Part shown: one piece after another, positions 1 through 64,000 of the stretch
Numbering within the stretch: position 1 is the first letter of the stretch
How the letters are laid out: every line of letters starts with the position of its first letter
NCBI GenBank assembly: GCA_040285745.1
Contig: JAUFOR010000001.1
Location: 1 to 64,000 of the forward strand
From: Barthelona sp. PCE
Lineage: Eukaryota
DNA: 64,000 nucleotides
Direction: 5' to 3'
Translations under genes and position numbers: made by a program
Notes under the pieces: model-generated
Databases searched by the model: none
What the model was told of the DNA's origin: nothing
Seen by the model: the letters and a program-made list of their open reading frames with translations, nothing else

Positions 1-65
1 TCAAACAGCTACTTGGTGACCATAATATTGTAACCCATCTTGATATCTTATTATTTGATCATATC

Positions 66-1919
66 ATGAGTGATGAACATACAAGAAGAAGAATACCCTT
101 CCCATTTGAGATGAACAGATTAAGAAATCTTTCAAGAGAAATTCCGATGGATGAAAACCACCTACTGTTAACCATTGGTGATGCCGTTAATAATAGAAGA
201 GTGATGCAATCCTACATATTAAATGTTATAACCGAGGAATATAGATGTCTTGGAGAGTATAGCTTTCAATCAATCATTAATTCTCCGTATTTTACAAACA
301 ACTACATTTTGTTAAAGAAATGCCAAGATGATACCATATGGCATTACAGTTTTTCTGTTGATGACATGGACGAAGCACATGAACCTGATATTGAGCAGTT
401 GCATTGTGTTCATTTAGAATACTTCTTCGAGTGCTTAAACTCGGATTGCATTTGCTCAGTCAGGTTTCGCTATCAAGAAATTGATGAACTAATAATATTT
501 GACTGTCAGAGGAACCAAGTTAACTTGATAGAAAGGTTTCCACAGCTTAAAAGATTGTATATTAAGAAAAAAAAATCAAAATTTGCATTATTAACGCTCA
601 CTCAAGATGTTTTGTCAATAGTATTTATTGGATTTGGATCAAGTTTTACGGTGATTCATATCGAAAACGGTGAATTGAAGATGTCAGAGGGTAAACTGAA
701 TTTTAAGTACGTAATTTGCGATGGCTGGAAGCATATAGACTTGAATGATAATTCCTTTTGTGATGAAGATTGTGTTTTTTATGGTGTTGATGAAATAACA
801 GGACGTTATGGCCCAATCAAATTTAGAGAGGCTAGTAAGGAGGTTGTGCGTTTGAAAAGTCTTCACCCAAAGAAAATATTTTTTGATGGAATAGCGGAAG
901 TGTATGATGATAACGCTTCGATAAGATACTACTTTTTTTTCAAAGAAAGGAAGCTTATTGTGCTGCGTGGGTGTAGGCCGGTTTCACATACGAGCTGCGA
1001 GATCCGATCAGTTCATCCAAATGAAGGAGATGATTTTTTTGTAATGGCAGAGAAGCATAGTGAAACAAATACATATGTCAAAATTCACTGGCGCTGGTCA
1101 GAATCCAAGCCTGTCACAACCATTTTACCTCATTGCGGTTCTAATAACCGTGGTTTTATTCAAGGGTTGCCTGTCAATGTTGACCGTCTTGAGGATCGTA
1201 CAGGCTTGGTGTATTTGGGAAGTAAGCTGCTTTTGGATCTTCCCCCGAATATTTATGTTCGAGGTGTTCATCGTTCACATTTTGATAATTCAGCATGCAT
1301 TCTGTGTAGAGATACAATCCATTTTTTTCGGTTCAATGTCAACGGGTATGTTGTGGAGGTTCAAAATCACATTGTTTTTGAATCTGAATATTCATGTGAT
1401 GTTTACTTTAATCCTCGTCCATTGGCTGAAACACCTGATCATCAGCTGTTTGTTTTGTATGTTGAAGATGGTGAAGCAACAACGCAACATTTACACTGTT
1501 TAGATTGGTCAACAGGAAGCTTCTTAGAGCCTGTTTTCCTTTATCAGTATGGTATATATGATGAAATGGAGGAAGGCAACTATTTCAATAATTTCGTGGG
1601 TGATTCATACATACATGTATGGCATGGTATTATTAAAGCATACGTTGAAGATGGTGCTATCAAAACAAGATTTTTCACTAACAATAGTTTCCCTATTGTG
1701 AATATAAGCCAAAATCATAATCTACCTAACAACACTATTCAGAAGGTTATTTACGAAGGAGAGACCAAGACAATGGTGCTGAAAACTTACAATATTGAGG
1801 AAGACCCGGAATCGATGAATCCCACAGTGGAAACGTTCCACCTTCCTTCTTTTCTGGCCGAGGCGTCCATCGTTGAGTACCACATGCCCGATTATTATGA
1901 GTGTTTTCATGATGAATAG
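66..1919 (+). CDS. Uncharacterised protein of a lineage-specific family ('family X', beta-rich), 617 aa
   Basis: Long ORF. Shares motifs (ERFPQLK; VYLGSKLLLD; CLDWSTG; C-terminal FLAEASI) with the ORFs at 17487, 31950-33728 and the transposon-interrupted gene 45892-54044. Confidence 0.85.
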   Translation: MSDEHTRRRIPFPFEMNRLRNLSREIPMDENHLLLTIGDAVNNRRVMQSYILNVITEEYRCLGEYSFQSIINSPYFTNNYILLKKCQDDTIWHYSFSVDDMDEAHEPDIEQLHCVHLEYFFECLNSDCICSVRFRYQEIDELIIFDCQRNQVNLIERFPQLKRLYIKKKKSKFALLTLTQDVLSIVFIGFGSSFTVIHIENGELKMSEGKLNFKYVICDGWKHIDLNDNSFCDEDCVFYGVDEITGRYGPIKFREASKEVVRLKSLHPKKIFFDGIAEVYDDNASIRYYFFFKERKLIVLRGCRPVSHTSCEIRSVHPNEGDDFFVMAEKHSETNTYVKIHWRWSESKPVTTILPHCGSNNRGFIQGLPVNVDRLEDRTGLVYLGSKLLLDLPPNIYVRGVHRSHFDNSACILCRDTIHFFRFNVNGYVVEVQNHIVFESEYSCDVYFNPRPLAETPDHQLFVLYVEDGEATTQHLHCLDWSTGSFLEPVFLYQYGIYDEMEEGNYFNNFVGDSYIHVWHGIIKAYVEDGAIKTRFFTNNSFPIVNISQNHNLPNNTIQKVIYEGETKTMVLKTYNIEEDPESMNPTVETFHLPSFLAEASIVEYHMPDYYECFHDE

Positions 1920-2017
1920 TTTAAACGAATTCTATATGAAACATTAAACAAATTAAAGGATAGAAATAAACGCGAAATGGTGTGCCAAGAGGATGACTTA
2001 AGAACATCTGTTTATTA

Positions 2018-3589
2018 TTATCTTCTTTGGTTTCTGGGTCCACCACGTCTCTTACGTCTCTGCTGCTTCTTGTTGTATGCTGGAAGACTAACATTCGGTG
2101 GTACATTTAGTAAAAATGATTCACTAATGCTGGCCAGATCAAGTGCGTTAATATCAAAAATTGACTTGAATGAGTGCGAGTTATAAGCGAGAATAAACGA
2201 ACGATAGCTGTCCGTGGCACTCTTTGATAATGCATAAGACTCACTAACCATATCTTTGAGATATTCGCCAAGCTTGACTGGAAGTTTCTCATTAAGCTCA
2301 TATTTGACAAGGTCAATATTCTTCTGCTTTAGGAGCTCCAAAAACCCAGTCTCATGAGGCATAAGGAAGACAATGGCTTTACCAGCTTTACCAGCACGTG
2401 CAGTACGACCAACACGATGAATGTAATCACGAATATCGGCTGGGGGATCATACTGAACGATCCAGTCAACATCAGGGAAATCAAGACCACGTGCAGCGAC
2501 ATTTGTACACATTAATACACCGCGATCGGTGTTGCAGAACTCAAAGAACGTCGAAGTTCTTCTCTTCTGTTTCATTTGACCGTGCAGCTGATAAAAGTTG
2601 CATGTATCATCCTTATATGCGTAGTTGAACAGCTCATAATGATACTTTACGGAAGCGCAACTGGAGAAGAAAACCATAATCTTCTTTCGTCGGAACTTTG
2701 TTATTATCTTGAGCAGCAATAGGAGTCTGTTATGTGGCTCAACAAACGTAAAGCCCTGCTTGAGGTTGTTGGCGGTGGCTGCATCTTCATCCTGCTCGGG
2801 GTTGACGTATACCACTGTTTCTTTGTTAAGTGTTTCGGCAGCAAGCTCTGAAATCTTTTTGGACTGAGTAGCACTGAACAGCATCGTTTGTCTGGGATGG
2901 GTGTGCTTGTCAGGTAGGAGAGAGACGACCTGTCGAAGCTCTTCTTCGAAGCCGGGATCCAAAAGGTGATCAGCCTCATCCAAAATTAAAACTTTGAGGT
3001 TGTCCAGTTTGAATCCAGTATCACGGGAGTTACGCAGGTGATCAATAAGACGACCAGGTGTAGCAATGAGAAGATTTACGCCCTTTGAAAGCTTCTCTTT
3101 CTCAACATTGATGTTCATACCTCCAGCAACAAGCCCAAATGTTTGAGTAAAATGTTGGCACAATTCTGTGGCAACAGAGTAGATCTGTAGAGCAAGTTCA
3201 CGAGTGGGTGTAATAATTAAAGCACCAGTTCCATTACGTGCAGAAAAACGTGCAGCGTTTAGGGTCTCCAAGGCTGGAAGGAGGAACGCCAGAGTCTTAC
3301 CTGAGCCCGTTTTTGCTGCACCCAGAATATCTTTGCCCAATAACGCAGGAGGAATTGCAAGTGTTTGGATTGGTGTTGGATGAGTGAACCCCATAGAAGA
3401 AATACCCTTCTGAGCCCTATGAGACAAAGGCATGTCTTCGAAAGTGATGTTTTCTACATCTTGAACCTCTTGTTTGTCGGTATTAACAATAACTTCTTCC
3501 CCTTCTTCAGTCTTGGCTTTTTTCTAAAGGTTAGCACTATCTATATATCGTTTAGAAGTACAAAATCATACAATTGCCAATTCAGTCAT
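2018..3589 (-). CDS. DDX18: DEAD-box RNA helicase HAS1/DDX18-like, ~507 aa, 2 exons (3589-3572, 3523-2018)
   Basis: Q motif PTPIQ, AKTGSGKT, PTRELA, DEAD, SAT, ARGLD, HRVGRTAR; NGTGALII and YRSFILAYNSH typical of HAS1. Splicing a 48-nt intron extends the ORF to an upstream ATG in frame. Confidence 0.9.
3524..3571 (-). other. Spliceosomal intron, 48 nt
   Basis: GTATGA...GCTAACCTTTAG; removal joins MTELAI to KKAKTEE in frame. Confidence 0.8.
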
Positions 3590-3693
3590 GTTAAAAAAGG
3601 TAATAATGCAATAACCTGATGTGGTATTACTTTTTTCCGCTTTTTCAAGTTGAAAGTTTGTCAACAATAGGGAACATCTGTGGTTAATGGTGT

Positions 3694-4590
3694 ATGAATT
3701 CGCATATTAGCAAAGCTTTAATTTGTTTCGATTTTTCAGGTGAATTTCGACTTTTAGAACAACAAAATGTTGTTAATCTGTTTGATCTTGTCATTAAATT
3801 TGGACCAAGAACAGAAAATTCTTCGTTAAGTGCAAGCAATGGGGTGTATCAGGTTTTTGTTGATGATTGTACTTTAAATAACTGCATTTATAGTGAATCG
3901 ATGTTGAAATTGATTCTATGCAGTTTTTGTTTCATTTGGATACCTGAAATATCCGATAGTGCAATGGAAGGTTTTGAAATAGATCGATTTAATCATGTTT
4001 TTGAGGGTCTTGCTCTGCGTATGTGTTTTATTTTACCCGAAAACACGCGCATGCAGCTGAAAACACCATACATACATTCATTTCGTTCTTTTTCTGCTTT
4101 ACCAAAAACACTTTCTCTGTTTAATGTGTCTTCCAATTTTTCCATTATATTGAATGAAACAATGCTCTACGGTCTCTGTTCTTCACTTGTACAGTGTGCC
4201 TATCAGTTCTTTGTCGGATTTTATGCTCTCTCTTCACTACACGAGTTGTTTATTGACGATGTGTCGTTTTGTATGATTTTGGATGATAGAACATTGAGTT
4301 TTCTTGACAAGGTACTTGAGAATCGTGATTTCGTGCTTATAAGACGACCAAATGTAGATGACACGAATTATCACTTTGAAGTAGTTCTGGCATCAGATTA
4401 TTTTTTCATTTGCAGGACAGATCATTTTGTTTTCACACATTACGATTATAAATATGAATTTGATCCTGAAAAATGTGAATTTGTTTGTGGAAAACTGACA
4501 AATGTTTGGAAAACATCACAATTAGATTTTCTTCCTGAAGGTGCTTCAAAACCGCCTATTTATTTTATGGAGAAGTACCTTAATGTATAG
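3694..4590 (+). CDS. Hypothetical protein, 298 aa
   Basis: Long ORF filling the space between neighbours; no motif recognised. Confidence 0.7.
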   Translation: MNSHISKALICFDFSGEFRLLEQQNVVNLFDLVIKFGPRTENSSLSASNGVYQVFVDDCTLNNCIYSESMLKLILCSFCFIWIPEISDSAMEGFEIDRFNHVFEGLALRMCFILPENTRMQLKTPYIHSFRSFSALPKTLSLFNVSSNFSIILNETMLYGLCSSLVQCAYQFFVGFYALSSLHELFIDDVSFCMILDDRTLSFLDKVLENRDFVLIRRPNVDDTNYHFEVVLASDYFFICRTDHFVFTHYDYKYEFDPEKCEFVCGKLTNVWKTSQLDFLPEGASKPPIYFMEKYLNV

Positions 4591-4680
4591 TACCCCTGAG
4601 ACATTGATAGTAAAAAGAATAGTGTAATTGTTTGTAAATTATTGCGTATTTCTTTTTCATTCCATTTATTCTTTTATTCA

Positions 4681-6285
4681 ATGTCTAAAAGCGAGCTTTT
4701 AGCATCACTGGCGCAGAAGTTACGACAAGGTGAAATGGCAGGAGACGATGCTTTTAAAATTTTGTTTGGAAGCACAAAGAATAGCAGTCCTATGACAAAA
4801 CAGTCGTTGCACGAGATCGAAGAGATCATGGAGCCCGATTCACCTCCTCCGGGACCACCGCAAAGCAGTGCGCAAGTAATTCATCAAACCGCATCTCCAC
4901 AACACATGTTTGTCAATGAATCTTCAACAGATTCACCTTACGGGCAAGAGGCAGTGACCGAAACCGAAAGCATTTTAGATTTAGAGAACCGCAGTTATTA
5001 TTCTAGCGAATATTATTCACAATATGAGACTCCACACACTGCAACAAAGGTTAATGGGCCCAAATTGCGTACTTTGAACACTGCAGCTAGTAGAAGACAT
5101 GTTAAATTGCGTAAACAACTTGAGGATGATTTCCAGAAGAAACATACTTTCAAACCTGATGTTGGAGAAGCCCAGATTGAGCGAAAGAACGCAAGTAATT
5201 TCTATGATCGAACTGTGAATTGGAAGAAGCAGGTCGAGGAAGAGCTGAAAAAGCAACACGCTAAGGAAGAAGAAGTTGAGTTGGTTGCAACACCAAAGAT
5301 ATCACGTGCACTTATCGAGAAGAGAACTAATAAGTTATATCAGTCAGCCAAGACACGGATGGATCGTTTACAGAAGTTGAAAGACGAGTATGAAGAAGAA
5401 GAGAAGAAGAAATTGAGAGAGAAGCCCATAAAACATTCAACTTCTTATAACAAGGAGGTAGAAGCAAAATATAACAAGCCACGTAAGCCTTATAAGCATC
5501 CAACACCTCAGGAGATCGATCGTGACTGTACTGGAAAGCCCGTGCTCATTGCAAAGAGACCTAAAGAAGATGCGTTATTGAAAGGTTATCTCAAACAGGA
5601 TGTATACAGCAGACTGTATCAAAATGCGCTTCAAAATGATGAGGAACTTATTTCTTCCGTGGAACACGATCCCTTCCAACCGAGAATAGACCCTGTATTG
5701 TTGTCAGACACTGATTGGAATGGATTCTTGCAACGTCAAGAATTGCTCAAGCAAAGAAAGGCCAATTCAGTTCGAAGAATGCGCGCCAAGATGGAGGGGG
5801 ATCACAGGCCCAAAATATTGGAGAAGTCGCGAAACTTGGCACATACGTACCGCCTGAATCAGCAGAAGAAGAAGCAACAGGCTGTTTTTGATGCGATGAT
5901 TAATGATGAAAAGCAGAAGACACGTACGAAGAAGAAGATATCGAAAGATAGTATCAATAGATTGTATACTGGTGGTAGCACACGTAAGAAGCGACCCCAA
6001 ACCACTAATTTTTCTCACAGACCTGATCTTTCAGCGACACAGAAGATTAAGAAGCGAAGGAAGCCTCGTAACTTTGATCATTTATCTTATCATCGCCAAA
6101 AACAGGAGAAACTCGAGGAATTGAGAAAAATTAGAGAAAAAGAAAAAATTGATATTGAATTGAAGGAGTGTACATTCCAACCAAAGATTAGAGATGCTCC
6201 TAGCTTTGTTAAAACGGTGGCACAGAAGCTCAGAGAAACCGGAAATCAGAGATATTATATGCAAAATGATAAACCATGGAAGTAA
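4681..6285 (+). CDS. Basic coiled-coil protein with (C/H)TFxP-type repeats, possibly cytoskeletal
   Basis: First ATG at 4681; K/E/R-rich helices; repeats HTFKPD, PFQPRI, FSHRPD, CTFQPKI. Function is inferred. Confidence 0.75.
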   Translation: MSKSELLASLAQKLRQGEMAGDDAFKILFGSTKNSSPMTKQSLHEIEEIMEPDSPPPGPPQSSAQVIHQTASPQHMFVNESSTDSPYGQEAVTETESILDLENRSYYSSEYYSQYETPHTATKVNGPKLRTLNTAASRRHVKLRKQLEDDFQKKHTFKPDVGEAQIERKNASNFYDRTVNWKKQVEEELKKQHAKEEEVELVATPKISRALIEKRTNKLYQSAKTRMDRLQKLKDEYEEEEKKKLREKPIKHSTSYNKEVEAKYNKPRKPYKHPTPQEIDRDCTGKPVLIAKRPKEDALLKGYLKQDVYSRLYQNALQNDEELISSVEHDPFQPRIDPVLLSDTDWNGFLQRQELLKQRKANSVRRMRAKMEGDHRPKILEKSRNLAHTYRLNQQKKKQQAVFDAMINDEKQKTRTKKKISKDSINRLYTGGSTRKKRPQTTNFSHRPDLSATQKIKKRRKPRNFDHLSYHRQKQEKLEELRKIREKEKIDIELKECTFQPKIRDAPSFVKTVAQKLRETGNQRYYMQNDKPWK

Positions 6286-6689
6286 AAGTAAGTTGTCAGA
6301 TTTTTTTTCACTCTCAATGTATTTGAGGAATTTTATTCATTGCAAGAAGATTTAAACTCATGAATGAAGTGCGTGAAACACAGGTGAGTTACAACCGGAT
6401 CATAATAACTTGCCTTTATGTAATAAACCTTTAACACGGTTTATTCATACTCAAAAAGCACTTGAGGATTATACTTACCGCCCCAGACTGAATACTGATG
6501 AGCGAAAAGATGAACGTGTTCCTTTAATCATAATTATGAATTTTTTTATATTCTTTAAAGTTTCTTCTTAGAAACTAATCATTGGATCTTAACAACCACT
6601 GTTTCAGTAGCCTTATGGTTGAATAAATATTGTTCTTCAGTGTATGTTCAGACAAATAATTCGTTTTAGCTATTTTCTCTCGTTTACGT

Positions 6690-8300
6690 ATGATTCACAG
6701 ATTTATTGCCAACAATGTGATACCATTGTTCAGTAAGTGTGTTGAGGATACAGAACTTATGGAAACAGAAACAGGATATGTTAAACGTTCGGAACTTTCT
6801 CTCCATGAGATTTTATTGCTTATGCATCTTAACTGTCCACATGTTGTGAAGTTTTATGGGTTTGATTATGATGATTATGGGCTCAGTATTCACTTAGAAT
6901 TGTTGAATCGAAAGGTTAATGATCGTTTTCAAAGTGAACGAGTACATCTAACACATTATTCGAGGTTTTTTAGCAGCAACGAACAGCTGAGACTGCAAAT
7001 TCTCGCAGACTTATTTGATGTAGTGAGTTATCTTCATCTTGAACCATTTTGTGTTAATCATAGGGATCTTAAGCCAGAACAGTTCGCATTCACAGAGTTT
7101 AGCGACCAAGGTAAGCTCAAATTGTTTGATTTTGACTTTTCTCACACTGTGCATAGTTGTGACATTCTTCCATTTTTACAAGGCGGAACAGAGCATTGGC
7201 AGGACACACGTGCCGAGTTATCAGTTTTCATCCTTGACCGAGATATCAGAGCGTTAGGCCGTTTGATATTGATGATTCTTATGTGTAATGAAGACTATTT
7301 GACAGACATGCTTCTCGATTTTCAACAATCTGGAAGCTTGCGCAACTGGAACGTAAATTTTGCATGGCGTCGTTTACTAAATTGTACAGTAGAGCGCAAG
7401 AAAACCAATGCGTTTGCTTTAAGGTTTTTAGCTAATTATTTAATACCTACATTACCTGCGCCAACGGAAACAACTCTTCTGTATCACCATGACAACGTAC
7501 TCCGGAACGTTGAACGAAAGATTGAAGTTATTAACGACTCATTTTTTGAGTTGCTGGGAGCTCAACAGCTTTATTCACATTTCTTATGGTACGATCATCA
7601 TGAGTGGAGTTTCATCGAATCTGAGCTTGACTTTACTTGGTATTACTGGAGTTCACCAACGGAAATATGCTTTGAGGAGTTTAAATGTAGTCGAGCACAC
7701 GTGTGCGTGACAACTAGATGTCTTGAAGAAGATGATGATAATTATGATGCGGAGTGTGTCTTCATATCAACGTTTCATGAGGCAAGGCACTTCTTGTGCA
7801 GCTATGTGGACCACGACTCGACCGAGTTCATATCCGATCCCGACTATGAAGGAACAATTGCCGACTTCTGTGGGGGTATAACGCCTCCTACAGATGTTGA
7901 ATTCGATTGTTTCCGTGCACTTATGATTAAGAAGAAGGGTAAATGTGTGGCTATGATTGTTTTTAGTGCTCTTTACGATGATGATTGTGCTGTCGCGAAG
8001 TACAATGGGAGTCAGGAGGAGGATTACACATATTTTCTTGATGAAGCATCAGGAATCAATTGTATGATGCTTGTTGATCCAGATTATTGGTTAGAAAAAG
8101 AGTTTAGAGTCATTTTAGTAGAGAAATTCCCCTTAAGTTTTCAATTCCCCCAGCGTTTAAGTACTACTTGGGATTTAGGTATTCCGACTGTTCTTACACT
8201 TTATGGAAACAGTGTATCGGAAGATATAATGTTGGAATACTCGCGTGGCGCTGTGCATTTAATTGATGGCAACAAAGAGTATGTATTGGAGCGGATATAG
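6690..8300 (+). CDS. Divergent protein kinase-domain protein
   Basis: HEILLLMHLNCPHVVKFYG, HRDLKPEQ catalytic loop, KLFDFD (DFG-like), GGTEHW; truncated N-lobe; unknown C-terminal half. Confidence 0.8.
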   Translation: MIHRFIANNVIPLFSKCVEDTELMETETGYVKRSELSLHEILLLMHLNCPHVVKFYGFDYDDYGLSIHLELLNRKVNDRFQSERVHLTHYSRFFSSNEQLRLQILADLFDVVSYLHLEPFCVNHRDLKPEQFAFTEFSDQGKLKLFDFDFSHTVHSCDILPFLQGGTEHWQDTRAELSVFILDRDIRALGRLILMILMCNEDYLTDMLLDFQQSGSLRNWNVNFAWRRLLNCTVERKKTNAFALRFLANYLIPTLPAPTETTLLYHHDNVLRNVERKIEVINDSFFELLGAQQLYSHFLWYDHHEWSFIESELDFTWYYWSSPTEICFEEFKCSRAHVCVTTRCLEEDDDNYDAECVFISTFHEARHFLCSYVDHDSTEFISDPDYEGTIADFCGGITPPTDVEFDCFRALMIKKKGKCVAMIVFSALYDDDCAVAKYNGSQEEDYTYFLDEASGINCMMLVDPDYWLEKEFRVILVEKFPLSFQFPQRLSTTWDLGIPTVLTLYGNSVSEDIMLEYSRGAVHLIDGNKEYVLERI

Positions 8301-8457
8301 TGTTTAAAATCATATCCTCGTTGTAAATAGACCATTTTATGATTGTGAATATCAAGATGATTTCAGATATAATTTCAAAGTGATCGAACATATTAACAAC
8401 ATCATTATCTCAATTATGGTGCTTTATAGAGCAGTAGGTAACATATATGTAACAGTT

Positions 8458-10387
8458 TTAATTCATCATTAAGAATAAAACAAATAACAAGATAATTATA
8501 CCAAAAATCGCAGTAAGAGTAACCCAATCATCATCAAAATTTAACGTTTTTTTACGTCGATAATTGGTTATTTTTTCTTCTTTATGTTCACTGCACTCAC
8601 TTCTTTCACTTTTTTCATTACTTTCATTGTATTTAACAAAATCAACATTATTAATGGATAAAAAATTTATCTTTTTTTTTTTCACACGCTTCTTTGGTTT
8701 AAAATCTACACCATGCCGTGAAAAGACTTGAGCCATATCTATTTCCAAGAAAAAAGGATCCATGACAGTTCTACAACCCTGTTCATCAATTTCATACATC
8801 ATATCTGTTTGAATGTGACAAATGATTGCCTTACATCCAGCTCTAAAAACAAGATATTTTTGAAAAGGTCGTATTTCGTCATATGGAATTGCAACAGATA
8901 TATTTTTCATTCTTAACAACCGCTCACCACTGATTATTATGGGAAGAATACCGTCTCTATATTCAACTGCCAAACAATCCTTATGTACGAAAATATTTTT
9001 AACAGTTCTCCTGGATTCTAATTTTTCATATCTCAAATCACCACTGAAAACGTTAAACATCACAACGACATTAAAAGCTTCAGAAGAAATACAAAGCACA
9101 CAGTATGTATCGTGCCCATCAATCATTAAATTGTATTCGCCAATGTCATTTGAAGGAACAACGTCAGAGATATCAAACTCAAAACAATGAGTAAAGGACA
9201 TAGTGCCTGTTCTATTGTTGAAAAAAAACAGAGTGCCAGATGTACCAGAATACTCACATATCACAGCACCATCGCTTCTTCCACTCACTAAGTACTGGAA
9301 ATCACTGTTGTAAAACAACTCAGTTTGAAATTTCTGGTTACCATACTTAATATTCAACATTCCAGATTCGACCAACAAAGAAATACCTTTGGTTGTTTGA
9401 AGAACTTTATCAACCTCAATTTCTCTCTTACCCATGGGAACTTCTCTCTCAGGCCGCTTTGGTATTGGTTGCGGTTTGGGAGCAACATACACGGGAGCAG
9501 ATTGGAACACATGAGCAGATATATCAATCACATGAAGTATTTCACAATCTTCAGTATTCGCAGGAGCAGTTATACCACCAGGTTTGGCAGTCTCATTCAT
9601 GGATTTTTGAATTGTGTTGTCAATCTCAATATTCGACATGCTTAATGTGTAGAGTTCTGAGCTTGGAAATAAAAGAGAAATGAACACATTTTCACTACGA
9701 TCCACAGCATTAGCTGCTTCAAATGTGAAGCTGTTGTTAACAGTTATGGATACATCAAGCGAAGTAACTATATAAGGCAGCAAAGCCTGCTCTTCTGATT
9801 CCAAGTTGAACAACCCCACAGCAGAATCGTTTAAGTGTATTTGTTTGGTTACGATCATCCAGTTCTGTGGACACATGACAAAATTTGTAATTGGAAAGGG
9901 GGTTGTGCTCGGTTTCGTCTACAAGTAAGCCATTTTTAAGAATCATGTACGTCGTAAAAACGCTCTGATTGGTCGTAATGGCACCCATAGCTCTGTCAAA
10001 AACACTGATATGTGTGTGCACCTCCGGAACAACGACTTGATTCAGTATCTGAATACCATCATCATCGTGCTTGAATGTACGATAATGTGTCTCGCACACA
10101 CCATCCCTGCTGTTGCTGCTGACAACTCCAAGTGCACCGTACACACTGCTGCACGCCATAAAGGCTTTACCCGGCAAAGCATCACTGATCAGCGAAGAGA
10201 TCTCAGGGTCGAGTTGGGCATGTGTAGATAGTCCGGACTTCTTCGAGAATGATGTTATTTTCCAAGTTCTGTCGTCACATTGGGAAATCCAAAATTCAGT
10301 TTCTCTAAATGAACATTTTGGAACATTATTTGGTATTTTTTGTGCTATATTTGTTGTTTTACGTGCATTACGTGCAAGTTTGCTCAT
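8458..10387 (-). CDS. Probable single tail-anchored protein split into two overlapping frames (10387-9755 and 9876-8458)
   Basis: Two long same-strand ORFs overlap. Deleting one base of the C5 run (plus-strand GGGGG 9898-9902) fuses them. C-terminal hydrophobic helix LTAIFGIIILLFVLFLMMN. Confidence 0.6.
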
Positions 10388-10690
10388 TGAAAGGCAATTT
10401 TTTTAAAAAAACAGAATCTTATTTTTTGAAGGTTTTAGATTACAGTGACTATTCACATTAAGTGAATAAGACTATTTTTCATAATTTATTCATGAATCAA
10501 ATTTTTTGTTTATCATGAACCGGTATTGAATTTCAAATAGTTTTTATGCTGAAATTGGTAGGAAACCGCGAAAAAGCAGACATTCCAGCTTATTAGTGTT
10601 GAAAAGCAAACAGAATCGAAAAGTATCAAAGAATTTGATTCACAATTTTATACCCTTATCGTCTAACTAAAGGTCTACTTTTTGTTTGAA

Positions 10691-12310
10691 ATGATTCAGA
10701 TTGTTGCTACTACACCTTTTGAGGGACAAAAACCAGGCACAAGCGGTCTTCGCAAGAAAACAGCAGTTTTCATGCAAGATCATTATGTGGAGAACTTTAT
10801 TCAGTCTCTGTTCGACTCTCTGGACCCAGAAAGTTACTCTGGAACTGTAATTCTTTCAGGTGATGGAAGATATTATTCCGAAGAGTGCGTTGCTAGGGTT
10901 ATTGCAGTTGGTTTCGCTAATGGTGTCAAACGTTTTCTTGTTGGTGAGGATTGCCTGCTTTCCACACCTGCCGTCTCTTACATGATACGCTCTATTGAGG
11001 ATTGTAAGCTGGGTATCCTTCTTACAGCCAGTCACAATCCTGGAGGACCCGAAAATGATTTCGGTATCAAGTTTAACCCTGAGAACGGCGGTCCCGCCGC
11101 TTCTATCTTGACAGACAGTGTTTATGAAAAGACAAAAACAATCACCGAGTACAAGAAGATTGATCTGTTTGAATATGATCTTTCAACAGTCGGTGTATAC
11201 GGAACAGATGATCATATCCTCGAAGTTACGTCCAACACACTGATGTATGTGGAGTATATGAAGACTCTCTTTGACTTTGGCCTTCTCCGTCAGCGCATCG
11301 CGAGTGGCATGAATTTTTTATTCGATGCTATGCACGGTGTGACCGGCCCTTATGCTGTAGAGATCTTCCATAAGGAATTGGGTCTTCCAATGGAGTACCT
11401 CCTTCGCTGCAACCCGCTTCCAGACTTTGGTGGATGTCACCCAGACCCGAACAAGACTTATGCTGCCGATCTCGTCGAAATGATGGAGTCTGAATCAGCC
11501 CCTGTTCTTGGTTTCGCAAGTGATGGTGATGGTGACCGTAACATGGTTCTGGGTAAGAAGTTCTTCGTCTCACCTGGTGATAGTGCTGCTGTTATTGTTG
11601 CCAAGTCCGCCCTTATCCCACAATTTCAAGCTAAACCACTGGCCGGTGTTGCTCGCAGTATGCCAACCTCAGCAGCAGTTGATGCTGTTGCAGAGAAACT
11701 CGATATCCCATCATACTTTGTTCCCACCGGTTGGAAATATTTCGTCAACCTTATGGAATCAGGCAAGATCGATTTTTGTTGTGAAGAGTCCTTCGGTACA
11801 TCATCATCACATGTACGTGAGAAGGACGGTATCTGGGCTGTCATGTGTTGGTTAACAATCATTGCCAACGATCCCGAGGCAAGTGTTGAGGAAGTTATGA
11901 TTAAGCACTGGCGCGAGTTCGGTCGTAACGTTTTTACACGTTACGACTATGAACATGTTGAATCGGAGAAGGCCAACGACTTCATCACCAGGCTGCGTTC
12001 CTTCATTGGCAGGGAAAATGAAGGTTTTGTTATTGAAGAATACCGCTATGTGGACCAAATCGATGGTTCTGTTGCTGAGAAGCAGGGGATCATCATCAGA
12101 ACTTCAGAATTCAGAATTGTATTCCGTCTTTCGGGTACGGGTTCAAGCGGTGCTACTATCAGAATGTACATTGAGCGTATCCTATCAAACACTAATGCTA
12201 TGTTAGCTGATCCTACTGCTGAGCTCCTCAAGCCTGCTATTGAATTCGCACTCGATGTCACTGAATTGCACCAGTATACCCCTCACCCATATCCCACTGT
12301 TATCACCTAA
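10691..12310 (+). CDS. PGM: Phosphoglucomutase
   Basis: GQKPGTSGLRKK, TASHNP phosphoserine loop, DGDGDR metal loop, EESFG, RLSGTGSSGATIR; first ATG at 10691. Confidence 0.97.
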   Translation: MIQIVATTPFEGQKPGTSGLRKKTAVFMQDHYVENFIQSLFDSLDPESYSGTVILSGDGRYYSEECVARVIAVGFANGVKRFLVGEDCLLSTPAVSYMIRSIEDCKLGILLTASHNPGGPENDFGIKFNPENGGPAASILTDSVYEKTKTITEYKKIDLFEYDLSTVGVYGTDDHILEVTSNTLMYVEYMKTLFDFGLLRQRIASGMNFLFDAMHGVTGPYAVEIFHKELGLPMEYLLRCNPLPDFGGCHPDPNKTYAADLVEMMESESAPVLGFASDGDGDRNMVLGKKFFVSPGDSAAVIVAKSALIPQFQAKPLAGVARSMPTSAAVDAVAEKLDIPSYFVPTGWKYFVNLMESGKIDFCCEESFGTSSSHVREKDGIWAVMCWLTIIANDPEASVEEVMIKHWREFGRNVFTRYDYEHVESEKANDFITRLRSFIGRENEGFVIEEYRYVDQIDGSVAEKQGIIIRTSEFRIVFRLSGTGSSGATIRMYIERILSNTNAMLADPTAELLKPAIEFALDVTELHQYTPHPYPTVIT

Positions 12311-12339
12311 ATAAAGGTCTGTGTTAACTATTTATTCAA

Positions 12340-14684
12340 TTACAAATCATCAGCATGGGGGTTAACTTCCTCCTCTTCTTCAATCTCATCAATGTCGAAC
12401 TCATCAAGATCAAGGTCATCTTCATCAGCGTCTTCAGACTCCATCTCATTGAGAGCGGCTTCCTGTTCGGCCTTGATGTTCTCCTTGATGCTATCAACAT
12501 CAACAGTCTCGTCCTCAACATTGAGAGACAAGGAAAGAACGGTGTTAATACGCTGAGCAAGGGATTGATGATCCTCAATGTCGTATCCACTGGCAAGCAT
12601 TGCACTATCGTAAAGAAGATGAGCGATATCAGTCAGGGATTCTTTCTCCTCTTCGATTTCAATGTCAGCACCGTTATAGCGCTTTTCGAAACCCTTAACA
12701 ATTGGATGGTTAGGGTTAAGAAGAAGAATGCGACGGGTGTCAAAGGTCTCTTGGAAGTTGGGGTCGAGCTGGCGCTGTTGCTTAATGAGACGTTCCATGT
12801 TAGCGGAAGGTGATGTGTCGGCATGACTAAGGGCAGATGGAGAGCTGACGAGGTTCTCAGAGAACTCAACCTTTGAAACGGGAAGAAGTTCTTCAACAAA
12901 CTTGACGAATTCAGAGTCGCCACTTGATGTGAAACTAGCACTTTCTGAAGCAGCAGAGATAATCTCGACATCATCAAATGTACGTAAGTTTTGAAGAGCG
13001 GCTTCATCAAGAGGATCAAGGAGATACAAAACCTCGAATCCACGGGTGACAAGACCCTCAACATAAGGAAGACGCTCGGCCATTTCAACAGACTCGGAAG
13101 TTACATAGTAAATGGAATCCTGGTTGGGGGCCATGCGCTCAATGTAGTCAGCCAAAGAAGTCTTCTCTTCACTGTTGCTGGAGTGGAAACGAAGCAGCTT
13201 AGAGATCTTGGTACGGGACTTGGCATCCTCAATCATTCCAATCTTGAGGAACTTTCCAAACTTCTCAAGGAAGCGATCGAACTTCTCCTCCTCCTTCTTG
13301 GCCATCTTGCTGAACATGTTGAGAGATTTGGATGTAAGCTTACGAGTGATGGACTTAATGACACGACCCTGAATCATTTCACGGTTAACATTAAGAGGGA
13401 GATCGTCACTATCGACTACACCACGTAAGAAATTGAGCCACTTGGGGAGGAGAGCCTCAGTGTCTGAGATCAAGACCTTCTTAACGTAGAGTCTGATCTT
13501 GCTCTTCTCGAACTCGTCAATCAAGTTTGAAGCGTGCTCATCAGGAACATAAAGAAGTGAAGAGAACTCGTACTCACCCTCGACCTTGAAGTGGGTCTTA
13601 CCGAGATAAGATCCTTCATCAGAACCTCCAAATGAGCGATAGAAGCGGAGATACTCCTCCTCCTCAACAGTCTTAGGGTCTCTGGTCCAGATGGCAGGCT
13701 GGGGATTAACTCTCTTCCAATACCATTCAGTCTCGGTAACGGTCTCAGGCTTCTTCTCTTCAGCTTCTTCAGTTTCTTCTTCAACTTCAACCTCTTCAGC
13801 TTCAACCTCAACCTCAACCTCTCTGGAGGTCCAGACCTTGATGGGGAACTGGATGAACTCAGAATAGTGGTTGGCAAGATCAAACAATCTGTCAGCATCG
13901 AGGAACTCATGTGCATCATCCTTCAGGTGAAGGACAATACGTGAACCTCTGGTGATGTCATCACTTTCATCCCTAGCAATTGTGAACTCGTCCTCAGCAG
14001 TAGACTGCCAGACGTATTGCTCATCATCCATATTCTTTGAGTGAACGTCAACAAGATCAGCGACGAGGAAGACGGAATAAAAACCAACACCGAACTGACC
14101 AATGGCTGAGAGATCGCCGTTCTCGGCAAAGTTATCCATAAAGGCTTGAGTTCCGGAGTGAGCAATGGTACCGAGGTTATCCTTGAGACCTTCACGAGAC
14201 ATACCAACTCCAGTATCTTCAATAACAATAGTCTTGGCTTCAGGGTCGGCCTTGATTCTGATTTCAAACTCAGGCTCAACTTCAAGCATCTCTCTGTTCT
14301 CAACTGATAAGAAACGAGCACGTTCCAAAGCATCAGCTGCGTTAGAAACAACTTCTCTTAAGAAAATCTCACGGTTGCTATAAAGGCTTCTAACAAGGAT
14401 CTCAAGCAATCTGTGAGTGTTAGACTGGAATTCGAACTTATCACCATTAATAACTTGCTCAGGACTGAAGGATGGTCCTTCGGGGACTTCCTCCGTGTCA
14501 AAAGCTTCGGACTCAAATGTATCTTCACAGATAACAACTAAATATTAGATAACTACAAGGATTGTGAACATAAAAAGTTGATATCCATAAATTGTATAAC
14601 AACCGCAAAATGAGTGTTCACAAAATCGAGCATACATGAAAATAATAACACCAACAATAAGGCTAAGGTGTAAATGCGCTTCAT
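12340..14684 (-). CDS. HSP90B1: ER Hsp90 (GRP94/endoplasmin), ~748 aa, 2 exons (14684-14636, 14537-12340)
   Basis: YSNREIFLREVVSNA, IGQFGVGFYS, LPLNVNRE; C-terminal ADDL ER-retention-like signal. Exon 1 encodes signal peptide MKRIYTLALLLVLLFS and splices in frame. Confidence 0.93.
14538..14635 (-). other. Spliceosomal intron, 98 nt
   Basis: GTATGC...ATCTAATATTTAG; removal joins the signal peptide exon to the Hsp90 frame. Confidence 0.88.
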
Positions 14685-14974
14685 TCTTATGATATTGAAA
14701 AAAAAAACGATAACACATTTTGGCTCAAAAATCAAAGAATAGCGGTGTCTAAATTGCGCGAATAAGTGTAATATGGTTGATTTTTGCTACAAAAAGGGAA
14801 GCTGACAATATAACCATTTCAGAAATAGCTTATTGAAGTGATTTAGTGTTTTGGCGTTTTGTATATGGTATTTATCTGGTATATTGAGCCACATCAATGG
14901 TGTTACATAGAATGGAAATTTTGTTTCACCTTCTCATCTATTTTCTTTTCACTTTTTTTAACTGCAACGCTAAA

Positions 14975-16240
14975 ATGAGGATGGACAATCATAAGGGGCA
15001 GTCTGAGATGTCGCTTATTGATGTCACAAAGACAAATTTACAGCTTTTGGGGTTTACTGAAGCACAAAAGGTCACTTCAAAGAATACAAGTGATCAGATG
15101 GACATATTCTACTTTTTGCTGTCCAAGTGTTTATCCTCAGCAAAGTTTAAAAGAAAAATGAGACTATGCTGGCCTGCTACAAATGCTTCGCAGAAGGAGC
15201 AGTTTCGATCTGTTATTGTGAGTGTGTATGGTTCGATGGTTGAACGAGAGTTCTGTGATGCGAATATAATTGACCAAAAAATGATGAGGAACATTCACGG
15301 AAAGAAGTTGTACGATATTTTCTTTCTTTTATCGTGTTATGCATTAGAGCTGAGGACAAAATCCGGCCTGTCATTTAAAAAACCAGATAATGGATTGTGT
15401 GTATTTAGTCAGCATGTTTTTAAAGCCAAAGCAAAATTATCTGTAGGAGAGCTTAAGAAAAAGCTCAGCATTCATTCTTTATTCAGCAAAAACATGTCAA
15501 GACACACAGATAAGATCAATGAAACACTTAATATCATTGCATCGACACAACGTGACTATCAGGAATCGATGAGGGAAATTCCTTACAACACTGTTCGAAT
15601 GGGAAAGCAGTGTGACCTGGAACTATCAGAACAGGGAATCACCGAGTTACACAAGGCTCTTGATGTCCATGGTGTGTATTCGTCGTATGATGATTTGTTG
15701 CTAAAGGAAGATCCAATTGAGGCTATGACACGTGGCCTGGCTGTCTTAAAGAAGGCTCAAACAGGGATCACAGACGATAGACTCTCTAAATTTGGAATAA
15801 TGGTCAATAATATGAGGATACAGTCGACAGAACCCCTAACATTAACAAAGATCATGAGCATACTGCCATCATCTTCACATCAATCACCGATTCTAAAACA
15901 CAAGTCACACATATTAACACAGAATAAGGCACACAGAACCGATAGTATAAGGCAGATTTCTGGTCTATCAGCGTTTTCTCCCAAAATTCCAAAGATGGAG
16001 ATATCACCAATTGGTCATAGGACACCAATTTCGAAAAGAGAACCATCAATCATTCAAGAAGACTTTCCAAAAAAGCAGCTTTTTGATGACACTTCATCAT
16101 ATACACCATCGGAAGTTAGGAGCCCGTATCACTCAAAAAGTCAGCGGTTGATTGAGGAATCACAGGCTCTGATGGCGAGAATAGGAGCAAAATTTGTTGG
16201 AGCAAAGGAAGCAACCGACACTGAATATGTGGAACTTTAG
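14975..16240 (+). CDS. HAUS6/augmin subunit 6-like protein
   Basis: N-terminus NLQLLGF...IFYFLL...CWP...QFR...GKKLYDIFFLLS resembles the HAUS6 N-terminal domain. The start is uncertain (14897, 14975 or later). Confidence 0.65.
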   Translation: MRMDNHKGQSEMSLIDVTKTNLQLLGFTEAQKVTSKNTSDQMDIFYFLLSKCLSSAKFKRKMRLCWPATNASQKEQFRSVIVSVYGSMVEREFCDANIIDQKMMRNIHGKKLYDIFFLLSCYALELRTKSGLSFKKPDNGLCVFSQHVFKAKAKLSVGELKKKLSIHSLFSKNMSRHTDKINETLNIIASTQRDYQESMREIPYNTVRMGKQCDLELSEQGITELHKALDVHGVYSSYDDLLLKEDPIEAMTRGLAVLKKAQTGITDDRLSKFGIMVNNMRIQSTEPLTLTKIMSILPSSSHQSPILKHKSHILTQNKAHRTDSIRQISGLSAFSPKIPKMEISPIGHRTPISKREPSIIQEDFPKKQLFDDTSSYTPSEVRSPYHSKSQRLIEESQALMARIGAKFVGAKEATDTEYVEL

Positions 16241-16296
16241 TTTATTATATTTTTCAGTGAGAATGCGGGTATATTAATGTGTAAATGACAAACTAA

Positions 16297-17163
16297 TTAA
16301 TGGTGACGTTTTGTCATTGTGATGTCAAGATCAGACTCAGAAGTAAAAAGTTCATAGCACATCTTGTGTAACTTCTTCAATTGATTCTGGAGGACAACAA
16401 AATTTGGCTGCTCGATAAACTTGACATTCTTTGCGAATGATCCTGATGGTAGATAATTGCTCGTTGCAATCAGTGCTGTACGGTCACTCAAAGAATCTCC
16501 AACGTTGATAAGATTCACCGGTATTGGGTAGTACTCCGCTGTTTTCTCCAACGCTTTCGATGGTGTGAGTGTTTTGGGAATCGGTGGCGGAGGAGATCTA
16601 TACTCGCCCTTGAACACGTGATCGTTCAGTATCCGGTTCATTGCCAGGACTTTCCAGTAGATTGGCGTGTTTGGGAATGCCTGTTCGTGATCTGAGCGAG
16701 CAGATATTATGGGAATTTGGTGTTTGGTTATTAATGAGTAGAATAGAGGTAAAAATTGTTCTGAACAAAGTTGTACCCAGTTATTGCGAGAGTTTGTAAG
16801 AATAAAAACATATGTGTTATCTTTTGCAAGGAAAAACTCAAAAAGCTCAACACAAAGCTGATCAATTTGAGCTAAATCATGATGGAATGATGGTGGCATC
16901 CGCTCGGATGGATTGTTGGGACCCAAATTGTTCCTTAAAAGAAGGGTGCTTGGAGCGATAGTATCATCAAAATCAGCAATGAAAACATTTATCTTTTGCA
17001 TCTCTCTAGATGCTTTGAACGGCTGTGTGGAGATAATTTGAGGTTCAGAGTTGTTCAATGATTTGGATGAACTGTTAACACTCGAACTTTCATGAAAACC
17101 TTTTCGAGATGTTTCAGCAATGCAATTAAGCGCATAAGCTGAAGGATCGAACATAAATGACAT
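16297..17163 (-). CDS. HAD-superfamily hydrolase-like protein
   Basis: Motif I FIADFDDT, motif II ILTNS, motif IV VGDSLSD. Start at MSFMFD (17163) is inferred; the frame is open to 17283. Confidence 0.75.
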   Translation of the reverse strand: MSFMFDPSAYALNCIAETSRKGFHESSSVNSSSKSLNNSEPQIISTQPFKASREMQKINVFIADFDDTIAPSTLLLRNNLGPNNPSERMPPSFHHDLAQIDQLCVELFEFFLAKDNTYVFILTNSRNNWVQLCSEQFLPLFYSLITKHQIPIISARSDHEQAFPNTPIYWKVLAMNRILNDHVFKGEYRSPPPPIPKTLTPSKALEKTAEYYPIPVNLINVGDSLSDRTALIATSNYLPSGSFAKNVKFIEQPNFVVLQNQLKKLHKMCYELFTSESDLDITMTKRHH

Positions 17164-17486
17164 GGTTTGTGGTAAATAAGAATAAGAAAAAGGATATGTT
17201 GCACAAAACAAGAACAATTTGGGAACCTTAACCATTATCACTGAAGCATGTGCTTTCTTGATGATGGTCCACACTATTATCACTGATATTTGGGTTTAAT
17301 AACTCTAAATACATTCATATTTATGTAGTTAGGAAACTTGTAAAGCAGCTCAGATACGACTCTTATTATTGTCTAAATGTGTTCTAAACATATTTTATAC
17401 CCCATATTTGAAAAAGAAACTCAGAATTGTAGAATTAATTGCTGTATTTCAATTTTTTTCTTTTTTTTTTCAGAGAGCTTTTTTAT

Positions 17487-19487
17487 ATGCCTAGAACGGT
17501 TACAAATATAAACATAAATGGGAATGTAGTGTATGAAGCAATTGATAAAGGGTTTAGGATGCAAAAGGTCTTCAGAAATCCACTCTTTATGAGTGAATTT
17601 GATATTGAAAGTGATTTTTCGTGTTATTTAGAGACATCAAACAGTTCTACAATTGCAAATTTACCATTTAAACCGTACAATTTGCAAAAGTGCAATTTTA
17701 CTGAAAATGATTGTTATTATTCTTACTCTTATGGCCAAAATCGTTGTTTTTTTGGGGTTAATTCTAATGGGCAACTTTTTGTAGATGAAATCTGTTCACA
17801 AGTAATCTTTGAGGATTATGATGATTTTGCACAACTTTTTTTCTTGACAAGGACCATTGCTATCCTTTACAAAGGCAATTTCATACACATATTAAACGTT
17901 AAAGATGATGACATAGTGTATAAGTATACTCAAAAGATTAATTTTAATGAAATCAAAGTTTTAGGCCATTACTTAGTGGCAAGAATTGGAGTTTCTATTC
18001 ACTATATGCGTCTATCTTTGGATGATATCACAGCTGGTATTCTGCCACAACCCGCACCTGCATTCATACTGGGGTCCAGGATCATGTACTGTCATATCTT
18101 AGATGTTGTCATCAGTAAGAAGGTGTCCAGAAGAAATATTGAAAGCCTGGATATGATTTACATAGATGAAGATGGTGAACTGGCGGTTTATAGAATGGTT
18201 GAGCGTTTCCCACAGCTAGGGAAATTATCGTGTCATATTTCCCACATTGAACCCGTTTTATTATCGCATGAGCGGCAGGAATTCATATTTTTGGCTTCGG
18301 TACGTGCCCAGAAGCATATGTATGTGGTTACAGAACATTCTTTAAAGTGTTTTATTGTTCACATGCCTGCGAATTTTTTCTTTCTGTCACACCCTTTTTC
18401 GCTAGAATTCAATTTTCTTTCTGAAATGAATGTATATGTTGAAAATGACGTGTCTTTGTGCTACGTGGGAAGGTTTTTCCATATTTCGGATTTGATACTT
18501 TTTGACCAAAATATTCCAGGGTCACACTTCTTTACAGGAACATCAGGCATGTGTTTCAACACATTGTACTATATGTACGGCTTCAATTTTGACCATAATG
18601 TGGTTTTTTTTCATTCCAGAGATTTTAAAGACTATGAAAAATTTCACAATGTGTTTGAGCCATTGTCAACTCATAATTTGTACTTAAACAGGGTCAATTC
18701 ATTTGGCAAAGCATTATGGTGTTATATTTTTGATTTCAATGAATTTGACTATTCGACTAATGCACTTGCAACACAATCAATCAAGTTAAAAGCATGTTGT
18801 GAAATTTGTTTTGTATCAAGGTGTTACATTATTTATGCAAATTGTGGATTCAACAACGGTGACTGTGTTTATGATATTTTCACATTTAATTTGAAAACCG
18901 GAGAAACTACACCAATGTTTCTGTTGGAGTCTCCCAATTCGATAAAAGTACATTTTTTTGATGGAACAAATATCGTATACTATTTAGAAGATACTCATCA
19001 TCGCAGATGGTGTAATGGAGAGTGGGAAGAAGTTTGTAGTGTAACTGGACGTAATTTTATCAACCCTTTTGCATTTAATATAATAATTAAGGAATATGGT
19101 TGTATTTATAATCGTGATAATCCGGAACAACAATGTAGTTTACCAAAGCCCGATGCTTTTATTGGGTTCTTATCAAGCAATTTGTTTCTCTTCAGAAAAG
19201 GCATTTATTCTTTAAATATTTCAGAATCGTATGATTTGGAGTGTTTGGTTGACTTCAGTGAACTCAATATATGTGTTTCAAAACGGAAATGTTGTATTGA
19301 AGATGATCATGTAACTATTTCAGAATGGGATCAAAGATCTAGAGTTATAATCAGGCGAAAGTATTACTTTGATTACAACTCTATCGTAAATGAAGAGATT
19401 TTGGACATACCTCTTGTTGATTGGTTCACAAATTGTTCGTTTTGTGAAATCTCAAATTTATACAATGATCATAGGATTGAGCTTTAA
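17487..19487 (+). CDS. Family X protein (paralogue of 66..1919)
   Basis: Starts MPRTV; contains MVERFPQLGK; ends IPLVDWFTNCSF, like other family members. Confidence 0.8.
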   Translation: MPRTVTNININGNVVYEAIDKGFRMQKVFRNPLFMSEFDIESDFSCYLETSNSSTIANLPFKPYNLQKCNFTENDCYYSYSYGQNRCFFGVNSNGQLFVDEICSQVIFEDYDDFAQLFFLTRTIAILYKGNFIHILNVKDDDIVYKYTQKINFNEIKVLGHYLVARIGVSIHYMRLSLDDITAGILPQPAPAFILGSRIMYCHILDVVISKKVSRRNIESLDMIYIDEDGELAVYRMVERFPQLGKLSCHISHIEPVLLSHERQEFIFLASVRAQKHMYVVTEHSLKCFIVHMPANFFFLSHPFSLEFNFLSEMNVYVENDVSLCYVGRFFHISDLILFDQNIPGSHFFTGTSGMCFNTLYYMYGFNFDHNVVFFHSRDFKDYEKFHNVFEPLSTHNLYLNRVNSFGKALWCYIFDFNEFDYSTNALATQSIKLKACCEICFVSRCYIIYANCGFNNGDCVYDIFTFNLKTGETTPMFLLESPNSIKVHFFDGTNIVYYLEDTHHRRWCNGEWEEVCSVTGRNFINPFAFNIIIKEYGCIYNRDNPEQQCSLPKPDAFIGFLSSNLFLFRKGIYSLNISESYDLECLVDFSELNICVSKRKCCIEDDHVTISEWDQRSRVIIRRKYYFDYNSIVNEEILDIPLVDWFTNCSFCEISNLYNDHRIEL

Positions 19488-19490
19488 TCA

Positions 19491-22400
19491 TTAACTGATT
19501 GTTTCCAATGAACTCAGTTGAAGATTTAGCATGTCTTGGAATTTCTCTAATTGCTCCAAATCAATGCTGTCAAAGTTATCAAGATCAGTTTTATCAATCT
19601 CACTTTTGGTTGCATTGTATATGGTTTCAATTAGTGCATTACGTTTTTGTTTCGAAAAACTGGAAAATTGTGATGTCTTACCATAATTTTCACTCCATAC
19701 ACTGGCCTTACTTGTCAAAGACTTTGGTAAGTTAGCTAACGAGGCAACTTGAATGCCAAAACTTTCCGAACATCCACCTGGCTGCAGCTTATACAAAAAC
19801 TTAACACCCTTTGAAGTAACAACAACCGCCATATGAAATAAACAAATCTCCTTGGCAATAGCATTGCCTGCATGAGCCCCCATTAAAATTTCATGAACTA
19901 AGGAGTGATAGTGCGTGGAAAAAACACTCCTACATTTCAAATTAACAATATATTCAAGAATACTGTACGCTAAAGCATAACCATCAGCAACTGAAGTGCC
20001 ACGGCCACATTCATCAAGAATTACAAGTGAATGACTGGTAGCATCCGTCATAACTGTCATAATCTCCTTGAGTTCAACCATGAACGTTGATGAGTTGGAA
20101 GATATAGAATCATGGGCGCCTGTTCGAGAGAAAATTCGGTCACAAGGTGTCATCGTCAGTGACTGACAGTCAACGAAACAACCCACCTGAGCCAAAAGGA
20201 CATTGACACATACGCTCTTGGACAACACTGATTTTCCAGATAAATTGGGGCTAGATAAGACCATTGTAAGTGCAGAATCTCCGCCTAATAAAACATCATT
20301 AGGAACGAAATCTTTGATAGCAGACCTGAACAGCGGGTGTTTGGCATTTCTCATTTCCAAAATTGGACGACTGTGTTGGTTAAACGGGAGGATTGTTGGA
20401 CGAACCAAGTCATTTGAGAGTGAAATACTCGCAAAAGTATGAATAACATCAATAACAGCAATGTTTGTAACAAGAGCGGAGAAAACATCTGTGAAAACAC
20501 TCATTCCCATTTGCAACTTCTTGATCATCGACTTCTCAAGGACCTCCATTGAAAGTTCAGCAATCTCCAACCTATGAACCATGTCTTTGATTTCAGCGGT
20601 ATGATAACGGCGCTTCGCCTTTGTTTTTGACATCATCATCCAGTCATCAGGCACCTCTTCACCATCATTAACCTCAAGTTGGTACTTTTCCTTATTCAAG
20701 TGCTTATATCTAATATCTAAACCCTGTTCTGCTCGTACTGTATTTAAATATTCATCTAGATCATTTTTGATAGCACTCACAATCGACTCAGCCTCACTGA
20801 ACTCTTCATCAATCTCTTGGACGGTGAAAAAACCTTTCTTTGCATGATCAAACGAGAAAACCTGTTCCAATCGATCAATTACTGCAGTCATATCAACAAC
20901 TTTGGACTCACACTCGAATACTTCACCGTCAACCTCCCAGGGCTGATAATCAAACTCGATTGTGTGCACTGTTAATGCCTGCTTCATCAATGTTGGATAA
21001 TCAGTTGCATTGATCTTCTTCAATTTTGTAAAAAACTTCTGAAGAGATATGAGGATAGTAACAAATTTTTCAACTGTTGCACCGCCTGCATATATACGTG
21101 TGAGTTGGCGCTCAAAGTCAGGGATTCCATCAAGCAATCTGGAGATCTCCTTCATCGCCTCATTGTTGTCAACCAGGAATTGTACACAATCATAGCGTTC
21201 ATTGAGGGAAGTGTGGCTGATGATTGGGTGACTTAACCACAGCTTCAGCAGGCGTTTACCAAAAGCTGTCTTTGTATGACTGAGATAGTGGAATAAACTA
21301 CCACGCTGACTACCGTTATCTGCATTCTGGAATATCTCGAGATTCTTTAACGCGTGGATATCCAGATACATAAACTCCTGAGCGTTCTTCGTGGTGCGAT
21401 ATTGAGTTAATTTCGCAACGCGGAGCACAACTTCAACAATATGCAATTTTTCAAGATACTTGCACAGCGCTACGAAACACGCCTTGCACCTCTCGTCCAT
21501 ATCCAATATTGAATCAACGGCCATGTTACTCATATTACAGTACCCAGTAAGCAACTGGTCACTGGGCTGAACAAAGCAACGCACGTCTTGAGTTAAAACA
21601 ATATCAGGCACACACTCGTTGATAACATCTTTAATTTCAGAACCCATTGACGTGAAGAGAAGTTCAGACGGTGATGTTTGGATGAGAATGGACGACAATT
21701 GATTGAGACTGTGTGAGTCCGCAAAGTGATGTGTGATGAACTCTCCTGTTGATGCTTCAAGCATGCACAGTCCGATGTCGTACGTATCATGTGTTTTGTC
21801 ATGATCATAACAAAAGGTAAGAATGTAGTTGTTGTCGGCTCGTTTTATAAGCGAATCATCAATAATGGTTCCAGGTGATATGATCTCAACAATATCACGC
21901 TTAACAATGAGCAAATCACCGGGAATGGATTTGATTGTCCTCTTCTCACGCTTGGCCTCAGCTTTTAATTCAGCAATACGAAGTTCAGCCTCCTGATTGG
22001 TTTCAATTTGATCAACACGACCAACCGTAATACCTTTGTTTATCAATCGTCCTGCAAACGTAGAGAACGCACCGTGTGGGACACCAGCCATTTTCATACC
22101 ACGAGCACCTGTTACCTTCAAATCGAATAGCTCATTGACACGCAGAGCATCGCCTTCAAAAGTCTCATAAAACTTGCCCTTCAGAAACCATACAATCTTA
22201 TCCATGTGCAACTGTTTAATCTTCCAGTATTGCAGCTCAAAATTTGTCATTTTTTTAAAGGCACTGTCGGGAATATAAATTGTAGCTGGATTGTATTCTG
22301 GATCACCAACATTCTTCCCCTTCAAATCCTTGATATCATCCAACATCCAGTGTCTGTGCTTCTCTGTGAACTTCCCGCTACTCTCATCAACCTCAAGCTC

Positions 22401-23054
22401 ATCGAATAAGTTTCTAACAAAAGAAGTGGGTGCATGCGACTTATGATTCTTAGAAAACGAGAACTGTGTGAGCTTAGCTGTCGGCTCGTATGCATCGGTT
22501 TCCACCTTCCTGGCCCCTCCTGAGAATACAGGAGACATAGCCATTGATATTTCGTCATCAGTATCGTCATCAAGGATAATAGTGGGTGACATTCTTTGTT
22601 TGGGACTTGAATTCAGCTTAACGGTTTTTTTCTTTGCCTTTTTCTTGCGTTTCTTTGATGGAGATTCAACAACAGGAACCATAAATTCCTCATCATCACT
22701 GTGACATTCTGGCACATATTCCTCATCCGTCATATCATCATTAGAAGGGACGTAAACATCACTTAATGTCTCAGGATCGTCAAATAAAGTGACATCGTCG
22801 TCCAAAACTTCAATAGAAATGGGTTTTTGAACAATTTTTTTTGCCCTTAATTTTGGTTGAATCGGAGACTTGCTGGGACTGATACTTTCCACAAAACTGG
22901 CATTACGCTTCTTACTTTCCGATTTCGACGATACAGTTTCTAGTTTTTCAGGTTTGTTTTTTTTAACAGGAGAGATAGCATTAACTGGTTTAAAAAACTG
23001 AAGTAAAGTTGTCTGAGCCCTACTTTTCCGCTTCTTTCTAGCTTTTGAAGGCAT
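19491..23054 (-). CDS. MSH6: DNA mismatch repair protein MSH6
   Basis: N-terminal PIP box QTTLLQFF, GKFYE mismatch-binding motif, PNLSGKS Walker A, LDECGRGT Walker B, STHYH. Start at MPSKARKK avoids overlap with the opposite gene. Confidence 0.92.
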   Translation of the reverse strand: MPSKARKKRKSRAQTTLLQFFKPVNAISPVKKNKPEKLETVSSKSESKKRNASFVESISPSKSPIQPKLRAKKIVQKPISIEVLDDDVTLFDDPETLSDVYVPSNDDMTDEEYVPECHSDDEEFMVPVVESPSKKRKKKAKKKTVKLNSSPKQRMSPTIILDDDTDDEISMAMSPVFSGGARKVETDAYEPTAKLTQFSFSKNHKSHAPTSFVRNLFDELEVDESSGKFTEKHRHWMLDDIKDLKGKNVGDPEYNPATIYIPDSAFKKMTNFELQYWKIKQLHMDKIVWFLKGKFYETFEGDALRVNELFDLKVTGARGMKMAGVPHGAFSTFAGRLINKGITVGRVDQIETNQEAELRIAELKAEAKREKRTIKSIPGDLLIVKRDIVEIISPGTIIDDSLIKRADNNYILTFCYDHDKTHDTYDIGLCMLEASTGEFITHHFADSHSLNQLSSILIQTSPSELLFTSMGSEIKDVINECVPDIVLTQDVRCFVQPSDQLLTGYCNMSNMAVDSILDMDERCKACFVALCKYLEKLHIVEVVLRVAKLTQYRTTKNAQEFMYLDIHALKNLEIFQNADNGSQRGSLFHYLSHTKTAFGKRLLKLWLSHPIISHTSLNERYDCVQFLVDNNEAMKEISRLLDGIPDFERQLTRIYAGGATVEKFVTILISLQKFFTKLKKINATDYPTLMKQALTVHTIEFDYQPWEVDGEVFECESKVVDMTAVIDRLEQVFSFDHAKKGFFTVQEIDEEFSEAESIVSAIKNDLDEYLNTVRAEQGLDIRYKHLNKEKYQLEVNDGEEVPDDWMMMSKTKAKRRYHTAEIKDMVHRLEIAELSMEVLEKSMIKKLQMGMSVFTDVFSALVTNIAVIDVIHTFASISLSNDLVRPTILPFNQHSRPILEMRNAKHPLFRSAIKDFVPNDVLLGGDSALTMVLSSPNLSGKSVLSKSVCVNVLLAQVGCFVDCQSLTMTPCDRIFSRTGAHDSISSNSSTFMVELKEIMTVMTDATSHSLVILDECGRGTSVADGYALAYSILEYIVNLKCRSVFSTHYHSLVHEILMGAHAGNAIAKEICLFHMAVVVTSKGVKFLYKLQPGGCSESFGIQVASLANLPKSLTSKASVWSENYGKTSQFSSFSKQKRNALIETIYNATKSEIDKTDLDNFDSIDLEQLEKFQDMLNLQLSSLETIS

Positions 23055-23088
23055 TGTATAGGTTGTTATATATAAATCACCTTCTATT

Positions 23089-26000
23089 ATGTCTTTAGTT
23101 CCTGTAGTTGCAACGGGGCGCAAGGCAGACCGAATCATAAAGTCGCTGATCGTGTCAGCAGGTGATGAATCACCTGTTGTTCGTGATTCAATTATCCAAG
23201 CAATTCGCTGTCTAGGAACTGAAAGTCCTGCATTATGCATCACGGCCATTATCAACTTCCTCCAAACAGAACGAAAGGTTAGTGAATTAGCAGAAATGAC
23301 TATGTTTCATTCTATTAAAGCTATTTTGGAGGATTATTCAGGTGAACCTGAGAAGTTACCGTTCACAAACGAGATGATAGAGCCGATTGTCATCTTTACA
23401 ATTTACGAAATGACCAGTTCTAAGGATATTAAGGCAAATTTTCAGGGTAGTTGTTCAGAATGTATCGTTACTTTGGCTAATTTCTTCCCTAGAGTCGTTA
23501 TCAAATGTTTATGTGAACGCTTTGAAGTTGGAAAAATTCCACACTACTTTTTAGTGTTCACTATTGCTAAACTGGCTGAGCATATACCTGACGTTTTTAT
23601 TTCTAACTCTGCCACGATCCTTGCACGATTGCTCCCCGTCCTTGGACAAGTGCGTCAAGAAAACTATAAGTACTGCTTCGCAGCAGCCATCAACTCGATT
23701 GCTATTGCTTATTTGTCTTTGGATAACGAACCAAGTGAGACTCCTCTCGCCGCATCTTTTGATCTCATCATCAACTGGCTGAACGTGCGCCAGGCAGAGG
23801 TCCAAATTGTGTGTTGCCAGGCTGTGAGTCGCTTGATTAAGTTGGCCCCGTCCGAAAACCGTGATGTCATGGTCCAGGCTGCGCTCCCCAAGTTCATCTC
23901 TCTTGCTAAGAAGATGAAGGGCGCCAAACTAACTGCGGGTATCATTGACGCTCTCAGTATTTTGTTGGAAGTGACCAAGCATTCCGATTTTGTCAATATG
24001 AAGCTCGTTGAACTTGTGCCCCTGCTGCTTGATCTTGAGCACAACGCTCTTTCACATATGTACTCGGATGCGTACTCTATCAAGCTCCAGAATGCAATTT
24101 TCCGTTGTTTCGAGCACCTTTCGAGCGTACATTTTACAGTTGTTTTCAATAACTTAGTTACAATTCTCGAGCAGCAGATTCCTAACGTTACGAGTTACGC
24201 ACATGCTTCTGCACTTTCATGTATGCGTCAGCTGATCATGTCGAACGAGGAGGATTTCGACAATTATAAGTCCTCAGTTCTCTCAGTCCTTGTTGCTCTC
24301 AGTTCTTCACAGAACCCACACACGCTGCAGACTGTTGCACAGTGTTTCCTCCAGGTCGCTGACATGGGGTGGCTGGACGCTGACACTAGCGCAGCCAAGC
24401 GTCTCATTTCATTCATTGTTCGTCGCTGCAGTGAGAAGCGCAACCGTGACCTGAGACAGACTTGCCTCAGCTGTCTGGACCTCATGGTAAACATAGTTAA
24501 CTTAGATGGTGTGCTTATTCCAACGCTCATGAGTATGTTCAATATGCGCGAGTATTCCCCTGTTATATTCCCCATTGTCAAGACGCTAGTTAGTATTTTC
24601 GATAGGATTTGTGCTGACGGCAATCCTGTTGAAATCGACTTTGATGTTCAGCAGACACCCGCTGCTTTGTACATCATTGGTCGTCTTTTGGTGCACATTG
24701 CTGCCCCATCGTTTGATTTCTGCTTGCCTGAGAAGGAGGTCGAGACATTCGTCCAACTGCTAATGTATTTGTTAAAGTTTGTTGATGAGGAAATCGCGGA
24801 GCTCTTCACAAAGGCGTTCCCGTCAATCAATAAGGCAATCAGCCTATACGGAGACAAGCCAAAGAAGTTGCGCAACATTGCACTGAAGCTGTTTGATCAG
24901 CTGATCAGCACACTCGCAATTGAAGATCTTAACAAACTGCGCCTCTCTCTTGAGCTCTGTCTTGAGGCCATTCCATGGGACTGGAACTGTAGGGAGATCA
25001 TTTTTTCTCTGCTAGGTCTCATTTTAAGATGTTATTCGTCAACATCAACAGTTAAAATGTGTTTAGTTGCGTATGTCATGAAGATCGGTATGGATGTCGA
25101 GAATGAACGCGTTGCATTTGCTAAACTCATCGGTCTCATGGCCGAAATCCACATTGACCTCATCATTGAGTTCCTCATCAAACAACAGCACGATGCTAGG
25201 CGTCGGGAAAAGTCAGGATTCTTTGGCTCAAAGACCGTTTATGACGAAAACATCTTGCATATGGTGTACTCAGCTTGCTCGGGTCTTTTTAAGTTTTGTC
25301 CCATCGATGTGAGCGCCCCTCGTTTGGATTTCCTTATTGAGAAGCTCAGTGAATTCTGGAATATCTTTATCACAGACTACCCAATCTCAAAGAATCTGAA
25401 ATTCGCCATAATTACCACTGTAGAATCTATGGTCAACTCCGTTTGCAATGCCGGAACACCTCGTCAGCTGAAGAAACGCTCGTTCCTCGTTGACATGCTC
25501 AACTTCTTTTCAAAGGATCTCACAGAGGTGCAACTTCCTACTCTAATCGGAGCATACTCGGCCCTCATCACACTTCCTCCTGTGGTTCTTGTCCAGGATT
25601 TAAATAACATCTTTAGGGTTTTGCTTCCAAAGCTTCCACTCAATGTCAGTGATCCTAAACTGTTGGAGAGTATCACGAAATTCTTCAAAGGTCTTATTTC
25701 AAGTAACTCCACCTCTGAGTTTCTGCTCACTCTCTATAATGAATTGGCAAACTTTTTGTTCGACTCCCAATCGCAACTCGCTGTTGTTCTCATCAAGGAA
25801 CTGTTAACTATCTTCCTGGAGTTGGCAACAGCTGATAAGCTCACAGTGTTTAGTCTGCTCCCCACAATCATGTCGGTCTTAGTCTGCTTCATCCACCAGC
25901 CGAGAATCGAAAACAGCGCTGTTGAGATACTTGACTGCATCCTGCTTCTTCTCAAGATCAATGAGAAGGTATGCAAGGATAACGACTCCTTCAGTATGGC

Positions 26001-27825
26001 TGTTCAGGCTTTTGATGAACTCGATCTTAGTTACCTCATCTTCGACGGGTCCATCACCAACACATTCATGATGAAGCCATTTGAGAACCCCCACGAGCAG
26101 GCAAACCCAGCCAACTCACTCCTCAAGAAGCTGGGTAAGATAGTTGGACTTGTGCTTAATGAAACTCAGTTCCATGAATTCCTTGAAGAAATTGTTGGTT
26201 TCCTTGGTGGATGCAGTAGTTCTGAACTAGCTGTAATTCCAGCAACAGTTATTGCGGGACTATTTATCTGTCAGCGCAAATCCATCAACATTTCGAAGAT
26301 TTGCAAGTTGATATCACCCCTTGTTGGCATTGCAGAGACTAATAAGGCTGCCCTACTGCTTTTCTCTACACTTTATCAGCTCAATGTTGTGGAAACTACA
26401 CGCTGGGCGCTCGACAATCCAAAGGTAAACGTTGGTGGCGCCCTGGCATCGATCCCAATGCTCGGCCGCCATCTCTTGCTCACAGCCATTGACCGTATGG
26501 TCAACGGTGCGCAACTTGATACTGTTACTCGGAAGAAGAAGACAGTCACCATTCCGGTTCTGGCTTCGCACAATGCAGGTGTTGTCTTGGTTTCTGCACT
26601 GTCCAACCCACGCACCAAACTGAACTTCCGCGCACTCAGCGAAGCGTCGATCTCAACACTGGATTCAATTCATATGGCAAACTCGGTAGGACATGATCTC
26701 AATGTAACGCTGCATATGTGCGTCCTCATGCGCTGCTTCTGTATTACAGAGATTGACGGAGATGCTGCGGATCTTTCAATGGATGCTGTCATGCGTGTCT
26801 GCACCACGCTGTGCGAGAAGCTCCAACTTGAGATCAAGACCTTTGAACTCGAGGACCTTGTCAACACAACAGCAATGTGTGTGTATGACATTGTCGCCAA
26901 GGATAAGACCAAGCTCGATGATTTCAAGGCTTATATGACACGATATCTGCAGAGTACCATTCACATGCAGCGCCTCACAAGCGTAGTTTGTTTCGCAGAA
27001 TGCATCCGTCACTCGTGCCACGATGAGCGCATGTTTAACATGTATCTAAACGCATTACTTAGTCGTGTTGATGATAACGTCGATGTCGTTAAGCTGTACG
27101 CTTGCCGGGGAATTAGTGCATCGATTGAACTGCCACATGCAGTGCAAACACTTGCTGTACCTGTATTTTCTGCACTTATCAACGCAATGCAGTCGTCAAA
27201 TGATCTTGTTGTTATTGCTGCACTTTCTTCATTCAAACAAATTGTTGATGTGTGCACTTACACCGCAGTTGATATGCTTATCTCAACAATATGTCGAGAA
27301 TTCCAGAAATTGTGTTACCACTCCAATGCTGAGGTACGTTTCGGTGTTATCGATGCGTGGACACAAATCATTACTTTCAAAGACCAGATAGATCTCACTG
27401 AGTACGTAATTGAACTGCTCCCTATCCTTTGTGTGTTGCGTGCGGATACGTTTATTGTTGCAGAAACTATTGACCACTGCTTCGACGATTTCTTCGAAAT
27501 TGGATTCACTAAACATGTACCGAAGATCGAGGGATCGAAACAATACAATGATTTCGTTAAAGCGTTTGTTCAAGTCGTTGGTACCAACAAACATGAACAA
27601 TTTGTCAATATGCTCAACAGAATACTTGATTTCTCTACCCATAGTACATTTGGACTGCGTAAACTATGTGCCCGTATCACTGCCTTATTCGTATCACATG
27701 CTCCTTCATCAATAGAGATTCCTGTTGACACTGTCATCTCTACAATCATCAAATTGCTCAAGGATGATAATGAAAAGGTACGCTCAGAAGCTGCTATGTC
27801 ACTGGGTGAACTCAGAAAGTGTTAG
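23089..27825 (+). CDS. Maestro HEAT-like repeat protein (MROH1-like), 1578 aa
   Basis: All-helical HEAT repeats (DESPVVRDSI, SNAEVRFG, DDNEKVRSEAA); PHYFLVFTIAKLA resembles MROH1. Confidence 0.75.
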   Translation: MSLVPVVATGRKADRIIKSLIVSAGDESPVVRDSIIQAIRCLGTESPALCITAIINFLQTERKVSELAEMTMFHSIKAILEDYSGEPEKLPFTNEMIEPIVIFTIYEMTSSKDIKANFQGSCSECIVTLANFFPRVVIKCLCERFEVGKIPHYFLVFTIAKLAEHIPDVFISNSATILARLLPVLGQVRQENYKYCFAAAINSIAIAYLSLDNEPSETPLAASFDLIINWLNVRQAEVQIVCCQAVSRLIKLAPSENRDVMVQAALPKFISLAKKMKGAKLTAGIIDALSILLEVTKHSDFVNMKLVELVPLLLDLEHNALSHMYSDAYSIKLQNAIFRCFEHLSSVHFTVVFNNLVTILEQQIPNVTSYAHASALSCMRQLIMSNEEDFDNYKSSVLSVLVALSSSQNPHTLQTVAQCFLQVADMGWLDADTSAAKRLISFIVRRCSEKRNRDLRQTCLSCLDLMVNIVNLDGVLIPTLMSMFNMREYSPVIFPIVKTLVSIFDRICADGNPVEIDFDVQQTPAALYIIGRLLVHIAAPSFDFCLPEKEVETFVQLLMYLLKFVDEEIAELFTKAFPSINKAISLYGDKPKKLRNIALKLFDQLISTLAIEDLNKLRLSLELCLEAIPWDWNCREIIFSLLGLILRCYSSTSTVKMCLVAYVMKIGMDVENERVAFAKLIGLMAEIHIDLIIEFLIKQQHDARRREKSGFFGSKTVYDENILHMVYSACSGLFKFCPIDVSAPRLDFLIEKLSEFWNIFITDYPISKNLKFAIITTVESMVNSVCNAGTPRQLKKRSFLVDMLNFFSKDLTEVQLPTLIGAYSALITLPPVVLVQDLNNIFRVLLPKLPLNVSDPKLLESITKFFKGLISSNSTSEFLLTLYNELANFLFDSQSQLAVVLIKELLTIFLELATADKLTVFSLLPTIMSVLVCFIHQPRIENSAVEILDCILLLLKINEKVCKDNDSFSMAVQAFDELDLSYLIFDGSITNTFMMKPFENPHEQANPANSLLKKLGKIVGLVLNETQFHEFLEEIVGFLGGCSSSELAVIPATVIAGLFICQRKSINISKICKLISPLVGIAETNKAALLLFSTLYQLNVVETTRWALDNPKVNVGGALASIPMLGRHLLLTAIDRMVNGAQLDTVTRKKKTVTIPVLASHNAGVVLVSALSNPRTKLNFRALSEASISTLDSIHMANSVGHDLNVTLHMCVLMRCFCITEIDGDAADLSMDAVMRVCTTLCEKLQLEIKTFELEDLVNTTAMCVYDIVAKDKTKLDDFKAYMTRYLQSTIHMQRLTSVVCFAECIRHSCHDERMFNMYLNALLSRVDDNVDVVKLYACRGISASIELPHAVQTLAVPVFSALINAMQSSNDLVVIAALSSFKQIVDVCTYTAVDMLISTICREFQKLCYHSNAEVRFGVIDAWTQIITFKDQIDLTEYVIELLPILCVLRADTFIVAETIDHCFDDFFEIGFTKHVPKIEGSKQYNDFVKAFVQVVGTNKHEQFVNMLNRILDFSTHSTFGLRKLCARITALFVSHAPSSIEIPVDTVISTIIKLLKDDNEKVRSEAAMSLGELRKC

Positions 27826-27859
27826 ATAGAATAAAAAATTTGTTAAAAATTTCTGTTAT

Positions 27860-28441
27860 TTACACGGTTTCAAAGTGAATAGTGTTAGCTGCTGAAGCTG
27901 ATGTGCGTGCTGTGGCTCTCGCTGAGCGTCCTGCCCATGGGTTCGGTCCTGCAACAACAGCAGTGGCTCTTCCGCCTGCTAAAATGTCATAGGCTCCACT
28001 TCTTCTTCGTGGTCTGTATACAAAAGCGTAAAATGTAATTAAACACAACAAACAGATGATGAAGGAGATGGTTGAGATGGTTGAACTGGGTTCATTTATC
28101 GTGACTGCAAGTGTCTGACTATCATAGTAAAATGTATGCTGGCTGTTTAAAGCCCAAGTTGAGGCATATTGTGTTTGTTGGGAGCTGTACTTGTTGGGTA
28201 TGGCTTCTGCATTCACGATTACCAATGGTTCTGTTGAAGATCGAGTAATTGACAAACTTACAACGTACATTTTGTAACTACTAGCTTCTCGAATAAGAAG
28301 TTCTGTTACTGTACCCTGTGATTTAACCCAATCGTCGTTTTTCCATGAACTATACACTCCCAAAAAGCTGAAAAAAGTCAATAAACATAAAATAAGTAAT
28401 GTGAACTTATCGCATGATCTCCTGGCATCCATAGGGTTCAT
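27860..28441 (-). CDS. Small two-TM membrane protein
   Basis: 193-aa ORF with two hydrophobic segments flanking a WVKSQGTV loop. Confidence 0.7.
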   Translation of the reverse strand: MNPMDARRSCDKFTLLILCLLTFFSFLGVYSSWKNDDWVKSQGTVTELLIREASSYKMYVVSLSITRSSTEPLVIVNAEAIPNKYSSQQTQYASTWALNSQHTFYYDSQTLAVTINEPSSTISTISFIICLLCLITFYAFVYRPRRRSGAYDILAGGRATAVVAGPNPWAGRSARATARTSASAANTIHFETV

Positions 28442-28972
28442 CTATATATTATAAATGTTCAATTTAAAAAGTTAAAAATCCTTTTTTCGAGTGAAAGAGG
28501 CAAGAAATATGTAAACAATCTAATATTCTCCACAGCTTCCAAATTCTTACATTTTTATGGTCTTTTTGTAGTAAATATGCCGTTTTTTGGAATTAAATAG
28601 CTAAACATCATCAGATTTATGCTAAAAAAAAAATTTGATTTCAGCATGGATTCTAGACTTTATTATTCTTTAAAGCTTTTTGTTGCATAGGTTAGTGCTC
28701 ATAATTCACATTTTGAACAATAACAAGTGATACATTTTTGTTGTAATGAATAAATCCATCAAATACGTTCATTTTTTCAATAACTAATATTAAAAATGCA
28801 AACAAAATAATCGCTTTATGATCATAAAGCGTTACAAATCTTTATTTGGGCTCTAATTTTTCTTTTATCAAAAACAGGTAAGAATATGAAAGAGATTCAC
28901 GTATATAAATCATCTATAGCGGCATAAATCATATGATGTGTCCAGATTGTATGCAAAAAGTGTAGAAAATCA

Positions 28973-29170
28973 TTAAAAACAACCACAGAATTTTCCTCGA
29001 GGTTGAACATGATCGTTTGCAGCTGATCTAACCGCTGGCTGGTTGGTTACAGTACGTTGTTGCGCTGGTTGTGAAACAGGCTGAGGGGCAGTCTGAGAAA
29101 CACTGTTGTTATTATTAGCTCCTGCTACGTGAGGATTGTACACCGTTAATGGGCTGTATCCAATCTGCAT
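28973..29170 (-). CDS. Possible small Q/P/N-rich protein ending in FCGCF (putative lipid anchor)
   Basis: 65-aa ORF, higher GC than its AT-rich flanks, with a Cys-containing C-terminus. Confidence 0.45.
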   Translation of the reverse strand: MQIGYSPLTVYNPHVAGANNNNSVSQTAPQPVSQPAQQRTVTNQPAVRSAANDHVQPRGKFCGCF

Positions 29171-29885
29171 TTATAAGCTATGTAAAAATTGCTTTTGTAA
29201 AAGGAAATGAAATTCAAAAAACGCATTTCAAATCCAAAATCTTATCTTTTCAAACTCGAAGATACCTAATCTTACGTGTTTATGTGACGACATTACTTTT
29301 ATATAACTGTGTATCACATTAACATACGAGTTTTCAAGCCTTTAATCAGTTTTTTTCTAAAATGTATTTAAATCAATTTCTCAAGGAGATGTTTTTAATG
29401 TTGTATGGACAAATATCCTTTAGACCATCGAATAAGGCTGCGCAAAAAGCAAAAAATGTTAGTCTAGCATTTTTATGGAAAGTTTTTCACTTTGATCAGA
29501 TATTACTACTATTTTGGTTGTTTTTCATTGTTGATTAGAGTATAAAACACCATTAAGGCAAGTTAAAATAAATAAATATGGCAGATAAGTAACCTGCAAT
29601 CTGTTTGACGTATGTTTCTGTTTGATTAAAATTGTTCGACCTGAATACATTGTAAAACTACTACTTTTCGGCATTGTACTGATTGGTATCCATAACAACA
29701 AAACAGAATGATACATCTTTGAAAATCTCACTAATTTGATGTAACATGTTTTTAACATCCCTTTTACGTTGAACATCCGCATTCTTTTGGGTTAAAAATG
29801 ATAATACTGGTCTAAAGACAACTCCAAACTGTTTTACTGTTTATTTCCTCTTACATTTTTAAAAACTTCCTTTTTATTTCTGAAA

Positions 29886-31070
29886 ATGAGCGAAAGATAC
29901 ACTTCTGTAGAAAACTACTTTCACGGAAAAGCGGAAAAGCTTCAATTAGATGTGGCACTATCACGTACCAACTTGCTGAGACTCAGTGCCCGCAGAGATG
30001 AGCTCAATAAGCAGGTGACGGAGCTAAACACCGAGGTGTCCAACATGTTATCACCCTCATCAGATTTGGCGACAGTTGTCAAGGTTTTAAGTCGAAACAG
30101 AGCATTAATTGATCAAGGATCTGGTGGCAAGCTCATCGTGAGCGTCAGCAGCAAGGTTGACATACAGAAGTTGAAACCCGGTAACCGAGTTGCCATTCGA
30201 TCTGATAGTAGTGAGCTACACATGGTACTCCCATCTGAAGTAGACCCTTTAGTTTCTCTCATGAAGGTGGAAAAGGTACCGGACTCAACATACGATGTCA
30301 TTGGAGGACTGGAAAAGCAAGTGAGAGAGATCAAGGAAGTTATTGAGTTACCTGTGAGGCATCCCGAAATTTTTGAGTCTCTTGGTATCGCTCAACCTAA
30401 GGGTGTTCTTCTTTATGGCCCACCTGGTACAGGAAAGACCTTATTGGCACGTGCTGTTGCCCACCACACTGATTGCACTTTCATTCGAGTCTCTGGATCA
30501 GAGTTGGTGCAAAAGTACATTGGTGAGGGCTCTCGTATGGTTAGAGAGCTTTTCGTTATGGCTAGACAGTCAGCACCTTCCTTAATATTTTTGGACGAGG
30601 TTGACAGTATTGGTGGTTCCAGAGGAGGTGGAGGAGACGAGAAGAGTGACTCAGAGGTTGGTAGAACAATGCTTGAGTTGCTTAACCAGCTCGACGGCTT
30701 CGAGAACAGTACAGACATCAAGGTTATAATGGCTACAAACAGAATTGATATTCTGGACCCAGCTCTCCTGAGACCCGGTCGTATTGACCGTAAGATCGAG
30801 TTCCCTCTGCCTGACGAGGATGGCCGCTTACAGATTCTCAAAATTCACTCCAGGAAGATGAACCTTACAAGGGGTATCGACCTGAAGAAAATTGCTGATA
30901 TGGCAGCAGGTTTTTCTGGTGCTGAGCTGAAGGCTGTGTGTACTGAAAGCGGCATGTTTGCTCTCAGAGAAAGGCGTGTACATGTTACCGAGACAGATTT
31001 TGAGATGGCCGTCTCCAAGGTACAACGAAAGAATGCCGAGAATGTTGCAATTGCACACACGTGGGTGTAG
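29886..31070 (+). CDS. PSMC5: 26S proteasome AAA-ATPase subunit Rpt6
   Basis: [44 protein letters not shown] is diagnostic of Rpt6; [11 protein letters not shown]. Confidence 0.97.
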
Positions 31071-31144
31071 TTGATGATGTGAGTAAACCAAATGTTGTTA
31101 GATTTGAATGAATTGTTTTCTATTAAAGAACCTTTTTTTTCAAA

Positions 31145-31939
31145 ATGGGAAAATCGAAAACTCAACTTAAAAAACAACTACGCAAGGATATAAGGGATGT
31201 TGAAAAGGAGTATAAACCAAGAATTAAAAAAGCAAGAAGGGAAGAAGAACAAAGGTTAATGGAGGAACTGGATGCACGTATTGCAGAACTGGAAAGGGAA
31301 TGTAGAGTTGCCTGCGGGGAGGAGCCCGTTGAGCCAGAGACTGAAACAAAAGTAGAAGAAGAAGAGCCTTCCACAACAATAACTGAAGACGTTATGCAAG
31401 GTGGATTTGGATTTCATCAGATTGAAATGAGGGAGACACGTGCCCAGAAACGTCGCAGGAAACAGAAAGAGAAGCAGAAACGGGATTTGGATGAACGCAT
31501 CAGAATTGCTGCTCTTGATACACCATCAAAACGTGAGCGTCGTGTCATTGACACCACACTGAAGGCCGAAGGCCTTCGGCAACAGGGCATCCAGGCTGAT
31601 GGTAATTGCCTCTATCGCTCTATCGGATTTCAGATTAATCGTGAACAGAGTCAGTTGAGGGTTGTGGCTGCCGACTATCTACTTGATCACAGGGACGAGT
31701 ACTGCCATTTCGTGCTTGAGGACTTTGATCAATACATCGAAAAGGTGCGCAATACACATGAGTGGGGAACTCATCTCGAAATCCAAGCACTATCTAACGC
31801 TTTAGATTTACATATAGCTGTTTACCAGGATGGAGAAACGCTACACTTCAACGAGCACAACGAGACGCTCGTCCGCATTGCTTATTTGAAGCATGCGTTT
31901 CCAACCGGTGAGCATTTCAATGCAGTAATCAAAGCATAA
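31145..31939 (+). CDS. OTU-domain deubiquitinase (OTUD6/Otu2-like)
   Basis: Coiled-coil N-terminus; ADGNCLYR catalytic Cys, WGTHLEIQALS, GEHFN. Confidence 0.9.
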   Translation: MGKSKTQLKKQLRKDIRDVEKEYKPRIKKARREEEQRLMEELDARIAELERECRVACGEEPVEPETETKVEEEEPSTTITEDVMQGGFGFHQIEMRETRAQKRRRKQKEKQKRDLDERIRIAALDTPSKRERRVIDTTLKAEGLRQQGIQADGNCLYRSIGFQINREQSQLRVVAADYLLDHRDEYCHFVLEDFDQYIEKVRNTHEWGTHLEIQALSNALDLHIAVYQDGETLHFNEHNETLVRIAYLKHAFPTGEHFNAVIKA

Positions 31940-31949
31940 AAGATTCTAT

Positions 31950-33728
31950 TTACAATAACATTAGCATATCACATTCACAAAGGAAGTCTCGAGTATTTAT
32001 CGTTCTTTGATCTATCATATAACCGGTGAAAGTATCATTCCAGTAAATTATATCCATTGTTGTAGAAAAATTGTTCAGCCTTGAGCAACGAACCATAATC
32101 TGTGATTCAACTGCGTGGAATTCATGGCACTCCATGTCTGGCATGTCATAGTACTTCTTATCACCGTTTTCATCGAAAATACAAGCAGCTTTACCAATAC
32201 AAATCGCACCCGGCCCAAAAAAATATGGTACATCGGTTGATGTGTGCATGTGGCATAAATAATGGGTGTCATAGTCTTCAGTGTCACTGTTGTATCGTAC
32301 ATAATAAAAAATTCCTTCCATAGCTACTATAATTATTGCTTCTCCTCCATTGTTATCAAAAGGGTTTAACTGAACTATACAGGTGATCGAATCCCCATAA
32401 TATTTGGTGAGAACTTTCACAACACCGCCTTCAACCGGATCAACCGCAATAAAAGTTATTTCTTCGCCAGAATATATCCACACACTGGTTTTGTTGATTT
32501 TTACCCAATCGTAATACATGGAAGTCGTAATTACCTCTCCATTAACGATGAACTCACACCCTTCTTCCAATTTACGACGTTGAACAACAACATATTCATT
32601 GAACAGCGGAGGATAGTATTCTTCACCACCTAGCAATGCTGGGCTCGTTCCACACTTATCATTTTCAATGAAGAGGTTGTAAAAATCGCCACTCAATGTA
32701 ACGCTTGCTGTCTTCCATTGTTTCGCCTTTGTGCAAAAGTATTGTGCCACGTTTCTGCTCATTTCTGACGATACCACAACCATGGTGCAGTGATAAAAGT
32801 TCCAAATAACTGTGTTTGTACAGATAGGAGTCGTACAGGGTTCTGTTTTTAGCATTTCTGAAGCTTTGAAACTAAAAAACCCGTTACCAATGTACTCTAG
32901 CAATGGAAACATCTTATCTTCATTCAAATCATAAAAAAAAAGCTTACCATCAAATGTAAAAGCAGTGCTAAAAGGCAGTGCACCTGCAGAACCTAATTTC
33001 ATATCGAATTCTTCATTAGCATGATATATGTTATCCGCTACACGTACAATGATGTCTTTACGCTCCAACACCAAATCATCCTCCTCAAACACGAAACAAT
33101 TCGATCCGGGAGTCAAATCATATGCTACAAATGTACGATTCGCCAAAAAATGACTCTTATCAACACGAGGAACGTTATCTGACAAATCTAAGCTCGCAAT
33201 GATCGTCAAACTGCTCTTCATGAAATATAATAGTTCACCATTGTGAACAAATAAGTCGCACAAAAACACACCGCCAATTTGAGTTATTTCTCCTGAATAA
33301 ATATCCAATATGTCATATCTATTGGTCCAATACCTCTTGTTTATGAGCCTTCCTTCTCTTAAAATATGCTTTGGTCCTATGCATGATATTTCTTCAACAA
33401 TGCGAAACTCACCTTCACTAAAAGCCAAGAATTCAAAATCTACATTCAAGAAATCAGTCTGTTCAATGTCATGGTATGATCTAAATCGGTATATTTCGTT
33501 TGAATTTAGCATAGTAACCTGAATTTTGGTTGTATCTTTGAAAATTGTATATTGACTTTCAGCAATTGGAGAAAATGCTGGTGGTGGAACTTTTATCCCT
33601 AAACCTGTTTTAGCAAGCCTTTTGAAGCTATGCCCATTCAACTCATCTGTCTTGCTTTGTACAACCAAAATATCCCCAAAGTGTATGAAAGTGAAGTCCT
33701 CTGTGTGCTTTACTGTGGCCCTCGGCAT
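31950..33728 (-). CDS. Probable divergent family X protein, 592 aa
   Basis: Starts MPRAT; contains KMFPLLE; ends INTRDFLCECDM. Confidence 0.7.
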   Translation of the reverse strand: MPRATVKHTEDFTFIHFGDILVVQSKTDELNGHSFKRLAKTGLGIKVPPPAFSPIAESQYTIFKDTTKIQVTMLNSNEIYRFRSYHDIEQTDFLNVDFEFLAFSEGEFRIVEEISCIGPKHILREGRLINKRYWTNRYDILDIYSGEITQIGGVFLCDLFVHNGELLYFMKSSLTIIASLDLSDNVPRVDKSHFLANRTFVAYDLTPGSNCFVFEEDDLVLERKDIIVRVADNIYHANEEFDMKLGSAGALPFSTAFTFDGKLFFYDLNEDKMFPLLEYIGNGFFSFKASEMLKTEPCTTPICTNTVIWNFYHCTMVVVSSEMSRNVAQYFCTKAKQWKTASVTLSGDFYNLFIENDKCGTSPALLGGEEYYPPLFNEYVVVQRRKLEEGCEFIVNGEVITTSMYYDWVKINKTSVWIYSGEEITFIAVDPVEGGVVKVLTKYYGDSITCIVQLNPFDNNGGEAIIIVAMEGIFYYVRYNSDTEDYDTHYLCHMHTSTDVPYFFGPGAICIGKAACIFDENGDKKYYDMPDMECHEFHAVESQIMVRCSRLNNFSTTMDIIYWNDTFTGYMIDQRTINTRDFLCECDMLMLL

Positions 33729-33958
33729 AGTTTAAGTTATTAAAAATGACCAACAAAACAGGAAAGAAAAGCAAAAACAAAATTTTTTTTCCAATGACTC
33801 ATCAACTGTGAATAAAGTATCATGTTGCCCCGGCTGCCCACTAATTTCAGTTAAGAAAAAGAAAACGTAATACCTACATTGATTATTTTCTACTTTCTTT
33901 TATCCATTGCGATACAACAACACAGGTAGTTTTAAACTTAATCAAACTTAATTTACAA

Positions 33959-36139
33959 TTAATGGTGTGAAGTACAGATAGAAAGTCCTTCGGGTAGAGC
34001 GTTACCACAAATCTTACATTTGCACATCTGCTCAACAAGTCCATCATGGAAGCTGATCTCTCCGCACTCTGCCTTATAGTACTCCTTCTCCTTTTCCTTC
34101 AGACGCTTGACATCAGCTGACTGTGTATCGAGCGTCCTCTTGAACTGCTCCTGCTCGGCCTTTCTCTTCTGTATAAGTCTCTCGCGTTCTTCAGCCAACT
34201 CTTGCTCAATGCGAATACGTTCTTCACGTTCCTCTTTGAGAACGCGTTCTTTCTCAGTCAAGCGGATCATTTCAATCTCCTCCTTCTGCTTACGAAGTTC
34301 TTCATTAATGCGTTGGGCCTCTTCACGGAGACGAGCATCTCTATCAACACCCTCATCTTTCAGTAGAAAGACGGCATCTGGATCTATATCGCAACCCTTA
34401 GGCATCTGTTTTGCTGGATGGCGAACCTGGTAGTCAAGCGCACGACGCAAATTCGCTCTCATCTGATCTTGCTTCTCCTTCTCACGCTGTTTAATCTCGT
34501 TCGCAATTCGTGTATCTTCTTCGAGTTCCTTTAATGATTCTTCAATCTCTCTCGCGCGATCGGCCTTCTTTTTACGCTCAGCCTCGTCACGCATGTATCT
34601 CATCTCATCAGCAATGCTCTTGGCCTCCTTACGGCGTCTCTCTACATCGGCCTTGCTGCCGTCATCCTTTGTAATAGCCCACTCGTCTGGATTGATGCTG
34701 AATCCAACAATAACACCATCACCGCGCTCACGTTTCTCTTGCAATTGCTTCTCAAGCGCACTACGTTGGGCGGATTGACGTTTCCTCAGTTCCTTCGCCC
34801 AATCTTCCTGCTCCCTCTTCAAATCTTCCTCGATACGCATGCGTTCTTCACGCTCTGCCGCTAGGGTTTCTTCCAAGCGTTGTTTTCTGTTTGCCTTGCT
34901 CTCTTGAAGACGTTCGTATTCGTTCTTATACATCTCTGTGGGGGCAACTTCAGGTGTGGGAGGGCGACGATCAAACACATACATGCCGTCGTACTTATCG
35001 TCTAATCGGCGAGGTGTGACGGTTCGACTGTGACGCACATTTGCCAGCTTGATGTTAGCTTCCTGTAGTCTGCGTGCCTCATCACGAATCTTCGCCTGTT
35101 TCAAACGCTCCTCCTCTTCGTAGCGTTTAGCGTTCAACAAAACTTCCTCAGAGTACATAGCATCTTCTTGGCGCTCCTTAACGATCTTTTCCTTCTTGTT
35201 GCGGGAAGAACGAGCGCGCTCCTTACAGATCTTACAAACATCCTCTACTGGGAAGTCCTCTGGACGACGACTCTTTGCTGTACCGGTTTTAACACCCAAA
35301 ACAGCAAGGTCATCATGATCAACAATGTCGTCACGGATCACAGGATCGACGTAGCGCAAGGGAGCTTCATCCTTAATTGTGACCTTCGGCTTCATTGTAG
35401 GTTTAGGGTTGGGGGGTGACTGCACTTTTGTTCTTCTGCTGGACTTTGATTTGGGTCGAGTGTTGGGCTCGTTAATCTTGAAAGTTTCGCGTAAACGGGT
35501 GCCGTTGGGCAGCTTAGAAACATGATATCCTTTAATGGAAGAGTGAAGGGCCTCACGGGGACGGTGATTCTTGAGTGCAGGGGCAAAGCCAACCTTTGCG
35601 ACTCTGTTGCTGAAGCTAAGCTTCACAATGCCCTTAATCATAAGACCAACTGAAGCACCAGTTGCGGCATGTTGACCAAAAACGTTGAAAATAGTAGTAA
35701 GAACATCAGAGCAAACACTGGAGCCAACACCAGCACGGTGAGAGATGACAGAGTAGTTGACGTCCACAACACGACCGGTAATGCGCTTCTTAGGAGCTCT
35801 CAGACCATGAGTGCTTAAAAATGAAGAATTAAACTGAAAACGTGGGATGAAATCCTCCTTGGTGGCAAAACCCACATCACTCGTAATCTTTTCAAAACAA
35901 ATTGTACCAAAGCGACCAAGTTTAACACCCTAAATATTAGATGACTGTAATAGAAGTTGCTAATTATCAATTATCCCGCGTGAGAAAGAATGCAAAGCAA
36001 CTATACGCCTGCATACGATGTGAAGTGATGTATTGGACTCAATAAACTGTACAAGGGATGAGAAAACTTTACCTACTCCAGTAACATCGAGATTTACCAA
36101 TGGATGTTCGGCACATGCACGAAATAAGCTTTTTGACAT
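33959..36139 (-). CDS. CCDC81-like protein (HU-like N-terminal domains plus long coiled coil), ~697 aa, 2 exons (36139-36017, 35929-33959)
   Basis: Spliced N-terminus gives GVKLGRFGTI and VNYSVIS...GIVKL segments resembling the CCDC81 HU domains; E/R/K-rich coiled coil follows. Confidence 0.65.
35930..36016 (-). other. Spliceosomal intron, 87 nt
   Basis: GTATGC...ATCTAATATTTAG, the same ends as the GRP94 intron; phase-0 in-frame join of a 41-codon first exon. Confidence 0.85.
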
Positions 36140-36427
36140 GTTCTAAATTTGTGAAAATGCTAAAAAAAACAAAAACACATTTGAAATGGATTGAGTTAGA
36201 TTTCCGATTCTGTATGGTTAGCTGCATCTTCTGTGGGTCAATAGCCCACAAATCGGCATTTAATTTCTGTGCGCCGCTTTAGAAGCAAGTGCAGGTGATA
36301 ACTGTTGCTTTATTAACTGTTCATAATTTAAAGATGTCTCCAAGTTTTACCTGGCTGCCAAAGCAAGACATTTCGTCGAAATTTTTAACAGAAGATTGAA
36401 TAAAATATTTATACAATAAAAATTTGA

Positions 36428-39400
36428 CTACCCTAGCAATGGGTTAAAATATTTCATGCCATTGTTGTAGAAGTTCTCGCGACGAACATATTTCCAAAGC
36501 ATCTGCTTCATCTCCTCATATTTCTCGTCACCACATTGACTGACCAAATCCTCAAAACCCATTTGAACGATACGCCTATGATAACAAAACATGTTGTGAC
36601 CCTTATATCCACAGCGTCTAAATCTAAATATAAGACTTGCCATTGCCATTAGAACATTATCATTGTGAGGGAAGTCGGGTGCAGAGCGAACGATGTTCAT
36701 ACCAGAAATAATAGCTGCACGGCTCAAACTCTTGTTATGATTGTTTAAAAGCGCTGAGTAGTAAGCAAAAACTGTGTCACAACAGTTGAGATAGGGAAAA
36801 TCTGAACCAAGCTTTGAAGCGAGTTCAACAACACCATGTGCCAGATCGTTGAATGATACAAACTGTGAGAAGAACAGCTGCCAACAGCTTGTATCAAAGA
36901 TAAATGAACTGTATTCTTTGTAGCAAGCGATCAAAAATTTCGAAACCCTGTTAAAGATTTGCAATGAAAGATCTGTATTTCTCCGACCATCAATGTGTAA
37001 GAATTGTCCGAGTTTCGTAATATGACACACATAGTCACTGACAGCTAAACACTTATCTTCGCTAGGTGAAAAGAATTGCTGCATATACTCCTCTTGTGTC
37101 TTTGAAAAGAACTCGTGTAATCTGCAAAAAACAGATTCAAGCAGTTCATCACGAGAAGATCGGTCTGACAACACATAAAATATGAAGAGAAACCTTGAAA
37201 AAAACTCAGGGAAAGATTTGAAAATGAGCATAAAGTTATCGTTAAGAATCATAATAAGAGGAGTGCTCTTCAAAGTATCAATCGATCTTGCTCGTAATAA
37301 TCTATGCATCGTGTCTGTCGCCAAAGCGTGTGCTGTTTCATCCTCTAATTGTTGAAGTAAAACTGGACACAAAACCTTGGCAGCAAAGAACCCGAAAAAC
37401 ACTTCACTAACTTCACAGTTCAACTTCTTATACTGATCTAAAAAGAGACTATCCATGACATTCATGATGGGAATAACATTGTAAAAGGCAGCTCCGTGTT
37501 CCCAAATACGAAGGAATGGAGAAGTCTCAATAAACTCAGATAGCTCTCTTTTTGAACAGTAATAGTTAAAAGATTTAAACGCTGACTCGAAGCAAATCGT
37601 CAGCAATACAACACGCACGTCAACGGCCATATGTTTTTTACGCCACATAGACTCAATAACTCCGACGGCGCTGCAATTAAGACGTTCAGCTATAGACATT
37701 GTTAGTCGCACCATTAACTTGAGTGGTGTAATTGCGAATCGCCACTCTCCCTGAATGACCGCTATGATGCTATCATATAAAGCAGTGAGAAGCTTCTTGG
37801 CAGAAGATTCAACAACCGAACACAGACGCGTGTAAATGTATGGTGCTGATTTGGGAAGCTGCAATGCTCGCAACAGCATCTTGACTGCTGCAGATCCCAA
37901 ATCATTGAATACGTTTGAGATGATGTACGAAAACATATGCATCACACGATTGGCAACGACAACGTTGAAGTCTACTGCAATGGAGCTTGGAGTCAAGTAC
38001 AGTAGAACTTCCAGGGCTTCCATGACATCATAAGTGATGCATGATGGGTATATTGTGGCGCAATGGATGAAGGAGTTGATGAGCATAAGGATATGCTGTT
38101 GATTACATGCATCAACAAGCTCACCTGCCTTGCTCAGGAGATCTCTCCGCTCATCATTTAAGGCCAACATGGCATCCCGGTCCATGTTATCTTCCTCACG
38201 GATGGCGTAGGAAAGATCCAGTGCACTTGAGTACATTACAAATGCGTCGCACAATGGCTTGATATTTTCCAAAAGCAGCTGCTTCAGACCAGCAACCATC
38301 TCAACGAAGTTAGAAAGGTTGGCAATGTTGTACATACTATGGTAATCTCTGATACGCATCATGAGATCTTCTGGTGTTTTAAAGAGCGCCGTGTTGAGGA
38401 ACGGTGGGACTGATGGGTGGGACTGACGCTTCGCCTGCACATTACATATGTACGCGTGTGGCTTATATCTGTGCAGTATCAAGGGCTTAACGGATGCGTT
38501 ACTGTAAAAGAATTGAAGAGGGGCCCTATCCACAAATAAATCCGCGTAAACATTAAATGGAACAGCGTCAACCGCAACCTTATTCGAAATATAATACTTG
38601 AGCGTCTTGTTATCGACCTTCTTCATGAGATTAGAGCTCTGAATGGATTCCAGCAATTTTGTCGCAATACGTGATAAAACTGTAATGTCAGTCGTCTCTG
38701 AAAGCCTTTTCTTATGTAGTGCATTCATGAAGTAGATGTACGTTGGAATTGATACGACACATTGCTTTTTGGGCATGTCATCAACCCTCCACATATCTTC
38801 ATACTGAACAACAACACCACGGGCGAAATATTGTTTGTTAAAAACAAAAACTCCGCGATTGACACAGTTAATAGCGTTCAAATCATCTCCGTGTGGAATG
38901 AAATGCGAAATCCGACCCTCAACGTGCTTCTTCATACGCGAAAATTTGATGGACAAATCAATGTACCTGTCTATGTAGAGGTAAATGACTTTCTCGTCAT
39001 ATAACTGCACAGGGGATGACTTTGCAATCTCAGTAACGTAAATGAGCTGCAATGGTTTGAGTATTTTCATCCACAAATGTTTGACATACTCGTTGTCAAG
39101 TGCCAACATCCATTCAGCGCAATCAAAGATACTATTAATGTTCTCCTCCGTGAAACACTCAACATGGTAGTGCCACTCGACAAATTCGGCTTTGGTTGGT
39201 ATGGGTTGAAGATCAAAGACCAACTCCTCAATGATTATGCGGAAGAGAGGCATGTCCACCCAGTGGTTATGGAATATGCAGAAGTAAAGATATGCAGTTA
39301 TGGAAAACCATGGGGTCTCAGCTACATGCATCAAACCATGTTTCTTGTTGTTGCAAAACAAAATGGAAAACACAAATGATGATGTGTACTCTCGACCGTG

Positions 39401-40909
39401 CCATATAAACGGTGTGCGTTCGAACATATATGAGTCATTTGCATAAGAGAACATCTTGGTCATTATCTTACAACGGTTTTCGTAAATGAACGGATCTGAC
39501 ACGTCACCAAAACCCCATGCCAAACCGAAATTTTCAGTAAATGATCCGTTGTCCTCTTCATCAACCATCATATCCCACAGACGCGTCAAATTCTTTCTCT
39601 TAAAATCACGGACACCCTTAACCAACTGAGGATACGATTGATCATTGCTCTCGTTGCAACTACTACCGTCATACATGTACACAATGGGAGTGTCATTCGT
39701 GTTCATAGCAGTTTTTGGCAATATCAAACTGTATGAACTCTTGTACACTTGTTCCATTCGCTGCAGTTGGTGTTTAGTAAATATCACATAAAATGAATCT
39801 TCCGAAAGATCGAATTCGATAAAGCGATGAGCGTTCACATGGCTAAACGGGGAAAAATAATTATTCTTGGCCACGTGCTTAATCCACTCCTTCTGGTAAG
39901 ATTCTCCCAGATATGCCCTGAGATAAGGCAACAGTTCCATTCCAAAACCAACTTGTATCGCCTTTTTGTTGACAGAGAACACTCCAATGAAGGCAGTACG
40001 GAAGAATCTATGCGGATGATTGCGCGCCACCTTTAAGAAGATTGTCATGGACACGTCGAACTTGGAGATCACATTATTGTACTGCTTACCACGAGGAAAG
40101 TTATACTGCATTTTCAATACACGGTTGAATTTTTCCATCCCCAGACTCGATGACCATCCAAAAAAAGGTGTTTTGCACATCAAACTGAACATGTCAAGGT
40201 AGTGTTCCTTGATTACCCAGTTCTCAAAGCGGCGTAAATGCCGTCCGTGGGTCGTGCGTCCCTCCAAAGATTGGTGTTGAAAACGGATGCCTTCTTTGTA
40301 TTTCGGATACAGCACATCAAAGAAACGAACTTGAAATAAGTCATCATTGGGTACGGTCAAGAAAAGATGACTCATTATGATTTTACGGTTGAATTCTGAA
40401 GGAGAACAACATATTGTTATCGGAATGACGTTCGCAGAAACAAACGGATCAGTTTCGTACTCGCGTAATATATAACTGGCAACCCACTCGTACCTACCGC
40501 TCTTACCTTTACGAATAAGTTCACGTAACACGCGAATACGGAGCTTTTCATCGGTAAGTTCGGTGAATAGTATATCAATTTGATCCCGGGTGTTGATACA
40601 CCATTCAAAAAATGCTCTGTTGTTCTTAATTGTCTTCATCACTCGCTTCTTTATCCACTTCTCGGGGTTGCAGTGGTATAACCATATAACAGAAGAGAAA
40701 AATTGCTTCGAAATACACAAATCAAAAAACAAACGCTTTCTGATTAGTGTATCGAACTTTCCAAAGCTGTGCAGGTCAGCAAGCGTAAACTTTTCGGTTA
40801 TTGGCTGACATAATTCTAGTAAAAGCGAAAATTTAGCCCGAAAATCGGTTGAAGGATTTGCAAAGATGTTGTCAACAGCTGAATGAAATGTGTCAATGGA
40901 CAAAGTCAT
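36428..40909 (-). CDS. Large hypothetical helical protein, 1493 aa
   Basis: 4.5-kb uninterrupted ORF; no motif recognised. Confidence 0.8.
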   Translation of the reverse strand: MTLSIDTFHSAVDNIFANPSTDFRAKFSLLLELCQPITEKFTLADLHSFGKFDTLIRKRLFFDLCISKQFFSSVIWLYHCNPEKWIKKRVMKTIKNNRAFFEWCINTRDQIDILFTELTDEKLRIRVLRELIRKGKSGRYEWVASYILREYETDPFVSANVIPITICCSPSEFNRKIIMSHLFLTVPNDDLFQVRFFDVLYPKYKEGIRFQHQSLEGRTTHGRHLRRFENWVIKEHYLDMFSLMCKTPFFGWSSSLGMEKFNRVLKMQYNFPRGKQYNNVISKFDVSMTIFLKVARNHPHRFFRTAFIGVFSVNKKAIQVGFGMELLPYLRAYLGESYQKEWIKHVAKNNYFSPFSHVNAHRFIEFDLSEDSFYVIFTKHQLQRMEQVYKSSYSLILPKTAMNTNDTPIVYMYDGSSCNESNDQSYPQLVKGVRDFKRKNLTRLWDMMVDEEDNGSFTENFGLAWGFGDVSDPFIYENRCKIMTKMFSYANDSYMFERTPFIWHGREYTSSFVFSILFCNNKKHGLMHVAETPWFSITAYLYFCIFHNHWVDMPLFRIIIEELVFDLQPIPTKAEFVEWHYHVECFTEENINSIFDCAEWMLALDNEYVKHLWMKILKPLQLIYVTEIAKSSPVQLYDEKVIYLYIDRYIDLSIKFSRMKKHVEGRISHFIPHGDDLNAINCVNRGVFVFNKQYFARGVVVQYEDMWRVDDMPKKQCVVSIPTYIYFMNALHKKRLSETTDITVLSRIATKLLESIQSSNLMKKVDNKTLKYYISNKVAVDAVPFNVYADLFVDRAPLQFFYSNASVKPLILHRYKPHAYICNVQAKRQSHPSVPPFLNTALFKTPEDLMMRIRDYHSMYNIANLSNFVEMVAGLKQLLLENIKPLCDAFVMYSSALDLSYAIREEDNMDRDAMLALNDERRDLLSKAGELVDACNQQHILMLINSFIHCATIYPSCITYDVMEALEVLLYLTPSSIAVDFNVVVANRVMHMFSYIISNVFNDLGSAAVKMLLRALQLPKSAPYIYTRLCSVVESSAKKLLTALYDSIIAVIQGEWRFAITPLKLMVRLTMSIAERLNCSAVGVIESMWRKKHMAVDVRVVLLTICFESAFKSFNYYCSKRELSEFIETSPFLRIWEHGAAFYNVIPIMNVMDSLFLDQYKKLNCEVSEVFFGFFAAKVLCPVLLQQLEDETAHALATDTMHRLLRARSIDTLKSTPLIMILNDNFMLIFKSFPEFFSRFLFIFYVLSDRSSRDELLESVFCRLHEFFSKTQEEYMQQFFSPSEDKCLAVSDYVCHITKLGQFLHIDGRRNTDLSLQIFNRVSKFLIACYKEYSSFIFDTSCWQLFFSQFVSFNDLAHGVVELASKLGSDFPYLNCCDTVFAYYSALLNNHNKSLSRAAIISGMNIVRSAPDFPHNDNVLMAMASLIFRFRRCGYKGHNMFCYHRRIVQMGFEDLVSQCGDEKYEEMKQMLWKYVRRENFYNNGMKYFNPLLG

Positions 40910-41078
40910 AAAAAAGTTTTGATGCTTAAGTTGTAGATCTCAAAACAGGATCTAGAGCTCACAAAGGGTTCAATACGAAAAAACAGATTCATTCCTATTT
41001 TGAACTCCTTTGTAGGGATGATAAGATAGATTACCCACAAATTTGGATTGAAATGTTTACAAACTACTGGATTAATGA

Positions 41079-43862
41079 CTATTCAATTCTTTGCACTTGT
41101 AGGGGATGTTCAGCAGCCAAATTCTCCCGGTCTGCAGCCACGCGAGCCCTTGTGCTAATCCTAAAAGGCATAAGAATCGGTGTTTCTATTTCGGTTTCAT
41201 ACTTAACCATTCCCAGAACCCTTAGATTTGTTTTCCAGTTAAATCTTTCCGTGTTATAATGCACATCGTCGGCCTCATCCATGTCCTGGATCAACTGTAT
41301 TAAATTAACTTCAAGGAAAGGTTCGGGATTTCTGCACTGCTGAACAGTACGTGAAGCCCTGTCTAATACAGGACACAATGAGTGATAATGAAAGAATGGA
41401 ATGAGTGTATCTTCTTTGTTTATGTTCAAAGCGACGATTGGAATCACAAATCTCGTCTCGCCGTCACGAGTTCTTGATTCAACTATGATCATTTGACACT
41501 TTTCTGTTCTGCTCCAATTACTTTCATCAATGTACTGTGGTGGCACATTGTTGTTCAACCGCGGATCCCGAACATTTGCAGGTAATGCAGAAAAAATATT
41601 AGTAAAAATGTCAGACTCTTCAACATTTAATTTCAAAAGAGCATTGCAAAATCCCCAACTCTGATTAAGTGTGTACCTGTCCACCCGAGATAACTCTAAA
41701 ATTGGTCGAATACACCACGGATGTTTGCTTTTGTATGGCCATCTATACTGAAATTGTTGACTTTTCAGGAAAAGAATGTTTAAATTATCTTTCATAGCCT
41801 TTACGGTATCATACAAAGATATCAATGCCTTCAGGTCGTGTGTTCTAAATAAGTAATCTTCTTCAGCTCTGATAGCAACGACAAACTTCAAGTTATTTAT
41901 CCCAACTTCGTCTAGATTCAAACTATCACGATATGGCTTACGCTCAATGCCTTTTTCTATCAAATTCGATAATTTATCAAGCGTTTCATAGTGACCTGAA
42001 TTAAAACAATGATAAGTTTTGAGCATTAGTGAACACAATGTATGAATCTCTTCAGGACTTTTCATATGGATAACAAAAGCATTTCTATTTTCTTTATCGA
42101 TACAAAACACATCACACAGCTTAACCTTGTCCTTATTTGACGTATATCCTACTTCAGTAACAACGTGAATCTCTTCATCCATCATCACTGCACCGCGTTG
42201 CAAACTGATGGTTGAACTGAATTCTGCCTCTCCATCGTGAGTACCGGCGACATTAACTGCTGGCCCTCGTATAACACCTCTCTTTTGGAAATATGGTGAG
42301 GCTAATCCCAGTTCGTGAAAATCCAAAATTTTTGACTCCAAAAATCTTCTTTTTTCATCCAATTTAGCTCTTTCAAAGTATCTCCACCCATGGTTTGAAT
42401 ACAAAAGATAACACCCATCAAGGGAAAATAATGCAGAACAACTTTTCCATAGATTTTTTTGATTTGTTGTTCCTGAACGCAATTCGATGTTGGAAAAATG
42501 TCTCTGCATTACATATTTTACCATGGGTGCATTGCAATTGAACATTCTTCCAAGATTAAGAAAAGAGTTCATTTCTGAAGTTCTTAATGTATCACGAATA
42601 CGATTATTACCATCATAACTATAAAACAATGATAGACGATCAACAATGTAATCATTACATTCATCACCATTTTCAAGATCCACAACATTGCCGTTCTTAA
42701 AGGCTTTACGAATTACTATCTCTCCATTTTCAAAAAAAGTCAGCGCAAGAAGACAAGAATCATTAATATCATCTCTGCATCGTGCTAGCCAAAAATTTTC
42801 TGCATATTGGTGATTGAAACAATTTGCTAAGGTCATAAAAGCCTCTTTCCATTCTTCCGAAAATTCTTGAACTTCAATTTCTGTTCTTTCCTCTTCCAAT
42901 AGATTTAACAATTCTGCTACATATCTATCAAAACGTTCTTGGAAACGTTCACCTTCGTGATATTCTTCATTTTCATACCATTTTATGAACCTGAATGCCT
43001 TCAACAAGGGAAACAAATCGTATTTGGCATTAAAATCGACAGTAACTTCTTCACTAGTAGTGGCAAAGTCAACATGATTTAATACCAATCTGTGATCAAA
43101 GAGTTCTACGTGACTTAAGTTTATGGAGCATACCTGATCAAGTGCATATGGTACTTCATTCTCAAAGATATTATGATCTTCAATAAATTGAAGCAATGAA
43201 ACACTTGAATCGTGATCTTCCAACCCAAAAGATAGGGGGGTATACTCCACTGTGTTTGACTTCCACCACCTTACAACATCATCATCAGTTAATGTTGAAT
43301 TAAACTTTATCTTAGTAAACAGACCATCATCTGCTCTTCTATCCAGTTTAATTGAAGAATCAACTTTTGCTGTTAGTTTTTCAACAAATCCCTTGCTGAA
43401 CGACACAGGAGTTGCCTTTAATTGATGAGATTCCTTAACAGGACCATCTTCTTCATCATCTATCCCATCATCTATCCCAAAAAATCCAGCCATCTTTCTT
43501 GAAAAACCCAAATCAAAATTTAATAACAAATCATTAAAAACGTTCTGTGCTTTAAGATCATGGTTCAGTATGAACACTTTTGCCTCATCTTCAAACTCAC
43601 ATTCCCCAAAAACAAAATCATAGTCATAATTGTACTCATGAGTCAGCTTACTATTTGCATCAACACTTTTCATAATTTTCTTCTTCACACGCGAATATTT
43701 ATATGCCTCAACGTTGTTGAGAACTTCTTCGACGTCTCCACGCCTGATAACCATTCGAATAGGAGTTACCTTAACAAATGGAAGCTTGTTATTAAAGCAA
43801 TAAATAAAAAATGCATTTCTAACTTTATCAACAGAATCTTTCACAAAAGCAATACGCTTCAT
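41079..43862 (-). CDS. Hypothetical protein with a DUF6119/TIGR04141-like region
   Basis: Long ORF. DGCYLLYSNHGW, EAEFS, KVKLCDVF...VIHMK and KFVVAI resemble the bacterial family from memory; the family call is tentative. Confidence 0.5.
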   Translation of the reverse strand: MKRIAFVKDSVDKVRNAFFIYCFNNKLPFVKVTPIRMVIRRGDVEEVLNNVEAYKYSRVKKKIMKSVDANSKLTHEYNYDYDFVFGECEFEDEAKVFILNHDLKAQNVFNDLLLNFDLGFSRKMAGFFGIDDGIDDEEDGPVKESHQLKATPVSFSKGFVEKLTAKVDSSIKLDRRADDGLFTKIKFNSTLTDDDVVRWWKSNTVEYTPLSFGLEDHDSSVSLLQFIEDHNIFENEVPYALDQVCSINLSHVELFDHRLVLNHVDFATTSEEVTVDFNAKYDLFPLLKAFRFIKWYENEEYHEGERFQERFDRYVAELLNLLEEERTEIEVQEFSEEWKEAFMTLANCFNHQYAENFWLARCRDDINDSCLLALTFFENGEIVIRKAFKNGNVVDLENGDECNDYIVDRLSLFYSYDGNNRIRDTLRTSEMNSFLNLGRMFNCNAPMVKYVMQRHFSNIELRSGTTNQKNLWKSCSALFSLDGCYLLYSNHGWRYFERAKLDEKRRFLESKILDFHELGLASPYFQKRGVIRGPAVNVAGTHDGEAEFSSTISLQRGAVMMDEEIHVVTEVGYTSNKDKVKLCDVFCIDKENRNAFVIHMKSPEEIHTLCSLMLKTYHCFNSGHYETLDKLSNLIEKGIERKPYRDSLNLDEVGINNLKFVVAIRAEEDYLFRTHDLKALISLYDTVKAMKDNLNILFLKSQQFQYRWPYKSKHPWCIRPILELSRVDRYTLNQSWGFCNALLKLNVEESDIFTNIFSALPANVRDPRLNNNVPPQYIDESNWSRTEKCQMIIVESRTRDGETRFVIPIVALNINKEDTLIPFFHYHSLCPVLDRASRTVQQCRNPEPFLEVNLIQLIQDMDEADDVHYNTERFNWKTNLRVLGMVKYETEIETPILMPFRISTRARVAADRENLAAEHPLQVQRIE

Positions 43863-44139
43863 GAACACCTAACACAAAAACAAACAGTTAAAAGGAAGAA
43901 AATACAAAAACACAAAAATTATTCAAAAAGAGGTTATCTCACATTTCTTTTTGACTTGGACTTCCTAATTAGTGTATTGTGTGTGTAATCACATCGATCT
44001 ATCAAAATATTAGTTACTTCCTTCATCATAAAAAATCATGATCAATTTTTGATTAGAAGCAATCACGCCACAAAAACATCACTGAATAAATGATACTTTA
44101 CTATGAATAATGAAATAGTGGGTATAGCGTGAGTGTGTA

Positions 44140-44763
44140 TCAATCAGAGTAAGAAAACTCATTAATAATGCATAAAAACTTCTCTTGCGATAATAGAAAT
44201 AATTCTTCATATTTAATGGTTGTAGACTTTTTAAACTCTTCAATTATGTGTTTTTCGATGCGGGACGTCATCAGAGGTACTTTGCATGAAGTAATACACC
44301 TGAAAAAAACAGGCCGACTTTCAAAAAAATCTGTATTATCAATTAAACTACTTAAATTCATCAATTTCCTGTAGTTTTCGTCCCCTTGGAAGTTATGTTC
44401 AATGAAATCCTTATTGAAAGGCGATTCTTCTGATGATGAATTCAAAAAAAAGCCATCCACAACCATGAAGAAATTCTTTTGGTTCTCAGAGAGCACGACG
44501 GTGCGTGTAAACCCTCTGCTACAAAAGAAATACTCGGTCATGATACTTTCCTTTACGAAAAATCTCAGAAATGCTGGGATTGAACTAACTTCATTATACG
44601 ATCTTTTAAGAGTGATTACGCCCAGGGAACGGGGTGTGTTCATTCCAAACACAAGGTCTTTCTTGTCTGTATCGCAGAGGAAATGAAAAAGTTCGTAAAA
44701 CTCTTTGGACTCAGTCCAATCTGGAAAACATGTATCAGATATGGACAACGCTTCGATTTTCAT
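44140..44763 (-). CDS. Hypothetical protein, 207 aa
   Basis: ORF only. Confidence 0.6.
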   Translation of the reverse strand: MKIEALSISDTCFPDWTESKEFYELFHFLCDTDKKDLVFGMNTPRSLGVITLKRSYNEVSSIPAFLRFFVKESIMTEYFFCSRGFTRTVVLSENQKNFFMVVDGFFLNSSSEESPFNKDFIEHNFQGDENYRKLMNLSSLIDNTDFFESRPVFFRCITSCKVPLMTSRIEKHIIEEFKKSTTIKYEELFLLSQEKFLCIINEFSYSD

Positions 44764-44852
44764 CCCCGTAGATTTTTTTAAATCGCCAAAATGTGAGAAA
44801 AATGAAAACCATCTAAAGTATATTTGAATTGGTTACAAATGCGCTATAAATA

Positions 44853-45485
44853 TTAATGAACGTAAAAGGCAGGTGAAACCGAGCACCTACCACGCGCATT
44901 TCCCAAAACTAAGAACTTGTGTGTCTGACCAAGATTAGTATTGAACTCAAATATTAGAAAAGCTACACAGAGTAGTATTGCAATTGAAATTAGAAGATCG
45001 GCTACGGGAACGATCCAGTCACCTGGTTGATCAAGGGGTACAATGTAAACTATATAATTCTTGATTGAAAAGCTAGTTGCGTAAACAGAAAGACAGAAAA
45101 GTACTATTATCACAACATAATACATATAAATAGCTCCAATGGGAATTGTCCTCAATTCAGCTGGAAGCTCTTCATATCGTTCTCTTCTCTGTTCAAGATT
45201 AAGCTCCTTCTCTTTCTCACCATCAAATCCCTCAATGGATACCTCATCAAAACTTCGGTCTGACAAACTTTCATAATTCTCCAAATCACTATAATCCAGT
45301 CGTACAATATCAAAACCATCCACATTTGGTATAAAAAGCTCTTCCATAGATGTTTCAACATTAATAATGGAGGCAGACTCCAAAGGTCTGAATGTGTGAG
45401 TATCTGTTACTTGTATGACTTCAGCACTTGTTAGCCCATCAAATGATCCGCCAGTCGAAAGAAAATCGTCAGTTCTATGAAACAT
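44853..45485 (-). CDS. Hypothetical two-TM membrane protein, 210 aa
   Basis: Acidic N-terminus and two hydrophobic helices. Confidence 0.65.
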   Translation of the reverse strand: MFHRTDDFLSTGGSFDGLTSAEVIQVTDTHTFRPLESASIINVETSMEELFIPNVDGFDIVRLDYSDLENYESLSDRSFDEVSIEGFDGEKEKELNLEQRRERYEELPAELRTIPIGAIYMYYVVIIVLFCLSVYATSFSIKNYIVYIVPLDQPGDWIVPVADLLISIAILLCVAFLIFEFNTNLGQTHKFLVLGNARGRCSVSPAFYVH

Positions 45486-46631
45486 TGATCATATTTGCTT
45501 AACACAGTTTCAGATATGGAAGGAAATTTGAAAACAATTACTTGTTCAGTATTTGCTTTGCAAAAATGCTATCTATGTGACCTGTTCCTCTTTTAGTTCC
45601 TTTGCAACACATAGAAAACACACTTCTTAGTTTCAGATATGAAAAAATCTTTGCTTCTCAATTCATTCGTTCTTTTATTTTTAAAAGCTTTGTAGAAGCA
45701 GCAGTGGCAGTAATAATGCTTTTAACCGTATATAAACGCACTTTACTCGAATACTGAAAAAACTCAAGTACGTTAGTTTTTATGGTATGTTTGTGGTTAA
45801 AGGGGGGAACCCTTATTCGTGCGACCAAAAAATTGAAGTTAAAGCAACTACAAGTATTGTTAAAGTAATTCAGTCCCATATATCACTTAGTATGCCTAGA
45901 GTTAGAAGAAATGAGGAGTCATTGGCCCCTAGGGCAGATGGAGGGCTTGTGGTTGCTGAGGGCAACTATATATCAGTTTTTTCTGATTTGCAGAATAGCA
46001 CACTCAAATCCATGACTGAGAGTGACTTTATTGCTATACTTGACAATTCAATCCTGCTAAACAACACAGATAGAACTAAATTCGGCTTTGAAGATGGATA
46101 CTATAACACAACAAGTTTTGGTGAAAGTTCTGCCACAAACTCACTTGATCTTTGTGTGTACGACAACCTCTACCGCAACGACTTCACGAAGTCGGAATTC
46201 TTTCTGCCTGCTGAATGCTATCAAGAGCTTTCATTCGATGTTATTTTCCTCAACAAAACCCATTGTATTGTCGAATTACAGGGAGTTTCTGGCTCGACAG
46301 CGATGCGGCCATGCCTGGTGAACGTTTCAACGAACAAACACCGTGCTTTTGATGATTATGTGATGATATCAAACAAATCGACTGTGCAGTCCGGTATTGT
46401 TCTTTTCCGTTCAAATGAGACAAAAAAACTGTGTCTGTACAAGCCCAGCCCAGAAGACACGGTGGATTGTCCGCTGATCAGAGAGATTCATGATGTTGAC
46501 CCTTTCGACTTGAAAATTTTCAACTGCTTGAATGCAAAGGTCAATTTGCTTGCTAAAATCGACAATTTACACATCAGAAGTGCGTTTCTGGTCGACGAAC
46601 ACGGTTTCGTGATTAATCTACTTAATATGTT

Positions 46632-46764
46632 GGTGACATACAGGCGCTAGCCTTCAGACTTTATACTTGAGGTAGTAAACAGCGGAGGGGGACGAAGCGA
46701 ACCGTCATGTGTAGTAGGTGTCCGTAGGACCCGATACGGTTTTTCTTACCTTTTTCAAAAAAAA
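46632..46764 (+). repeat. Split direct repeat A1 (133 bp)
   Basis: Identical to 52482-52614 (GGTGACATAC...TTTTTCAAAAAAAA). Confidence 0.97.
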
Positions 46765-46801
46765 TCTTACTTTAGTATTGCTGCGCAAGAAATTAATTGC
46801 A

Positions 46802-48298
46802 ATGACATACTTTAGAGCGGAAAGGCAAACGAAAGAACAAGTTGCGCGCGCTATCCAGCATAGATGCGAGACGTATATTGCGCGCCTGAGTGTCGTGGTT
46901 ATGGAGACCTTGTGCAAGGTCCACGAGGCGGATCCCGCCGGTAAAGCCCACTTGATTGAGGCTCTCCCGAGTTACGGGTGCGGCGAGTACGCCGACGTAA
47001 TGCTCTCACCGTGCGTGTTGAGCGAGGACTTCCGGGGGTGGTTACAAGCATTGGGCGAAGATGAAAGTCAACAAGGTGTTGACAAGGTCCTTCCAGCAAT
47101 TTCCTTTAGCCTAGAGAGGTTTAGGGAACTTGCAAATCTTTTTGGCATGCGCCCATCCAAGTCATTAGCCAAGAATATTGAGGAGTCGGACATTAGAGGA
47201 GTCCGGGAGATGATTAGAGCTGCCGAAAATCACTGGAAGGCAGCTCCGGCTCTCATAACGCAGGAACTGGATGCGTTCAGGGCAGCAAAGAGGGAGGCCG
47301 ACAAGATCGAGGGAATATCGGACGTCGACAAGAAACAGCTCATCAAGACGATTACGCAACAGGTAACGCATGCGAAGGAGCAGGCGCTGAACGAGACGCG
47401 GAAGCAGACAATGGCCGCGTGGGAAGAAGAACCATCCGATGACGAGACCGACACCCAGCACACGTCTTCGAACGCAGGAATGAACACCGCCATGCAGATC
47501 GCAAGGGACGCTACCGCTTTGGTGAGCGAGACGATGAAAGAGGCCAGGCAGAGTAGGATGAGAGCCACAACCTATAACGAACCTTTCGATGCGGGCATCC
47601 AACAAGACAAACTACTCAGGAAGGTCAAACACCAATGGCAAAGAGGTCTGACATACGATAAGTTTACTGCCGCCATGGACAAGTTCCTCGAGGCGGAGAT
47701 AAAGCGCAACCCCACGATCTTCGCTGGCGATATTGATCTCGGGCTCTGGAAAGCGGACGACGTCCTTCCGGACGCGTTTGTTGAGGAGGTGACGGACGAC
47801 CACAAGGATAATTGGTTCCGCGAGTGGCAAATTCGTCTGAGGGACTTCAAGACGATCTACGAGGACAAGGTCGGATCCCAGTATGAACACGAGTGGCAAA
47901 CCAAGCGTTTGTACTTGCTGATGGAAGCCGCAGCGGAAATGGCGTTGGGAGACACTCTCCTACTAATCGGCAAGCTGTATGAGGAACGGCCACACCTCAT
48001 CCCGACCTTCATCGCTGCCGTCTCTCCATATGGTCCCAGCCGGGCCAACAGGGCGTCAGGTATCTACAACGACGAACTCAACGTCGACCACGTGCCTGAC
48101 AACTGGGTTGACGAGAATCGCGTGAAGCAATTCCTCACTAAGACGCTGGGAGTCGGTAGCTCCGGCATCATGGTCGAGTTTGACCCCACCGCCACCAAGA
48201 AGGCGTTCAACCATTCCACGAGAGCCCCCAAGCGCACGCACCGTCCTAAGACGCAAAAGAAGAAACAAGCGTTTAGCGCCAAAGAGGAGGAGAAGTGA
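46802..48298 (+). CDS. Retrotransposon ORF1, putative gag-like protein (498 aa)
   Basis: First ATG just after A1; helical with a basic C-terminal tail. The gag call rests on position only; no CCHC knuckle seen. Confidence 0.7.
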   Translation: MTYFRAERQTKEQVARAIQHRCETYIARLSVVVMETLCKVHEADPAGKAHLIEALPSYGCGEYADVMLSPCVLSEDFRGWLQALGEDESQQGVDKVLPAISFSLERFRELANLFGMRPSKSLAKNIEESDIRGVREMIRAAENHWKAAPALITQELDAFRAAKREADKIEGISDVDKKQLIKTITQQVTHAKEQALNETRKQTMAAWEEEPSDDETDTQHTSSNAGMNTAMQIARDATALVSETMKEARQSRMRATTYNEPFDAGIQQDKLLRKVKHQWQRGLTYDKFTAAMDKFLEAEIKRNPTIFAGDIDLGLWKADDVLPDAFVEEVTDDHKDNWFREWQIRLRDFKTIYEDKVGSQYEHEWQTKRLYLLMEAAAEMALGDTLLLIGKLYEERPHLIPTFIAAVSPYGPSRANRASGIYNDELNVDHVPDNWVDENRVKQFLTKTLGVGSSGIMVEFDPTATKKAFNHSTRAPKRTHRPKTQKKKQAFSAKEEEK

Positions 48299-48642
48299 AA
48301 TCGTTCGTCTCCCCCGCGCGCGATAGTAAATATCTATCCGACAAGGGCGTGGGAGACGCAAATGATCCCAATGCGGTCACAGCGCTCGCGGACAGGGTCG
48401 GCGAGCTCTCCATCGAGAACGTCAAATTGAAGAAGGAGATCAAGAGCCTCAAGAAGGAAATCCCTAAGAAGCAACTCAAAGCCGCGAAGATGGAACTTCG
48501 CGCAGCTACCAAACTCGTGGAGCTCGAAGACAAAAGACTAGAAGCCATCAAAGCTCGGGAAAGGAGCACACAGAAAACAAAAGCACCTGAGGACGTTAAA
48601 CGGGATAAGCCCCGTAAGGGAGAAAGCACCAACAGCTACTAG
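48295..48642 (+). CDS. Retrotransposon ORF2, small coiled-coil protein (115 codons, GTG start or reached by recoding)
   Basis: K/E-rich heptads (LSIENVKLKKEIKSLKKE); bridges ORF1 and ORF3 in a different frame; GTGA overlap with the ORF1 stop. Confidence 0.6.
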   Translation: MKSFVSPARDSKYLSDKGVGDANDPNAVTALADRVGELSIENVKLKKEIKSLKKEIPKKQLKAAKMELRAATKLVELEDKRLEAIKARERSTQKTKAPEDVKRDKPRKGESTNSY

Positions 48643-48652
48643 CGTGCAGAAG

Positions 48653-51600
48653 ATGATCTCCAAGGAGATCAACAAACTCAAACACGAGGTTGTAGATGAG
48701 CGGAATAACGTCCAAATCTCAAGAAATCCGAAGGAGGTAGTCGGCACAGACACCATGCAGTGGCCGGCCGCGGCGCCACCAGTAGCTCTGCTGAAGCACC
48801 TCCCACCCGACATCTTCCAGAAGGGCGGCCCAAGTCAACGAGTACTCAAAGAGGTGGTCCTAGGGGTTACCGGAACATGGGATATCCTCGGAACAGACCA
48901 GATGAAGATCAATTCAGCCGACACGCCCACGGAACAGTTCGTTAGGGACGCCGCGCGCGTCGCTGGCCTCAGCTGCGAAGAAATTGAGAAGACAGTCCGA
49001 CTGCTCGTGACTGAGGGCGTAACGCGCGACATGGTCGTTATCGAAGGAAAGAAGCCTCGCAGGCAGGAGCCAGTACGTCACTGGTACAAAGACGACGCTG
49101 TCGAATTGAACCTGGCCGTAACCGCGCTCAAAAGTAAGGACCTGATCAAAGAGGTCCCCATCGAAGAGATCGAGGACGAACGAAGGGCATTCATTTCCAT
49201 CGGCGCGGTCCCGAAGAATGCAGAACCGGACTCAAACAACATGTTCGCTCCGACGCAGAAGTTCGAATTTGACGTCACATCGCCGGACAACGAGCACAGG
49301 GTTATCGTCGACTGTACTAACACGAACTCTATGTTCGCCAACATTCCAATGGAACTCATCAAAACCCACTCTCTCGAGATTGTCATGGGTGGCAATCTCA
49401 TGTATTCCGTCGACGCAAAGGATGGTTTCACGCTCATTCCACTGGACGAAGAGCTACAAAAACTGTTCTCATTTACACACGAAGGTAAGCTTTATCAATG
49501 CACTAGAATGCCGTTCGGAGTTTCATTCGGCCCGGCCATCTTCGCCCGCATGATGAACCTGGCAACGACCGCAATGCGTGCGTTGGGATTCAACATCTGG
49601 AGCTACGTCGACGACGCTTTCGGATGGGAACGATCCCTCAGCAAAGCGAGGAACTCGATGATGCTGTTCATAATCATCGCGTCGAAACTTGGCATCAAGC
49701 TAAACTACAAAAAGTCCGTCAGTCCTTCGTACAAATTGGACATCATCGGCTACACGCTGAGCACCGACGACCAGTCTGACGGCGGCCGGCTAGTCTCAAC
49801 AATTAGACCGTCGGACAAGAACATCAGAAAGATCAGAGAGATGGCTCGCGTAATGCGAAATAGAATCGACACAGCAGAACAAATCCCTGTCAGGGACATC
49901 ATGAAGCTCGATGGCAAACTTGTATCATTTGCCAACGCCTCGACGATTCTTCAGCGGGTTCACCTACAGCTACAAGCAGTACTGAAGGATCTCGACGCCC
50001 AATACGATAACGCGATATTTGACTCGAGCAGGAACAAGGGCCTACGCCTTCTCCTACCTCTTCCACTAGCCGACGCACTCACGAGCATCGTTGAATGTAA
50101 CTTTGAACCGAAGACGCTGAGCTGCGGTAGAGCTAAGGTAACATTACTGAGCGACGCCATGAAGGACCAGAAACATATAGGCATTGGAGCGAAGGCATAC
50201 CCAGACGACGACCAAGAGCTCTCGTTCGAACTTCTCCACAGGATGGGAGTGAACGAGCAAGGAGCAAGAAGGATGTTGACACTTCTCGACGATCTGCCAG
50301 AACAGGAAAGAGTAGACATCGAGCAGAACACTGTCGCAACAATCGCGGAGCAGGAGATGGTACCGATCGTCGAGCTACTCAAGACTAAGGGCAGACAGCT
50401 GAGGAACACCGAAGTCGTCTGGTATTGCGACAACACGAACGTATGCGCCGCTGTCGCGAAGGGCTACAGCAAAAACAAGGTCCTCAACAAGGGGGCCCGC
50501 ATAGTGATGGAACTGTGCGAAATGTGGGACGTGATCGTCACACCAATCTACATCAACTCAGAACAGAATTATCTTCCAGACAGCATCTCAAGAGGAGCAT
50601 CGTCGGAGTCGTGGACCAACTCTACGACATTCGTGCACGAGATTCTCCCAGCTAGGGTAATCGAGTTCAAGACATCCGTCGTCGCAAGCCTCTACGAACC
50701 TGGACACATCCCAGCACTGTACGTCCGCGGTTTCCAGCCCACAAAAGGAAAGTCCAGGAGATCAACGAAAGCCGCACATGTGACAAGACAATGTCTCGGA
50801 CAAGACCTTATCTCTCTAGGCGAGTATGACCTCAAACGGAATGCGCTCAAGGTCGACAATGTTGCGAACGGGACTGCACACTGTACAGGTAAGCTCAAAA
50901 TCGTCGAAGGATTCGATGACACAAGATACACCGTCCCTCTATCGAATATGGCGATCATCACGAGAGACAACGAAAGAATCGAGGCAACAGTTCCGACTTA
51001 CTCCGCAGCCACAAGCTTAGAGATAGTCATTCTCAAAGTGTGCAGAACCGGCGCGGAAGTAGATGTGATCCTCCCCGGACCACTCCCGTCTTGCCCATTG
51101 TGGGCTACAATCGCACAAAAGACCATCCCATTAAGTGATGGATCCATAAAGATAAGAGTTACGAGAGAAAAGGTTCTCGGCGGCGAACCCGAGGACTACA
51201 AGCCCGCTGGAGCACGCACTCAGAACCCGGTACAGGTACGGGGCAAATCACTATCTCTGGCAGATCTGTTCGCCATCCCACCGTCGATGGACTACGACGA
51301 AGTGCTCGAACTCTTTCTGAAAAAAGGAGCGCACCAACCAACGAGGAACATGCTACATCGCTTCGGGAACTTCGTTCAAAAGGTGCACAGCACAGAAATA
51401 GTGGACGTCGCATGCCCAGGAAACGAAAAGAGACTTGAAGAGCTGATAATCGAGTTCAGATTCAGACTCGAACAGGAAACAAAATCGAAGAGGCGTGCGA
51501 ACGGCGACACCACCGAAGTATGGAGGTACACCTCAGATACGATTAACAGTTACATTTTCCACCTGCGTAAAGGACTGCTGGTTCTGAAAATGTTCATCAC

Positions 51601-52465
51601 CGACAAGAAATCTCTCCTCACGACCGAAGAACTCGAGCAACTCGTCCAGCTTAGGGCGGCAGTAATCAGATGCACACTGAGCGAGAGCTCAGAAACACAG
51701 AAATTCGCCATCAGCACGTCAGCAATCAGATTCCTGGCGGCAAGAGAGATTGAAGAGCTTAAAGCACTGGTCCAGGAAGGTACCACGAAGAAGAAGGCCC
51801 TTCAGAAGCTAAACAAAGTAAGAAGAAGAATTGCTATGATGTCATCAATGTACAACTTAGGATGCAGAGCGGCGTCTCTTGCCGCAGTCAAGACCCACCA
51901 AATTGAAGTCTCAAAATCCGGCGATGTCACGGTAACGCTGGACAAAGTGAAGAACCAACAGGGTCGACCAACCAGCTACATGATCCCCAGAAACGTATGG
52001 GAGCTGGGCACACTGCACGACTATTTAAACGACGCTGTGCAAAGAGCAAAAGAAGGAGGTAAAGAGTTTATTTTCTCGAACGGCGGAGAAGCCCAGAGCG
52101 TCTCGAATGCATTAAACACCATGTTCCGAGATTACAACGAGAAAATCAAGCAATCTGACCACAAGAATGCAAGCAAATTCAGAGTATTCAAAATGACAGC
52201 TCATGGCCTTAGAGCCGGCAGGGCAAAAGAGATAGCACAACATCCAGATGCGACTGTACGAGTATCAGCGCAAGGAATGGGTCTCTGGAAGGATGTGAAG
52301 GCGATGAACCTTGACTATCTCACGAAACCACTATTGACGTTTGAGGAACGAGAGGTGTTGAGTCCGATGGAATTGGAAGGATGGGTTTTAGGCCACTTCC
52401 CGGACGAAACACCCTCTACACGTGAAGGCGAGCCTTCCCACGTGAGCGTTCCCCGACGTCAATAA
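48653..52465 (+). CDS. Retrotransposon ORF3: RT-RNase H-(degenerate MTase-like)-tyrosine recombinase polyprotein (1270 aa from first ATG)
   Basis: RT: SVDAKDGF, RMPFG, YVDD (49604-49615). DIRS-type RNase H: LLSDA, AEQE, YCDN, NYLPDSISR. YR: LGCR, KVKN, HGLR, GLW, DYL. Confidence 0.93.
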   Translation: MISKEINKLKHEVVDERNNVQISRNPKEVVGTDTMQWPAAAPPVALLKHLPPDIFQKGGPSQRVLKEVVLGVTGTWDILGTDQMKINSADTPTEQFVRDAARVAGLSCEEIEKTVRLLVTEGVTRDMVVIEGKKPRRQEPVRHWYKDDAVELNLAVTALKSKDLIKEVPIEEIEDERRAFISIGAVPKNAEPDSNNMFAPTQKFEFDVTSPDNEHRVIVDCTNTNSMFANIPMELIKTHSLEIVMGGNLMYSVDAKDGFTLIPLDEELQKLFSFTHEGKLYQCTRMPFGVSFGPAIFARMMNLATTAMRALGFNIWSYVDDAFGWERSLSKARNSMMLFIIIASKLGIKLNYKKSVSPSYKLDIIGYTLSTDDQSDGGRLVSTIRPSDKNIRKIREMARVMRNRIDTAEQIPVRDIMKLDGKLVSFANASTILQRVHLQLQAVLKDLDAQYDNAIFDSSRNKGLRLLLPLPLADALTSIVECNFEPKTLSCGRAKVTLLSDAMKDQKHIGIGAKAYPDDDQELSFELLHRMGVNEQGARRMLTLLDDLPEQERVDIEQNTVATIAEQEMVPIVELLKTKGRQLRNTEVVWYCDNTNVCAAVAKGYSKNKVLNKGARIVMELCEMWDVIVTPIYINSEQNYLPDSISRGASSESWTNSTTFVHEILPARVIEFKTSVVASLYEPGHIPALYVRGFQPTKGKSRRSTKAAHVTRQCLGQDLISLGEYDLKRNALKVDNVANGTAHCTGKLKIVEGFDDTRYTVPLSNMAIITRDNERIEATVPTYSAATSLEIVILKVCRTGAEVDVILPGPLPSCPLWATIAQKTIPLSDGSIKIRVTREKVLGGEPEDYKPAGARTQNPVQVRGKSLSLADLFAIPPSMDYDEVLELFLKKGAHQPTRNMLHRFGNFVQKVHSTEIVDVACPGNEKRLEELIIEFRFRLEQETKSKRRANGDTTEVWRYTSDTINSYIFHLRKGLLVLKMFITDKKSLLTTEELEQLVQLRAAVIRCTLSESSETQKFAISTSAIRFLAAREIEELKALVQEGTTKKKALQKLNKVRRRIAMMSSMYNLGCRAASLAAVKTHQIEVSKSGDVTVTLDKVKNQQGRPTSYMIPRNVWELGTLHDYLNDAVQRAKEGGKEFIFSNGGEAQSVSNALNTMFRDYNEKIKQSDHKNASKFRVFKMTAHGLRAGRAKEIAQHPDATVRVSAQGMGLWKDVKAMNLDYLTKPLLTFEEREVLSPMELEGWVLGHFPDETPSTREGEPSHVSVPRRQ

Positions 52466-52481
52466 ACCTACTTCAGTATAA
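52383..52481 (+). repeat. Split direct repeat B1 (99 bp), overlapping the end of ORF3
   Basis: Identical to 52616-52714; contains AATAAA overlapping the ORF3 stop. Confidence 0.97.
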
Positions 52482-52614
52482 GGTGACATACAGGCGCTAG
52501 CCTTCAGACTTTATACTTGAGGTAGTAAACAGCGGAGGGGGACGAAGCGAACCGTCATGTGTAGTAGGTGTCCGTAGGACCCGATACGGTTTTTCTTACC
52601 TTTTTCAAAAAAAA
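52482..52614 (+). repeat. Split direct repeat A2
   Basis: Identical to A1; followed by one extra A (52615). Confidence 0.97.
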
Positions 52615-52615
52615 A

Positions 52616-52714
52616 GGGTTTTAGGCCACTTCCCGGACGAAACACCCTCTACACGTGAAGGCGAGCCTTCCCACGTGAGCGTTCCCCGACGTCAATAAAC
52701 CTACTTCAGTATAA
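52616..52714 (+). repeat. Split direct repeat B2 (right end of element)
   Basis: Identical to B1. Confidence 0.97.
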
Positions 52715-54209
52715 TCCATTATTGAAGGAAGCCCGTCTTTCAAGCAATATAAAAGCATTTGTTCTTGAGAAACTGACCGATGAAACTCTTAAAATAACGT
52801 TTTTTATGGGTTCTCTGTTCAGGAAAAACGTTTTCAAAGGACATAGCATCGCAATTGAATTTGGCAAGTTTAGAAAAACAATGGGTATACTGCCCTGTAA
52901 CTTATTCTATTCGACTCCCACTGACATCGACTTGGAATCGTTGGATTTTGCTAACAAAACTGCTATCTATGGAGCAAAGAGTGAAAAAAGTGTACTTGGC
53001 CGCCTTTCCTTTCTGGATAGATCATGCACTTCTTTTTCTCTTTCACAGCATCCACAGCGCACACAGTACAACTCGTGCTTGACGTATTTTGATGATATTA
53101 CTATGGGACTCGTTTACTGTTATCTTGACAGAGATCTCATCATCTTGCAGCCCTTCAATCCTGACCTTAAAGACAGCGACTATAACATCTTGGTGAATGA
53201 ACTTAAAACACCCCATTTCAGGGATGGTCGTACCATTTTCTACGCAACTGTCTTTTGCCATGAAAATAAGCTCTGTCATTTGGAGCTTTGTTGTGGAGAG
53301 GATGGCGTGACTGTGCAGCCGCTGACCAGAGTCAGAGGTGAACTACTTGACTGGATGTATGGAAGATCATTGGTACTTGGTGCTGGTGGTGTGTATCTCG
53401 GTGAAGAGCTGATTGTTGACAACGAAGGTGCGGTTATAGAATGTCACAATGTCTGTGCTGCAGGAGAGAATACCCTTGTCGTGTCACTGCCCGAGAATGC
53501 CGTGTTTGTTAGATTTGATAGCGATGGAAGAATTGAAACCAGGATTAAAATCCCATCCGAGGGCGAAACGCATCGCCTTTGCCCGCACCATATGCGCGAA
53601 GACCATAACTTTCAATTATTTCAGGTTTCTGAAGGTTTCAACGATTTCAGCATTAAGTGTATTAATTGGGATACTGGGGTCATTAGTAACTCTGTTAGTG
53701 TTCCTTCGGAGGGATACTTCACATCTGGAAACAACATTGAATTTGCTTTTCAAAAAACAGAGTTCGAATTCGCTATGGACGGTGAGCTTACTTTTGAAGA
53801 CCGGAAAAGTAGGCTTAAGTTATCTGTAGAACATGACTACGGGCAGGATTGCACACAAATTTTTGAGTTTGATAACTTTGTGTGTTCTGTATCTACATTT
53901 CCTACATCATTTCATGCGAAAGATGAAAAAATTACTGTGACATATGATATGGCTCATTTTGTGTCCAAAGCGGACATTCGCCATCTCTACTTTGACGTCA
54001 GTGAATGCTGCAAGATGGTTAACGAGTGTAAATTTGGTGAATAATTATGCAGGTTTACTTAATTCACTGTAAATAATAAATTTTTGACTTTTTAACAGCT
54101 TTTGGTTAACGATACCCCTCACCTTGGCTATTTACGAAATGTAAAAGTTACTTTTATGCTAAGAATCTTTAAACTCCTTTCAAGTCAGTAGTACAGTCAA
54201 TTTATAAAG

Positions 54210-57128
54210 ATGACTGATTTAATGACTGATATTACCGTGGGCCTGACAACCGAAGTCGTCAACAATAGACTGGACAAATATGGTCCTAACGACTTACCTC
54301 CTGCTCCCACCTCATCATTCTTTAGACTACTTTTAGAGCAATTCAATGATAGGATGTCCCTATTTCTGTTATTTAGTTGTTTACTTAACGTTATCCTGAT
54401 TTTTTGGGATGATGAACCCATTACGTGGCGCTCTGTTACCGAACCTGGTGTCGTTCTACTCATCCTCGCTGCCAATGGCGTCATTGGTGTTCTTCAAGAT
54501 CTTAACGCTGAAAAAGCTGTTCTTTCACTAAAGCAATTTGAAGTGCCAATGTGTAAGGTGCTTCGAGACGATTCGTGGCACGTTGTGGAATCTGTACATC
54601 TTGTTCCTGGTGACGTTATCGAACTCACAGTAGGAGATATGGTTCCTGCTGATTGCGTTGTGCGAAGCTTCCCTTACAAGCAGCATCTTGAGGTTGTGCA
54701 GTCTGCATTTACAGGAGAAACAAACACCTTCTTCAAGGACGCATTCACCGGCACCGAATTCATAGAATCTGCCGAGGTGGACTTGAACAGTAAGACGATG
54801 GTCTTCAGTGGTACCCGCGTTGCCTCTGGCCGCGCAATCTGCACAGTAACCCACACTGGCCGTAACCGTGTGCTGGGTGGTATACAAGATGCCCTATTCG
54901 AGGATGACGGGAACGTTTCACCTCTTACAACGCAACTTGATGTATTTGGCGAGCAACTGTGGTGGATCATTGTTGTCATCTGCGCGCTTGTTTTTGTCAT
55001 TAACATTAAGAACTTCACTCTTCCTGAACACAGCAGTAAGGCCAAGGCAGCACTGTATTATTTCAAGACAGCCATTGCGCTCGCCGTTGCAGCCCTCCCA
55101 GAGGGCCTCCCCACGGTTTTGACGATCGTTACCGCGCTTGGATCACGCAGAATGGCGAAGAAAAGTATCATTGTGCGCCGTCAACGTGCTCTCGAAACTC
55201 TGGGCTGTGGAAGCGTTTTGTGTACAGACAAGACTCAGACAATGACGACAAACCGTATGGTTGCCCACACTGTGTGCTATCCAACGGACGAATACGAGGA
55301 GATCGAGGAGCATGCTGTGCAGCACAAAGGATTCCTTCCGTTTTCAGGAGCTTTCCCTGAAGAATTTAAGGGTATCACGAACTCCATCGCTTTGAAACTC
55401 ATCTGTGTTCTTTGCAACCACTCGAAGCTTGAAGAAAAACGCGAAGAAAACAACATTTCGGTTCGCTACTTCGGATCTCCCACAGAGGCTTCGCTCATGT
55501 GTCTCGGTGAGAAACTGGGCGTTTGCACCATCGGCCGCGAGGATACCTCCTGGGAAAGCGGCGCTCTCCGCGCCACGTACACCGAGCTGGTTAACCGTTA
55601 TGAGATTGAGCACCTTGAAGATTTCACACGTGAGCGTAAAATGATGACTATTGTCGTCCGCGACCGTCACACAGATCAGGTCTTCGCACTCACAAAGGGT
55701 TCTCCGTCCATCATCCGAGACACCTGCTCTTCTTTTATGAATCCATCAGAAAAACAGGGTTCATTCTATGACAAGAGAGATATCAGGCAGTTTGATACGT
55801 TCTTGCGCAACGCGGTTGGAGATGTTGAGCACAAAATGGCGCTCGAGCACGGCAGCCGCATTTTGGGATTCGCAATCAAGCCTCTCGCTGATAAGTACGA
55901 TTTGTCAACAATTGAAGAGAACATGACATACGTCGGTTTCGTGTGTATCCAAGACCCCCCTAAGGAGACAGTTAGACCAGCAATGGAGGATTGTAGAAAA
56001 GCAAACGTTCGCGTCATGATGATTACTGGCGACAGCCTGTCCACTGCACTGTCTGTTGCTCTGGAGACAAGTCTCATTGACAAAGAGTACGACCATCACA
56101 CCGTGCTGAGCGGCGCTGAATGGAATGCTCTATCAGATGAGGACAAGGTCGATCATATCAAGACACTTCGCGTCCTAGCACTGGCAACACCGATGCACAA
56201 GCGCGAGGTTGTTGAGTTATTGCAGGCCGAGGGCGAGGTTGTCGTCATGGTTGGCGACGGTGTCAACGATGCTGCTGCAATCAAGCGAGCAGACGTTGGC
56301 GTGGCTATGTGTGACGGGTCGGACGTCACGAAGCAAGCAAGTGATATGATTTTGCTTAACAACGACTTCGCAACGCTCACAAACGCAGCCATCAGGGAAG
56401 GGCGTATAATGTTCTTCAACTGTCTTGCCTTTTTGAAGTTTTTGATTTCCAGCAATTTCGGAGAAGTTGCTTGCATTTTTTTCGCCACGCTGCTCAATCT
56501 ACCATCGTTTCTCAGTCCCGTGCAGTTGCTATGGGTCAACCTTGTCACCGACGGACTGCCCGCAACAGCCCTCTCTTTCAACAAGCCTGATAAGAATATC
56601 ATGAAGCAGAAGCCAAGGAAACGCAACGAAAAACTGGTTACAACCGAGCTCTTTATTAGAATGGTTATTGTGGGCATATACATCGGCGTTGCAACTGTTT
56701 TTGCGTACTGTTTTGAATTCGTATACGCCAAAAACGGGCCCGGTATGTCATGGAGCGAGTTCTTGATGTTCTGCAAGGAGATGGTGCTCTCACACGAATT
56801 ATTAACTCCTGAACTGCAGTATTCGATGGCCAAGGCATCAACACACGCCCTCAGCGTACTTGTTGTTATTGAGATGTTTAATGCATGGAACTGTCTGTCA
56901 TTTTCTGAGAGCATATTCACCTTCTCATTCAACACGAACTGGCTTGTCCTGTTTGCCACGCTGCTCTCACTGCTTCAACACTACATCATTCTTGTAGTCC
57001 CGTTCTTGCGTGAAGTCTTCGGAGTTGTGCCCTACAACGTGTACGACTGGATTTTTATTATTGCAATTAGCTTGCCTGTTGTGCTCGTTGAAGAAGTGTA
57101 CAAGTACATCTATCGCCGCTGTAAATAA
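54210..57128 (+). CDS. P2A-type (SERCA-like) Ca2+-transporting ATPase
   Basis: LVPGD, FTGET, AALPEGLP, CTDKTQT, MITGD, GDGVND, SSNFGE, QLLWVNLVTDGLPATAL, IEMFNA. Confidence 0.93.
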   Translation: MTDLMTDITVGLTTEVVNNRLDKYGPNDLPPAPTSSFFRLLLEQFNDRMSLFLLFSCLLNVILIFWDDEPITWRSVTEPGVVLLILAANGVIGVLQDLNAEKAVLSLKQFEVPMCKVLRDDSWHVVESVHLVPGDVIELTVGDMVPADCVVRSFPYKQHLEVVQSAFTGETNTFFKDAFTGTEFIESAEVDLNSKTMVFSGTRVASGRAICTVTHTGRNRVLGGIQDALFEDDGNVSPLTTQLDVFGEQLWWIIVVICALVFVINIKNFTLPEHSSKAKAALYYFKTAIALAVAALPEGLPTVLTIVTALGSRRMAKKSIIVRRQRALETLGCGSVLCTDKTQTMTTNRMVAHTVCYPTDEYEEIEEHAVQHKGFLPFSGAFPEEFKGITNSIALKLICVLCNHSKLEEKREENNISVRYFGSPTEASLMCLGEKLGVCTIGREDTSWESGALRATYTELVNRYEIEHLEDFTRERKMMTIVVRDRHTDQVFALTKGSPSIIRDTCSSFMNPSEKQGSFYDKRDIRQFDTFLRNAVGDVEHKMALEHGSRILGFAIKPLADKYDLSTIEENMTYVGFVCIQDPPKETVRPAMEDCRKANVRVMMITGDSLSTALSVALETSLIDKEYDHHTVLSGAEWNALSDEDKVDHIKTLRVLALATPMHKREVVELLQAEGEVVVMVGDGVNDAAAIKRADVGVAMCDGSDVTKQASDMILLNNDFATLTNAAIREGRIMFFNCLAFLKFLISSNFGEVACIFFATLLNLPSFLSPVQLLWVNLVTDGLPATALSFNKPDKNIMKQKPRKRNEKLVTTELFIRMVIVGIYIGVATVFAYCFEFVYAKNGPGMSWSEFLMFCKEMVLSHELLTPELQYSMAKASTHALSVLVVIEMFNAWNCLSFSESIFTFSFNTNWLVLFATLLSLLQHYIILVVPFLREVFGVVPYNVYDWIFIIAISLPVVLVEEVYKYIYRRCK

Positions 57129-57131
57129 GTA

Positions 57132-57968
57132 TTAGTATCCCACTAAGACAGTGATGATACCGATGATACCGCCGAAGACATTTCCCCATATAATAAGCCA
57201 TCCAAGGTGTTCTCTGATAATACCCTCGATCAGGTGCTTAACGTCGTCCGGTGACATTTCTTTCAGCTTCGAACGCATCAAACGATCGATCTCGATCTTG
57301 AGCCATGAGAATGTTTCGTCGCTGTTCTCTGTGAAGATTTTTTTGATGATTGGGACTGCCTGTACCGCAAACGATGCTGCGAAGGGCTTGACGACAGACT
57401 TGAGGTGGGTGGGGGTGATATTGAACATCGTTAAAAACATCGCCTCGGGTCGCTGACTAAACTCTGCAAGCTTCACGTCAATCAAACGATCGACATCTGG
57501 ATCATCGACAAGCGAGCGGAGCTTTTCCTCCAGCTTGAGCTTGTTAAAGAACTCGGATCCTTTTGTCTTGAAATATCGTTTCAGGAAGCGCTCATCGAAA
57601 AACATCGTCATGATCATTGTTTTAAATGCTTCCCTGATCTCCTTAAACTTGTGAGTGATGACACCTGAGCCCACAAGTAGGGGTACCTTGTCGAAAAGCA
57701 TCTTAATGGCTAACCAGTTGGTTATACCTCCGGAAAATCCAAAAATTCCAAATGATAAGACTATATCCGTAATTTTCTTATCAATAAGATTGCCTTCGTA
57801 TCGTAAAAAGATCCCCACGCACATTACAACAAAAAATATGATGTTTGATACATTTCCCTTATGCCAAAATCTCTTCTTAAATCCTAAACCGGTAGAGATC
57901 TGATTTTCCGTAGCTTCAACGGGGTGCTGTTTTGATGTCTTAAGGTTGGCTGCCGCTGCGCTCCTCAT
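57132..57968 (-). CDS. DUF445-family membrane protein
   Basis: GGITNWLAIKMLF and C-terminal HLGWLIIWGNVFGGIIG signatures. Confidence 0.8.
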   Translation of the reverse strand: MRSAAAANLKTSKQHPVEATENQISTGLGFKKRFWHKGNVSNIIFFVVMCVGIFLRYEGNLIDKKITDIVLSFGIFGFSGGITNWLAIKMLFDKVPLLVGSGVITHKFKEIREAFKTMIMTMFFDERFLKRYFKTKGSEFFNKLKLEEKLRSLVDDPDVDRLIDVKLAEFSQRPEAMFLTMFNITPTHLKSVVKPFAASFAVQAVPIIKKIFTENSDETFSWLKIEIDRLMRSKLKEMSPDDVKHLIEGIIREHLGWLIIWGNVFGGIIGIITVLVGY

Positions 57969-58264
57969 ATCAGTGCAAAGGTGCGAGAAAAAGGCGAAAG
58001 AAGTGATAGCAGTAATTTTCTAAAGTTATCCCTCTTCAACTGTCCACTCCAGTACTTTAACAGTTTCAGCGTCGTTTGACAAACAGTAAACAAAATTCAC
58101 CTGCATTTACTAATCACCTCGCAACGCCTTATAAAAAGTACACCATATTCACTATATCCCTTTAATGTCTGCAATATCTCAGCTCACCATCAAATAAAAG
58201 TTAGCAACTTGCAATTCCAAATTATTCCAATATTTTTGCAAATCGGCTTACCTAAGCTTTTAAA

Positions 58265-59356
58265 ATGACTAATAAGGGGTATGACATCACCGAGGCTCAA
58301 GCGTTTGGCGCATTTGAATGGACAAAGCCAAATCCGAATATTTTCCAAAAAGCATTCAGAAACACTATTGGACTAGTTTTAGTTCCTATTCGCTTTCTCT
58401 GTTGGAACATTGTTCTGTTTTTCATTGCAATTTTTGCAGTTATTGCAATGATTGGAGCTGACAAAAAGGATGTCACCAAACATCCAATTAGACAGTGGCT
58501 AATTGTCAAGTGGTCGAGAGCCTGGGTGCGCGTTGGTCTCTTTTTGTCTGGTTTCTTCTGGATCAAAGTCAAGGGTGAGAGAGACCCTGATGCATCTGTA
58601 TTTATTACTAATCATCAATCATGGTGTGACCCCTGTTGCGCCATCATGGAGTTGGGCGCGGGCTTCATTTCAAAAATTGAAAACAAGAAGGTCTACGGTG
58701 TCGGAATTATCGCTCAATGTATCGGTTGTATTTTTGTCTCCAGAGACAGCGAGGAATCCCGCAAACAGGCGCAAGAAGACCTCACCGCTGGTATTAAGAA
58801 CCCCGATCGCACCATCTGTGTTTTCCCTGAAGGCACCATCACCAACACCAAACACTTGTCCAGTTTCAAGACCGGTGTGTTTGTGGCCGGTGAGCCCATC
58901 CAGCCCATCCTCTTCCGTTATGATCTTGGCTGCATGCCGCCTCATTGGGTTGCTGGTAACATGTTTGCCAACTACTTCAAGCTCTGTATGAATCCCTGGA
59001 ACGGTATCACTATTGAGTATCTTCCCACATATCACCCGAACGAGGCAGAGAAGGCCAACCCCCAGTTGTATGCGCACAATATGCAGAAGGTTATGTGCGA
59101 TGGCCTCGGTGTCACTGCCGAAGTTACTGGTTATCAGGAGCACCGTTGCGCTCTTGACTACTATAACGGTAAGCTGACATGGGAAGAGGCAGTTGATAAA
59201 GTCATTGGTGTCCGGAAGACACGTTACGAGAAGCACAAGAAGTTTGTCCAGGAAAGCGGCGCAGAAGATCACTGCTTTGTTTCTTATATGGGAGAGGAAG
59301 AGGAAACAGTTGAAGAGCCCAATGAGCAACTTCAGGAGGAGGAGAGTACCGAATAA
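58265..59356 (+). CDS. Lysophospholipid acyltransferase (LPCAT/LPEAT-like, PlsC domain)
   Basis: NHQSWCD (HX4D), IFVSR, FPEGT, FKTG; N-terminal TM. Confidence 0.92.
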   Translation: MTNKGYDITEAQAFGAFEWTKPNPNIFQKAFRNTIGLVLVPIRFLCWNIVLFFIAIFAVIAMIGADKKDVTKHPIRQWLIVKWSRAWVRVGLFLSGFFWIKVKGERDPDASVFITNHQSWCDPCCAIMELGAGFISKIENKKVYGVGIIAQCIGCIFVSRDSEESRKQAQEDLTAGIKNPDRTICVFPEGTITNTKHLSSFKTGVFVAGEPIQPILFRYDLGCMPPHWVAGNMFANYFKLCMNPWNGITIEYLPTYHPNEAEKANPQLYAHNMQKVMCDGLGVTAEVTGYQEHRCALDYYNGKLTWEEAVDKVIGVRKTRYEKHKKFVQESGAEDHCFVSYMGEEEETVEEPNEQLQEEESTE

Positions 59357-59376
59357 ACTCTGTAGATTGTTAATGT

Positions 59377-60849
59377 TTACATTCGAAAATAAGAGCTGTC
59401 CTTTGGAAGGAATATTTTGGCCTCACCATGATCTAAAAATATTGGAAGCTTACCCTTCGTGATTGTAACGCAATCTGTGGGGTAGAAAATATTGCATACG
59501 GTCTGTCCAGCTCCATATGGGTGGTCGTTAGCATACCAATTCATTTCACCAGCGCCCTGTCCAACATTGGTAAGGGCAAAGAATGCATCGCCTCTGTAGT
59601 AACCCAGCATGTTGTCTGAAGCAAAGGACACCTCAAAGTCAGCGTCCAAGTCAAGAGCGCCAGACTGGCGGAACTTAAATAGCTTTGCCTGATAGAAGAA
59701 TATGGGAGTCGACTCTGTATATCCCGACCACCACAGAGGTTGACGGTTGTAGGGGTCTCCAGTCTTGCCGTTGTGACCCATGAACCCAGCCTCGTCGCCG
59801 TAGTAAAAGATAGGTATATCAAAGCCCATGAGGAAAGTAAGAGCGTTACTGAGCTTATAGAAATCACTGTTTGCGTATGTAAGGAAACGGGGATTGTCAT
59901 GGTTGGACACAAAGTACCCAAGCGTCTTGTAGTCATTGTACGACGCCTTGAGCGAAGATATGGTGCCTGCAAGGTCTCTCATCGACTGACCGTGTGCAAG
60001 TGTGTTGACGGCTGTGAAGTATACGGGGTATGCAAGCACGCCGCTCAACTGATCTTGATAGGAGGCGACGTAATCGACACGACCGTTGAAAATCTCACCA
60101 ACCATATAGACCGGGACAGCATCCTGGAACTTCTTCCAAAACCACTTGGGAACCTCAGCCACGGTGTCAATACGTAGGCCATCAATGTCGTATAGCTTCA
60201 CAAGATCAACAACAGACTTGATGAGAGTGTCAGCGACGAAACTGTCCTCCTGCTTGAGATCACATAAACTACCAAGCCAACAATTCTCAACCTGCTCCTG
60301 GTTATTCCAGTCCGTGATGTGACAATCTGGGTGGTAAAACTTGGCGTCTGTAAATGATTTGACCAATGAAAAGTCGTACTTGTGATCACCGAGGCTTGTG
60401 ACAGGTCCGGCATGGTTGGCAACAAAGTCGACCATAACAGCGATGTCCATAGCGTGGCATGCATCTACAAGATCCTTTAGATCCTGAGGGCTGCCAAAGT
60501 GAGGATTCATACAATCCTTTGCGTCCCAGCACGCTGTGAAGTATCCGTGGAAGCCGTCTGGGATATCACTGCGGCCCGCCCAGTCGGTTTGCGTGAAAGG
60601 AACACTGATCCATATGGCATCAGCAAGCTTTGAAATGTACGGGAGCATTTGCTTAATGCCTTTGTATGTTCCACCGCAATACTTGAGATCCTCAAGGTTG
60701 CATGTGGGAGAAGATACTGTGTCTGTTGCAAATCGATCAGTTAAAAGCTGATAGATGGTTCTACCTCTCCATTCATCTGCAGACAGTGCATCTGTCTGTA
60801 TGAGCAAAATAGCAAGTAGAATGAAAACGGTGGCCCATGTGGCTTTCAT
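59377..60849 (-). CDS. Secreted alpha-amylase (GH13, Taka-amylase-like)
   Basis: Signal peptide; IYQLLTDRF, DFVANH, GLRIDT, GEIF, NHDNPR with the catalytic D/E/D. Confidence 0.95.
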   Translation of the reverse strand: MKATWATVFILLAILLIQTDALSADEWRGRTIYQLLTDRFATDTVSSPTCNLEDLKYCGGTYKGIKQMLPYISKLADAIWISVPFTQTDWAGRSDIPDGFHGYFTACWDAKDCMNPHFGSPQDLKDLVDACHAMDIAVMVDFVANHAGPVTSLGDHKYDFSLVKSFTDAKFYHPDCHITDWNNQEQVENCWLGSLCDLKQEDSFVADTLIKSVVDLVKLYDIDGLRIDTVAEVPKWFWKKFQDAVPVYMVGEIFNGRVDYVASYQDQLSGVLAYPVYFTAVNTLAHGQSMRDLAGTISSLKASYNDYKTLGYFVSNHDNPRFLTYANSDFYKLSNALTFLMGFDIPIFYYGDEAGFMGHNGKTGDPYNRQPLWWSGYTESTPIFFYQAKLFKFRQSGALDLDADFEVSFASDNMLGYYRGDAFFALTNVGQGAGEMNWYANDHPYGAGQTVCNIFYPTDCVTITKGKLPIFLDHGEAKIFLPKDSSYFRM

Positions 60850-61002
60850 TTTGATGAATAAAACAACGTTTGAAGAGAAAAGGATAGAAAAAAGTTATGC
60901 AAATCTGGGAATATTCATTTGATTGCAAGAATTAGAAACCAACTGCAATGACCAACAGGCGGCACTGGTATCAAATCATTTTCAAACAATATTTACACAA
61001 AA

Positions 61003-63909
61003 TCAACAAAGTAACAAAATCTTCTTTTCTACCGCTAAAGCGTTAACGGTTGACACAAAATTTGTGCATCTCGTAAATAACCCGCAATATCCACATTGCT
61101 GATCGCTTTCTTCTCCCGTGATCTCAACATAACTAAAGCAATGCGGACACATCATTGTCTTTTCCGACTCTTCCACGTATTTGTTCCTCGTCTGCATCGT
61201 CTCACCGTCCATACTGAGCAGCTGCTTCAAAATCTTGTGCTCGGAGGGCATCACTAATGATATCTGACGACGAATGTGATGCCGAATCAGTGACGTGTCA
61301 ACTGGAAGAATTAACACCCGCTTTGTGACGTCAACTCGCGGTTTGTCGTATGCTGAATGTACTTTCACGTGGTAATCACTCAGGTTCGACAACCCAGAGA
61401 GCCAATACTTAAAGCAATTTAAATCTGACAGTGAGAATTCAGCAATAATGTCCTCCAGCAAATGTGCGTGCTCACCCCTATGCATAGAAGATTCGAAAAC
61501 AAGACCTGATAGCACAGACAACTCTGAATACTTAGATAATCCTCCCAGTAAGAATACTGCCTCTGAAATACGCAATTCTTGAACGTTATTCCACAATGGA
61601 TAGCTGTAGAAGGCATCGTGTAGAGTATTAACAAAAACTTCGGTGTCTTCCAATGTTCTTATTATAAACACCCTTTCAAACTCGTCGTAATTAGTACCTG
61701 TGACCTTTCGACAGCTCTTACCCACAACTTCAAAATCTAAATTGCCAGCAAGAAATGTATTGGTCATATCTGAGAACTCACGGTAAAATGCCCATGAAAA
61801 AACAGAAGGCTTCGACAAATGACTGCGTTGATCGGAAAGTGCAGCAAAAACAATGTGCGGCAGCATATCTTCGCCCAACGACACACCTTGAATAAGACAC
61901 ATGTAGATGAAACCTGCAAACGCAACAACGTCATTTGGATCGCAACCCGGAACAATACATCGCCTAACAATACGATTGAGATCCTGGTTATTGATAAGGT
62001 ATCGAACGTAATCAGCGAATGAGACGAATCGATTATGGAGATACACCTGAATACCATATGCTTGTGAATCACCGGATACATGTAGCAAAGCTGTCACATC
62101 ACTGAAAAAATCTAAAAACTTCTCTTCGAATTCACTAACGGAGTGTGCAAAATTATATAAAGGAAGACGGTAGGCCATACCATTTTCCTGTACCTTCTTA
62201 CGTTCTGCTGAAAAACGTGTCATAGCAAGCCCAAAGCGTGTGCTGAAAAATTTGTCACGAGCAAAGTAAGGAGATTCTATTAATGAAGCAAGAGGAGGCC
62301 GAAGATCTTTGTCATCAGCAATCATTCGCCGAATCAGGTTAACTGGCGCTCTTTTGATGAGATGATGCTCCCCCAGCGGAAGATTCGGACTGCACTCAAC
62401 CGAGTACAGACGCATCAAAACATCACCGAGTTTTTGCACCAAGAAAGCCTGCTTTTCCTCATGTGAGCCAATGAAAGGAAGCATCTTTTCGAAAGGCACC
62501 AGCCGCGGCAAGCCATGGGAATCAAGCACTGTATTTGTAGTATAGTTTTCAGATACGTAAGGGAATGTTTTAACCGACTCAAATAATGATGCTAGCTTAC
62601 GCGCAATTATGTGGCGCCGGTTCAGCCCGAAACTTAACAGACTTTCAGTGATGAATTTGTGCAAAGACACACACTCTTCATAAGTTACGATCGCTCGCAT
62701 ATCATCTCCCCATACAAACTGGACAGACTCCACGTCCAAAAACGCTGCACCCTCATATACATTGAGGTGATTGTCAACAGCGTCAACGATGGATGATGTG
62801 CTCCACAAAACTGTATGGAATTTTCCTCCAAAAATCATCGTGCCTGTATGAGATACATCGATTGAACACAGTGTCTGTGCAACATGTTTCGTCAAGGGTA
62901 CGCGCTGAATGATTCTGTCGATATTTGGCGCTTGAAAACTCTCTGCAATGGAAACAGCCCTGACCAGCAAAAAAATACGATCATAAAAAGTCGATACTGT
63001 ATCCAAACAGAGTGAGATGCAGCTAGATACAAATCCACGATGATACCACATCGCATGGCGCTCAAAAATGCATTTTTTCCGATCAATCTCAATTTTTAAC
63101 TCGTCTAACACTCCTGCATCCAGTGTTTCTGAGCCGAATCTAGATATAATCGTTTCTCTTTGCTCGTCCAGTCTGTTGCTGATGGTTTTTGATATCAATG
63201 CAAACTCCTCACAATCTCTCAGAACATAAATCATTCGATTGAGCTGCAAATCAGACAAATTACATCGGTGCCATGCCCTACAGGCATCATATAGCGGAGA
63301 AAGCTTCTCAACCAACTGACTGCGCAATTTGTAGCGCTGCGACTCGCAAGCTGGACCTACAATGTTATCAAGAGAGTCGGCCAAAACTGTTGACAAATGG
63401 CATATGTGATCACAGCCGAACTTGGCTGCAACTACATTCAACTGACTACGGAACGATACTATACTGTCCAAAACATCCAGTGTGTCTCCGATTTCGCTTT
63501 CTATATGAATCATCTCTGATGGGCTTGATGGTAACACAAACTCAGCGGGAGCCATCCCACTCACCTCCCGCATACAGTTCTCTACAGTGTCAAAAAAGCG
63601 CTGAATTGAGCTCTCGGTGGCATTCTTCTCGGCTGCTGTAAACACAGATTCACATAACTGATGATAGATCTCATTGATCTGCCTTGCCCTTGTTTCGTAT
63701 GTGCTGCGACCCTGCTCGATGGCTGTGTGTATAGAACTAGTGTCAAAAAAAGATTGAATCTTTCTAATCGCCTCACTCCCCGTGAGCTCGAGATTGTCCA
63801 AATGATGCAAACGCTCCACAAATGTGTCTGTGACAAACTCTCGCTTCTCTGCTTCGTACCATACCCTTGAATCACTGTCGAATGTAAAAGGAATGAATGA
63901 AAACGCCAA
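61003..63909 (-). CDS. 968-aa protein with putative degenerate kinase-like and HECT-like regions and a C-terminal Cys4 zinc finger
   Basis: Long ORF. LIRRMIADDKDLRPPLASLIESPYF (kinase subdomain XI-like); KVTGTNYDEF, LKYWLSG-like segment FKYWLSG and PRVDVTKRVLILP (HECT-like); CPHC...CGYC. Domain calls are tentative. Confidence 0.55.
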   Translation of the reverse strand: MAFSFIPFTFDSDSRVWYEAEKREFVTDTFVERLHHLDNLELTGSEAIRKIQSFFDTSSIHTAIEQGRSTYETRARQINEIYHQLCESVFTAAEKNATESSIQRFFDTVENCMREVSGMAPAEFVLPSSPSEMIHIESEIGDTLDVLDSIVSFRSQLNVVAAKFGCDHICHLSTVLADSLDNIVGPACESQRYKLRSQLVEKLSPLYDACRAWHRCNLSDLQLNRMIYVLRDCEEFALISKTISNRLDEQRETIISRFGSETLDAGVLDELKIEIDRKKCIFERHAMWYHRGFVSSCISLCLDTVSTFYDRIFLLVRAVSIAESFQAPNIDRIIQRVPLTKHVAQTLCSIDVSHTGTMIFGGKFHTVLWSTSSIVDAVDNHLNVYEGAAFLDVESVQFVWGDDMRAIVTYEECVSLHKFITESLLSFGLNRRHIIARKLASLFESVKTFPYVSENYTTNTVLDSHGLPRLVPFEKMLPFIGSHEEKQAFLVQKLGDVLMRLYSVECSPNLPLGEHHLIKRAPVNLIRRMIADDKDLRPPLASLIESPYFARDKFFSTRFGLAMTRFSAERKKVQENGMAYRLPLYNFAHSVSEFEEKFLDFFSDVTALLHVSGDSQAYGIQVYLHNRFVSFADYVRYLINNQDLNRIVRRCIVPGCDPNDVVAFAGFIYMCLIQGVSLGEDMLPHIVFAALSDQRSHLSKPSVFSWAFYREFSDMTNTFLAGNLDFEVVGKSCRKVTGTNYDEFERVFIIRTLEDTEVFVNTLHDAFYSYPLWNNVQELRISEAVFLLGGLSKYSELSVLSGLVFESSMHRGEHAHLLEDIIAEFSLSDLNCFKYWLSGLSNLSDYHVKVHSAYDKPRVDVTKRVLILPVDTSLIRHHIRRQISLVMPSEHKILKQLLSMDGETMQTRNKYVEESEKTMMCPHCFSYVEITGEESDQQCGYCGLFTRCTNFVSTVNALAVEKKILLLC

Positions 63910-64000
63910 TATATCGTTGCGTAATGACGCATCGAAAAAGCTTGGGATATCTAGTGTATTGACATACTCACAACGATGAAAGCAGTGGACGCTGGGGCAG

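Follow-up and report, generated by a model that had tools for sequence, protein, structure and literature searches.

Comparison of its genomic copies shows that the tyrosine recombinase (YR) retrotransposon family F1 has fixed ends and, as far as sequence can tell, inserts between any two bases, without duplication, deletion or a core shared with the target; on the same basis, F1 is recognized as a recently active Ngaro-like YR retrotransposon. Further, computed folds indicate that its internal B/A junction (here and below the slash marks the crossover) can, when single-stranded, adopt an attC-like arrangement of a stem, a bubble of about 7 nt and a second stem. This fold-back junction, which was missed in the original prediction, is the new part here and offers a mechanism for the insertion.

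Architecture and relatives of the element

The window is the whole stretch of DNA that was analysed (64,000 nucleotides). Its source, Barthelona sp. PCE, is a free-living protist of the metamonads. The features of the element and of the host gene that it interrupts are as follows:

45787..46631, + strand: 5' part of the host gene, from a lineage-specific family without a Pfam match
46632..52714, + strand: whole element, family F1, 6083 bp, an A1-ORFs-B1-A2-B2 YR retrotransposon
46632..46764, + strand: repeat A1, 133 bp; begins GGTGAC and closes in an A-run
46802..48298, + strand: ORF1, 498 aa; Gag by position only, in frame with ORF2, no Pfam match
48653..52465, + strand: ORF2, 1270 aa; RT, RNase-H-like motifs, a region of ~250 aa, and YR
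52383..52481, + strand: repeat B1, 99 bp; last bases TATAA
52482..52615, + strand: repeat A2
52616..52714, + strand: repeat B2, the right end of the element
52715..54044, + strand: 3' part of the host gene

The A copies are 100% alike over 133 bp and the B copies 100% alike over 99 bp, with the internal B1/A2 junction lying at 52481/52482 (TATAA/GGTG). Indeed, A1 equals A2 and B1 equals B2 in all five full-length F1 copies, that of the window among them. The element contains direct repeats only, with B1-A2-B2 downstream of the YR, and a search of its whole length against Rfam returned 0 matches.

In ORF2, the RT maps to aa 238-369 (PF00078, E 1e-14) and the YR to aa 1045-1196 (PF00589, E 0.002, below the cut-off), the YR residues R, K, HxxR, W and Y being invariant across five families. 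The RNase-H-like (RH) region was read by eye, from conserved acidic motifs only, and the interval of ~250 aa between it and the YR gave no Pfam match and, in five families, no methyltransferase hit up to E 10. RT, RH and YR form a single ORF in F1, F3, F4 and F5, in frame behind the ORF1 stop. The predicted fold of the YR is Cre-like, with Cre (Z 11.4) ahead of the integron integrase (Z 8.1); type IB topoisomerases likewise align with the model (Z 7-8). No evidence for the integron I2 helix was seen in the F1 YR model; a likeness to that I2 insertion, suspected for the F4 YR, finds no support in that model, which is of F1 and not of F4.

Homologue searches with the polyprotein recovered only Barthelona sp. 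PCE proteins, near-identical ones included, and distant Gypsy-like RTs; no named Ngaro, PAT, VIPER or DIRS reference protein was retrieved in them. A YR profile search yielded 44 proteins; among the best 10, five clusters carry the label of Barthelona sp. PCE and one that of Dysnectes, and a search for relatives of the Dysnectes YR found none. Two scans of viral contigs for relatives gave none that could be confirmed, and another gave 9 matches at 24-31% identity.

The Ngaro elements, as described for instance from Cafeteria burkhardae (PMC8547959), show the same A1-ORFs-B1-A2-B2 layout and Gag-RT/RH-YR order on the same strand, and likewise have many solo AB units. A methyltransferase domain is not part of Ngaro elements, and none was detected in the RH-YR interval of F1 in the search to E 10. 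Ngaro elements are, however, described with a separate YR ORF, a usual rather than a strict feature, whereas RT-RH-YR is one ORF here; such a single-ORF layout is known for some TATE copies, according to PMC6681497. PAT-like elements combine split direct repeats with a methyltransferase, and F1 has the repeats, its RH-YR interval giving no Pfam methyltransferase hit to E 10. In VIPER, the YR comes before the RT. VIPER elements also have split direct repeats but are found in kinetoplastid hosts, as opposed to the metamonad host of F1 with its YR after the RT.

Ends, target sites and the interrupted gene

The junctions of the window copy are as claimed in the original prediction, namely 46631/46632 on the left (AATATGTT/GGTGAC) and 52714/52715 on the right (GTATAA/TCCATTA), and the joined flanks do restore one open frame, of 724 codons if counted from the ATG at 45787 and of 689 if counted from the in-frame ATG that follows. 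The claim that both ends are exact to the base also holds, but the restored frame, which had been offered as its proof, does not suffice alone, as frames shifted by -3 and +3 are open too; rather, the ends are fixed to the base by the repeat copies, the other genomic copies and the gapless paralogue alignment across the junction. In this alignment the joined host protein runs without a gap along six paralogues at VNL..FP.LK. Among the three ORFs earlier named as relatives on account of an FP motif, only ORF 66 has significant homology to the joined protein (E 3e-13), whereas ORFs 17487 and 31950 carry FP words but are absent from the hits at E<=1e-3 in a search of 346 ORFs, and ORF 17487 reads RFPQLG where RFPQLK had been given. 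A 1-bp duplication of T at the window site was excluded: a one-base shift closes the frame, and both T bases are required for the shared Phe codon. The contigs of three read runs covered the interior of the element only, which speaks neither for nor against the predicted join, and the window site's own empty allele was not obtained.

Across the genome, the same starting base is found in 27 of the 27 F1 left ends counted (25 GGTG, one GGTA and one GGAG), a count that omits L016 and one internal tandem start; a 28th left end, hidden by a nested insertion, is intact. The right ends read ATAA in 25 of 25. F2 is equally blunt (fixed left ends in 8/8 and right ends in 8/8), and the ends are also fixed in F4, F5 and F6. 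At 20 paired F1 sites, which omit L013 and L015, where the flanks derive from different repeats or an end is duplicated, the match to the donor junction comes to 13 bases against 14.2 expected and the duplication to 12 bases against 10.8 expected, both at the level of chance, in agreement with the proposal that neither core homology nor duplication is involved. The zero shared bases at any one site are unremarkable, being expected at 11.1 of 20 random sites; what counts is that neither homology nor duplication is in excess over the 20 sites taken together, and that the ends of the element never shift. A target logo, the check that had been suggested, shows no bias from -8 to +8 over 27 left and 24 right flanks, with the lowest donor-match p (0.058) at +1.

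For two nested F1 copies, one in a family-2 repeat and the other in a family-4 repeat, true empty alleles exist and the joins are exact. The empty copy of a third matches in 120/120 bases, but its join lies within an A-run, and at a fourth site, with copies 81% identical, the join is gap-free. Together with the chance-level homology and duplication, the exact nested empty alleles support the earlier suggestion of YR integration without a shared core. A long ORF is restored at 3 of 22 paired sites (the window gene, an ABC-2 transporter gene and an unnamed ORF of 650 codons), and the rejoining at these gene-disrupting sites is in frame in 3/3. The supposed preference for genes of the window gene's family (family X) did not survive: at 19 of the 22 paired sites no long ORF is restored, and several of them lie within other repeats. 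Two further candidates were discarded. L016, a candidate copy with its spacer replaced by target DNA, is actually a nested F6 insertion, and a CAT or ATCA core for F3 is present at two nested sites, reduced to A at a third and absent at a fourth.

A predicted fold at the donor junction

In the window copy, the computed folds place the following parts around the crossover:

52468..52525, + strand: predicted fold-back donor site over the B1/A2 junction
52468-52481 (ends at the crossover) and 52511-52525, + strand: predicted outer arms
52482-52488 and 52504-52510, + strand: predicted 7-nt spacers
52492-52503, + strand: predicted inner stem-loop, with a 3-nt bulge before it

In this predicted fold, the outer stem ends at the crossover. 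Among the families of this genome, the junction fold is clear in three of six, one of which was discovered with the test already fixed; it is weaker in two and absent in one. By a fixed stem-bubble-stem score, the geometry of which was derived from F1-F5 themselves, the junction ranks among element positions in the top 0.07% in F1, 1% in F3, 0.02% in F4 and 0.4% in F5. F6, which was found after the score had been fixed, reaches 9.5, which places it in the top 0.03% among positions of the host; its outer stem is 9 bp long and ends at the cut. F2 shows no convincing fold, 11% of its positions scoring as high. F3 and F5 satisfy the geometric score, though not the ensemble measure (0.08 and 0.02), and the folding energy of the junction is not better than that of shuffles in F1-F5 (p 0.07-0.88).

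The comparison with metagenomes drew on 80 loci, and scoring was confined to the 15 that have a direct repeat downstream. The fixed geometric score is passed by 0/15 of these junctions at 5% and was dropped as a general test. With a looser measure of pairing, chosen post hoc once those folds were seen, the B end pairs with A at a local rank <=0.05 in five of nine elements and fails in four (Fisher 1.4e-5, a value that is indicative only because the control windows overlap). Behind this nine-member set, 5 of the 15 loci were set aside as their B2 continued into a poly-A tail or up to the end of the contig, L216, L219, L221 and L227 were omitted as kin of others (L219 and L221 do not fold), and L165, L185 and L206 were added from the start of A.

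The pairing profile peaks at most 2 nt from the cut in most of F1, F3, F4, F6 and several metagenome elements. Two-sided changes are seen in 11 of 16 pairs over seven chosen sequences, and the inner stems vary in sequence from the outer stems and among families with the pairing kept; within the F1 variants there is no compensatory change. The distance from arm to arm ranges from ~22 to 46 nt. In none of the 16 junctions does the near arm match the B end better than the distal arm, for which more positions were scanned; 2 of 10 repeat boundaries that are not crossovers also score high.

Routes of integration

The best model for these observations, to which we give about an even chance of being correct, is a folded single-stranded donor that undergoes one strand exchange followed by replicative resolution. 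Reverse transcription would yield a cDNA with the B/A junction, which would fold back or extrude as a hairpin made up of the B end and distal A arm, the bubble of ~7 nt and the inner stem; the two stems would provide two YR binding sites and the bubble the spacer, as in the integron attC. The YR would nick the B/A boundary and one target strand and exchange a single strand pair, and as there would be no second exchange, a match of spacer and target would be unnecessary. Resolution of the branched product by host replication or repair would leave every copy with the complete donor spacer at its start and the final base of B at its end. There is precedent in attC and CTX-phi, which work through folded single strands (PMC4792948), and in DIRS-1, the cDNA of which is single-stranded (PMC7192593). 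A two-strand exchange with a mismatched spacer, followed by replication, would be expected to produce two types of end, and the second type is found at 0/25 right ends.

Certain points speak against the folded donor. F2 lacks a convincing fold yet inserts as bluntly as the folding families, and the predicted YR is closest to Cre, not to the integron integrase. Canonical YR geometry points to the sense strand as the substrate. The single-stranded cDNA of DIRS-1, in contrast, is described as antisense (PMC7192593). Further, the likeness to attC/IntI and CTX-phi/XerCD is one of working only: there, a folded single-stranded donor with two stems around an unpaired spacer undergoes one strand exchange and replicative resolution, but attC is bacterial and still requires AAC microhomology and a defined partner site (as described in PMC4792948), whereas the F1 donor would be a retro-cDNA. 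The GTT/AAC crossover triplet of attC is missing in F1, the junction of which (ATAA/GG) has no bases in common with the target. With somewhat less assurance than for F1, we tentatively propose that split-direct-repeat YR retrotransposons generally, those of metamonads as well as the unrelated ones of the metagenome contigs, integrate via an attC-like folded single-stranded cDNA junction and one exchange.

A less probable route, though the foremost of the alternatives, is a heterology-tolerant two-strand exchange of a double-stranded circle, comparable to Tn916 or CTnDOT, with one-sided repair of the mismatched spacer; the YR core would then consist of the B end and a box lying 6-7 bp inside A, with the distal inverted arms as accessory binding sites. 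Such a circle is the standard DIRS model (PMC3266345, PMC7192593), and the Cre-like YR and the lack of a good fold in F2 fit it. Additionally, F1-F5 have a partial inverted match (3-4 of 7 bases) 6 bp into A, and in one F3 copy the terminal A is replaced by T, with T on the opposite side, a possible mismatch footprint. However, the repair would have to be fully one-sided, the donor spacer appearing at 0/25 F1 right ends, the ends are equally fixed in F2, F4, F5 and F6, and the inner stems keep their pairing despite being unlike the outer ones and differing between families. Coupling sequences of the Tn916 type leave variable ends, which are absent from the F1 copies. Heterology tolerance is not new by itself, being known in the bacterial YRs IntDOT, Tn916 and Tn1545, which recombine sites with non-identical overlap regions, but these belong to double-stranded DNA elements, and IntDOT needs identity for the first exchange (as described in PMC2817482).

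It appears distinctly unlikely that the hairpin acts instead in RNA or reverse transcription (template switch, priming, end definition or packaging), with the YR joining a linear or nicked cDNA end to the target without homology, in the manner of a topoisomerase IB. A hairpin of DNA and one of RNA look the same in sequence, the alignment of the YR model with type IB topoisomerases would suit this role, and so would the mostly linear DIRS-1 cDNA described in PMC7192593; nevertheless, the stop of the outer stem at the crossover and the adjoining spacer-sized bubble in F1, F3, F4, F6 and several metagenome elements would be left unexplained. Least of all do we expect the precision to be partly illusory, with 1-bp cores or minor losses of target DNA escaping notice because few of the empty sites are available: this would draw on the window site, the empty allele of which was not found, on L013 and L015 (2/22 sites), on weak target bias in the sister families, with +1 being A or T in 14/14 in F5 and a purine in 10/10 in F6, -3 being T in 10/13 in F4, and on two of three left flanks sharing 3-5 bases with the B end in two metagenome families, but wherever an F1 site has a close empty copy, the join is exact (two exact, one in an A-run), the fourth is gap-free, and the interrupted genes rejoin in frame in 3/3.

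If the sequence-level result alone stands, what remains is a YR retrotransposon of a metamonad that is well documented as coreless, a finding of moderate interest. The standing model has a short identical core recombined between the double-stranded circle and the target (PMC3266345), a rule that F1 breaks over many sites, real empty alleles included, and the specificity of DIRS-order recombinases was, in the account of PMC7192593, without experimental study as of 2020. A literature search, in the text it covered, which lay outside the original Ngaro papers, found no account of a coreless Ngaro target or of an attC-like junction. Single-strand YR chemistry is so far described for integrons and CTX-phi (PMC4792948). 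Should the folded-donor model be true, such chemistry would extend to eukaryotic retroelements, as a retroelement-encoded counterpart of that of integrons which is scarless and needs no target homology. It would also give a reason for the B1-A2 order, in that the recombination site would exist solely at the contact between the end of B and the start of A, and would be split between both ends of the integrated copy. A scarless, target-independent integrase, if this is right, would be of interest as a tool, and the fold-back junction makes the insertion mechanism testable by an oligonucleotide assay.

Two further kinds of eukaryotic YR element offer a comparison. DIRS1-like elements also integrate by a YR without target duplication and contain an internal copy of the end-to-end junction, but they have inverted repeats, an ICR and a methyltransferase domain where F1 has direct repeats only, and they recombine at a 3-bp sequence common to junction and target where the shared core of F1 is zero (PMC3266345, PMC7192593). 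Cryptons are likewise without true target duplication, but are DNA transposons without RT, with a 5-bp match of donor and target, CACCG / CAYCG (as described in bioRxiv 10.1101/2022.05.23.493040).

The insertion in the host gene

The F1 element of the window (46632-52714), from a free-living metamonad, is Ngaro-like by the structure read from its sequence, in which the split direct repeats, A of 133 bp and B of 99 bp, are laid out as A1...B1-A2-B2. Its ORF2 carries Pfam matches to RT (PF00078, E 1e-14) and YR (PF00589, E 0.002), and a homologue search returned a protein 95% identical to the element's, labelled Barthelona sp. PCE. The YR residues R, K, HxxR, W and Y do not vary among five families of this genome, and both the profile and the model of the YR come closest to Cre (for the model, with pLDDT 67, Z is 11.4 and rmsd 3.9 across 174 residues).

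Re-reading of the sequence found the three junctions exactly as the original prediction had written them. Joining the flanks restores an ORF of 724 codons, or the predicted 689 aa when counted from the second ATG; the further claim that the restored frame fixes both ends to the base does not hold by itself, since three-base in-frame shifts are also open. The joined protein aligns without gaps across the junction with six paralogues (346 ORFs searched), which excludes a lost codon, an added codon or a one-base duplication at this site. Among the three ORFs cited for their FP motif, one is a significant match and two are not. The host gene belongs to a large lineage-specific family of about 600-720 aa with a VNL..FP.LK motif, frequently beginning MPR, whose members in the window are without a Pfam match:

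Window 66-1919: family member
Window 45787-54044: family member
Extracted loci L146, L086, L116, L085 and L077: family members

End precision and target sites

The genome holds five full-length F1 copies, three of them separated by 0-1 substitutions, and 38 F1 repeat matches, many of which are solo AB units, a form known for Ngaro from the available part of PMC8547959. All 27 left ends counted begin at the same base (25 GGTG, 1 GGTA, 1 GGAG) and all 25 right ends terminate in ATAA. No target bias against background was detected at any F1 flank position from -8 to +8. Over 20 paired sites, the match to the donor junction totals 13 bases (14.2 expected) and the apparent duplication 12 (10.8 expected). 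Further, where F1 lies in the B repeats of the sister families F2 and F4, uninterrupted copies show the exact join; at its insertion in an A-run of F6, 120/120 bases match one empty copy, the other copies differing by one base in the run. F1 also interrupts a 650-codon ORF and a gene for an ABC-2 transporter; both rejoin in frame, and in the transporter gene the short first part is restored. Nested F3, F4 and F6 insertions likewise give exact joins wherever the empty sequence is present, with the exception of one truncated F6 copy. For the window site, the sequencing runs consulted, whose contigs reached only the interior of the element, supplied no empty allele.

Compiled over copies, as had been proposed, the junctions thus have fixed ends with neither an excess of duplication nor a consistent shared core, bearing out the suggestion of integration without overlap homology. 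At the level of sequence, insertion of F1 with no duplication and no core is very probable. Two loci, L013 and L015, are not explained by simple insertion and look like rearranged sites; the end of the F1 solo at L013:1500-1492 (-) is repeated directly behind it as a 9-base tandem copy, and the flanks of this solo come from two unrelated sequences. In one F3 solo (L076:1501-1756) the terminal A is missing and a T stands on either side, which may be due to a point change or be the footprint of a mismatch.

In the available portions of the respective papers, DIRS1-like elements recombine at a core of 3 bp in common with the target (PMC3266345) and Cryptons rely on a match of 5 bp (bioRxiv 2022.05.23.493040), whereas F1 has no such core. 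A term search of the available text of PMC6681497, PMC9210276, PMC4157794, PMC13465315 and PMC2632668 turned up nothing on cores in Ngaro targets or on folds of the junction, and literature searches outside the primary Ngaro papers found no report of either a coreless Ngaro target or a junction fold; an earlier remark on a coreless target may exist.

Strand exchange and the donor junction

The observation is confirmed and its first reading supported; the mechanism proposed here is inferred. A two-strand exchange over a mismatched spacer, sorted by replication, would be expected to leave about half of the copies without the first A bases on the left and with them on the right. In a search whose anchors did not constrain the last 6 bases, 0/25 F1 right ends carry the first A bases, and the single left end suspected of being an alternative type proved to be a nested insertion, which argues for a one-strand reaction or a fully one-sided repair.

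Folded with DNA energies, the internal donor junction B1|A2 of F1, F3 and F4 is predicted to form two stems, outer and inner, separated by a bubble, which measures 7+7 nt in F3 and F4; the 5' arm of the outer stem stops at or beside the crossover. Folding energies alone are no better than shuffles (p 0.07-0.88). A geometric score, derived from the same F1-F5 sequences that it then ranked, places the true cut among element positions in the top 0.07% (F1), 11% (F2), 1% (F3), 0.02% (F4) and 0.4% (F5), and ranks it first among nine adjacent positions in four of the five families, F2 being tied. F6, discovered after the score was set, passes it without adjustment, at 9.5 and within the top 0.03% of host positions (predicted outer stem of 9 bp); its junction is a reconstruction from both ends of a solo unit.

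As an outside test set, 80 metagenome loci encoding related YRs were used, with RT or RH matches upstream of the YR in 13/19 checked and a downstream direct repeat in 15. None of these 15 junctions passes the fixed score, because the inner hairpins in them exceed the length that it permits. By a looser measure picked after that failure (pairing of the last 6 bases of B with A), 6/9 metagenome elements stand at <=0.03 with whole-contig controls and 5/9 at <=0.05 with local controls; 2/10 non-crossover repeat boundaries also score high, and F2, F3 and F5 are not outstanding. Across seven chosen junctions, some of them kin, two-sided changes occur in 11/16 pairs, and the covariation score was reached by 0/500 shuffles, the structure having been derived from those sequences. 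One three-copy metagenome family has a copy with zero shared bases at both ends; in two such families, 2/3 left flanks have 3-5 bases in common with B.

The reading that we favour, at about an even chance, is that the B|A junction, folded as a single strand or extruded, would present two YR-binding stems flanking an unpaired spacer; a single strand would be exchanged with a target of any sequence, and resolution by replication would leave fixed ends and no core. Canonical YR geometry points to the sense strand as substrate. The DIRS-1 cDNA is single-stranded, and to that extent compatible with such a junction, but antisense in the available part of PMC7192593, a tension for the model. The scheme would follow that of integrons and CTX-phi, as far as covered by the available part of PMC4792948, although attC there requires a triplet match and F1 is coreless. 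A double-stranded exchange tolerant of heterology, such as IntDOT, Tn916 and Tn1545 allow (available part of PMC2817482), is less likely; with the uniform right ends it would need fully one-sided repair. That the hairpin acts instead on RNA or in reverse transcription is less probable still. Hidden imprecision of insertion would have to be reconciled with the exact empty-allele joins and is very improbable.

Sister families and related elements

Beyond F1, the search brought out five split-repeat families, of which F2-F5 have coding copies and F6 was seen as solo units alone, giving at least six in a compact 10.2-Mb genome (e.g., L016, L030, L034, L042, L046, L095, L108). Solo units far outnumber full copies and are often nested in each other. 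A single F1 A repeat is split into halves that lie on different contigs, each adjoining an F4 unit (L059, G000:C1:598147; L020, G000:C8:1307250), which suggests that solo units have undergone ectopic recombination or conversion with one another. A tandem unit A-B(1-13)-A-B at L046:2560-2179 (-) may have arisen when one solo inserted into another and a deletion followed. Another dispersed and tandem repeat adjoins F2, F4 and F5 copies (L050:9625-9763, L051:9025-9238, L057, L043:2311-2422), in L051 beside a stretch that looks tRNA-like by eye.

A single frame runs through ORF1 and the RT-RH-YR ORF in four families, broken by one stop codon between the two, which suggests read-through to one polyprotein:

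L039:686-6433 (+): same-frame copy
L042:1296-7550 (+): same-frame copy
L050:3764-9598 (-): same-frame copy
L051:3147-8960 (-): same-frame copy

One-base differences private to the window copy occur at 48310 and 48618, where short base runs lie in the stretch from ORF1 to ORF2. The contig of one sequencing run is without the extra base at 48618, and the differences may reflect assembly errors or variation between copies. A region of about 250 aa between RNase H and YR (window 50597-51331) is common to F1-F5, is without a Pfam match and has Atlas leads that are all sub-threshold. Among the best 10 of 44 YR-profile matches, the closest YR outside Barthelona sp. PCE is the protein P0008 labelled Dysnectes brevis (E 9e-9), and hence related elements may occur in other metamonads.

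Follow-up and report, generated by a model that had tools for sequence, protein, structure and literature searches.

The window, a 64,000-nucleotide (64-kb) stretch of the genome of Barthelona sp. PCE, contains a real tyrosine recombinase (YR) retrotransposon that was recently copied. We believe that it is very probably a recent insertion from a young family with split direct repeats, which belongs to the order DIRS, has a Ngaro-like layout and represents a divergent barthelonid lineage in which reverse transcriptase (RT), RNase H (RH), a domain X and the YR are encoded in one frame. The class of mobile DNA is known, but the element is a very divergent branch of it with the extra domain X.

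The element spans positions 46632-52714 and has the layout A1-[ORFs]-B1A2B2 on one strand (+), and this order of repeats is the one given for Ngaro, PAT and VIPER (PMC8547959, PMC4157794). A1 (46632-46764) is identical to A2 (52482-52614) at 133/133 bp, B1 (52383-52481) is identical to B2 (52616-52714) at 99/99 bp, and the terminal A-run has 8 residues in A1 versus 9 in A2. The lengths, coordinates and exact matches of both repeats, as well as the difference in the A-run, had been claimed in the earlier note and were reproduced base for base. B1 and A2 abut directly, with zero bases in common at the join. Among the matches listed for positions 45000-54500 (20 largest families), no direct repeat besides A and B exceeded 25 nt, so the identity of A and B is far above chance; the longest inverted pair in the same interval was 24 nt and was located away from the termini. 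No solo copy of A, B or AB was found elsewhere in the 64-kb window. The GC content of the coding part was 51-54%, versus 41% in the flanks.

The insertion lies within a host ORF and caused neither a duplication nor a loss of frame. When the flanks were rejoined, they formed one 724-aa ORF, both halves of which were collinear with the paralog ORF 66-1919. At this one site there was no target-site duplication, and the flanks had no common terminal sequence and rejoined in frame. A word-index search with the 3' half of the host gene returned only itself. The repeat order was read from a single locus of the assembly, none of the run contigs crosses either junction, and several sister gene models contain small frameshifts of the type left by long-read assembly, so one may ask whether faulty assembly has produced the repeat order or placed the element at this locus. 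We consider this extremely improbable, because a misjoin would not yield the canonical repeat arrangement A1..B1A2B2, ends that abut exactly to the base, and flanks that restore a host frame collinear with a paralog. The last 20 nt of the host 5' half resembled the B end in register (-20..-7, 11/14 positions), which is a post hoc observation on one sequence. The right flank showed no similarity to the start of A (70% of positions score equally well), and its similarity to the inverted B end was not significant (p 0.11).

Table 1. Features of the element and of the interrupted host gene (positions in the window)
Feature	Position	Strand	Remarks
Host gene, 5' half	45787..46631	+	298 open codons to junction
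A1 terminal repeat	46632..46764	+	133 bp, A8 end; identical to A2
ORF1	46802..48298	+	498 aa, no internal stop; gag-like only in its position; C-terminus basic; no family match
121-codon coiled-coil frame	48277..48642	+	-1 frame versus ORF1, 22-nt overlap; bZIP-like, E 7e-5; in sister copies, the N-terminal section of pol
Predicted RNA stem-loop	48301..48365	+	2 nt past ORF1 stop; candidate signal for recoding or reinitiation
pol-YR ORF	48542..52465	+	1307 codons between stops; first ATG at 48653; terminates within B1
GGG run	48618..48620	+	one G more than 3/4 sister models imply; +1 frameshift in this copy, by mutation or assembly error
Reverse transcriptase core	49364..49759	+	YVDD at 49604; Pfam RVT_1 E 1.3e-14
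RNase H	50138..50600	+	acidic motifs at ~50150, 50345, 50426, 50576
Domain X	50601..51280	+	~230 aa, no family assigned; at the site of the DIRS/PAT adenine methyltransferase (MT); from alignments
Tyrosine recombinase	51300..52330	+	R 51866, K 51950, H-x-x-R 52202/52211, W 52286, Y 52316
B1 repeat	52383..52481	+	99 bp; AATAAA at 52461
Predicted RNA hairpin	52468..52525	+	across B1/A2 junction, just 3' of internal AATAAA
A2 repeat	52482..52615	+	A9 end
B2 terminal repeat	52616..52714	+	AATAAA at 52694
Host gene, 3' half	52715..54044	+	442 open codons from junction, in phase with 5' half

The predicted structure of the RT matched MLV RT (Z 12.9, rmsd 3.9, 223 aligned), and that of the RNase H matched RNase H1 4e19 (Z 9.8, rmsd 3.5, 121 aligned); in the alignment, the RNase H motifs were kept in five barthelonid proteins. 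The YR residues R-K-HxxR-(H/W)-Y were invariant across four families. The YR region matched Pfam Phage_integrase at E 0.002, which is under the curated cut-off, and the highest-ranked Foldseek matches of a low-confidence model (pLDDT 46) were Cre/Xer/Int proteins (lowest E 1.8e-3). Judged by these motifs, profiles and models, the element carries the RT, RNase H and YR that are expected of the order DIRS. Together with the identical repeats and the lack of a target duplication, these domains bear out the initial call of a YR retrotransposon of the order DIRS whose direct repeats are split. In the element ORFs, Pfam matched neither a DDE integrase nor a protease, ORF1 and domain X received no family assignment, and searches of Pfam, PHROGs and further sequence collections gave nothing meaningful for ORF1.

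The RT, RNase H, ~230-aa domain X and YR all lie in one reading frame; this common frame of RT-RH and YR and the interruption of the host gene are both absent from the earlier note. That note had described all ORFs as intact. ORF1 and the 1307-codon ORF are indeed free of stops, but the extra G at 48618-48620 breaks the N-terminus of pol relative to the sisters by a +1 frameshift, which is either a mutation or an assembly/polishing error. The 121-codon frame is continuous with pol in 3/4 of the remaining cluster models (P0001, P0002 and P0003; P0005 breaks differently), and one contig of run X2 (depth 2.8) has one base fewer at 48618. If the extra G is no assembly error and translation of pol does not begin at ATG 48653, this copy may depend on its sisters for pol.

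A single 90% cluster contains five near-identical gene models, one of which probably corresponds to this copy; their contigs have three different lengths, and the copy number is based on gene models. The sister models differ by 0-7 substitutions in 497 ORF1 residues and by 0-3 in pol, with gene-model junctions set aside, and the stretch from RH to YR is a single alignment block in 5/5 cluster models. The claim that the element is very young agrees with the identical repeats and with these sister copies, which carry 0-7 substitutions per ORF. From runs X1 and X2, 21 contigs fell on the element, 20 of them at >=99%; they cover internal portions of it at depth 2.5-5.3 and neither flank, show no joints or loose ends, run X3 gave none, and this coverage is no measure of copy number. 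The same genome holds three further diverged families with domain X and a downstream YR, giving at least four families. In family 2, one of the three YR-side models is fused (P0158), while P0008 stops just before the YR and P0157 is the YR alone, so the RT-YR fusion may not extend to all families; P0010 and P0013 each consist of one gene model, which may conceal predicted introns. Beyond this genome, a metagenome scan gave 154 pattern matches with 0 relatives, a viral scan gave 2 related contigs among 146 (one caulimovirus-like and one Gypsy-like, used as outgroups only), and searching a word index with RT-RH yielded 4 distant matches.

In the RT-RH tree with these two LTR/pararetrovirus-type outgroups, the barthelonid sequences grouped with the RTs of YR elements (100/100). 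The RT tree contained a long-branched barthelonid clade, and its backbone was not resolved; an AU test did not reject a single clade for the five barthelonid sequences (p 0.55), which is no proof of a clade. The RT is <40% identical to those of other families in the same genome and ~25-33% identical to anything else. The split direct repeats with B1A2B2 located 3' of the YR, and the order of ORF1, RT/RH and YR on one strand, are those of Ngaro elements. The element is thus Ngaro-like in layout, an assignment made by structure.

Ngaro1-4 of Cafeteria burkhardae (PMC8547959) are likewise ~6 kb long and GC-richer than their flanks, with the arrangement A1-[ORFs]-B1A2B2, the order ORF1, RT/RH and YR, no recognisable MT and several unrelated families per protist genome. 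In fungal Ngaro, a YR in the RT-RH frame is reported for all groups (PMC3783388), so RT and YR in one frame is not new. The fused RT-MT-YR matches P0034, P0082 and P0136 come from gene models of animals that may be intron-bridged, and they were counted neither for nor against the novelty of the fusion; passages of PMC2685390 and PMC12477816 gave nothing on ORF fusion. The present element could be an unremarkable Ngaro family whose branch is long, with its divergence explained by fast host evolution and with X as a variable linker or a family-specific accessory domain. We regard this as a possible reading, somewhat on the doubtful side. The layout, the gene order and the lack of a detectable MT fit the Ngaro definition (PMC4157794), the shared frame has the fungal precedent, and one tree placed the barthelonid clade on the mostly MT-less side (88/81), where the MT-bearing P0152 is labelled non-MT. 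However, domain X is kept across four PCE families that are only 20-38% identical, and its start also occurs in the PAP020 transcript of a second barthelonid; once outgroups were added to the trees, which include no labelled Ngaro references, the clade joined no other sampled lineage, and its placement relative to the MT-bearing DIRS/PAT clade was lost. Compared with Ngaro, the element differs by a conserved domain of ~230 aa that follows RH and precedes the YR, by the fusion in 5/5 family copies and by the divergent RT.

PAT-like elements (PAT, TOC and kangaroo; PMC4157794) share with this element the split direct repeats and an extra domain right after RNase H, and they typically encode DAM and YR in different ORFs (bioRxiv 10.64898/2026.05.21.726589); here, the YR is in the pol frame, and MT motifs and a significant MT profile match are lacking. 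A descent from PAT, in which the adenine methyltransferase decayed into domain X and was fused with the YR, seems rather unlikely to us. Domain X lies exactly at the MT position, MT loss from the PAT lineage has precedent (PMC4157794), and in the best profile-profile alignment the last 55 columns of X aligned with the C-terminal half of MT, where the predicted strand-helix-strand-helix-hairpin order is compatible. However, this match was not significant (P 0.06, probability 0.9%), a profile of 62 MT domains that finds 80 proteins matched only the RNase H tail in barthelonid proteins, the motifs D-x-F-A and (N/F)PP are absent from X, and X is ~80 residues longer than MT. Domain X had no PHROGs match, one chance match among PDB sequences (E 1.6) and Atlas scores <=0.84 (low recognition); both AlphaFold models are <50 pLDDT over most of X, and the fold search barely probed it. 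An active methyltransferase in the element is not supported, and by structure the element is neither PAT nor DIRS1. Of the PAT- and Ngaro-type signature proposed from the repeats, the Ngaro-like layout stands, whereas the PAT type is unlikely.

In VIPER/TATE elements, the YR precedes RT/RH, whereas here it lies downstream of them. VIPER/TATE elements of kinetoplastids (PMC6681497) share the A1..B1A2B2 repeats, and two Bodo saltans TATE copies are a single ORF. DIRS1-like elements (PMC3266345, PMC7192593) also combine RT/RH and YR with no target-site duplication and an internal copy of the end-to-end junction, but DIRS1 has inverted terminal repeats with an ICR and an MT, whereas the repeats here are direct, with no such termini or ICR. 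DIRS1 integrates at a 3-bp sequence identical to its junction, while here the crossover has no common base.

As for RNA signals, the stem-loop behind the ORF1 stop was modestly stable (z -3.3, 2/200 shuffles; third of 301 sliding windows), and no slippery heptamer was found in the ORF1/pol overlap. The B1/A2 hairpin was more distinct (z -4.2, 0/200 shuffles) and forms only where B joins A, since the A1 context gave z 0.25; as DNA it was weak (z -1.8 and -0.8). Both hairpins are single-sequence post hoc predictions without covariation, and Rfam gave no match. It has also to be considered that a 32-nt GT..AG intron (48295-48326) might join ORF1 and pol into one Gag-RT-RH-X-YR polyprotein, as in 5/5 gene models. 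We consider such splicing improbable, because all three host introns in the window follow GTATG...CTAAY-N-TAG, neither end of the candidate intron has this consensus, no such acceptor occurs within the element, and the same predictor spans other frameshifts in P0003-P0005 via invented introns.

Following the DIRS/Ngaro model, we speculated on the replication of the element. Transcription would start in A1, and the RNA would run past the AATAAA of B1, perhaps with the B1/A2 hairpin hiding the cleavage site, and end near the AATAAA of B2. ORF1 would be translated from ATG 46802, and pol via a -1 shift or reinitiation at the post-stop stem-loop, not via splicing. The RT would then copy the RNA, with the internal B1A2 join serving as template to restore the two ends and create the B-A junction; DIRS-1 cDNA is single-stranded and mostly linear (PMC7192593). 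Finally, the YR would recombine the B-A junction with a target in the host DNA that is similar to the B end over the presumed binding arm, and identity at the crossover would not be needed.

The host, a tiny anaerobic flagellate among the barthelonid protists, has a 10.2-Mb genome with 4.46% repetitive sequence, apparently the smallest of free-living eukaryotes according to its describers (PMC11316075). The element extends the range of YR retrotransposons to Metamonada, where no report of them was found in the literature searched, in line with the suggestion that such elements may be undescribed in this protist lineage. At least four families persist in this 10.2-Mb genome, and one is young enough to sit in a host gene that is still open. 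The public gene models fuse the element ORFs, and sometimes host genes, via introns outside the host splice consensus, which matters for annotation. RNA termination, pol expression and target choice have been little tested in split-direct-repeat elements, and there are three specific candidate signals here. As a tentative and rather unlikely proposal, the barthelonid elements may form a separate superfamily-level branch of YR retrotransposons, with a polyprotein of RT, RNase H, a new or repurposed X and YR, a B-A hairpin for poly(A) read-through, and a target choice by likeness to the B-end arm without crossover identity, unlike the 3-bp rule of DIRS1. If this is true, compact and near-identical copies in a cultured organism with a 10.2-Mb genome would be a tractable system for the replication model of split-direct-repeat elements.

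The split direct repeats of the tyrosine recombinase (YR) retrotransposon were as the earlier note had given them, with 133 identical bases in the A pair and 99 in the B pair, and the reported difference in A-run length between the A copies (8 vs 9) was borne out. B1 abuts A2 directly with zero shared bases, and the next-largest direct repeats among those listed for the region were of 25 nt. The element is 6083 bp long, and the GC content of its coding DNA is 51-54%, compared with 41% in the flanking ORFs, the two halves of the host gene 45787-54044.

Features of the element and of host introns in the window
Feature	Position	Strand	Remark
A1 repeat	46632-46764	+	identical to 52482-52614 over 133 bases
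A2 repeat	52482-52614	+	identical to A1 over 133 bases
B1 repeat	52383-52481	+	identical to B2 over 99 bases
B2 repeat	52616-52714	+	identical to B1 over 99 bases
ORF1, 498 aa	46802-48298	+	
Coiled-coil frame, 121 codons	48277-48642	+	
Long frame (pol), 1307 codons	48542-52465	+	RT, RH, X, YR
Host intron	3524-3571	-	GTATG...CTAAY-N-TAG
Host intron	14538-14635	-	GTATG...CTAAY-N-TAG
Host intron	35930-36016	-	GTATG...CTAAY-N-TAG

The reverse transcriptase (RT) of the long frame matched Pfam at E 1.3e-14, and the phage-integrase match at the end of the frame was weak (E 0.002, below the cut-off). The RT-RH-X structure model (pLDDT 52; RH, RNase H) matched MLV RT (Z 12.9, rmsd 3.9, 223 aligned) and RNase H1 (Z 9.8, rmsd 3.5, 121 aligned). 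For the RH-X-YR model (pLDDT 46), the top fold ranks were Cre, Xer, and Int recombinases, none of them at E <= 0.001, and the YR residues R, K, HxxR, W, and Y were invariant in four barthelonid families. By the RT Pfam match, these fold matches, and the invariant residues, RT, RH, and YR lie in one frame. Studies have shown, in the text available to us, that YR can share the RT-RH frame in all groups of fungal Ngaro (PMC3783388) and that two copies of Bodo TATE have a single ORF (PMC6681497), so the RT-RH-YR fusion alone is not new; in SymbioDIRS, YR is kept separate (PMC5890265).

Between RH and YR lie approximately 230 residues without assignment, domain X. According to the accessible part of PMC4157794, split direct repeats are common to Ngaro, VIPER, and PAT, and an adenine methyltransferase (MT, or DAM) is present in PAT and lacking in Ngaro and VIPER. 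An MT profile, built from 11 seed domains and then from 62 MT domains of the search matches, matched 80 proteins, and in the barthelonid proteins it found the RNase H tail only. Profile-profile alignment placed the end of X against the C-terminal half of MT (P 0.06, not significant), a likeness by position that is suggestive. The catalytic triplet of retrotransposon DAMs, described as conserved in the part of bioRxiv 10.64898/2026.05.21.726589 consulted, was absent from barthelonid domain X. Of the PAT- or Ngaro-type assignment made from the sequence, the split direct repeats and the Ngaro likeness stood, and the PAT type is unlikely, the MT motifs being absent.

Among 8000 candidates scored, the sole match of the long ORF was an NCBI model of Barthelona sp. 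PCE, 98% identical, whose 90% cluster has five members (P0001-P0005), spread over contigs of three different lengths. P0004 showed 0 substitutions relative to the window and is probably the gene model of the window copy. With stretches from predicted introns and frameshifts set aside, true substitutions in the other four models numbered 5, 7, 0, and 0 for ORF1 and 3, 2, 1, and 0 for pol. Because the copies differ by so few substitutions (0-7 in ORF1, 0-3 in pol), the family is young, as the description "very young" had anticipated. The P0005 model joins a sister copy to an ABC transporter, with a membrane-domain match from profile position 62; this probably marks another insertion, within a host gene or next to it. 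Likewise, the P0001 model starts with a host COMM domain.

The claim that all ORFs are intact held for ORF1 and the 1307-codon frame, but the window copy reads as frameshifted relative to its sisters at GGG 48618-48620. The small frame continues straight into pol in P0001, P0002, and P0003; in P0004 the gap is bridged by a predicted intron, and P0005 is broken differently. One contig of the sequencing run X2 is one base short at 48618. Since the sister models read through and this contig agrees, the GGG is one base longer in the window than in three of four sisters. The extra G is either genuine, shifting the frame, or a mistake of polishing, and it would be without consequence if pol started at ATG 48653.

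The overlap of ORF1 with the pol frame is 22 nt long, in the -1 phase, and no slippery heptamer was found in it. All five gene models join ORF1 to pol by a 32-nt intron. The three host introns found in the window, of the GTATG...CTAAY-N-TAG type, resemble those of Giardia and Trichomonas; in each of the three introns the branch point has a fixed position adjoining the 3' splice site, and no intron of this type was found in the element. The window is otherwise almost without introns. A stem-loop predicted after the ORF1 stop (z -3.3, 2/200 shuffles) ranked third of 301 windows. We favor the reading that pol would be reached from ORF1 by recoding or reinitiation.

AATAAA occurs in the element in B1 and B2 only; therefore, full-length RNA must pass the first AATAAA. 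Just after it, a predicted 17-bp RNA hairpin spans the B1/A2 join (z -4.2, 0/200 shuffles); A1 in its own context shows no such hairpin (z 0.25), and as DNA the structure is weak. By analogy with retroviral LTRs, the hairpin could plausibly mask the internal poly(A) site here. The strongest predicted local RNA structure of the element lies within the RH coding region (50452-50540, z about -4.2). For DIRS-1, the portion of PMC7192593 at hand describes the internal junction copy as essential and the cDNA as single-stranded and mainly linear.

Open reading in the left flank runs for 298 codons as far as the junction; the right flank continues in phase for 442 codons from there, and joined, the two form a single 724-aa ORF. 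Within an 11-protein set, the two halves were collinear with the paralog ORF 66-1919 (residues 154-252 to 27-128, E 0.009; residues 3-329 to 161-492, E 7e-6). This phase and collinearity indicate that the element split the host gene without duplication or net frame loss. DIRS1-like elements are stated to have a 3-bp identity (PMC3266345, in the part available), whereas here the six bases immediately left of the crossover have nothing in common with the B end. Further left, positions -20 to -7 matched the B end at 11/14. Scored by their best segment, 123 of the 115,784 host positions did as well (0.1%), and 0.7%, 4%, and 5% did so over the last 20, 25, and 14 nt. As this is one site, spotted post hoc, binding-arm mimicry is a lead only.

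Four orphan ORFs of the window (66-1919, 17487-19487, 31950-33728, and 45787-54044), of 590-720 aa, are alike in make-up. A Pfam scan of the last three gave no match, and 66-1919 is the only one with detectable similarity to the interrupted gene. They may belong to a host family that diverges fast and tolerates insertions. Elsewhere in the window, a MutS-family ORF (-) and a HEAT-repeat ORF (+) stand head-to-head at 23062-23306, with approximately 160 nt of overlap from the first ATGs, and their true starts may lie further in. Two same-strand ORFs at 8458-10402 (-) overlap by approximately 160 nt (9755-9918), which may reflect a frameshift, an intron, or a pair of separate genes.

Against 1.84 billion representatives, 5230 matches reached E <= 0.001; among them, further PCE models were the three best after the element family itself, plus the sixth. 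These models fall into three additional families (P0008/P0009/P0157/P0158; P0010; P0013), which are 20-38% identical; all three carry domain X with YR downstream of it. P0091, a transcript product of Barthelona sp. PAP020, covers RT-RH and the start of X. In the first of these families, RT-RH-X and YR are fused only in P0158; P0008 stops just short of YR, and P0157 is YR alone. These models appear to differ by one base in a C-run before YR, which would be either a mistake of assembly or a genuine site of frameshifting.

An RT match was present in 158 proteins, of which 108 extended to the RNase H end and 94 were kept, near-copies, models of at least 2000 aa, and late-starting fragments being removed. 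The four PCE families formed a clade in FastTree (0.94, 94 proteins), in a 41-row tree (98/90; with a random draw of 26 from the 65 MT-bearing rows), and in a 30-row tree (92/89; 14 MT-bearing rows drawn, two outgroups). P0091 and the database protein P0058 joined this clade (96/92 and 87/96), a placement that carries a long-branch warning. MT-bearing rows fell on one side of the 41-row tree (88/81) with P0152, which has a Dam domain, counted as non-MT; the backbone of the 30-row tree was without resolution. No row was a labelled Ngaro, PAT, or VIPER. One outgroup sequence found via RT, L001:1-8029, is a caulimovirus-like contig with a terminal overlap.

The Barthelona genome has 10.2 Mb and 4.46% repeats; "retro" does not occur in the accessible text of that report (PMC11316075), and its supplement gave no match, an image-only PDF aside. 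A literature search found no report of Barthelona transposable elements, of YR or DIRS elements in metamonads, or of YR in Giardia or Spironucleus, and for Carpediemonas with DIRS only DAM work; as far as that search reached, this agrees with the suspicion that such elements may be undescribed in the lineage. The closest described picture is that of the Cafeteria Ngaros, of approximately 6 kb, GC-rich, with four types and three ORFs (PMC8547959, as far as available). By the features examined, the element is not DIRS1-like, PAT, or VIPER, and its Ngaro likeness is one of layout. It probably works like a split-direct-repeat element of the DIRS order, and we conclude that the element is real and young, a YR retrotransposon of Ngaro-like type from a divergent lineage of barthelonids.

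Follow-up and report, generated by a model that had tools for sequence, protein, structure and literature searches.

A probable Ngaro-type tyrosine recombinase retrotransposon with polymerase and recombinase in one reading frame in Barthelona sp. PCE

In a 64,000-nucleotide window of the genome of the anaerobic protist Barthelona sp. PCE, we confirmed that reverse transcriptase (RT), RNase H and a tyrosine recombinase (YR)-like domain share one uninterrupted frame, ORF3 (48644..52465; this and all other features described here lie on the + strand). An N-terminal region, RT, RNase H, a region X and the YR domain follow one another in this frame. We conclude, with a probability of about 0.8, that ORF3 is the pol-like gene of a Ngaro-type YR retrotransposon (DIRS order) of 6,083 bp.

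The ORF3 reading frame and its copies

Under the standard code, ORF3 comprises 1273 codons from a GTG at 48644, or 1270 from the ATG at 48653, and its sole stop is terminal. The original prediction had described a stop-free ORF with RT, RNase H and YR residues at eight positions. All eight were found in the frame of ORF3 with the residues as stated, namely D257 (49412), Y321-V-D-D324 (49604), D504 (50153), D596 (50429), R1075 (51866), H1187-G-L-R1190 (52202), W1215 (52286) and Y1225 (52316).

Five annotated gene models of the element are 97.6-99.9% identical to ORF3, and one of them, P0008, is the model of the window's own copy. Two public runs yielded contigs over 50494-51523 and 51549-52462; their three base differences from ORF3 are all synonymous. 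According to the available part of PMC11316075, the assembly is Nanopore-based, and a homopolymer-length difference was observed at 48618-48620, so the continuous frame could be an error introduced when the long reads were assembled or polished. However, the other four copies (P0004, P0006, P0007 and P0009) read in the same way, without a gap, through residues 617-1266, and the run contigs contain no indels, indicating that the fusion is not confined to the window copy. Moreover, an artefact would be more likely to break than to create a 3.8-kb frame, and we regard this explanation as extremely improbable. The near-identical copies are spread over three contigs and differ by 0-4 genuine substitutions; they are so similar that the kept fusion tells little about long-term selection.

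Polymerase and recombinase domains

The RT core (aa 211-414, 49274..49885), with D257 and the YVDD of residues 321-324, was delimited by phmmer alignments to gypsy-type RTs and by the RVT_1 profile, which matched ORF3 at E=1.3e-14. The RNase H part (aa ~497-655, 50132..50608; D504, E571, D596 and D646) gave no Pfam match and only E=0.17 with the NCBIfam ribonuclease H profile; it was assigned from fold alignments and from its conserved columns. In an alignment of 20 sequences (ORF3 and 19 Ty3/gypsy-type polymerases), the columns of D257, D323 and D324 of the RT and of the four DEDD residues of RNase H were invariant (20/20). The structural model of the RT-RNase H part had a mean pLDDT of 59.2, with values of 70-90 within the RT core. 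Its best fold matches were the RTs of CaMV, foamy virus, MMLV and Ty3 (E 3.8e-16 to 1.1e-13), and the fold alignments to solved RT-RNase H chains spanned 470-510 columns. For this part of ORF3, the structure prediction that had been suggested as a check thus agrees with solved RT/RNase H enzymes.

The C-terminus of ORF3 (51314..52462) was assigned as a putative tyrosine recombinase, with a helical N-terminal part and a catalytic domain (R1075, K1103, H1187, R1190, W1215 and Y1225), from sub-threshold profiles and the register of the catalytic residues. The best Pfam and NCBIfam families for the YR domain were Phage_integrase, XerC and XerD. A scan with Phage_integrase (PF00589) had been proposed; this was the best-scoring family, but the YR domain alone (E=3.1e-4, 21.0 bits) and the whole ORF3 (18.4 bits) both stayed below the gathering cut-off of 27.1 bits. 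The NCBIfam profiles XerC (E=1.2e-3) and XerD (E=7.7e-3) were below their cut-offs too. In a MAFFT alignment with XerC, XerD and Cre, five of the six residues (R1075, K1103, H1187, R1190 and W1215) shared columns with Cre R173, K201, H289, R292 and W315, positions that are consistent with the Cre sequence and that we take to be catalytic; R1075 was also in the column of R148 of both XerC and XerD. Y1225, which lies 10 residues past W1215 compared with 9 in Cre, fell outside the Cre Tyr column. By hhalign, the box around R1075 paired with XerC R148 at E=0.0064, with a probability of just 5.9%. Of the 30 frames in the window that run for at least 250 aa from stop to stop, ORF3 alone matched a loose R..K..HxxR..[HW]..Y pattern. 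The single-sequence AlphaFold2 model of the domain, at a pLDDT of just 39.5, contained helices, a three-strand sheet (1086-1114) and then helices again, and in this model only that order of elements is compatible with a recombinase catalytic fold. The ESM features of the domain scored 0.97 to eukaryotic clusters of ~350 aa, some of them with Phage_integrase or ALOG.

Comparisons of single sequences returned no other recombinase. A phmmer search of the YR domain against 1.84 billion representatives (E up to 0.001) found the element's own family only, a word-seeded search of 213-681-aa proteins gave no match at E up to 10, and no recombinase was matched among PDB sequences. The closest RTs to ORF3 in a word-seeded search (26 hits, an insensitive method) were Ty3/gypsy polymerases with 23-27% identity, and neither PF00589 nor DIRS-order proteins were among these hits. 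Such results would be expected of an independent lineage, in which a Ty3/gypsy-like RT-RNase H and a very divergent (Crypton-like) recombinase were joined in barthelonids or their relatives, the Ngaro layout being convergent and the fusion lineage-specific; the available sections of PMC4157794 and PMC6681497 favour multiple origins of YR retroelements, with modular exchange among them. However, the insensitivity of the word-seeded search weakens this argument, and in published trees the Ngaro RTs already fall close to those of gypsy elements and caulimoviruses (PMC6681497, in the part available). In addition, the ESM Atlas look-alikes of the whole ORF3 protein include clusters with RVT_1 and Phage_integrase in one predicted protein. 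The best of these are eukaryotic and commonest in Cnidaria, a group with many Ngaros (PMC4157794). We consider an independent origin unlikely.

Region X (aa ~661-890, 50624..51313) has no recognisable family and occupies the site of the methyltransferase in DIRS/PAT elements. In the accessible text of PMC4157794 and PMC9210276, PAT-like elements carry the methyltransferase between RT/RNase H and YR. In position, and approximately in size, region X fits a PAT-like (DIRS-group) element whose methyltransferase had decayed beyond recognition, and split direct repeats, which are present here, are common to PAT-like elements. However, residues 660-900 matched no Pfam family at E up to 10 and no PHROGs family, the [DNS]PP[YFW] motif was absent, and region X showed 0-1 substitution among copies, as elsewhere in ORF3, with no mark of decay. 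A decayed methyltransferase is therefore, in our view, very unlikely.

Element structure, insertion site and proposed mechanism

The element carrying ORF3 extends from 46632 to 52714 and has the repeat order A1-internal-B1-A2-B2. Repeat A1 (46632..46764, 133 nt) is 100% identical to A2 (52482..52614) by blastn, from which the start at 46632 was taken; a first repeat scan had over-extended A1 to 46612, at 94%. Repeat B1 (52383..52481, 99 nt), which abuts A2, is 100% identical to B2 (52616..52714), the 3' end of the element. ORF3 ends within B1, which includes its final 27 codons and its stop; an AATAAA overlaps this stop. The GC content of the element is higher than that of the neighbouring DNA.

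Upstream of ORF3, ORF1 (46802..48298, 498 aa from its ATG) is gag-like by position only; it matched no Pfam family, and gene model P0008 begins with 497 aa that are 100% identical to it. ORF2 (48295..48642, 115 aa) is coiled-coil-like, with a bZIP_1 match (E=6.1e-5) below the cut-off. A 32-nt GT...AG stretch (48295..48326), a candidate intron, is skipped in all five annotated models, joining ORF1 to ORF2, and inspection by eye revealed no canonical -1 slippery site in the ORF1/ORF2 overlap. ORF2 runs directly into ORF3 in three of the five models (P0004, P0006 and P0007). The two are split by an additional G in the window's own copy: removal of one G from the GGG run at 48618..48620 places ORF2 in frame with ORF3, and one contig of run X2 is without one letter at 48618. 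A motif scan of ORF1, ORF2 and ORF3 found no CCHC, [DNS]PP[YFW] or D[ST]G, in accordance with the earlier remark that no aspartic protease motif was visible. No protease, methyltransferase, rve/DDE integrase or endonuclease family of Pfam matched the element.

In silico removal of 46632-52714 created a single 724-codon open frame spanning both flanks, indicating that the element interrupts a host ORF with an upstream half at 45787..46631 and a downstream half at 52715..54044; each half has its own protein record on the same contig, which is 1,334,541 bp long. This one insertion has no duplicated flank. The identical repeats, the near-identical copies and the interrupted host gene together suggest that the element is young and apparently still active.

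With respect to classification, RT with RNase H, a YR (below profile cut-offs) instead of a DDE integrase or endonuclease, and the lack of a target-site duplication are features of the DIRS order. Split direct repeats, no detectable methyltransferase and the order gag-like, RT/RNase H, YR are Ngaro-like. PAT-like membership was rejected since no Dam-like methyltransferase was detected downstream of RT/RNase H, and DIRS1-like membership since inverted terminal repeats and an internal complementary region are absent, with no inverted repeat pair in 42000-55000. The VIPER-like group requires YR between the gag-like ORF and RT/RNase H, and here YR is C-terminal.

Poulter and Goodwin are said to have worked out the details of the split-repeat element model. 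Under this model, a transcript that starts in A1 and reaches B2 would be reverse-transcribed, and the internal B1-A2 copies would let RT rebuild complete ends, yielding cDNA that is circular or can be circularised. The YR domain would then recombine the B|A junction of the cDNA with the target and leave no duplication. The model is mentioned in the available portion of PMC6681497. Because no protease is encoded, a single polypeptide probably carries all three activities (RT, RNase H and YR). For the majority of copies, the coiled-coil ORF2 would extend it at the N-terminus, and ORF1 may be attached as well. A fused product of this kind could favour cis action on its own encoding RNA.

The frame could, alternatively, be fused in the DNA and still give separate working proteins, through internal initiation, host proteolysis or a decayed YR, with three-ORF-like function or a recombinase acting in trans. 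The P0004 model skips 27 aa in RT and the P0007 model omits 13 aa of RNase H, D596 among them, suggesting that some copies may be damaged. However, the element contains neither a protease motif nor a protease family and encodes no second integrase, all six catalytic residues of the YR are present, and the near-identical copies on three contigs argue for a competent master with the same frame; we find separate proteins quite unlikely. Also doubtful, and comparable in probability to the independent origin discussed above, is a barthelonid-specific active element with a YR lineage independent of Ngaro (gypsy-like RT and sequence-orphan recombinase), whose one protease-free coiled coil-RT-RNase H-X-YR polypeptide, possibly with ORF1, would copy the RNA and recombine the cDNA into the genome. 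The Ngaro-type assignment is the one that we retain.

Significance and comparison with known systems

The original prediction stated that YR is typically encoded in a separate ORF in the DIRS order, which is borne out by the available parts of PMC9210276, PMC8547959, PMC6681497, PMC5890265 and bioRxiv 10.64898/2026.05.21.726589. Its suggestion of a possibly new DIRS-order architecture did not hold: same-frame YR in fungal Ngaros is mentioned in the accessible text of PMC3783388, gag-like, YR and RT/RNase H lie in a single ORF in two Bodo saltans TATE copies (PMC6681497, in part), and protein clusters with RVT_1 and Phage_integrase exist. A polymerase and a recombinase in one frame is uncommon, yet it has precedent in a known element class. 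The fused frame is thus a variant that has been recorded before in this class and leaves the knowledge of these elements unchanged, and its value as a gene-insertion tool is speculation.

We found no description of a YR retrotransposon in a metamonad among the listed papers on Barthelona or in the literature on metamonad tyrosine-recombinase retrotransposons (the latter by title and abstract), and the word 'retrotransposon' does not occur in the available text of the genome paper (PMC11316075). The Barthelona element is a possible first record of a YR retrotransposon in metamonads. With all its enzymatic functions in one frame, signs of fresh activity and a host that can be cultured and has a small, gene-dense genome, it could serve as a compact model for the integration of split-repeat YR retroelements. 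To our knowledge, this integration has been studied experimentally only for DIRS-1.

PAT-like and DIRS1-like elements share with the Barthelona element the coding of RT, RNase H and YR, and the PAT-like ones also share the split direct repeats and a YR downstream of pol. Both have a Dam-like methyltransferase, whereas none is detectable here, and their YR ORF usually lies in a different frame and overlaps pol, whereas here YR and pol share one frame. DIRS1-like elements also have inverted terminal repeats and an internal complementary region, in contrast to the Barthelona element, which is without inverted repeats. The TATE/VIPER (VIPER-like) elements of kinetoplastids are likewise protist YR retroelements with split direct repeats, but in the order gag, YR, RT/RNase H, whereas the Barthelona YR is C-terminal; the single-ORF TATE copies of B. 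saltans show that RT and YR are fused elsewhere as well. With Cre, XerC and XerD, the putative YR domain shares the R, K, H-x-x-R and W/H columns at similar spacing, with Tyr 10 residues after Trp; it differs from them in having no significant pairwise similarity and in being fused to a reverse transcriptase.

The closest counterparts are the Ngaro-like elements (DrNgaro1 of zebrafish, fungal clades and Cafeteria burkhardae). The Barthelona element differs from these in the ~230 aa of no recognised family between RNase H and YR, in the upstream coiled-coil ORF2, in its metamonad host and in a YR too divergent for any single-sequence match. In the Ngaros of Cafeteria, Xenopus and amphioxus, RT/RNase H and YR are in separate ORF2 and ORF3, whereas here they occupy one frame. 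Shared features are the A1-[ORFs]-B1-A2-B2 structure of ~6 kb, the succession of a gag-position ORF, RT/RNase H and YR with no methyltransferase, protease or DDE integrase, the lack of a target-site duplication and, for the Cafeteria Ngaros as described in the available part of PMC8547959, a GC content above that of the surrounding DNA.

Reading frame of ORF3 and its copies

ORF3 of the 6,083-bp retrotransposon (48644-52465, + strand) comprises 1273 codons, with an ATG at 48653 and, under the standard code, only the terminal stop. As proposed in the original prediction, the residues expected of reverse transcriptase (RT), RNase H and a tyrosine recombinase (YR) lie in one frame: D257, Y321-V-D-D324, D504, D596, R1075, H1187-G-L-R1190, W1215 and Y1225 were all located there. 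A loose pattern of the YR catalytic residues matched one of 30 long frames in the window. The D[ST]G motif was absent from ORF1, ORF2 and ORF3, in agreement with the earlier remark that no aspartic protease motif had been spotted, and a motif search found neither CCHC nor [DNS]PP[YFW] in these three frames.

ORF3 shares 98% identity with a hypothetical protein of 1923 aa from Barthelona sp. PCE. The 90% cluster of this protein comprises five members, distributed over contigs of 1.33, 1.42 and 2.13 Mb; all five cover ORF3, with 97.6-99.9% identity. One of these gene models, P0008, is the window's own copy, since it is identical to the window ORF1 (497/497 residues) and its contig (1,334,541 bp) also carries the ORFs flanking the element. 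The other four (P0004, P0006, P0007 and P0009) represent independent copies, in which residues 617-1266 are present without a gap and the genuine substitutions number 0-4. The P0004 model omits residues 357-383, P0007 omits residues 594-606 and garbles 607-616, and P0009 departs from ORF3 six residues early, into the downstream gene; these irregularities resemble patches made by gene prediction to bridge indels. P0009, at a locus on the same contig as the window copy, continues for ~690 aa into a downstream host gene, so this copy, too, lies beside or within a gene of the same orientation.

Over 50494-51523 and 51549-52462, no indel was present in contigs from two public DNA sequencing runs (X1 and X2), as judged from 16 listed pieces out of 21, and the base differences among those pieces (50227, 50809 and 51445) were synonymous in all three cases. 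A third run, X3, gave no contig on the element, and the search for sequencing runs turned up none of RNA. Since both the genomic copies and the read contigs are uninterrupted, the fusion of the RT, RNase H and YR regions is real and part of the master sequence of the family. The copies are too young for its persistence to show long-term selection. The two runs come from one study and carry two organism labels, and each contains sequence ≥99% identical to parts of the element; they may represent one organism that was labelled in two ways, or close relatives may have the element in common. A scan of metagenome contigs with the whole ORF3 gave 47 pattern matches, none of which was confirmed.

ORF2 runs straight into ORF3 in three of the five models (P0004, P0006 and P0007), as would result from one G fewer in the GGG at 48618-48620, and one X2 contig (depth 2.8) lacks one letter at 48618; the window copy therefore has an additional G, genuine or introduced by assembly. 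ORF1 and ORF2 are joined in all five models by skipping a 32-nt GT...AG stretch, 48295-48326, a putative intron. Such an intron would be unusual for the window, because the latter is gene-dense and its 64 kb contain 31 long, uninterrupted ORFs that begin with ATG and reach 250 aa or more. Passage from ORF1 to ORF2 by -1 ribosomal frameshifting is disfavoured, as the two frames overlap only at 48277-48298 and no X XXY YYZ heptamer was seen there by eye. Depending on these joins, the product may be of ~1270 aa (window copy), ~1380 aa (ORF2 and ORF3) or ~1850-1900 aa (all three ORFs).

Polymerase and probable recombinase domains

In Pfam, RVT_1, a family that the original prediction expected in ORF3, was matched at residues 241-372 (E=1.3e-14). 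A search with residues 170-660 (E up to 10) retrieved 26 proteins, of which one was from the element's own family and the rest Ty3/gypsy-type polymerases with 23-30% identity; PF00589 was carried by none of these 26 relatives. For the alignment, 19 of them were combined with ORF3 residues 150-690, leaving out the own-family P0004 and six longer or weaker matches. The RT residues D257, D323 and D324 were invariant, as was the RNase H DEDD set (D504, E571, D596 and D646, the last in the context D-x-[IL]-S-R). The AlphaFold2 model built on this alignment had a mean pLDDT of 59.2, with 70-90 in the RT core, 55-76 in the RNase H strands and helices, and an insertion at residues ~507-564 that was poorly modelled. 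Foldseek matched the model to the RT of CaMV (E=3.8e-16), foamy virus PR-RT, MMLV RT and Ty3 RT over 470-510 columns. No RNase H family of Pfam was matched in ORF3, and NCBIfam gave only a ribonuclease H match at E=0.17, so the RNase H assignment rests on the alignment and the model. The 230-aa insert that follows, region X (residues ~661-890), had no match in Pfam or PHROGs.

When residues 885-1273 were compared alone with the profile libraries, the top matches were Phage_integrase in Pfam (E=3.1e-4) and XerC (E=1.2e-3) and XerD (E=7.7e-3) in NCBIfam, all far under their curated cut-offs. Thus, Phage_integrase, as foreseen in the original prediction, was the best-scoring family for the ORF3 C terminus, but its score stayed below the cut-off (21.0 versus 27.1 bits). 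Among 1.84 billion representatives, phmmer found no match to the YR part beyond its own family, a word-seeded search restricted to this part had no result at E up to 10, PHROGs gave no meaningful match, and among PDB sequences no recombinase was found, the one match being a designed helical protein (E=0.017). The single-sequence fold of residues 885-1273 had a pLDDT of 39.5, too low for use.

The YR part was aligned by MAFFT L-INS-i with the annotated records of E. coli XerC, E. coli XerD and phage P1 Cre. R1075 fell in the column of XerC R148, XerD R148 and Cre R173, K1103 in that of Cre K201, H1187 and R1190 in those of Cre H289 and R292, and W1215 in that of Cre W315, XerC H266 and XerD H270. 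We take these Cre residues to be the catalytic ones; their numbering agrees with the Cre sequence. Y1225 was placed outside the tyrosine column of Cre, and the spacing from Trp to Tyr is 10 residues (W1215-Y1225), compared with 9 in Cre. With hhalign, only the Arg-I box was aligned to a three-sequence XerC/XerD/Cre profile (E=0.0064, probability 5.9%). ESM Atlas features of residues 900-1273 resembled, with a score of 0.97, eukaryotic clusters of ~350-aa proteins, some with Phage_integrase in 20-36% of members and one with ALOG; this is a lead, not a test. Taking all of this evidence together with the architecture of the element, we estimate at about 90% the probability that the C-terminal domain of ORF3 is a tyrosine recombinase. 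The putative recombinase is, by the searches described, a sequence orphan.

Layout, insertion site and proposed replication

The element (46632-52714, + strand) carries two perfect pairs of direct repeats, identified by blastn of the region against the window: A1 (46632-46764) equals A2 (52482-52614) over 133 nt, and B1 (52383-52481) equals B2 (52616-52714) over 99 nt. A first repeat scan had given an over-long A, and the blastn limits were used instead. A2 directly adjoins B1, giving the layout A1-internal-B1-A2-B2, the split-direct-repeat form described in PMC8547959, PMC9210276, PMC6681497 and PMC8969392 for Ngaro, PAT and VIPER elements. No family could be assigned to ORF1 (46802-48298, + strand, 498 aa), which is called gag-like for its position only; ORF2 (48295-48642, + strand) is coiled-coil-like, with a bZIP_1 match (E=6.1e-5) under its cut-off. 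The order of the gag-position ORF, RT/RNase H and YR, together with the lack of a methyltransferase, fits the Ngaro-like definition as given in PMC4157794, PMC9210276 and PMC13465315, an assignment made by layout. A DIRS1-like layout was rejected, as the repeat scan found no inverted repeats, and a VIPER-like one because its domains would come in another order; the reading as an LTR retrotransposon was likewise rejected, as LTRs, an rve domain and a protease are missing here. An AATAAA overlaps the ORF3 stop (52460-52468), 17 nt upstream of the end of repeat B, and recurs at the same spot in B2; the two hexamers may both serve as polyadenylation signals. The G+C content of the element (window 46000-52000) is 0.49-0.53 versus 0.34-0.46 in its surroundings, and its coding strand has a strong A-over-T skew (0.12-0.28).

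A host ORF (45787-46650) runs into A1, and an open frame resumes right after B2. Removal of 46632-52714 in silico yielded one 724-codon frame with no duplication of the flanks; the match in frame alone has a one-in-three chance, to which the long ORFs abutting both ends add weight. The two halves, 45787-46631 and 52715-54044, have separate protein records (287 and 412 aa), neither sharing its 90% cluster with any other protein, and no Pfam family was found in the ~724-codon ORF. The restored frame without duplication fits a recombinase-type insertion and, together with the identical repeats, fits recent activity; as pointed out in PMC6681497, the repeats should, under the replication model, be nearly identical when an element inserts. 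The 17 host nucleotides left of A1 (46615-46631) match the last 17 of B (52698-52714) at 9 positions by eye, 8 of them within the first 9, which in this one insertion may reflect target preference or chance. An uninterrupted gene for a 972-aa P-type cation ATPase (54210-57128; Cation_ATPase_C E=7.2e-49, E1-E2_ATPase E=1.4e-39) lies 1.5 kb downstream of the element.

A replication model for split-repeat elements was reportedly set out by Goodwin and Poulter in 2004 and by Poulter and Butler in 2015. Along such lines, a transcript running from A1 into B2 would be copied by RT and RNase H, the internal B1-A2 copies would serve to complete the ends and to generate circular cDNA in which B and A meet, and the YR domain would recombine this B|A junction with the target. 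Because the element has no protease, the RT, RNase H and YR activities would probably remain in one polypeptide.

Comparison with other recombinase-encoding retroelements

The statement that DIRS-order elements typically encode YR in a separate ORF agrees with published descriptions: three ORFs with a separate YR are reported for the Ngaros of Cafeteria (PMC8547959), Xenopus (PMC9210276) and amphioxus (PMC2632668), for SymbioDIRS (PMC5890265) and for DIRS elements in general (bioRxiv 10.64898/2026.05.21.726589). In the literature searched, the phrase 'RT-RH-YR' was not found, nor was any report of a YR retroelement in metamonads. We regard this barthelonid element as a new Ngaro-type representative of the DIRS order that is apparently active.

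The observation of the fused frame is thus confirmed and its interpretation is borne out in part; the suggestion of a possibly new DIRS-order architecture is not supported, given the precedents. In fungal Ngaros of all groups, the YR ORF can either share the frame of RT-RH or be shifted from it, the statement in PMC3783388 leaving aside whether a stop intervenes, and two TATE copies of Bodo saltans have all three genes in one ORF, according to PMC6681497. In the ESM Atlas, a look-alike cluster of the whole protein, commonest in Cnidaria, comprises 62 members, 98% with RVT_1 and 52% with Phage_integrase, and another, from Porifera, has RVT_1 in 100%, zf-CCHC in 40% and Phage_integrase in 32%; the members are predicted proteins, some of which may be merged gene models. 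The fused RT-RNase H-YR frame of the Barthelona element is unusual, with precedents for fused or same-frame genes among fungal Ngaros, TATE elements and these clusters.
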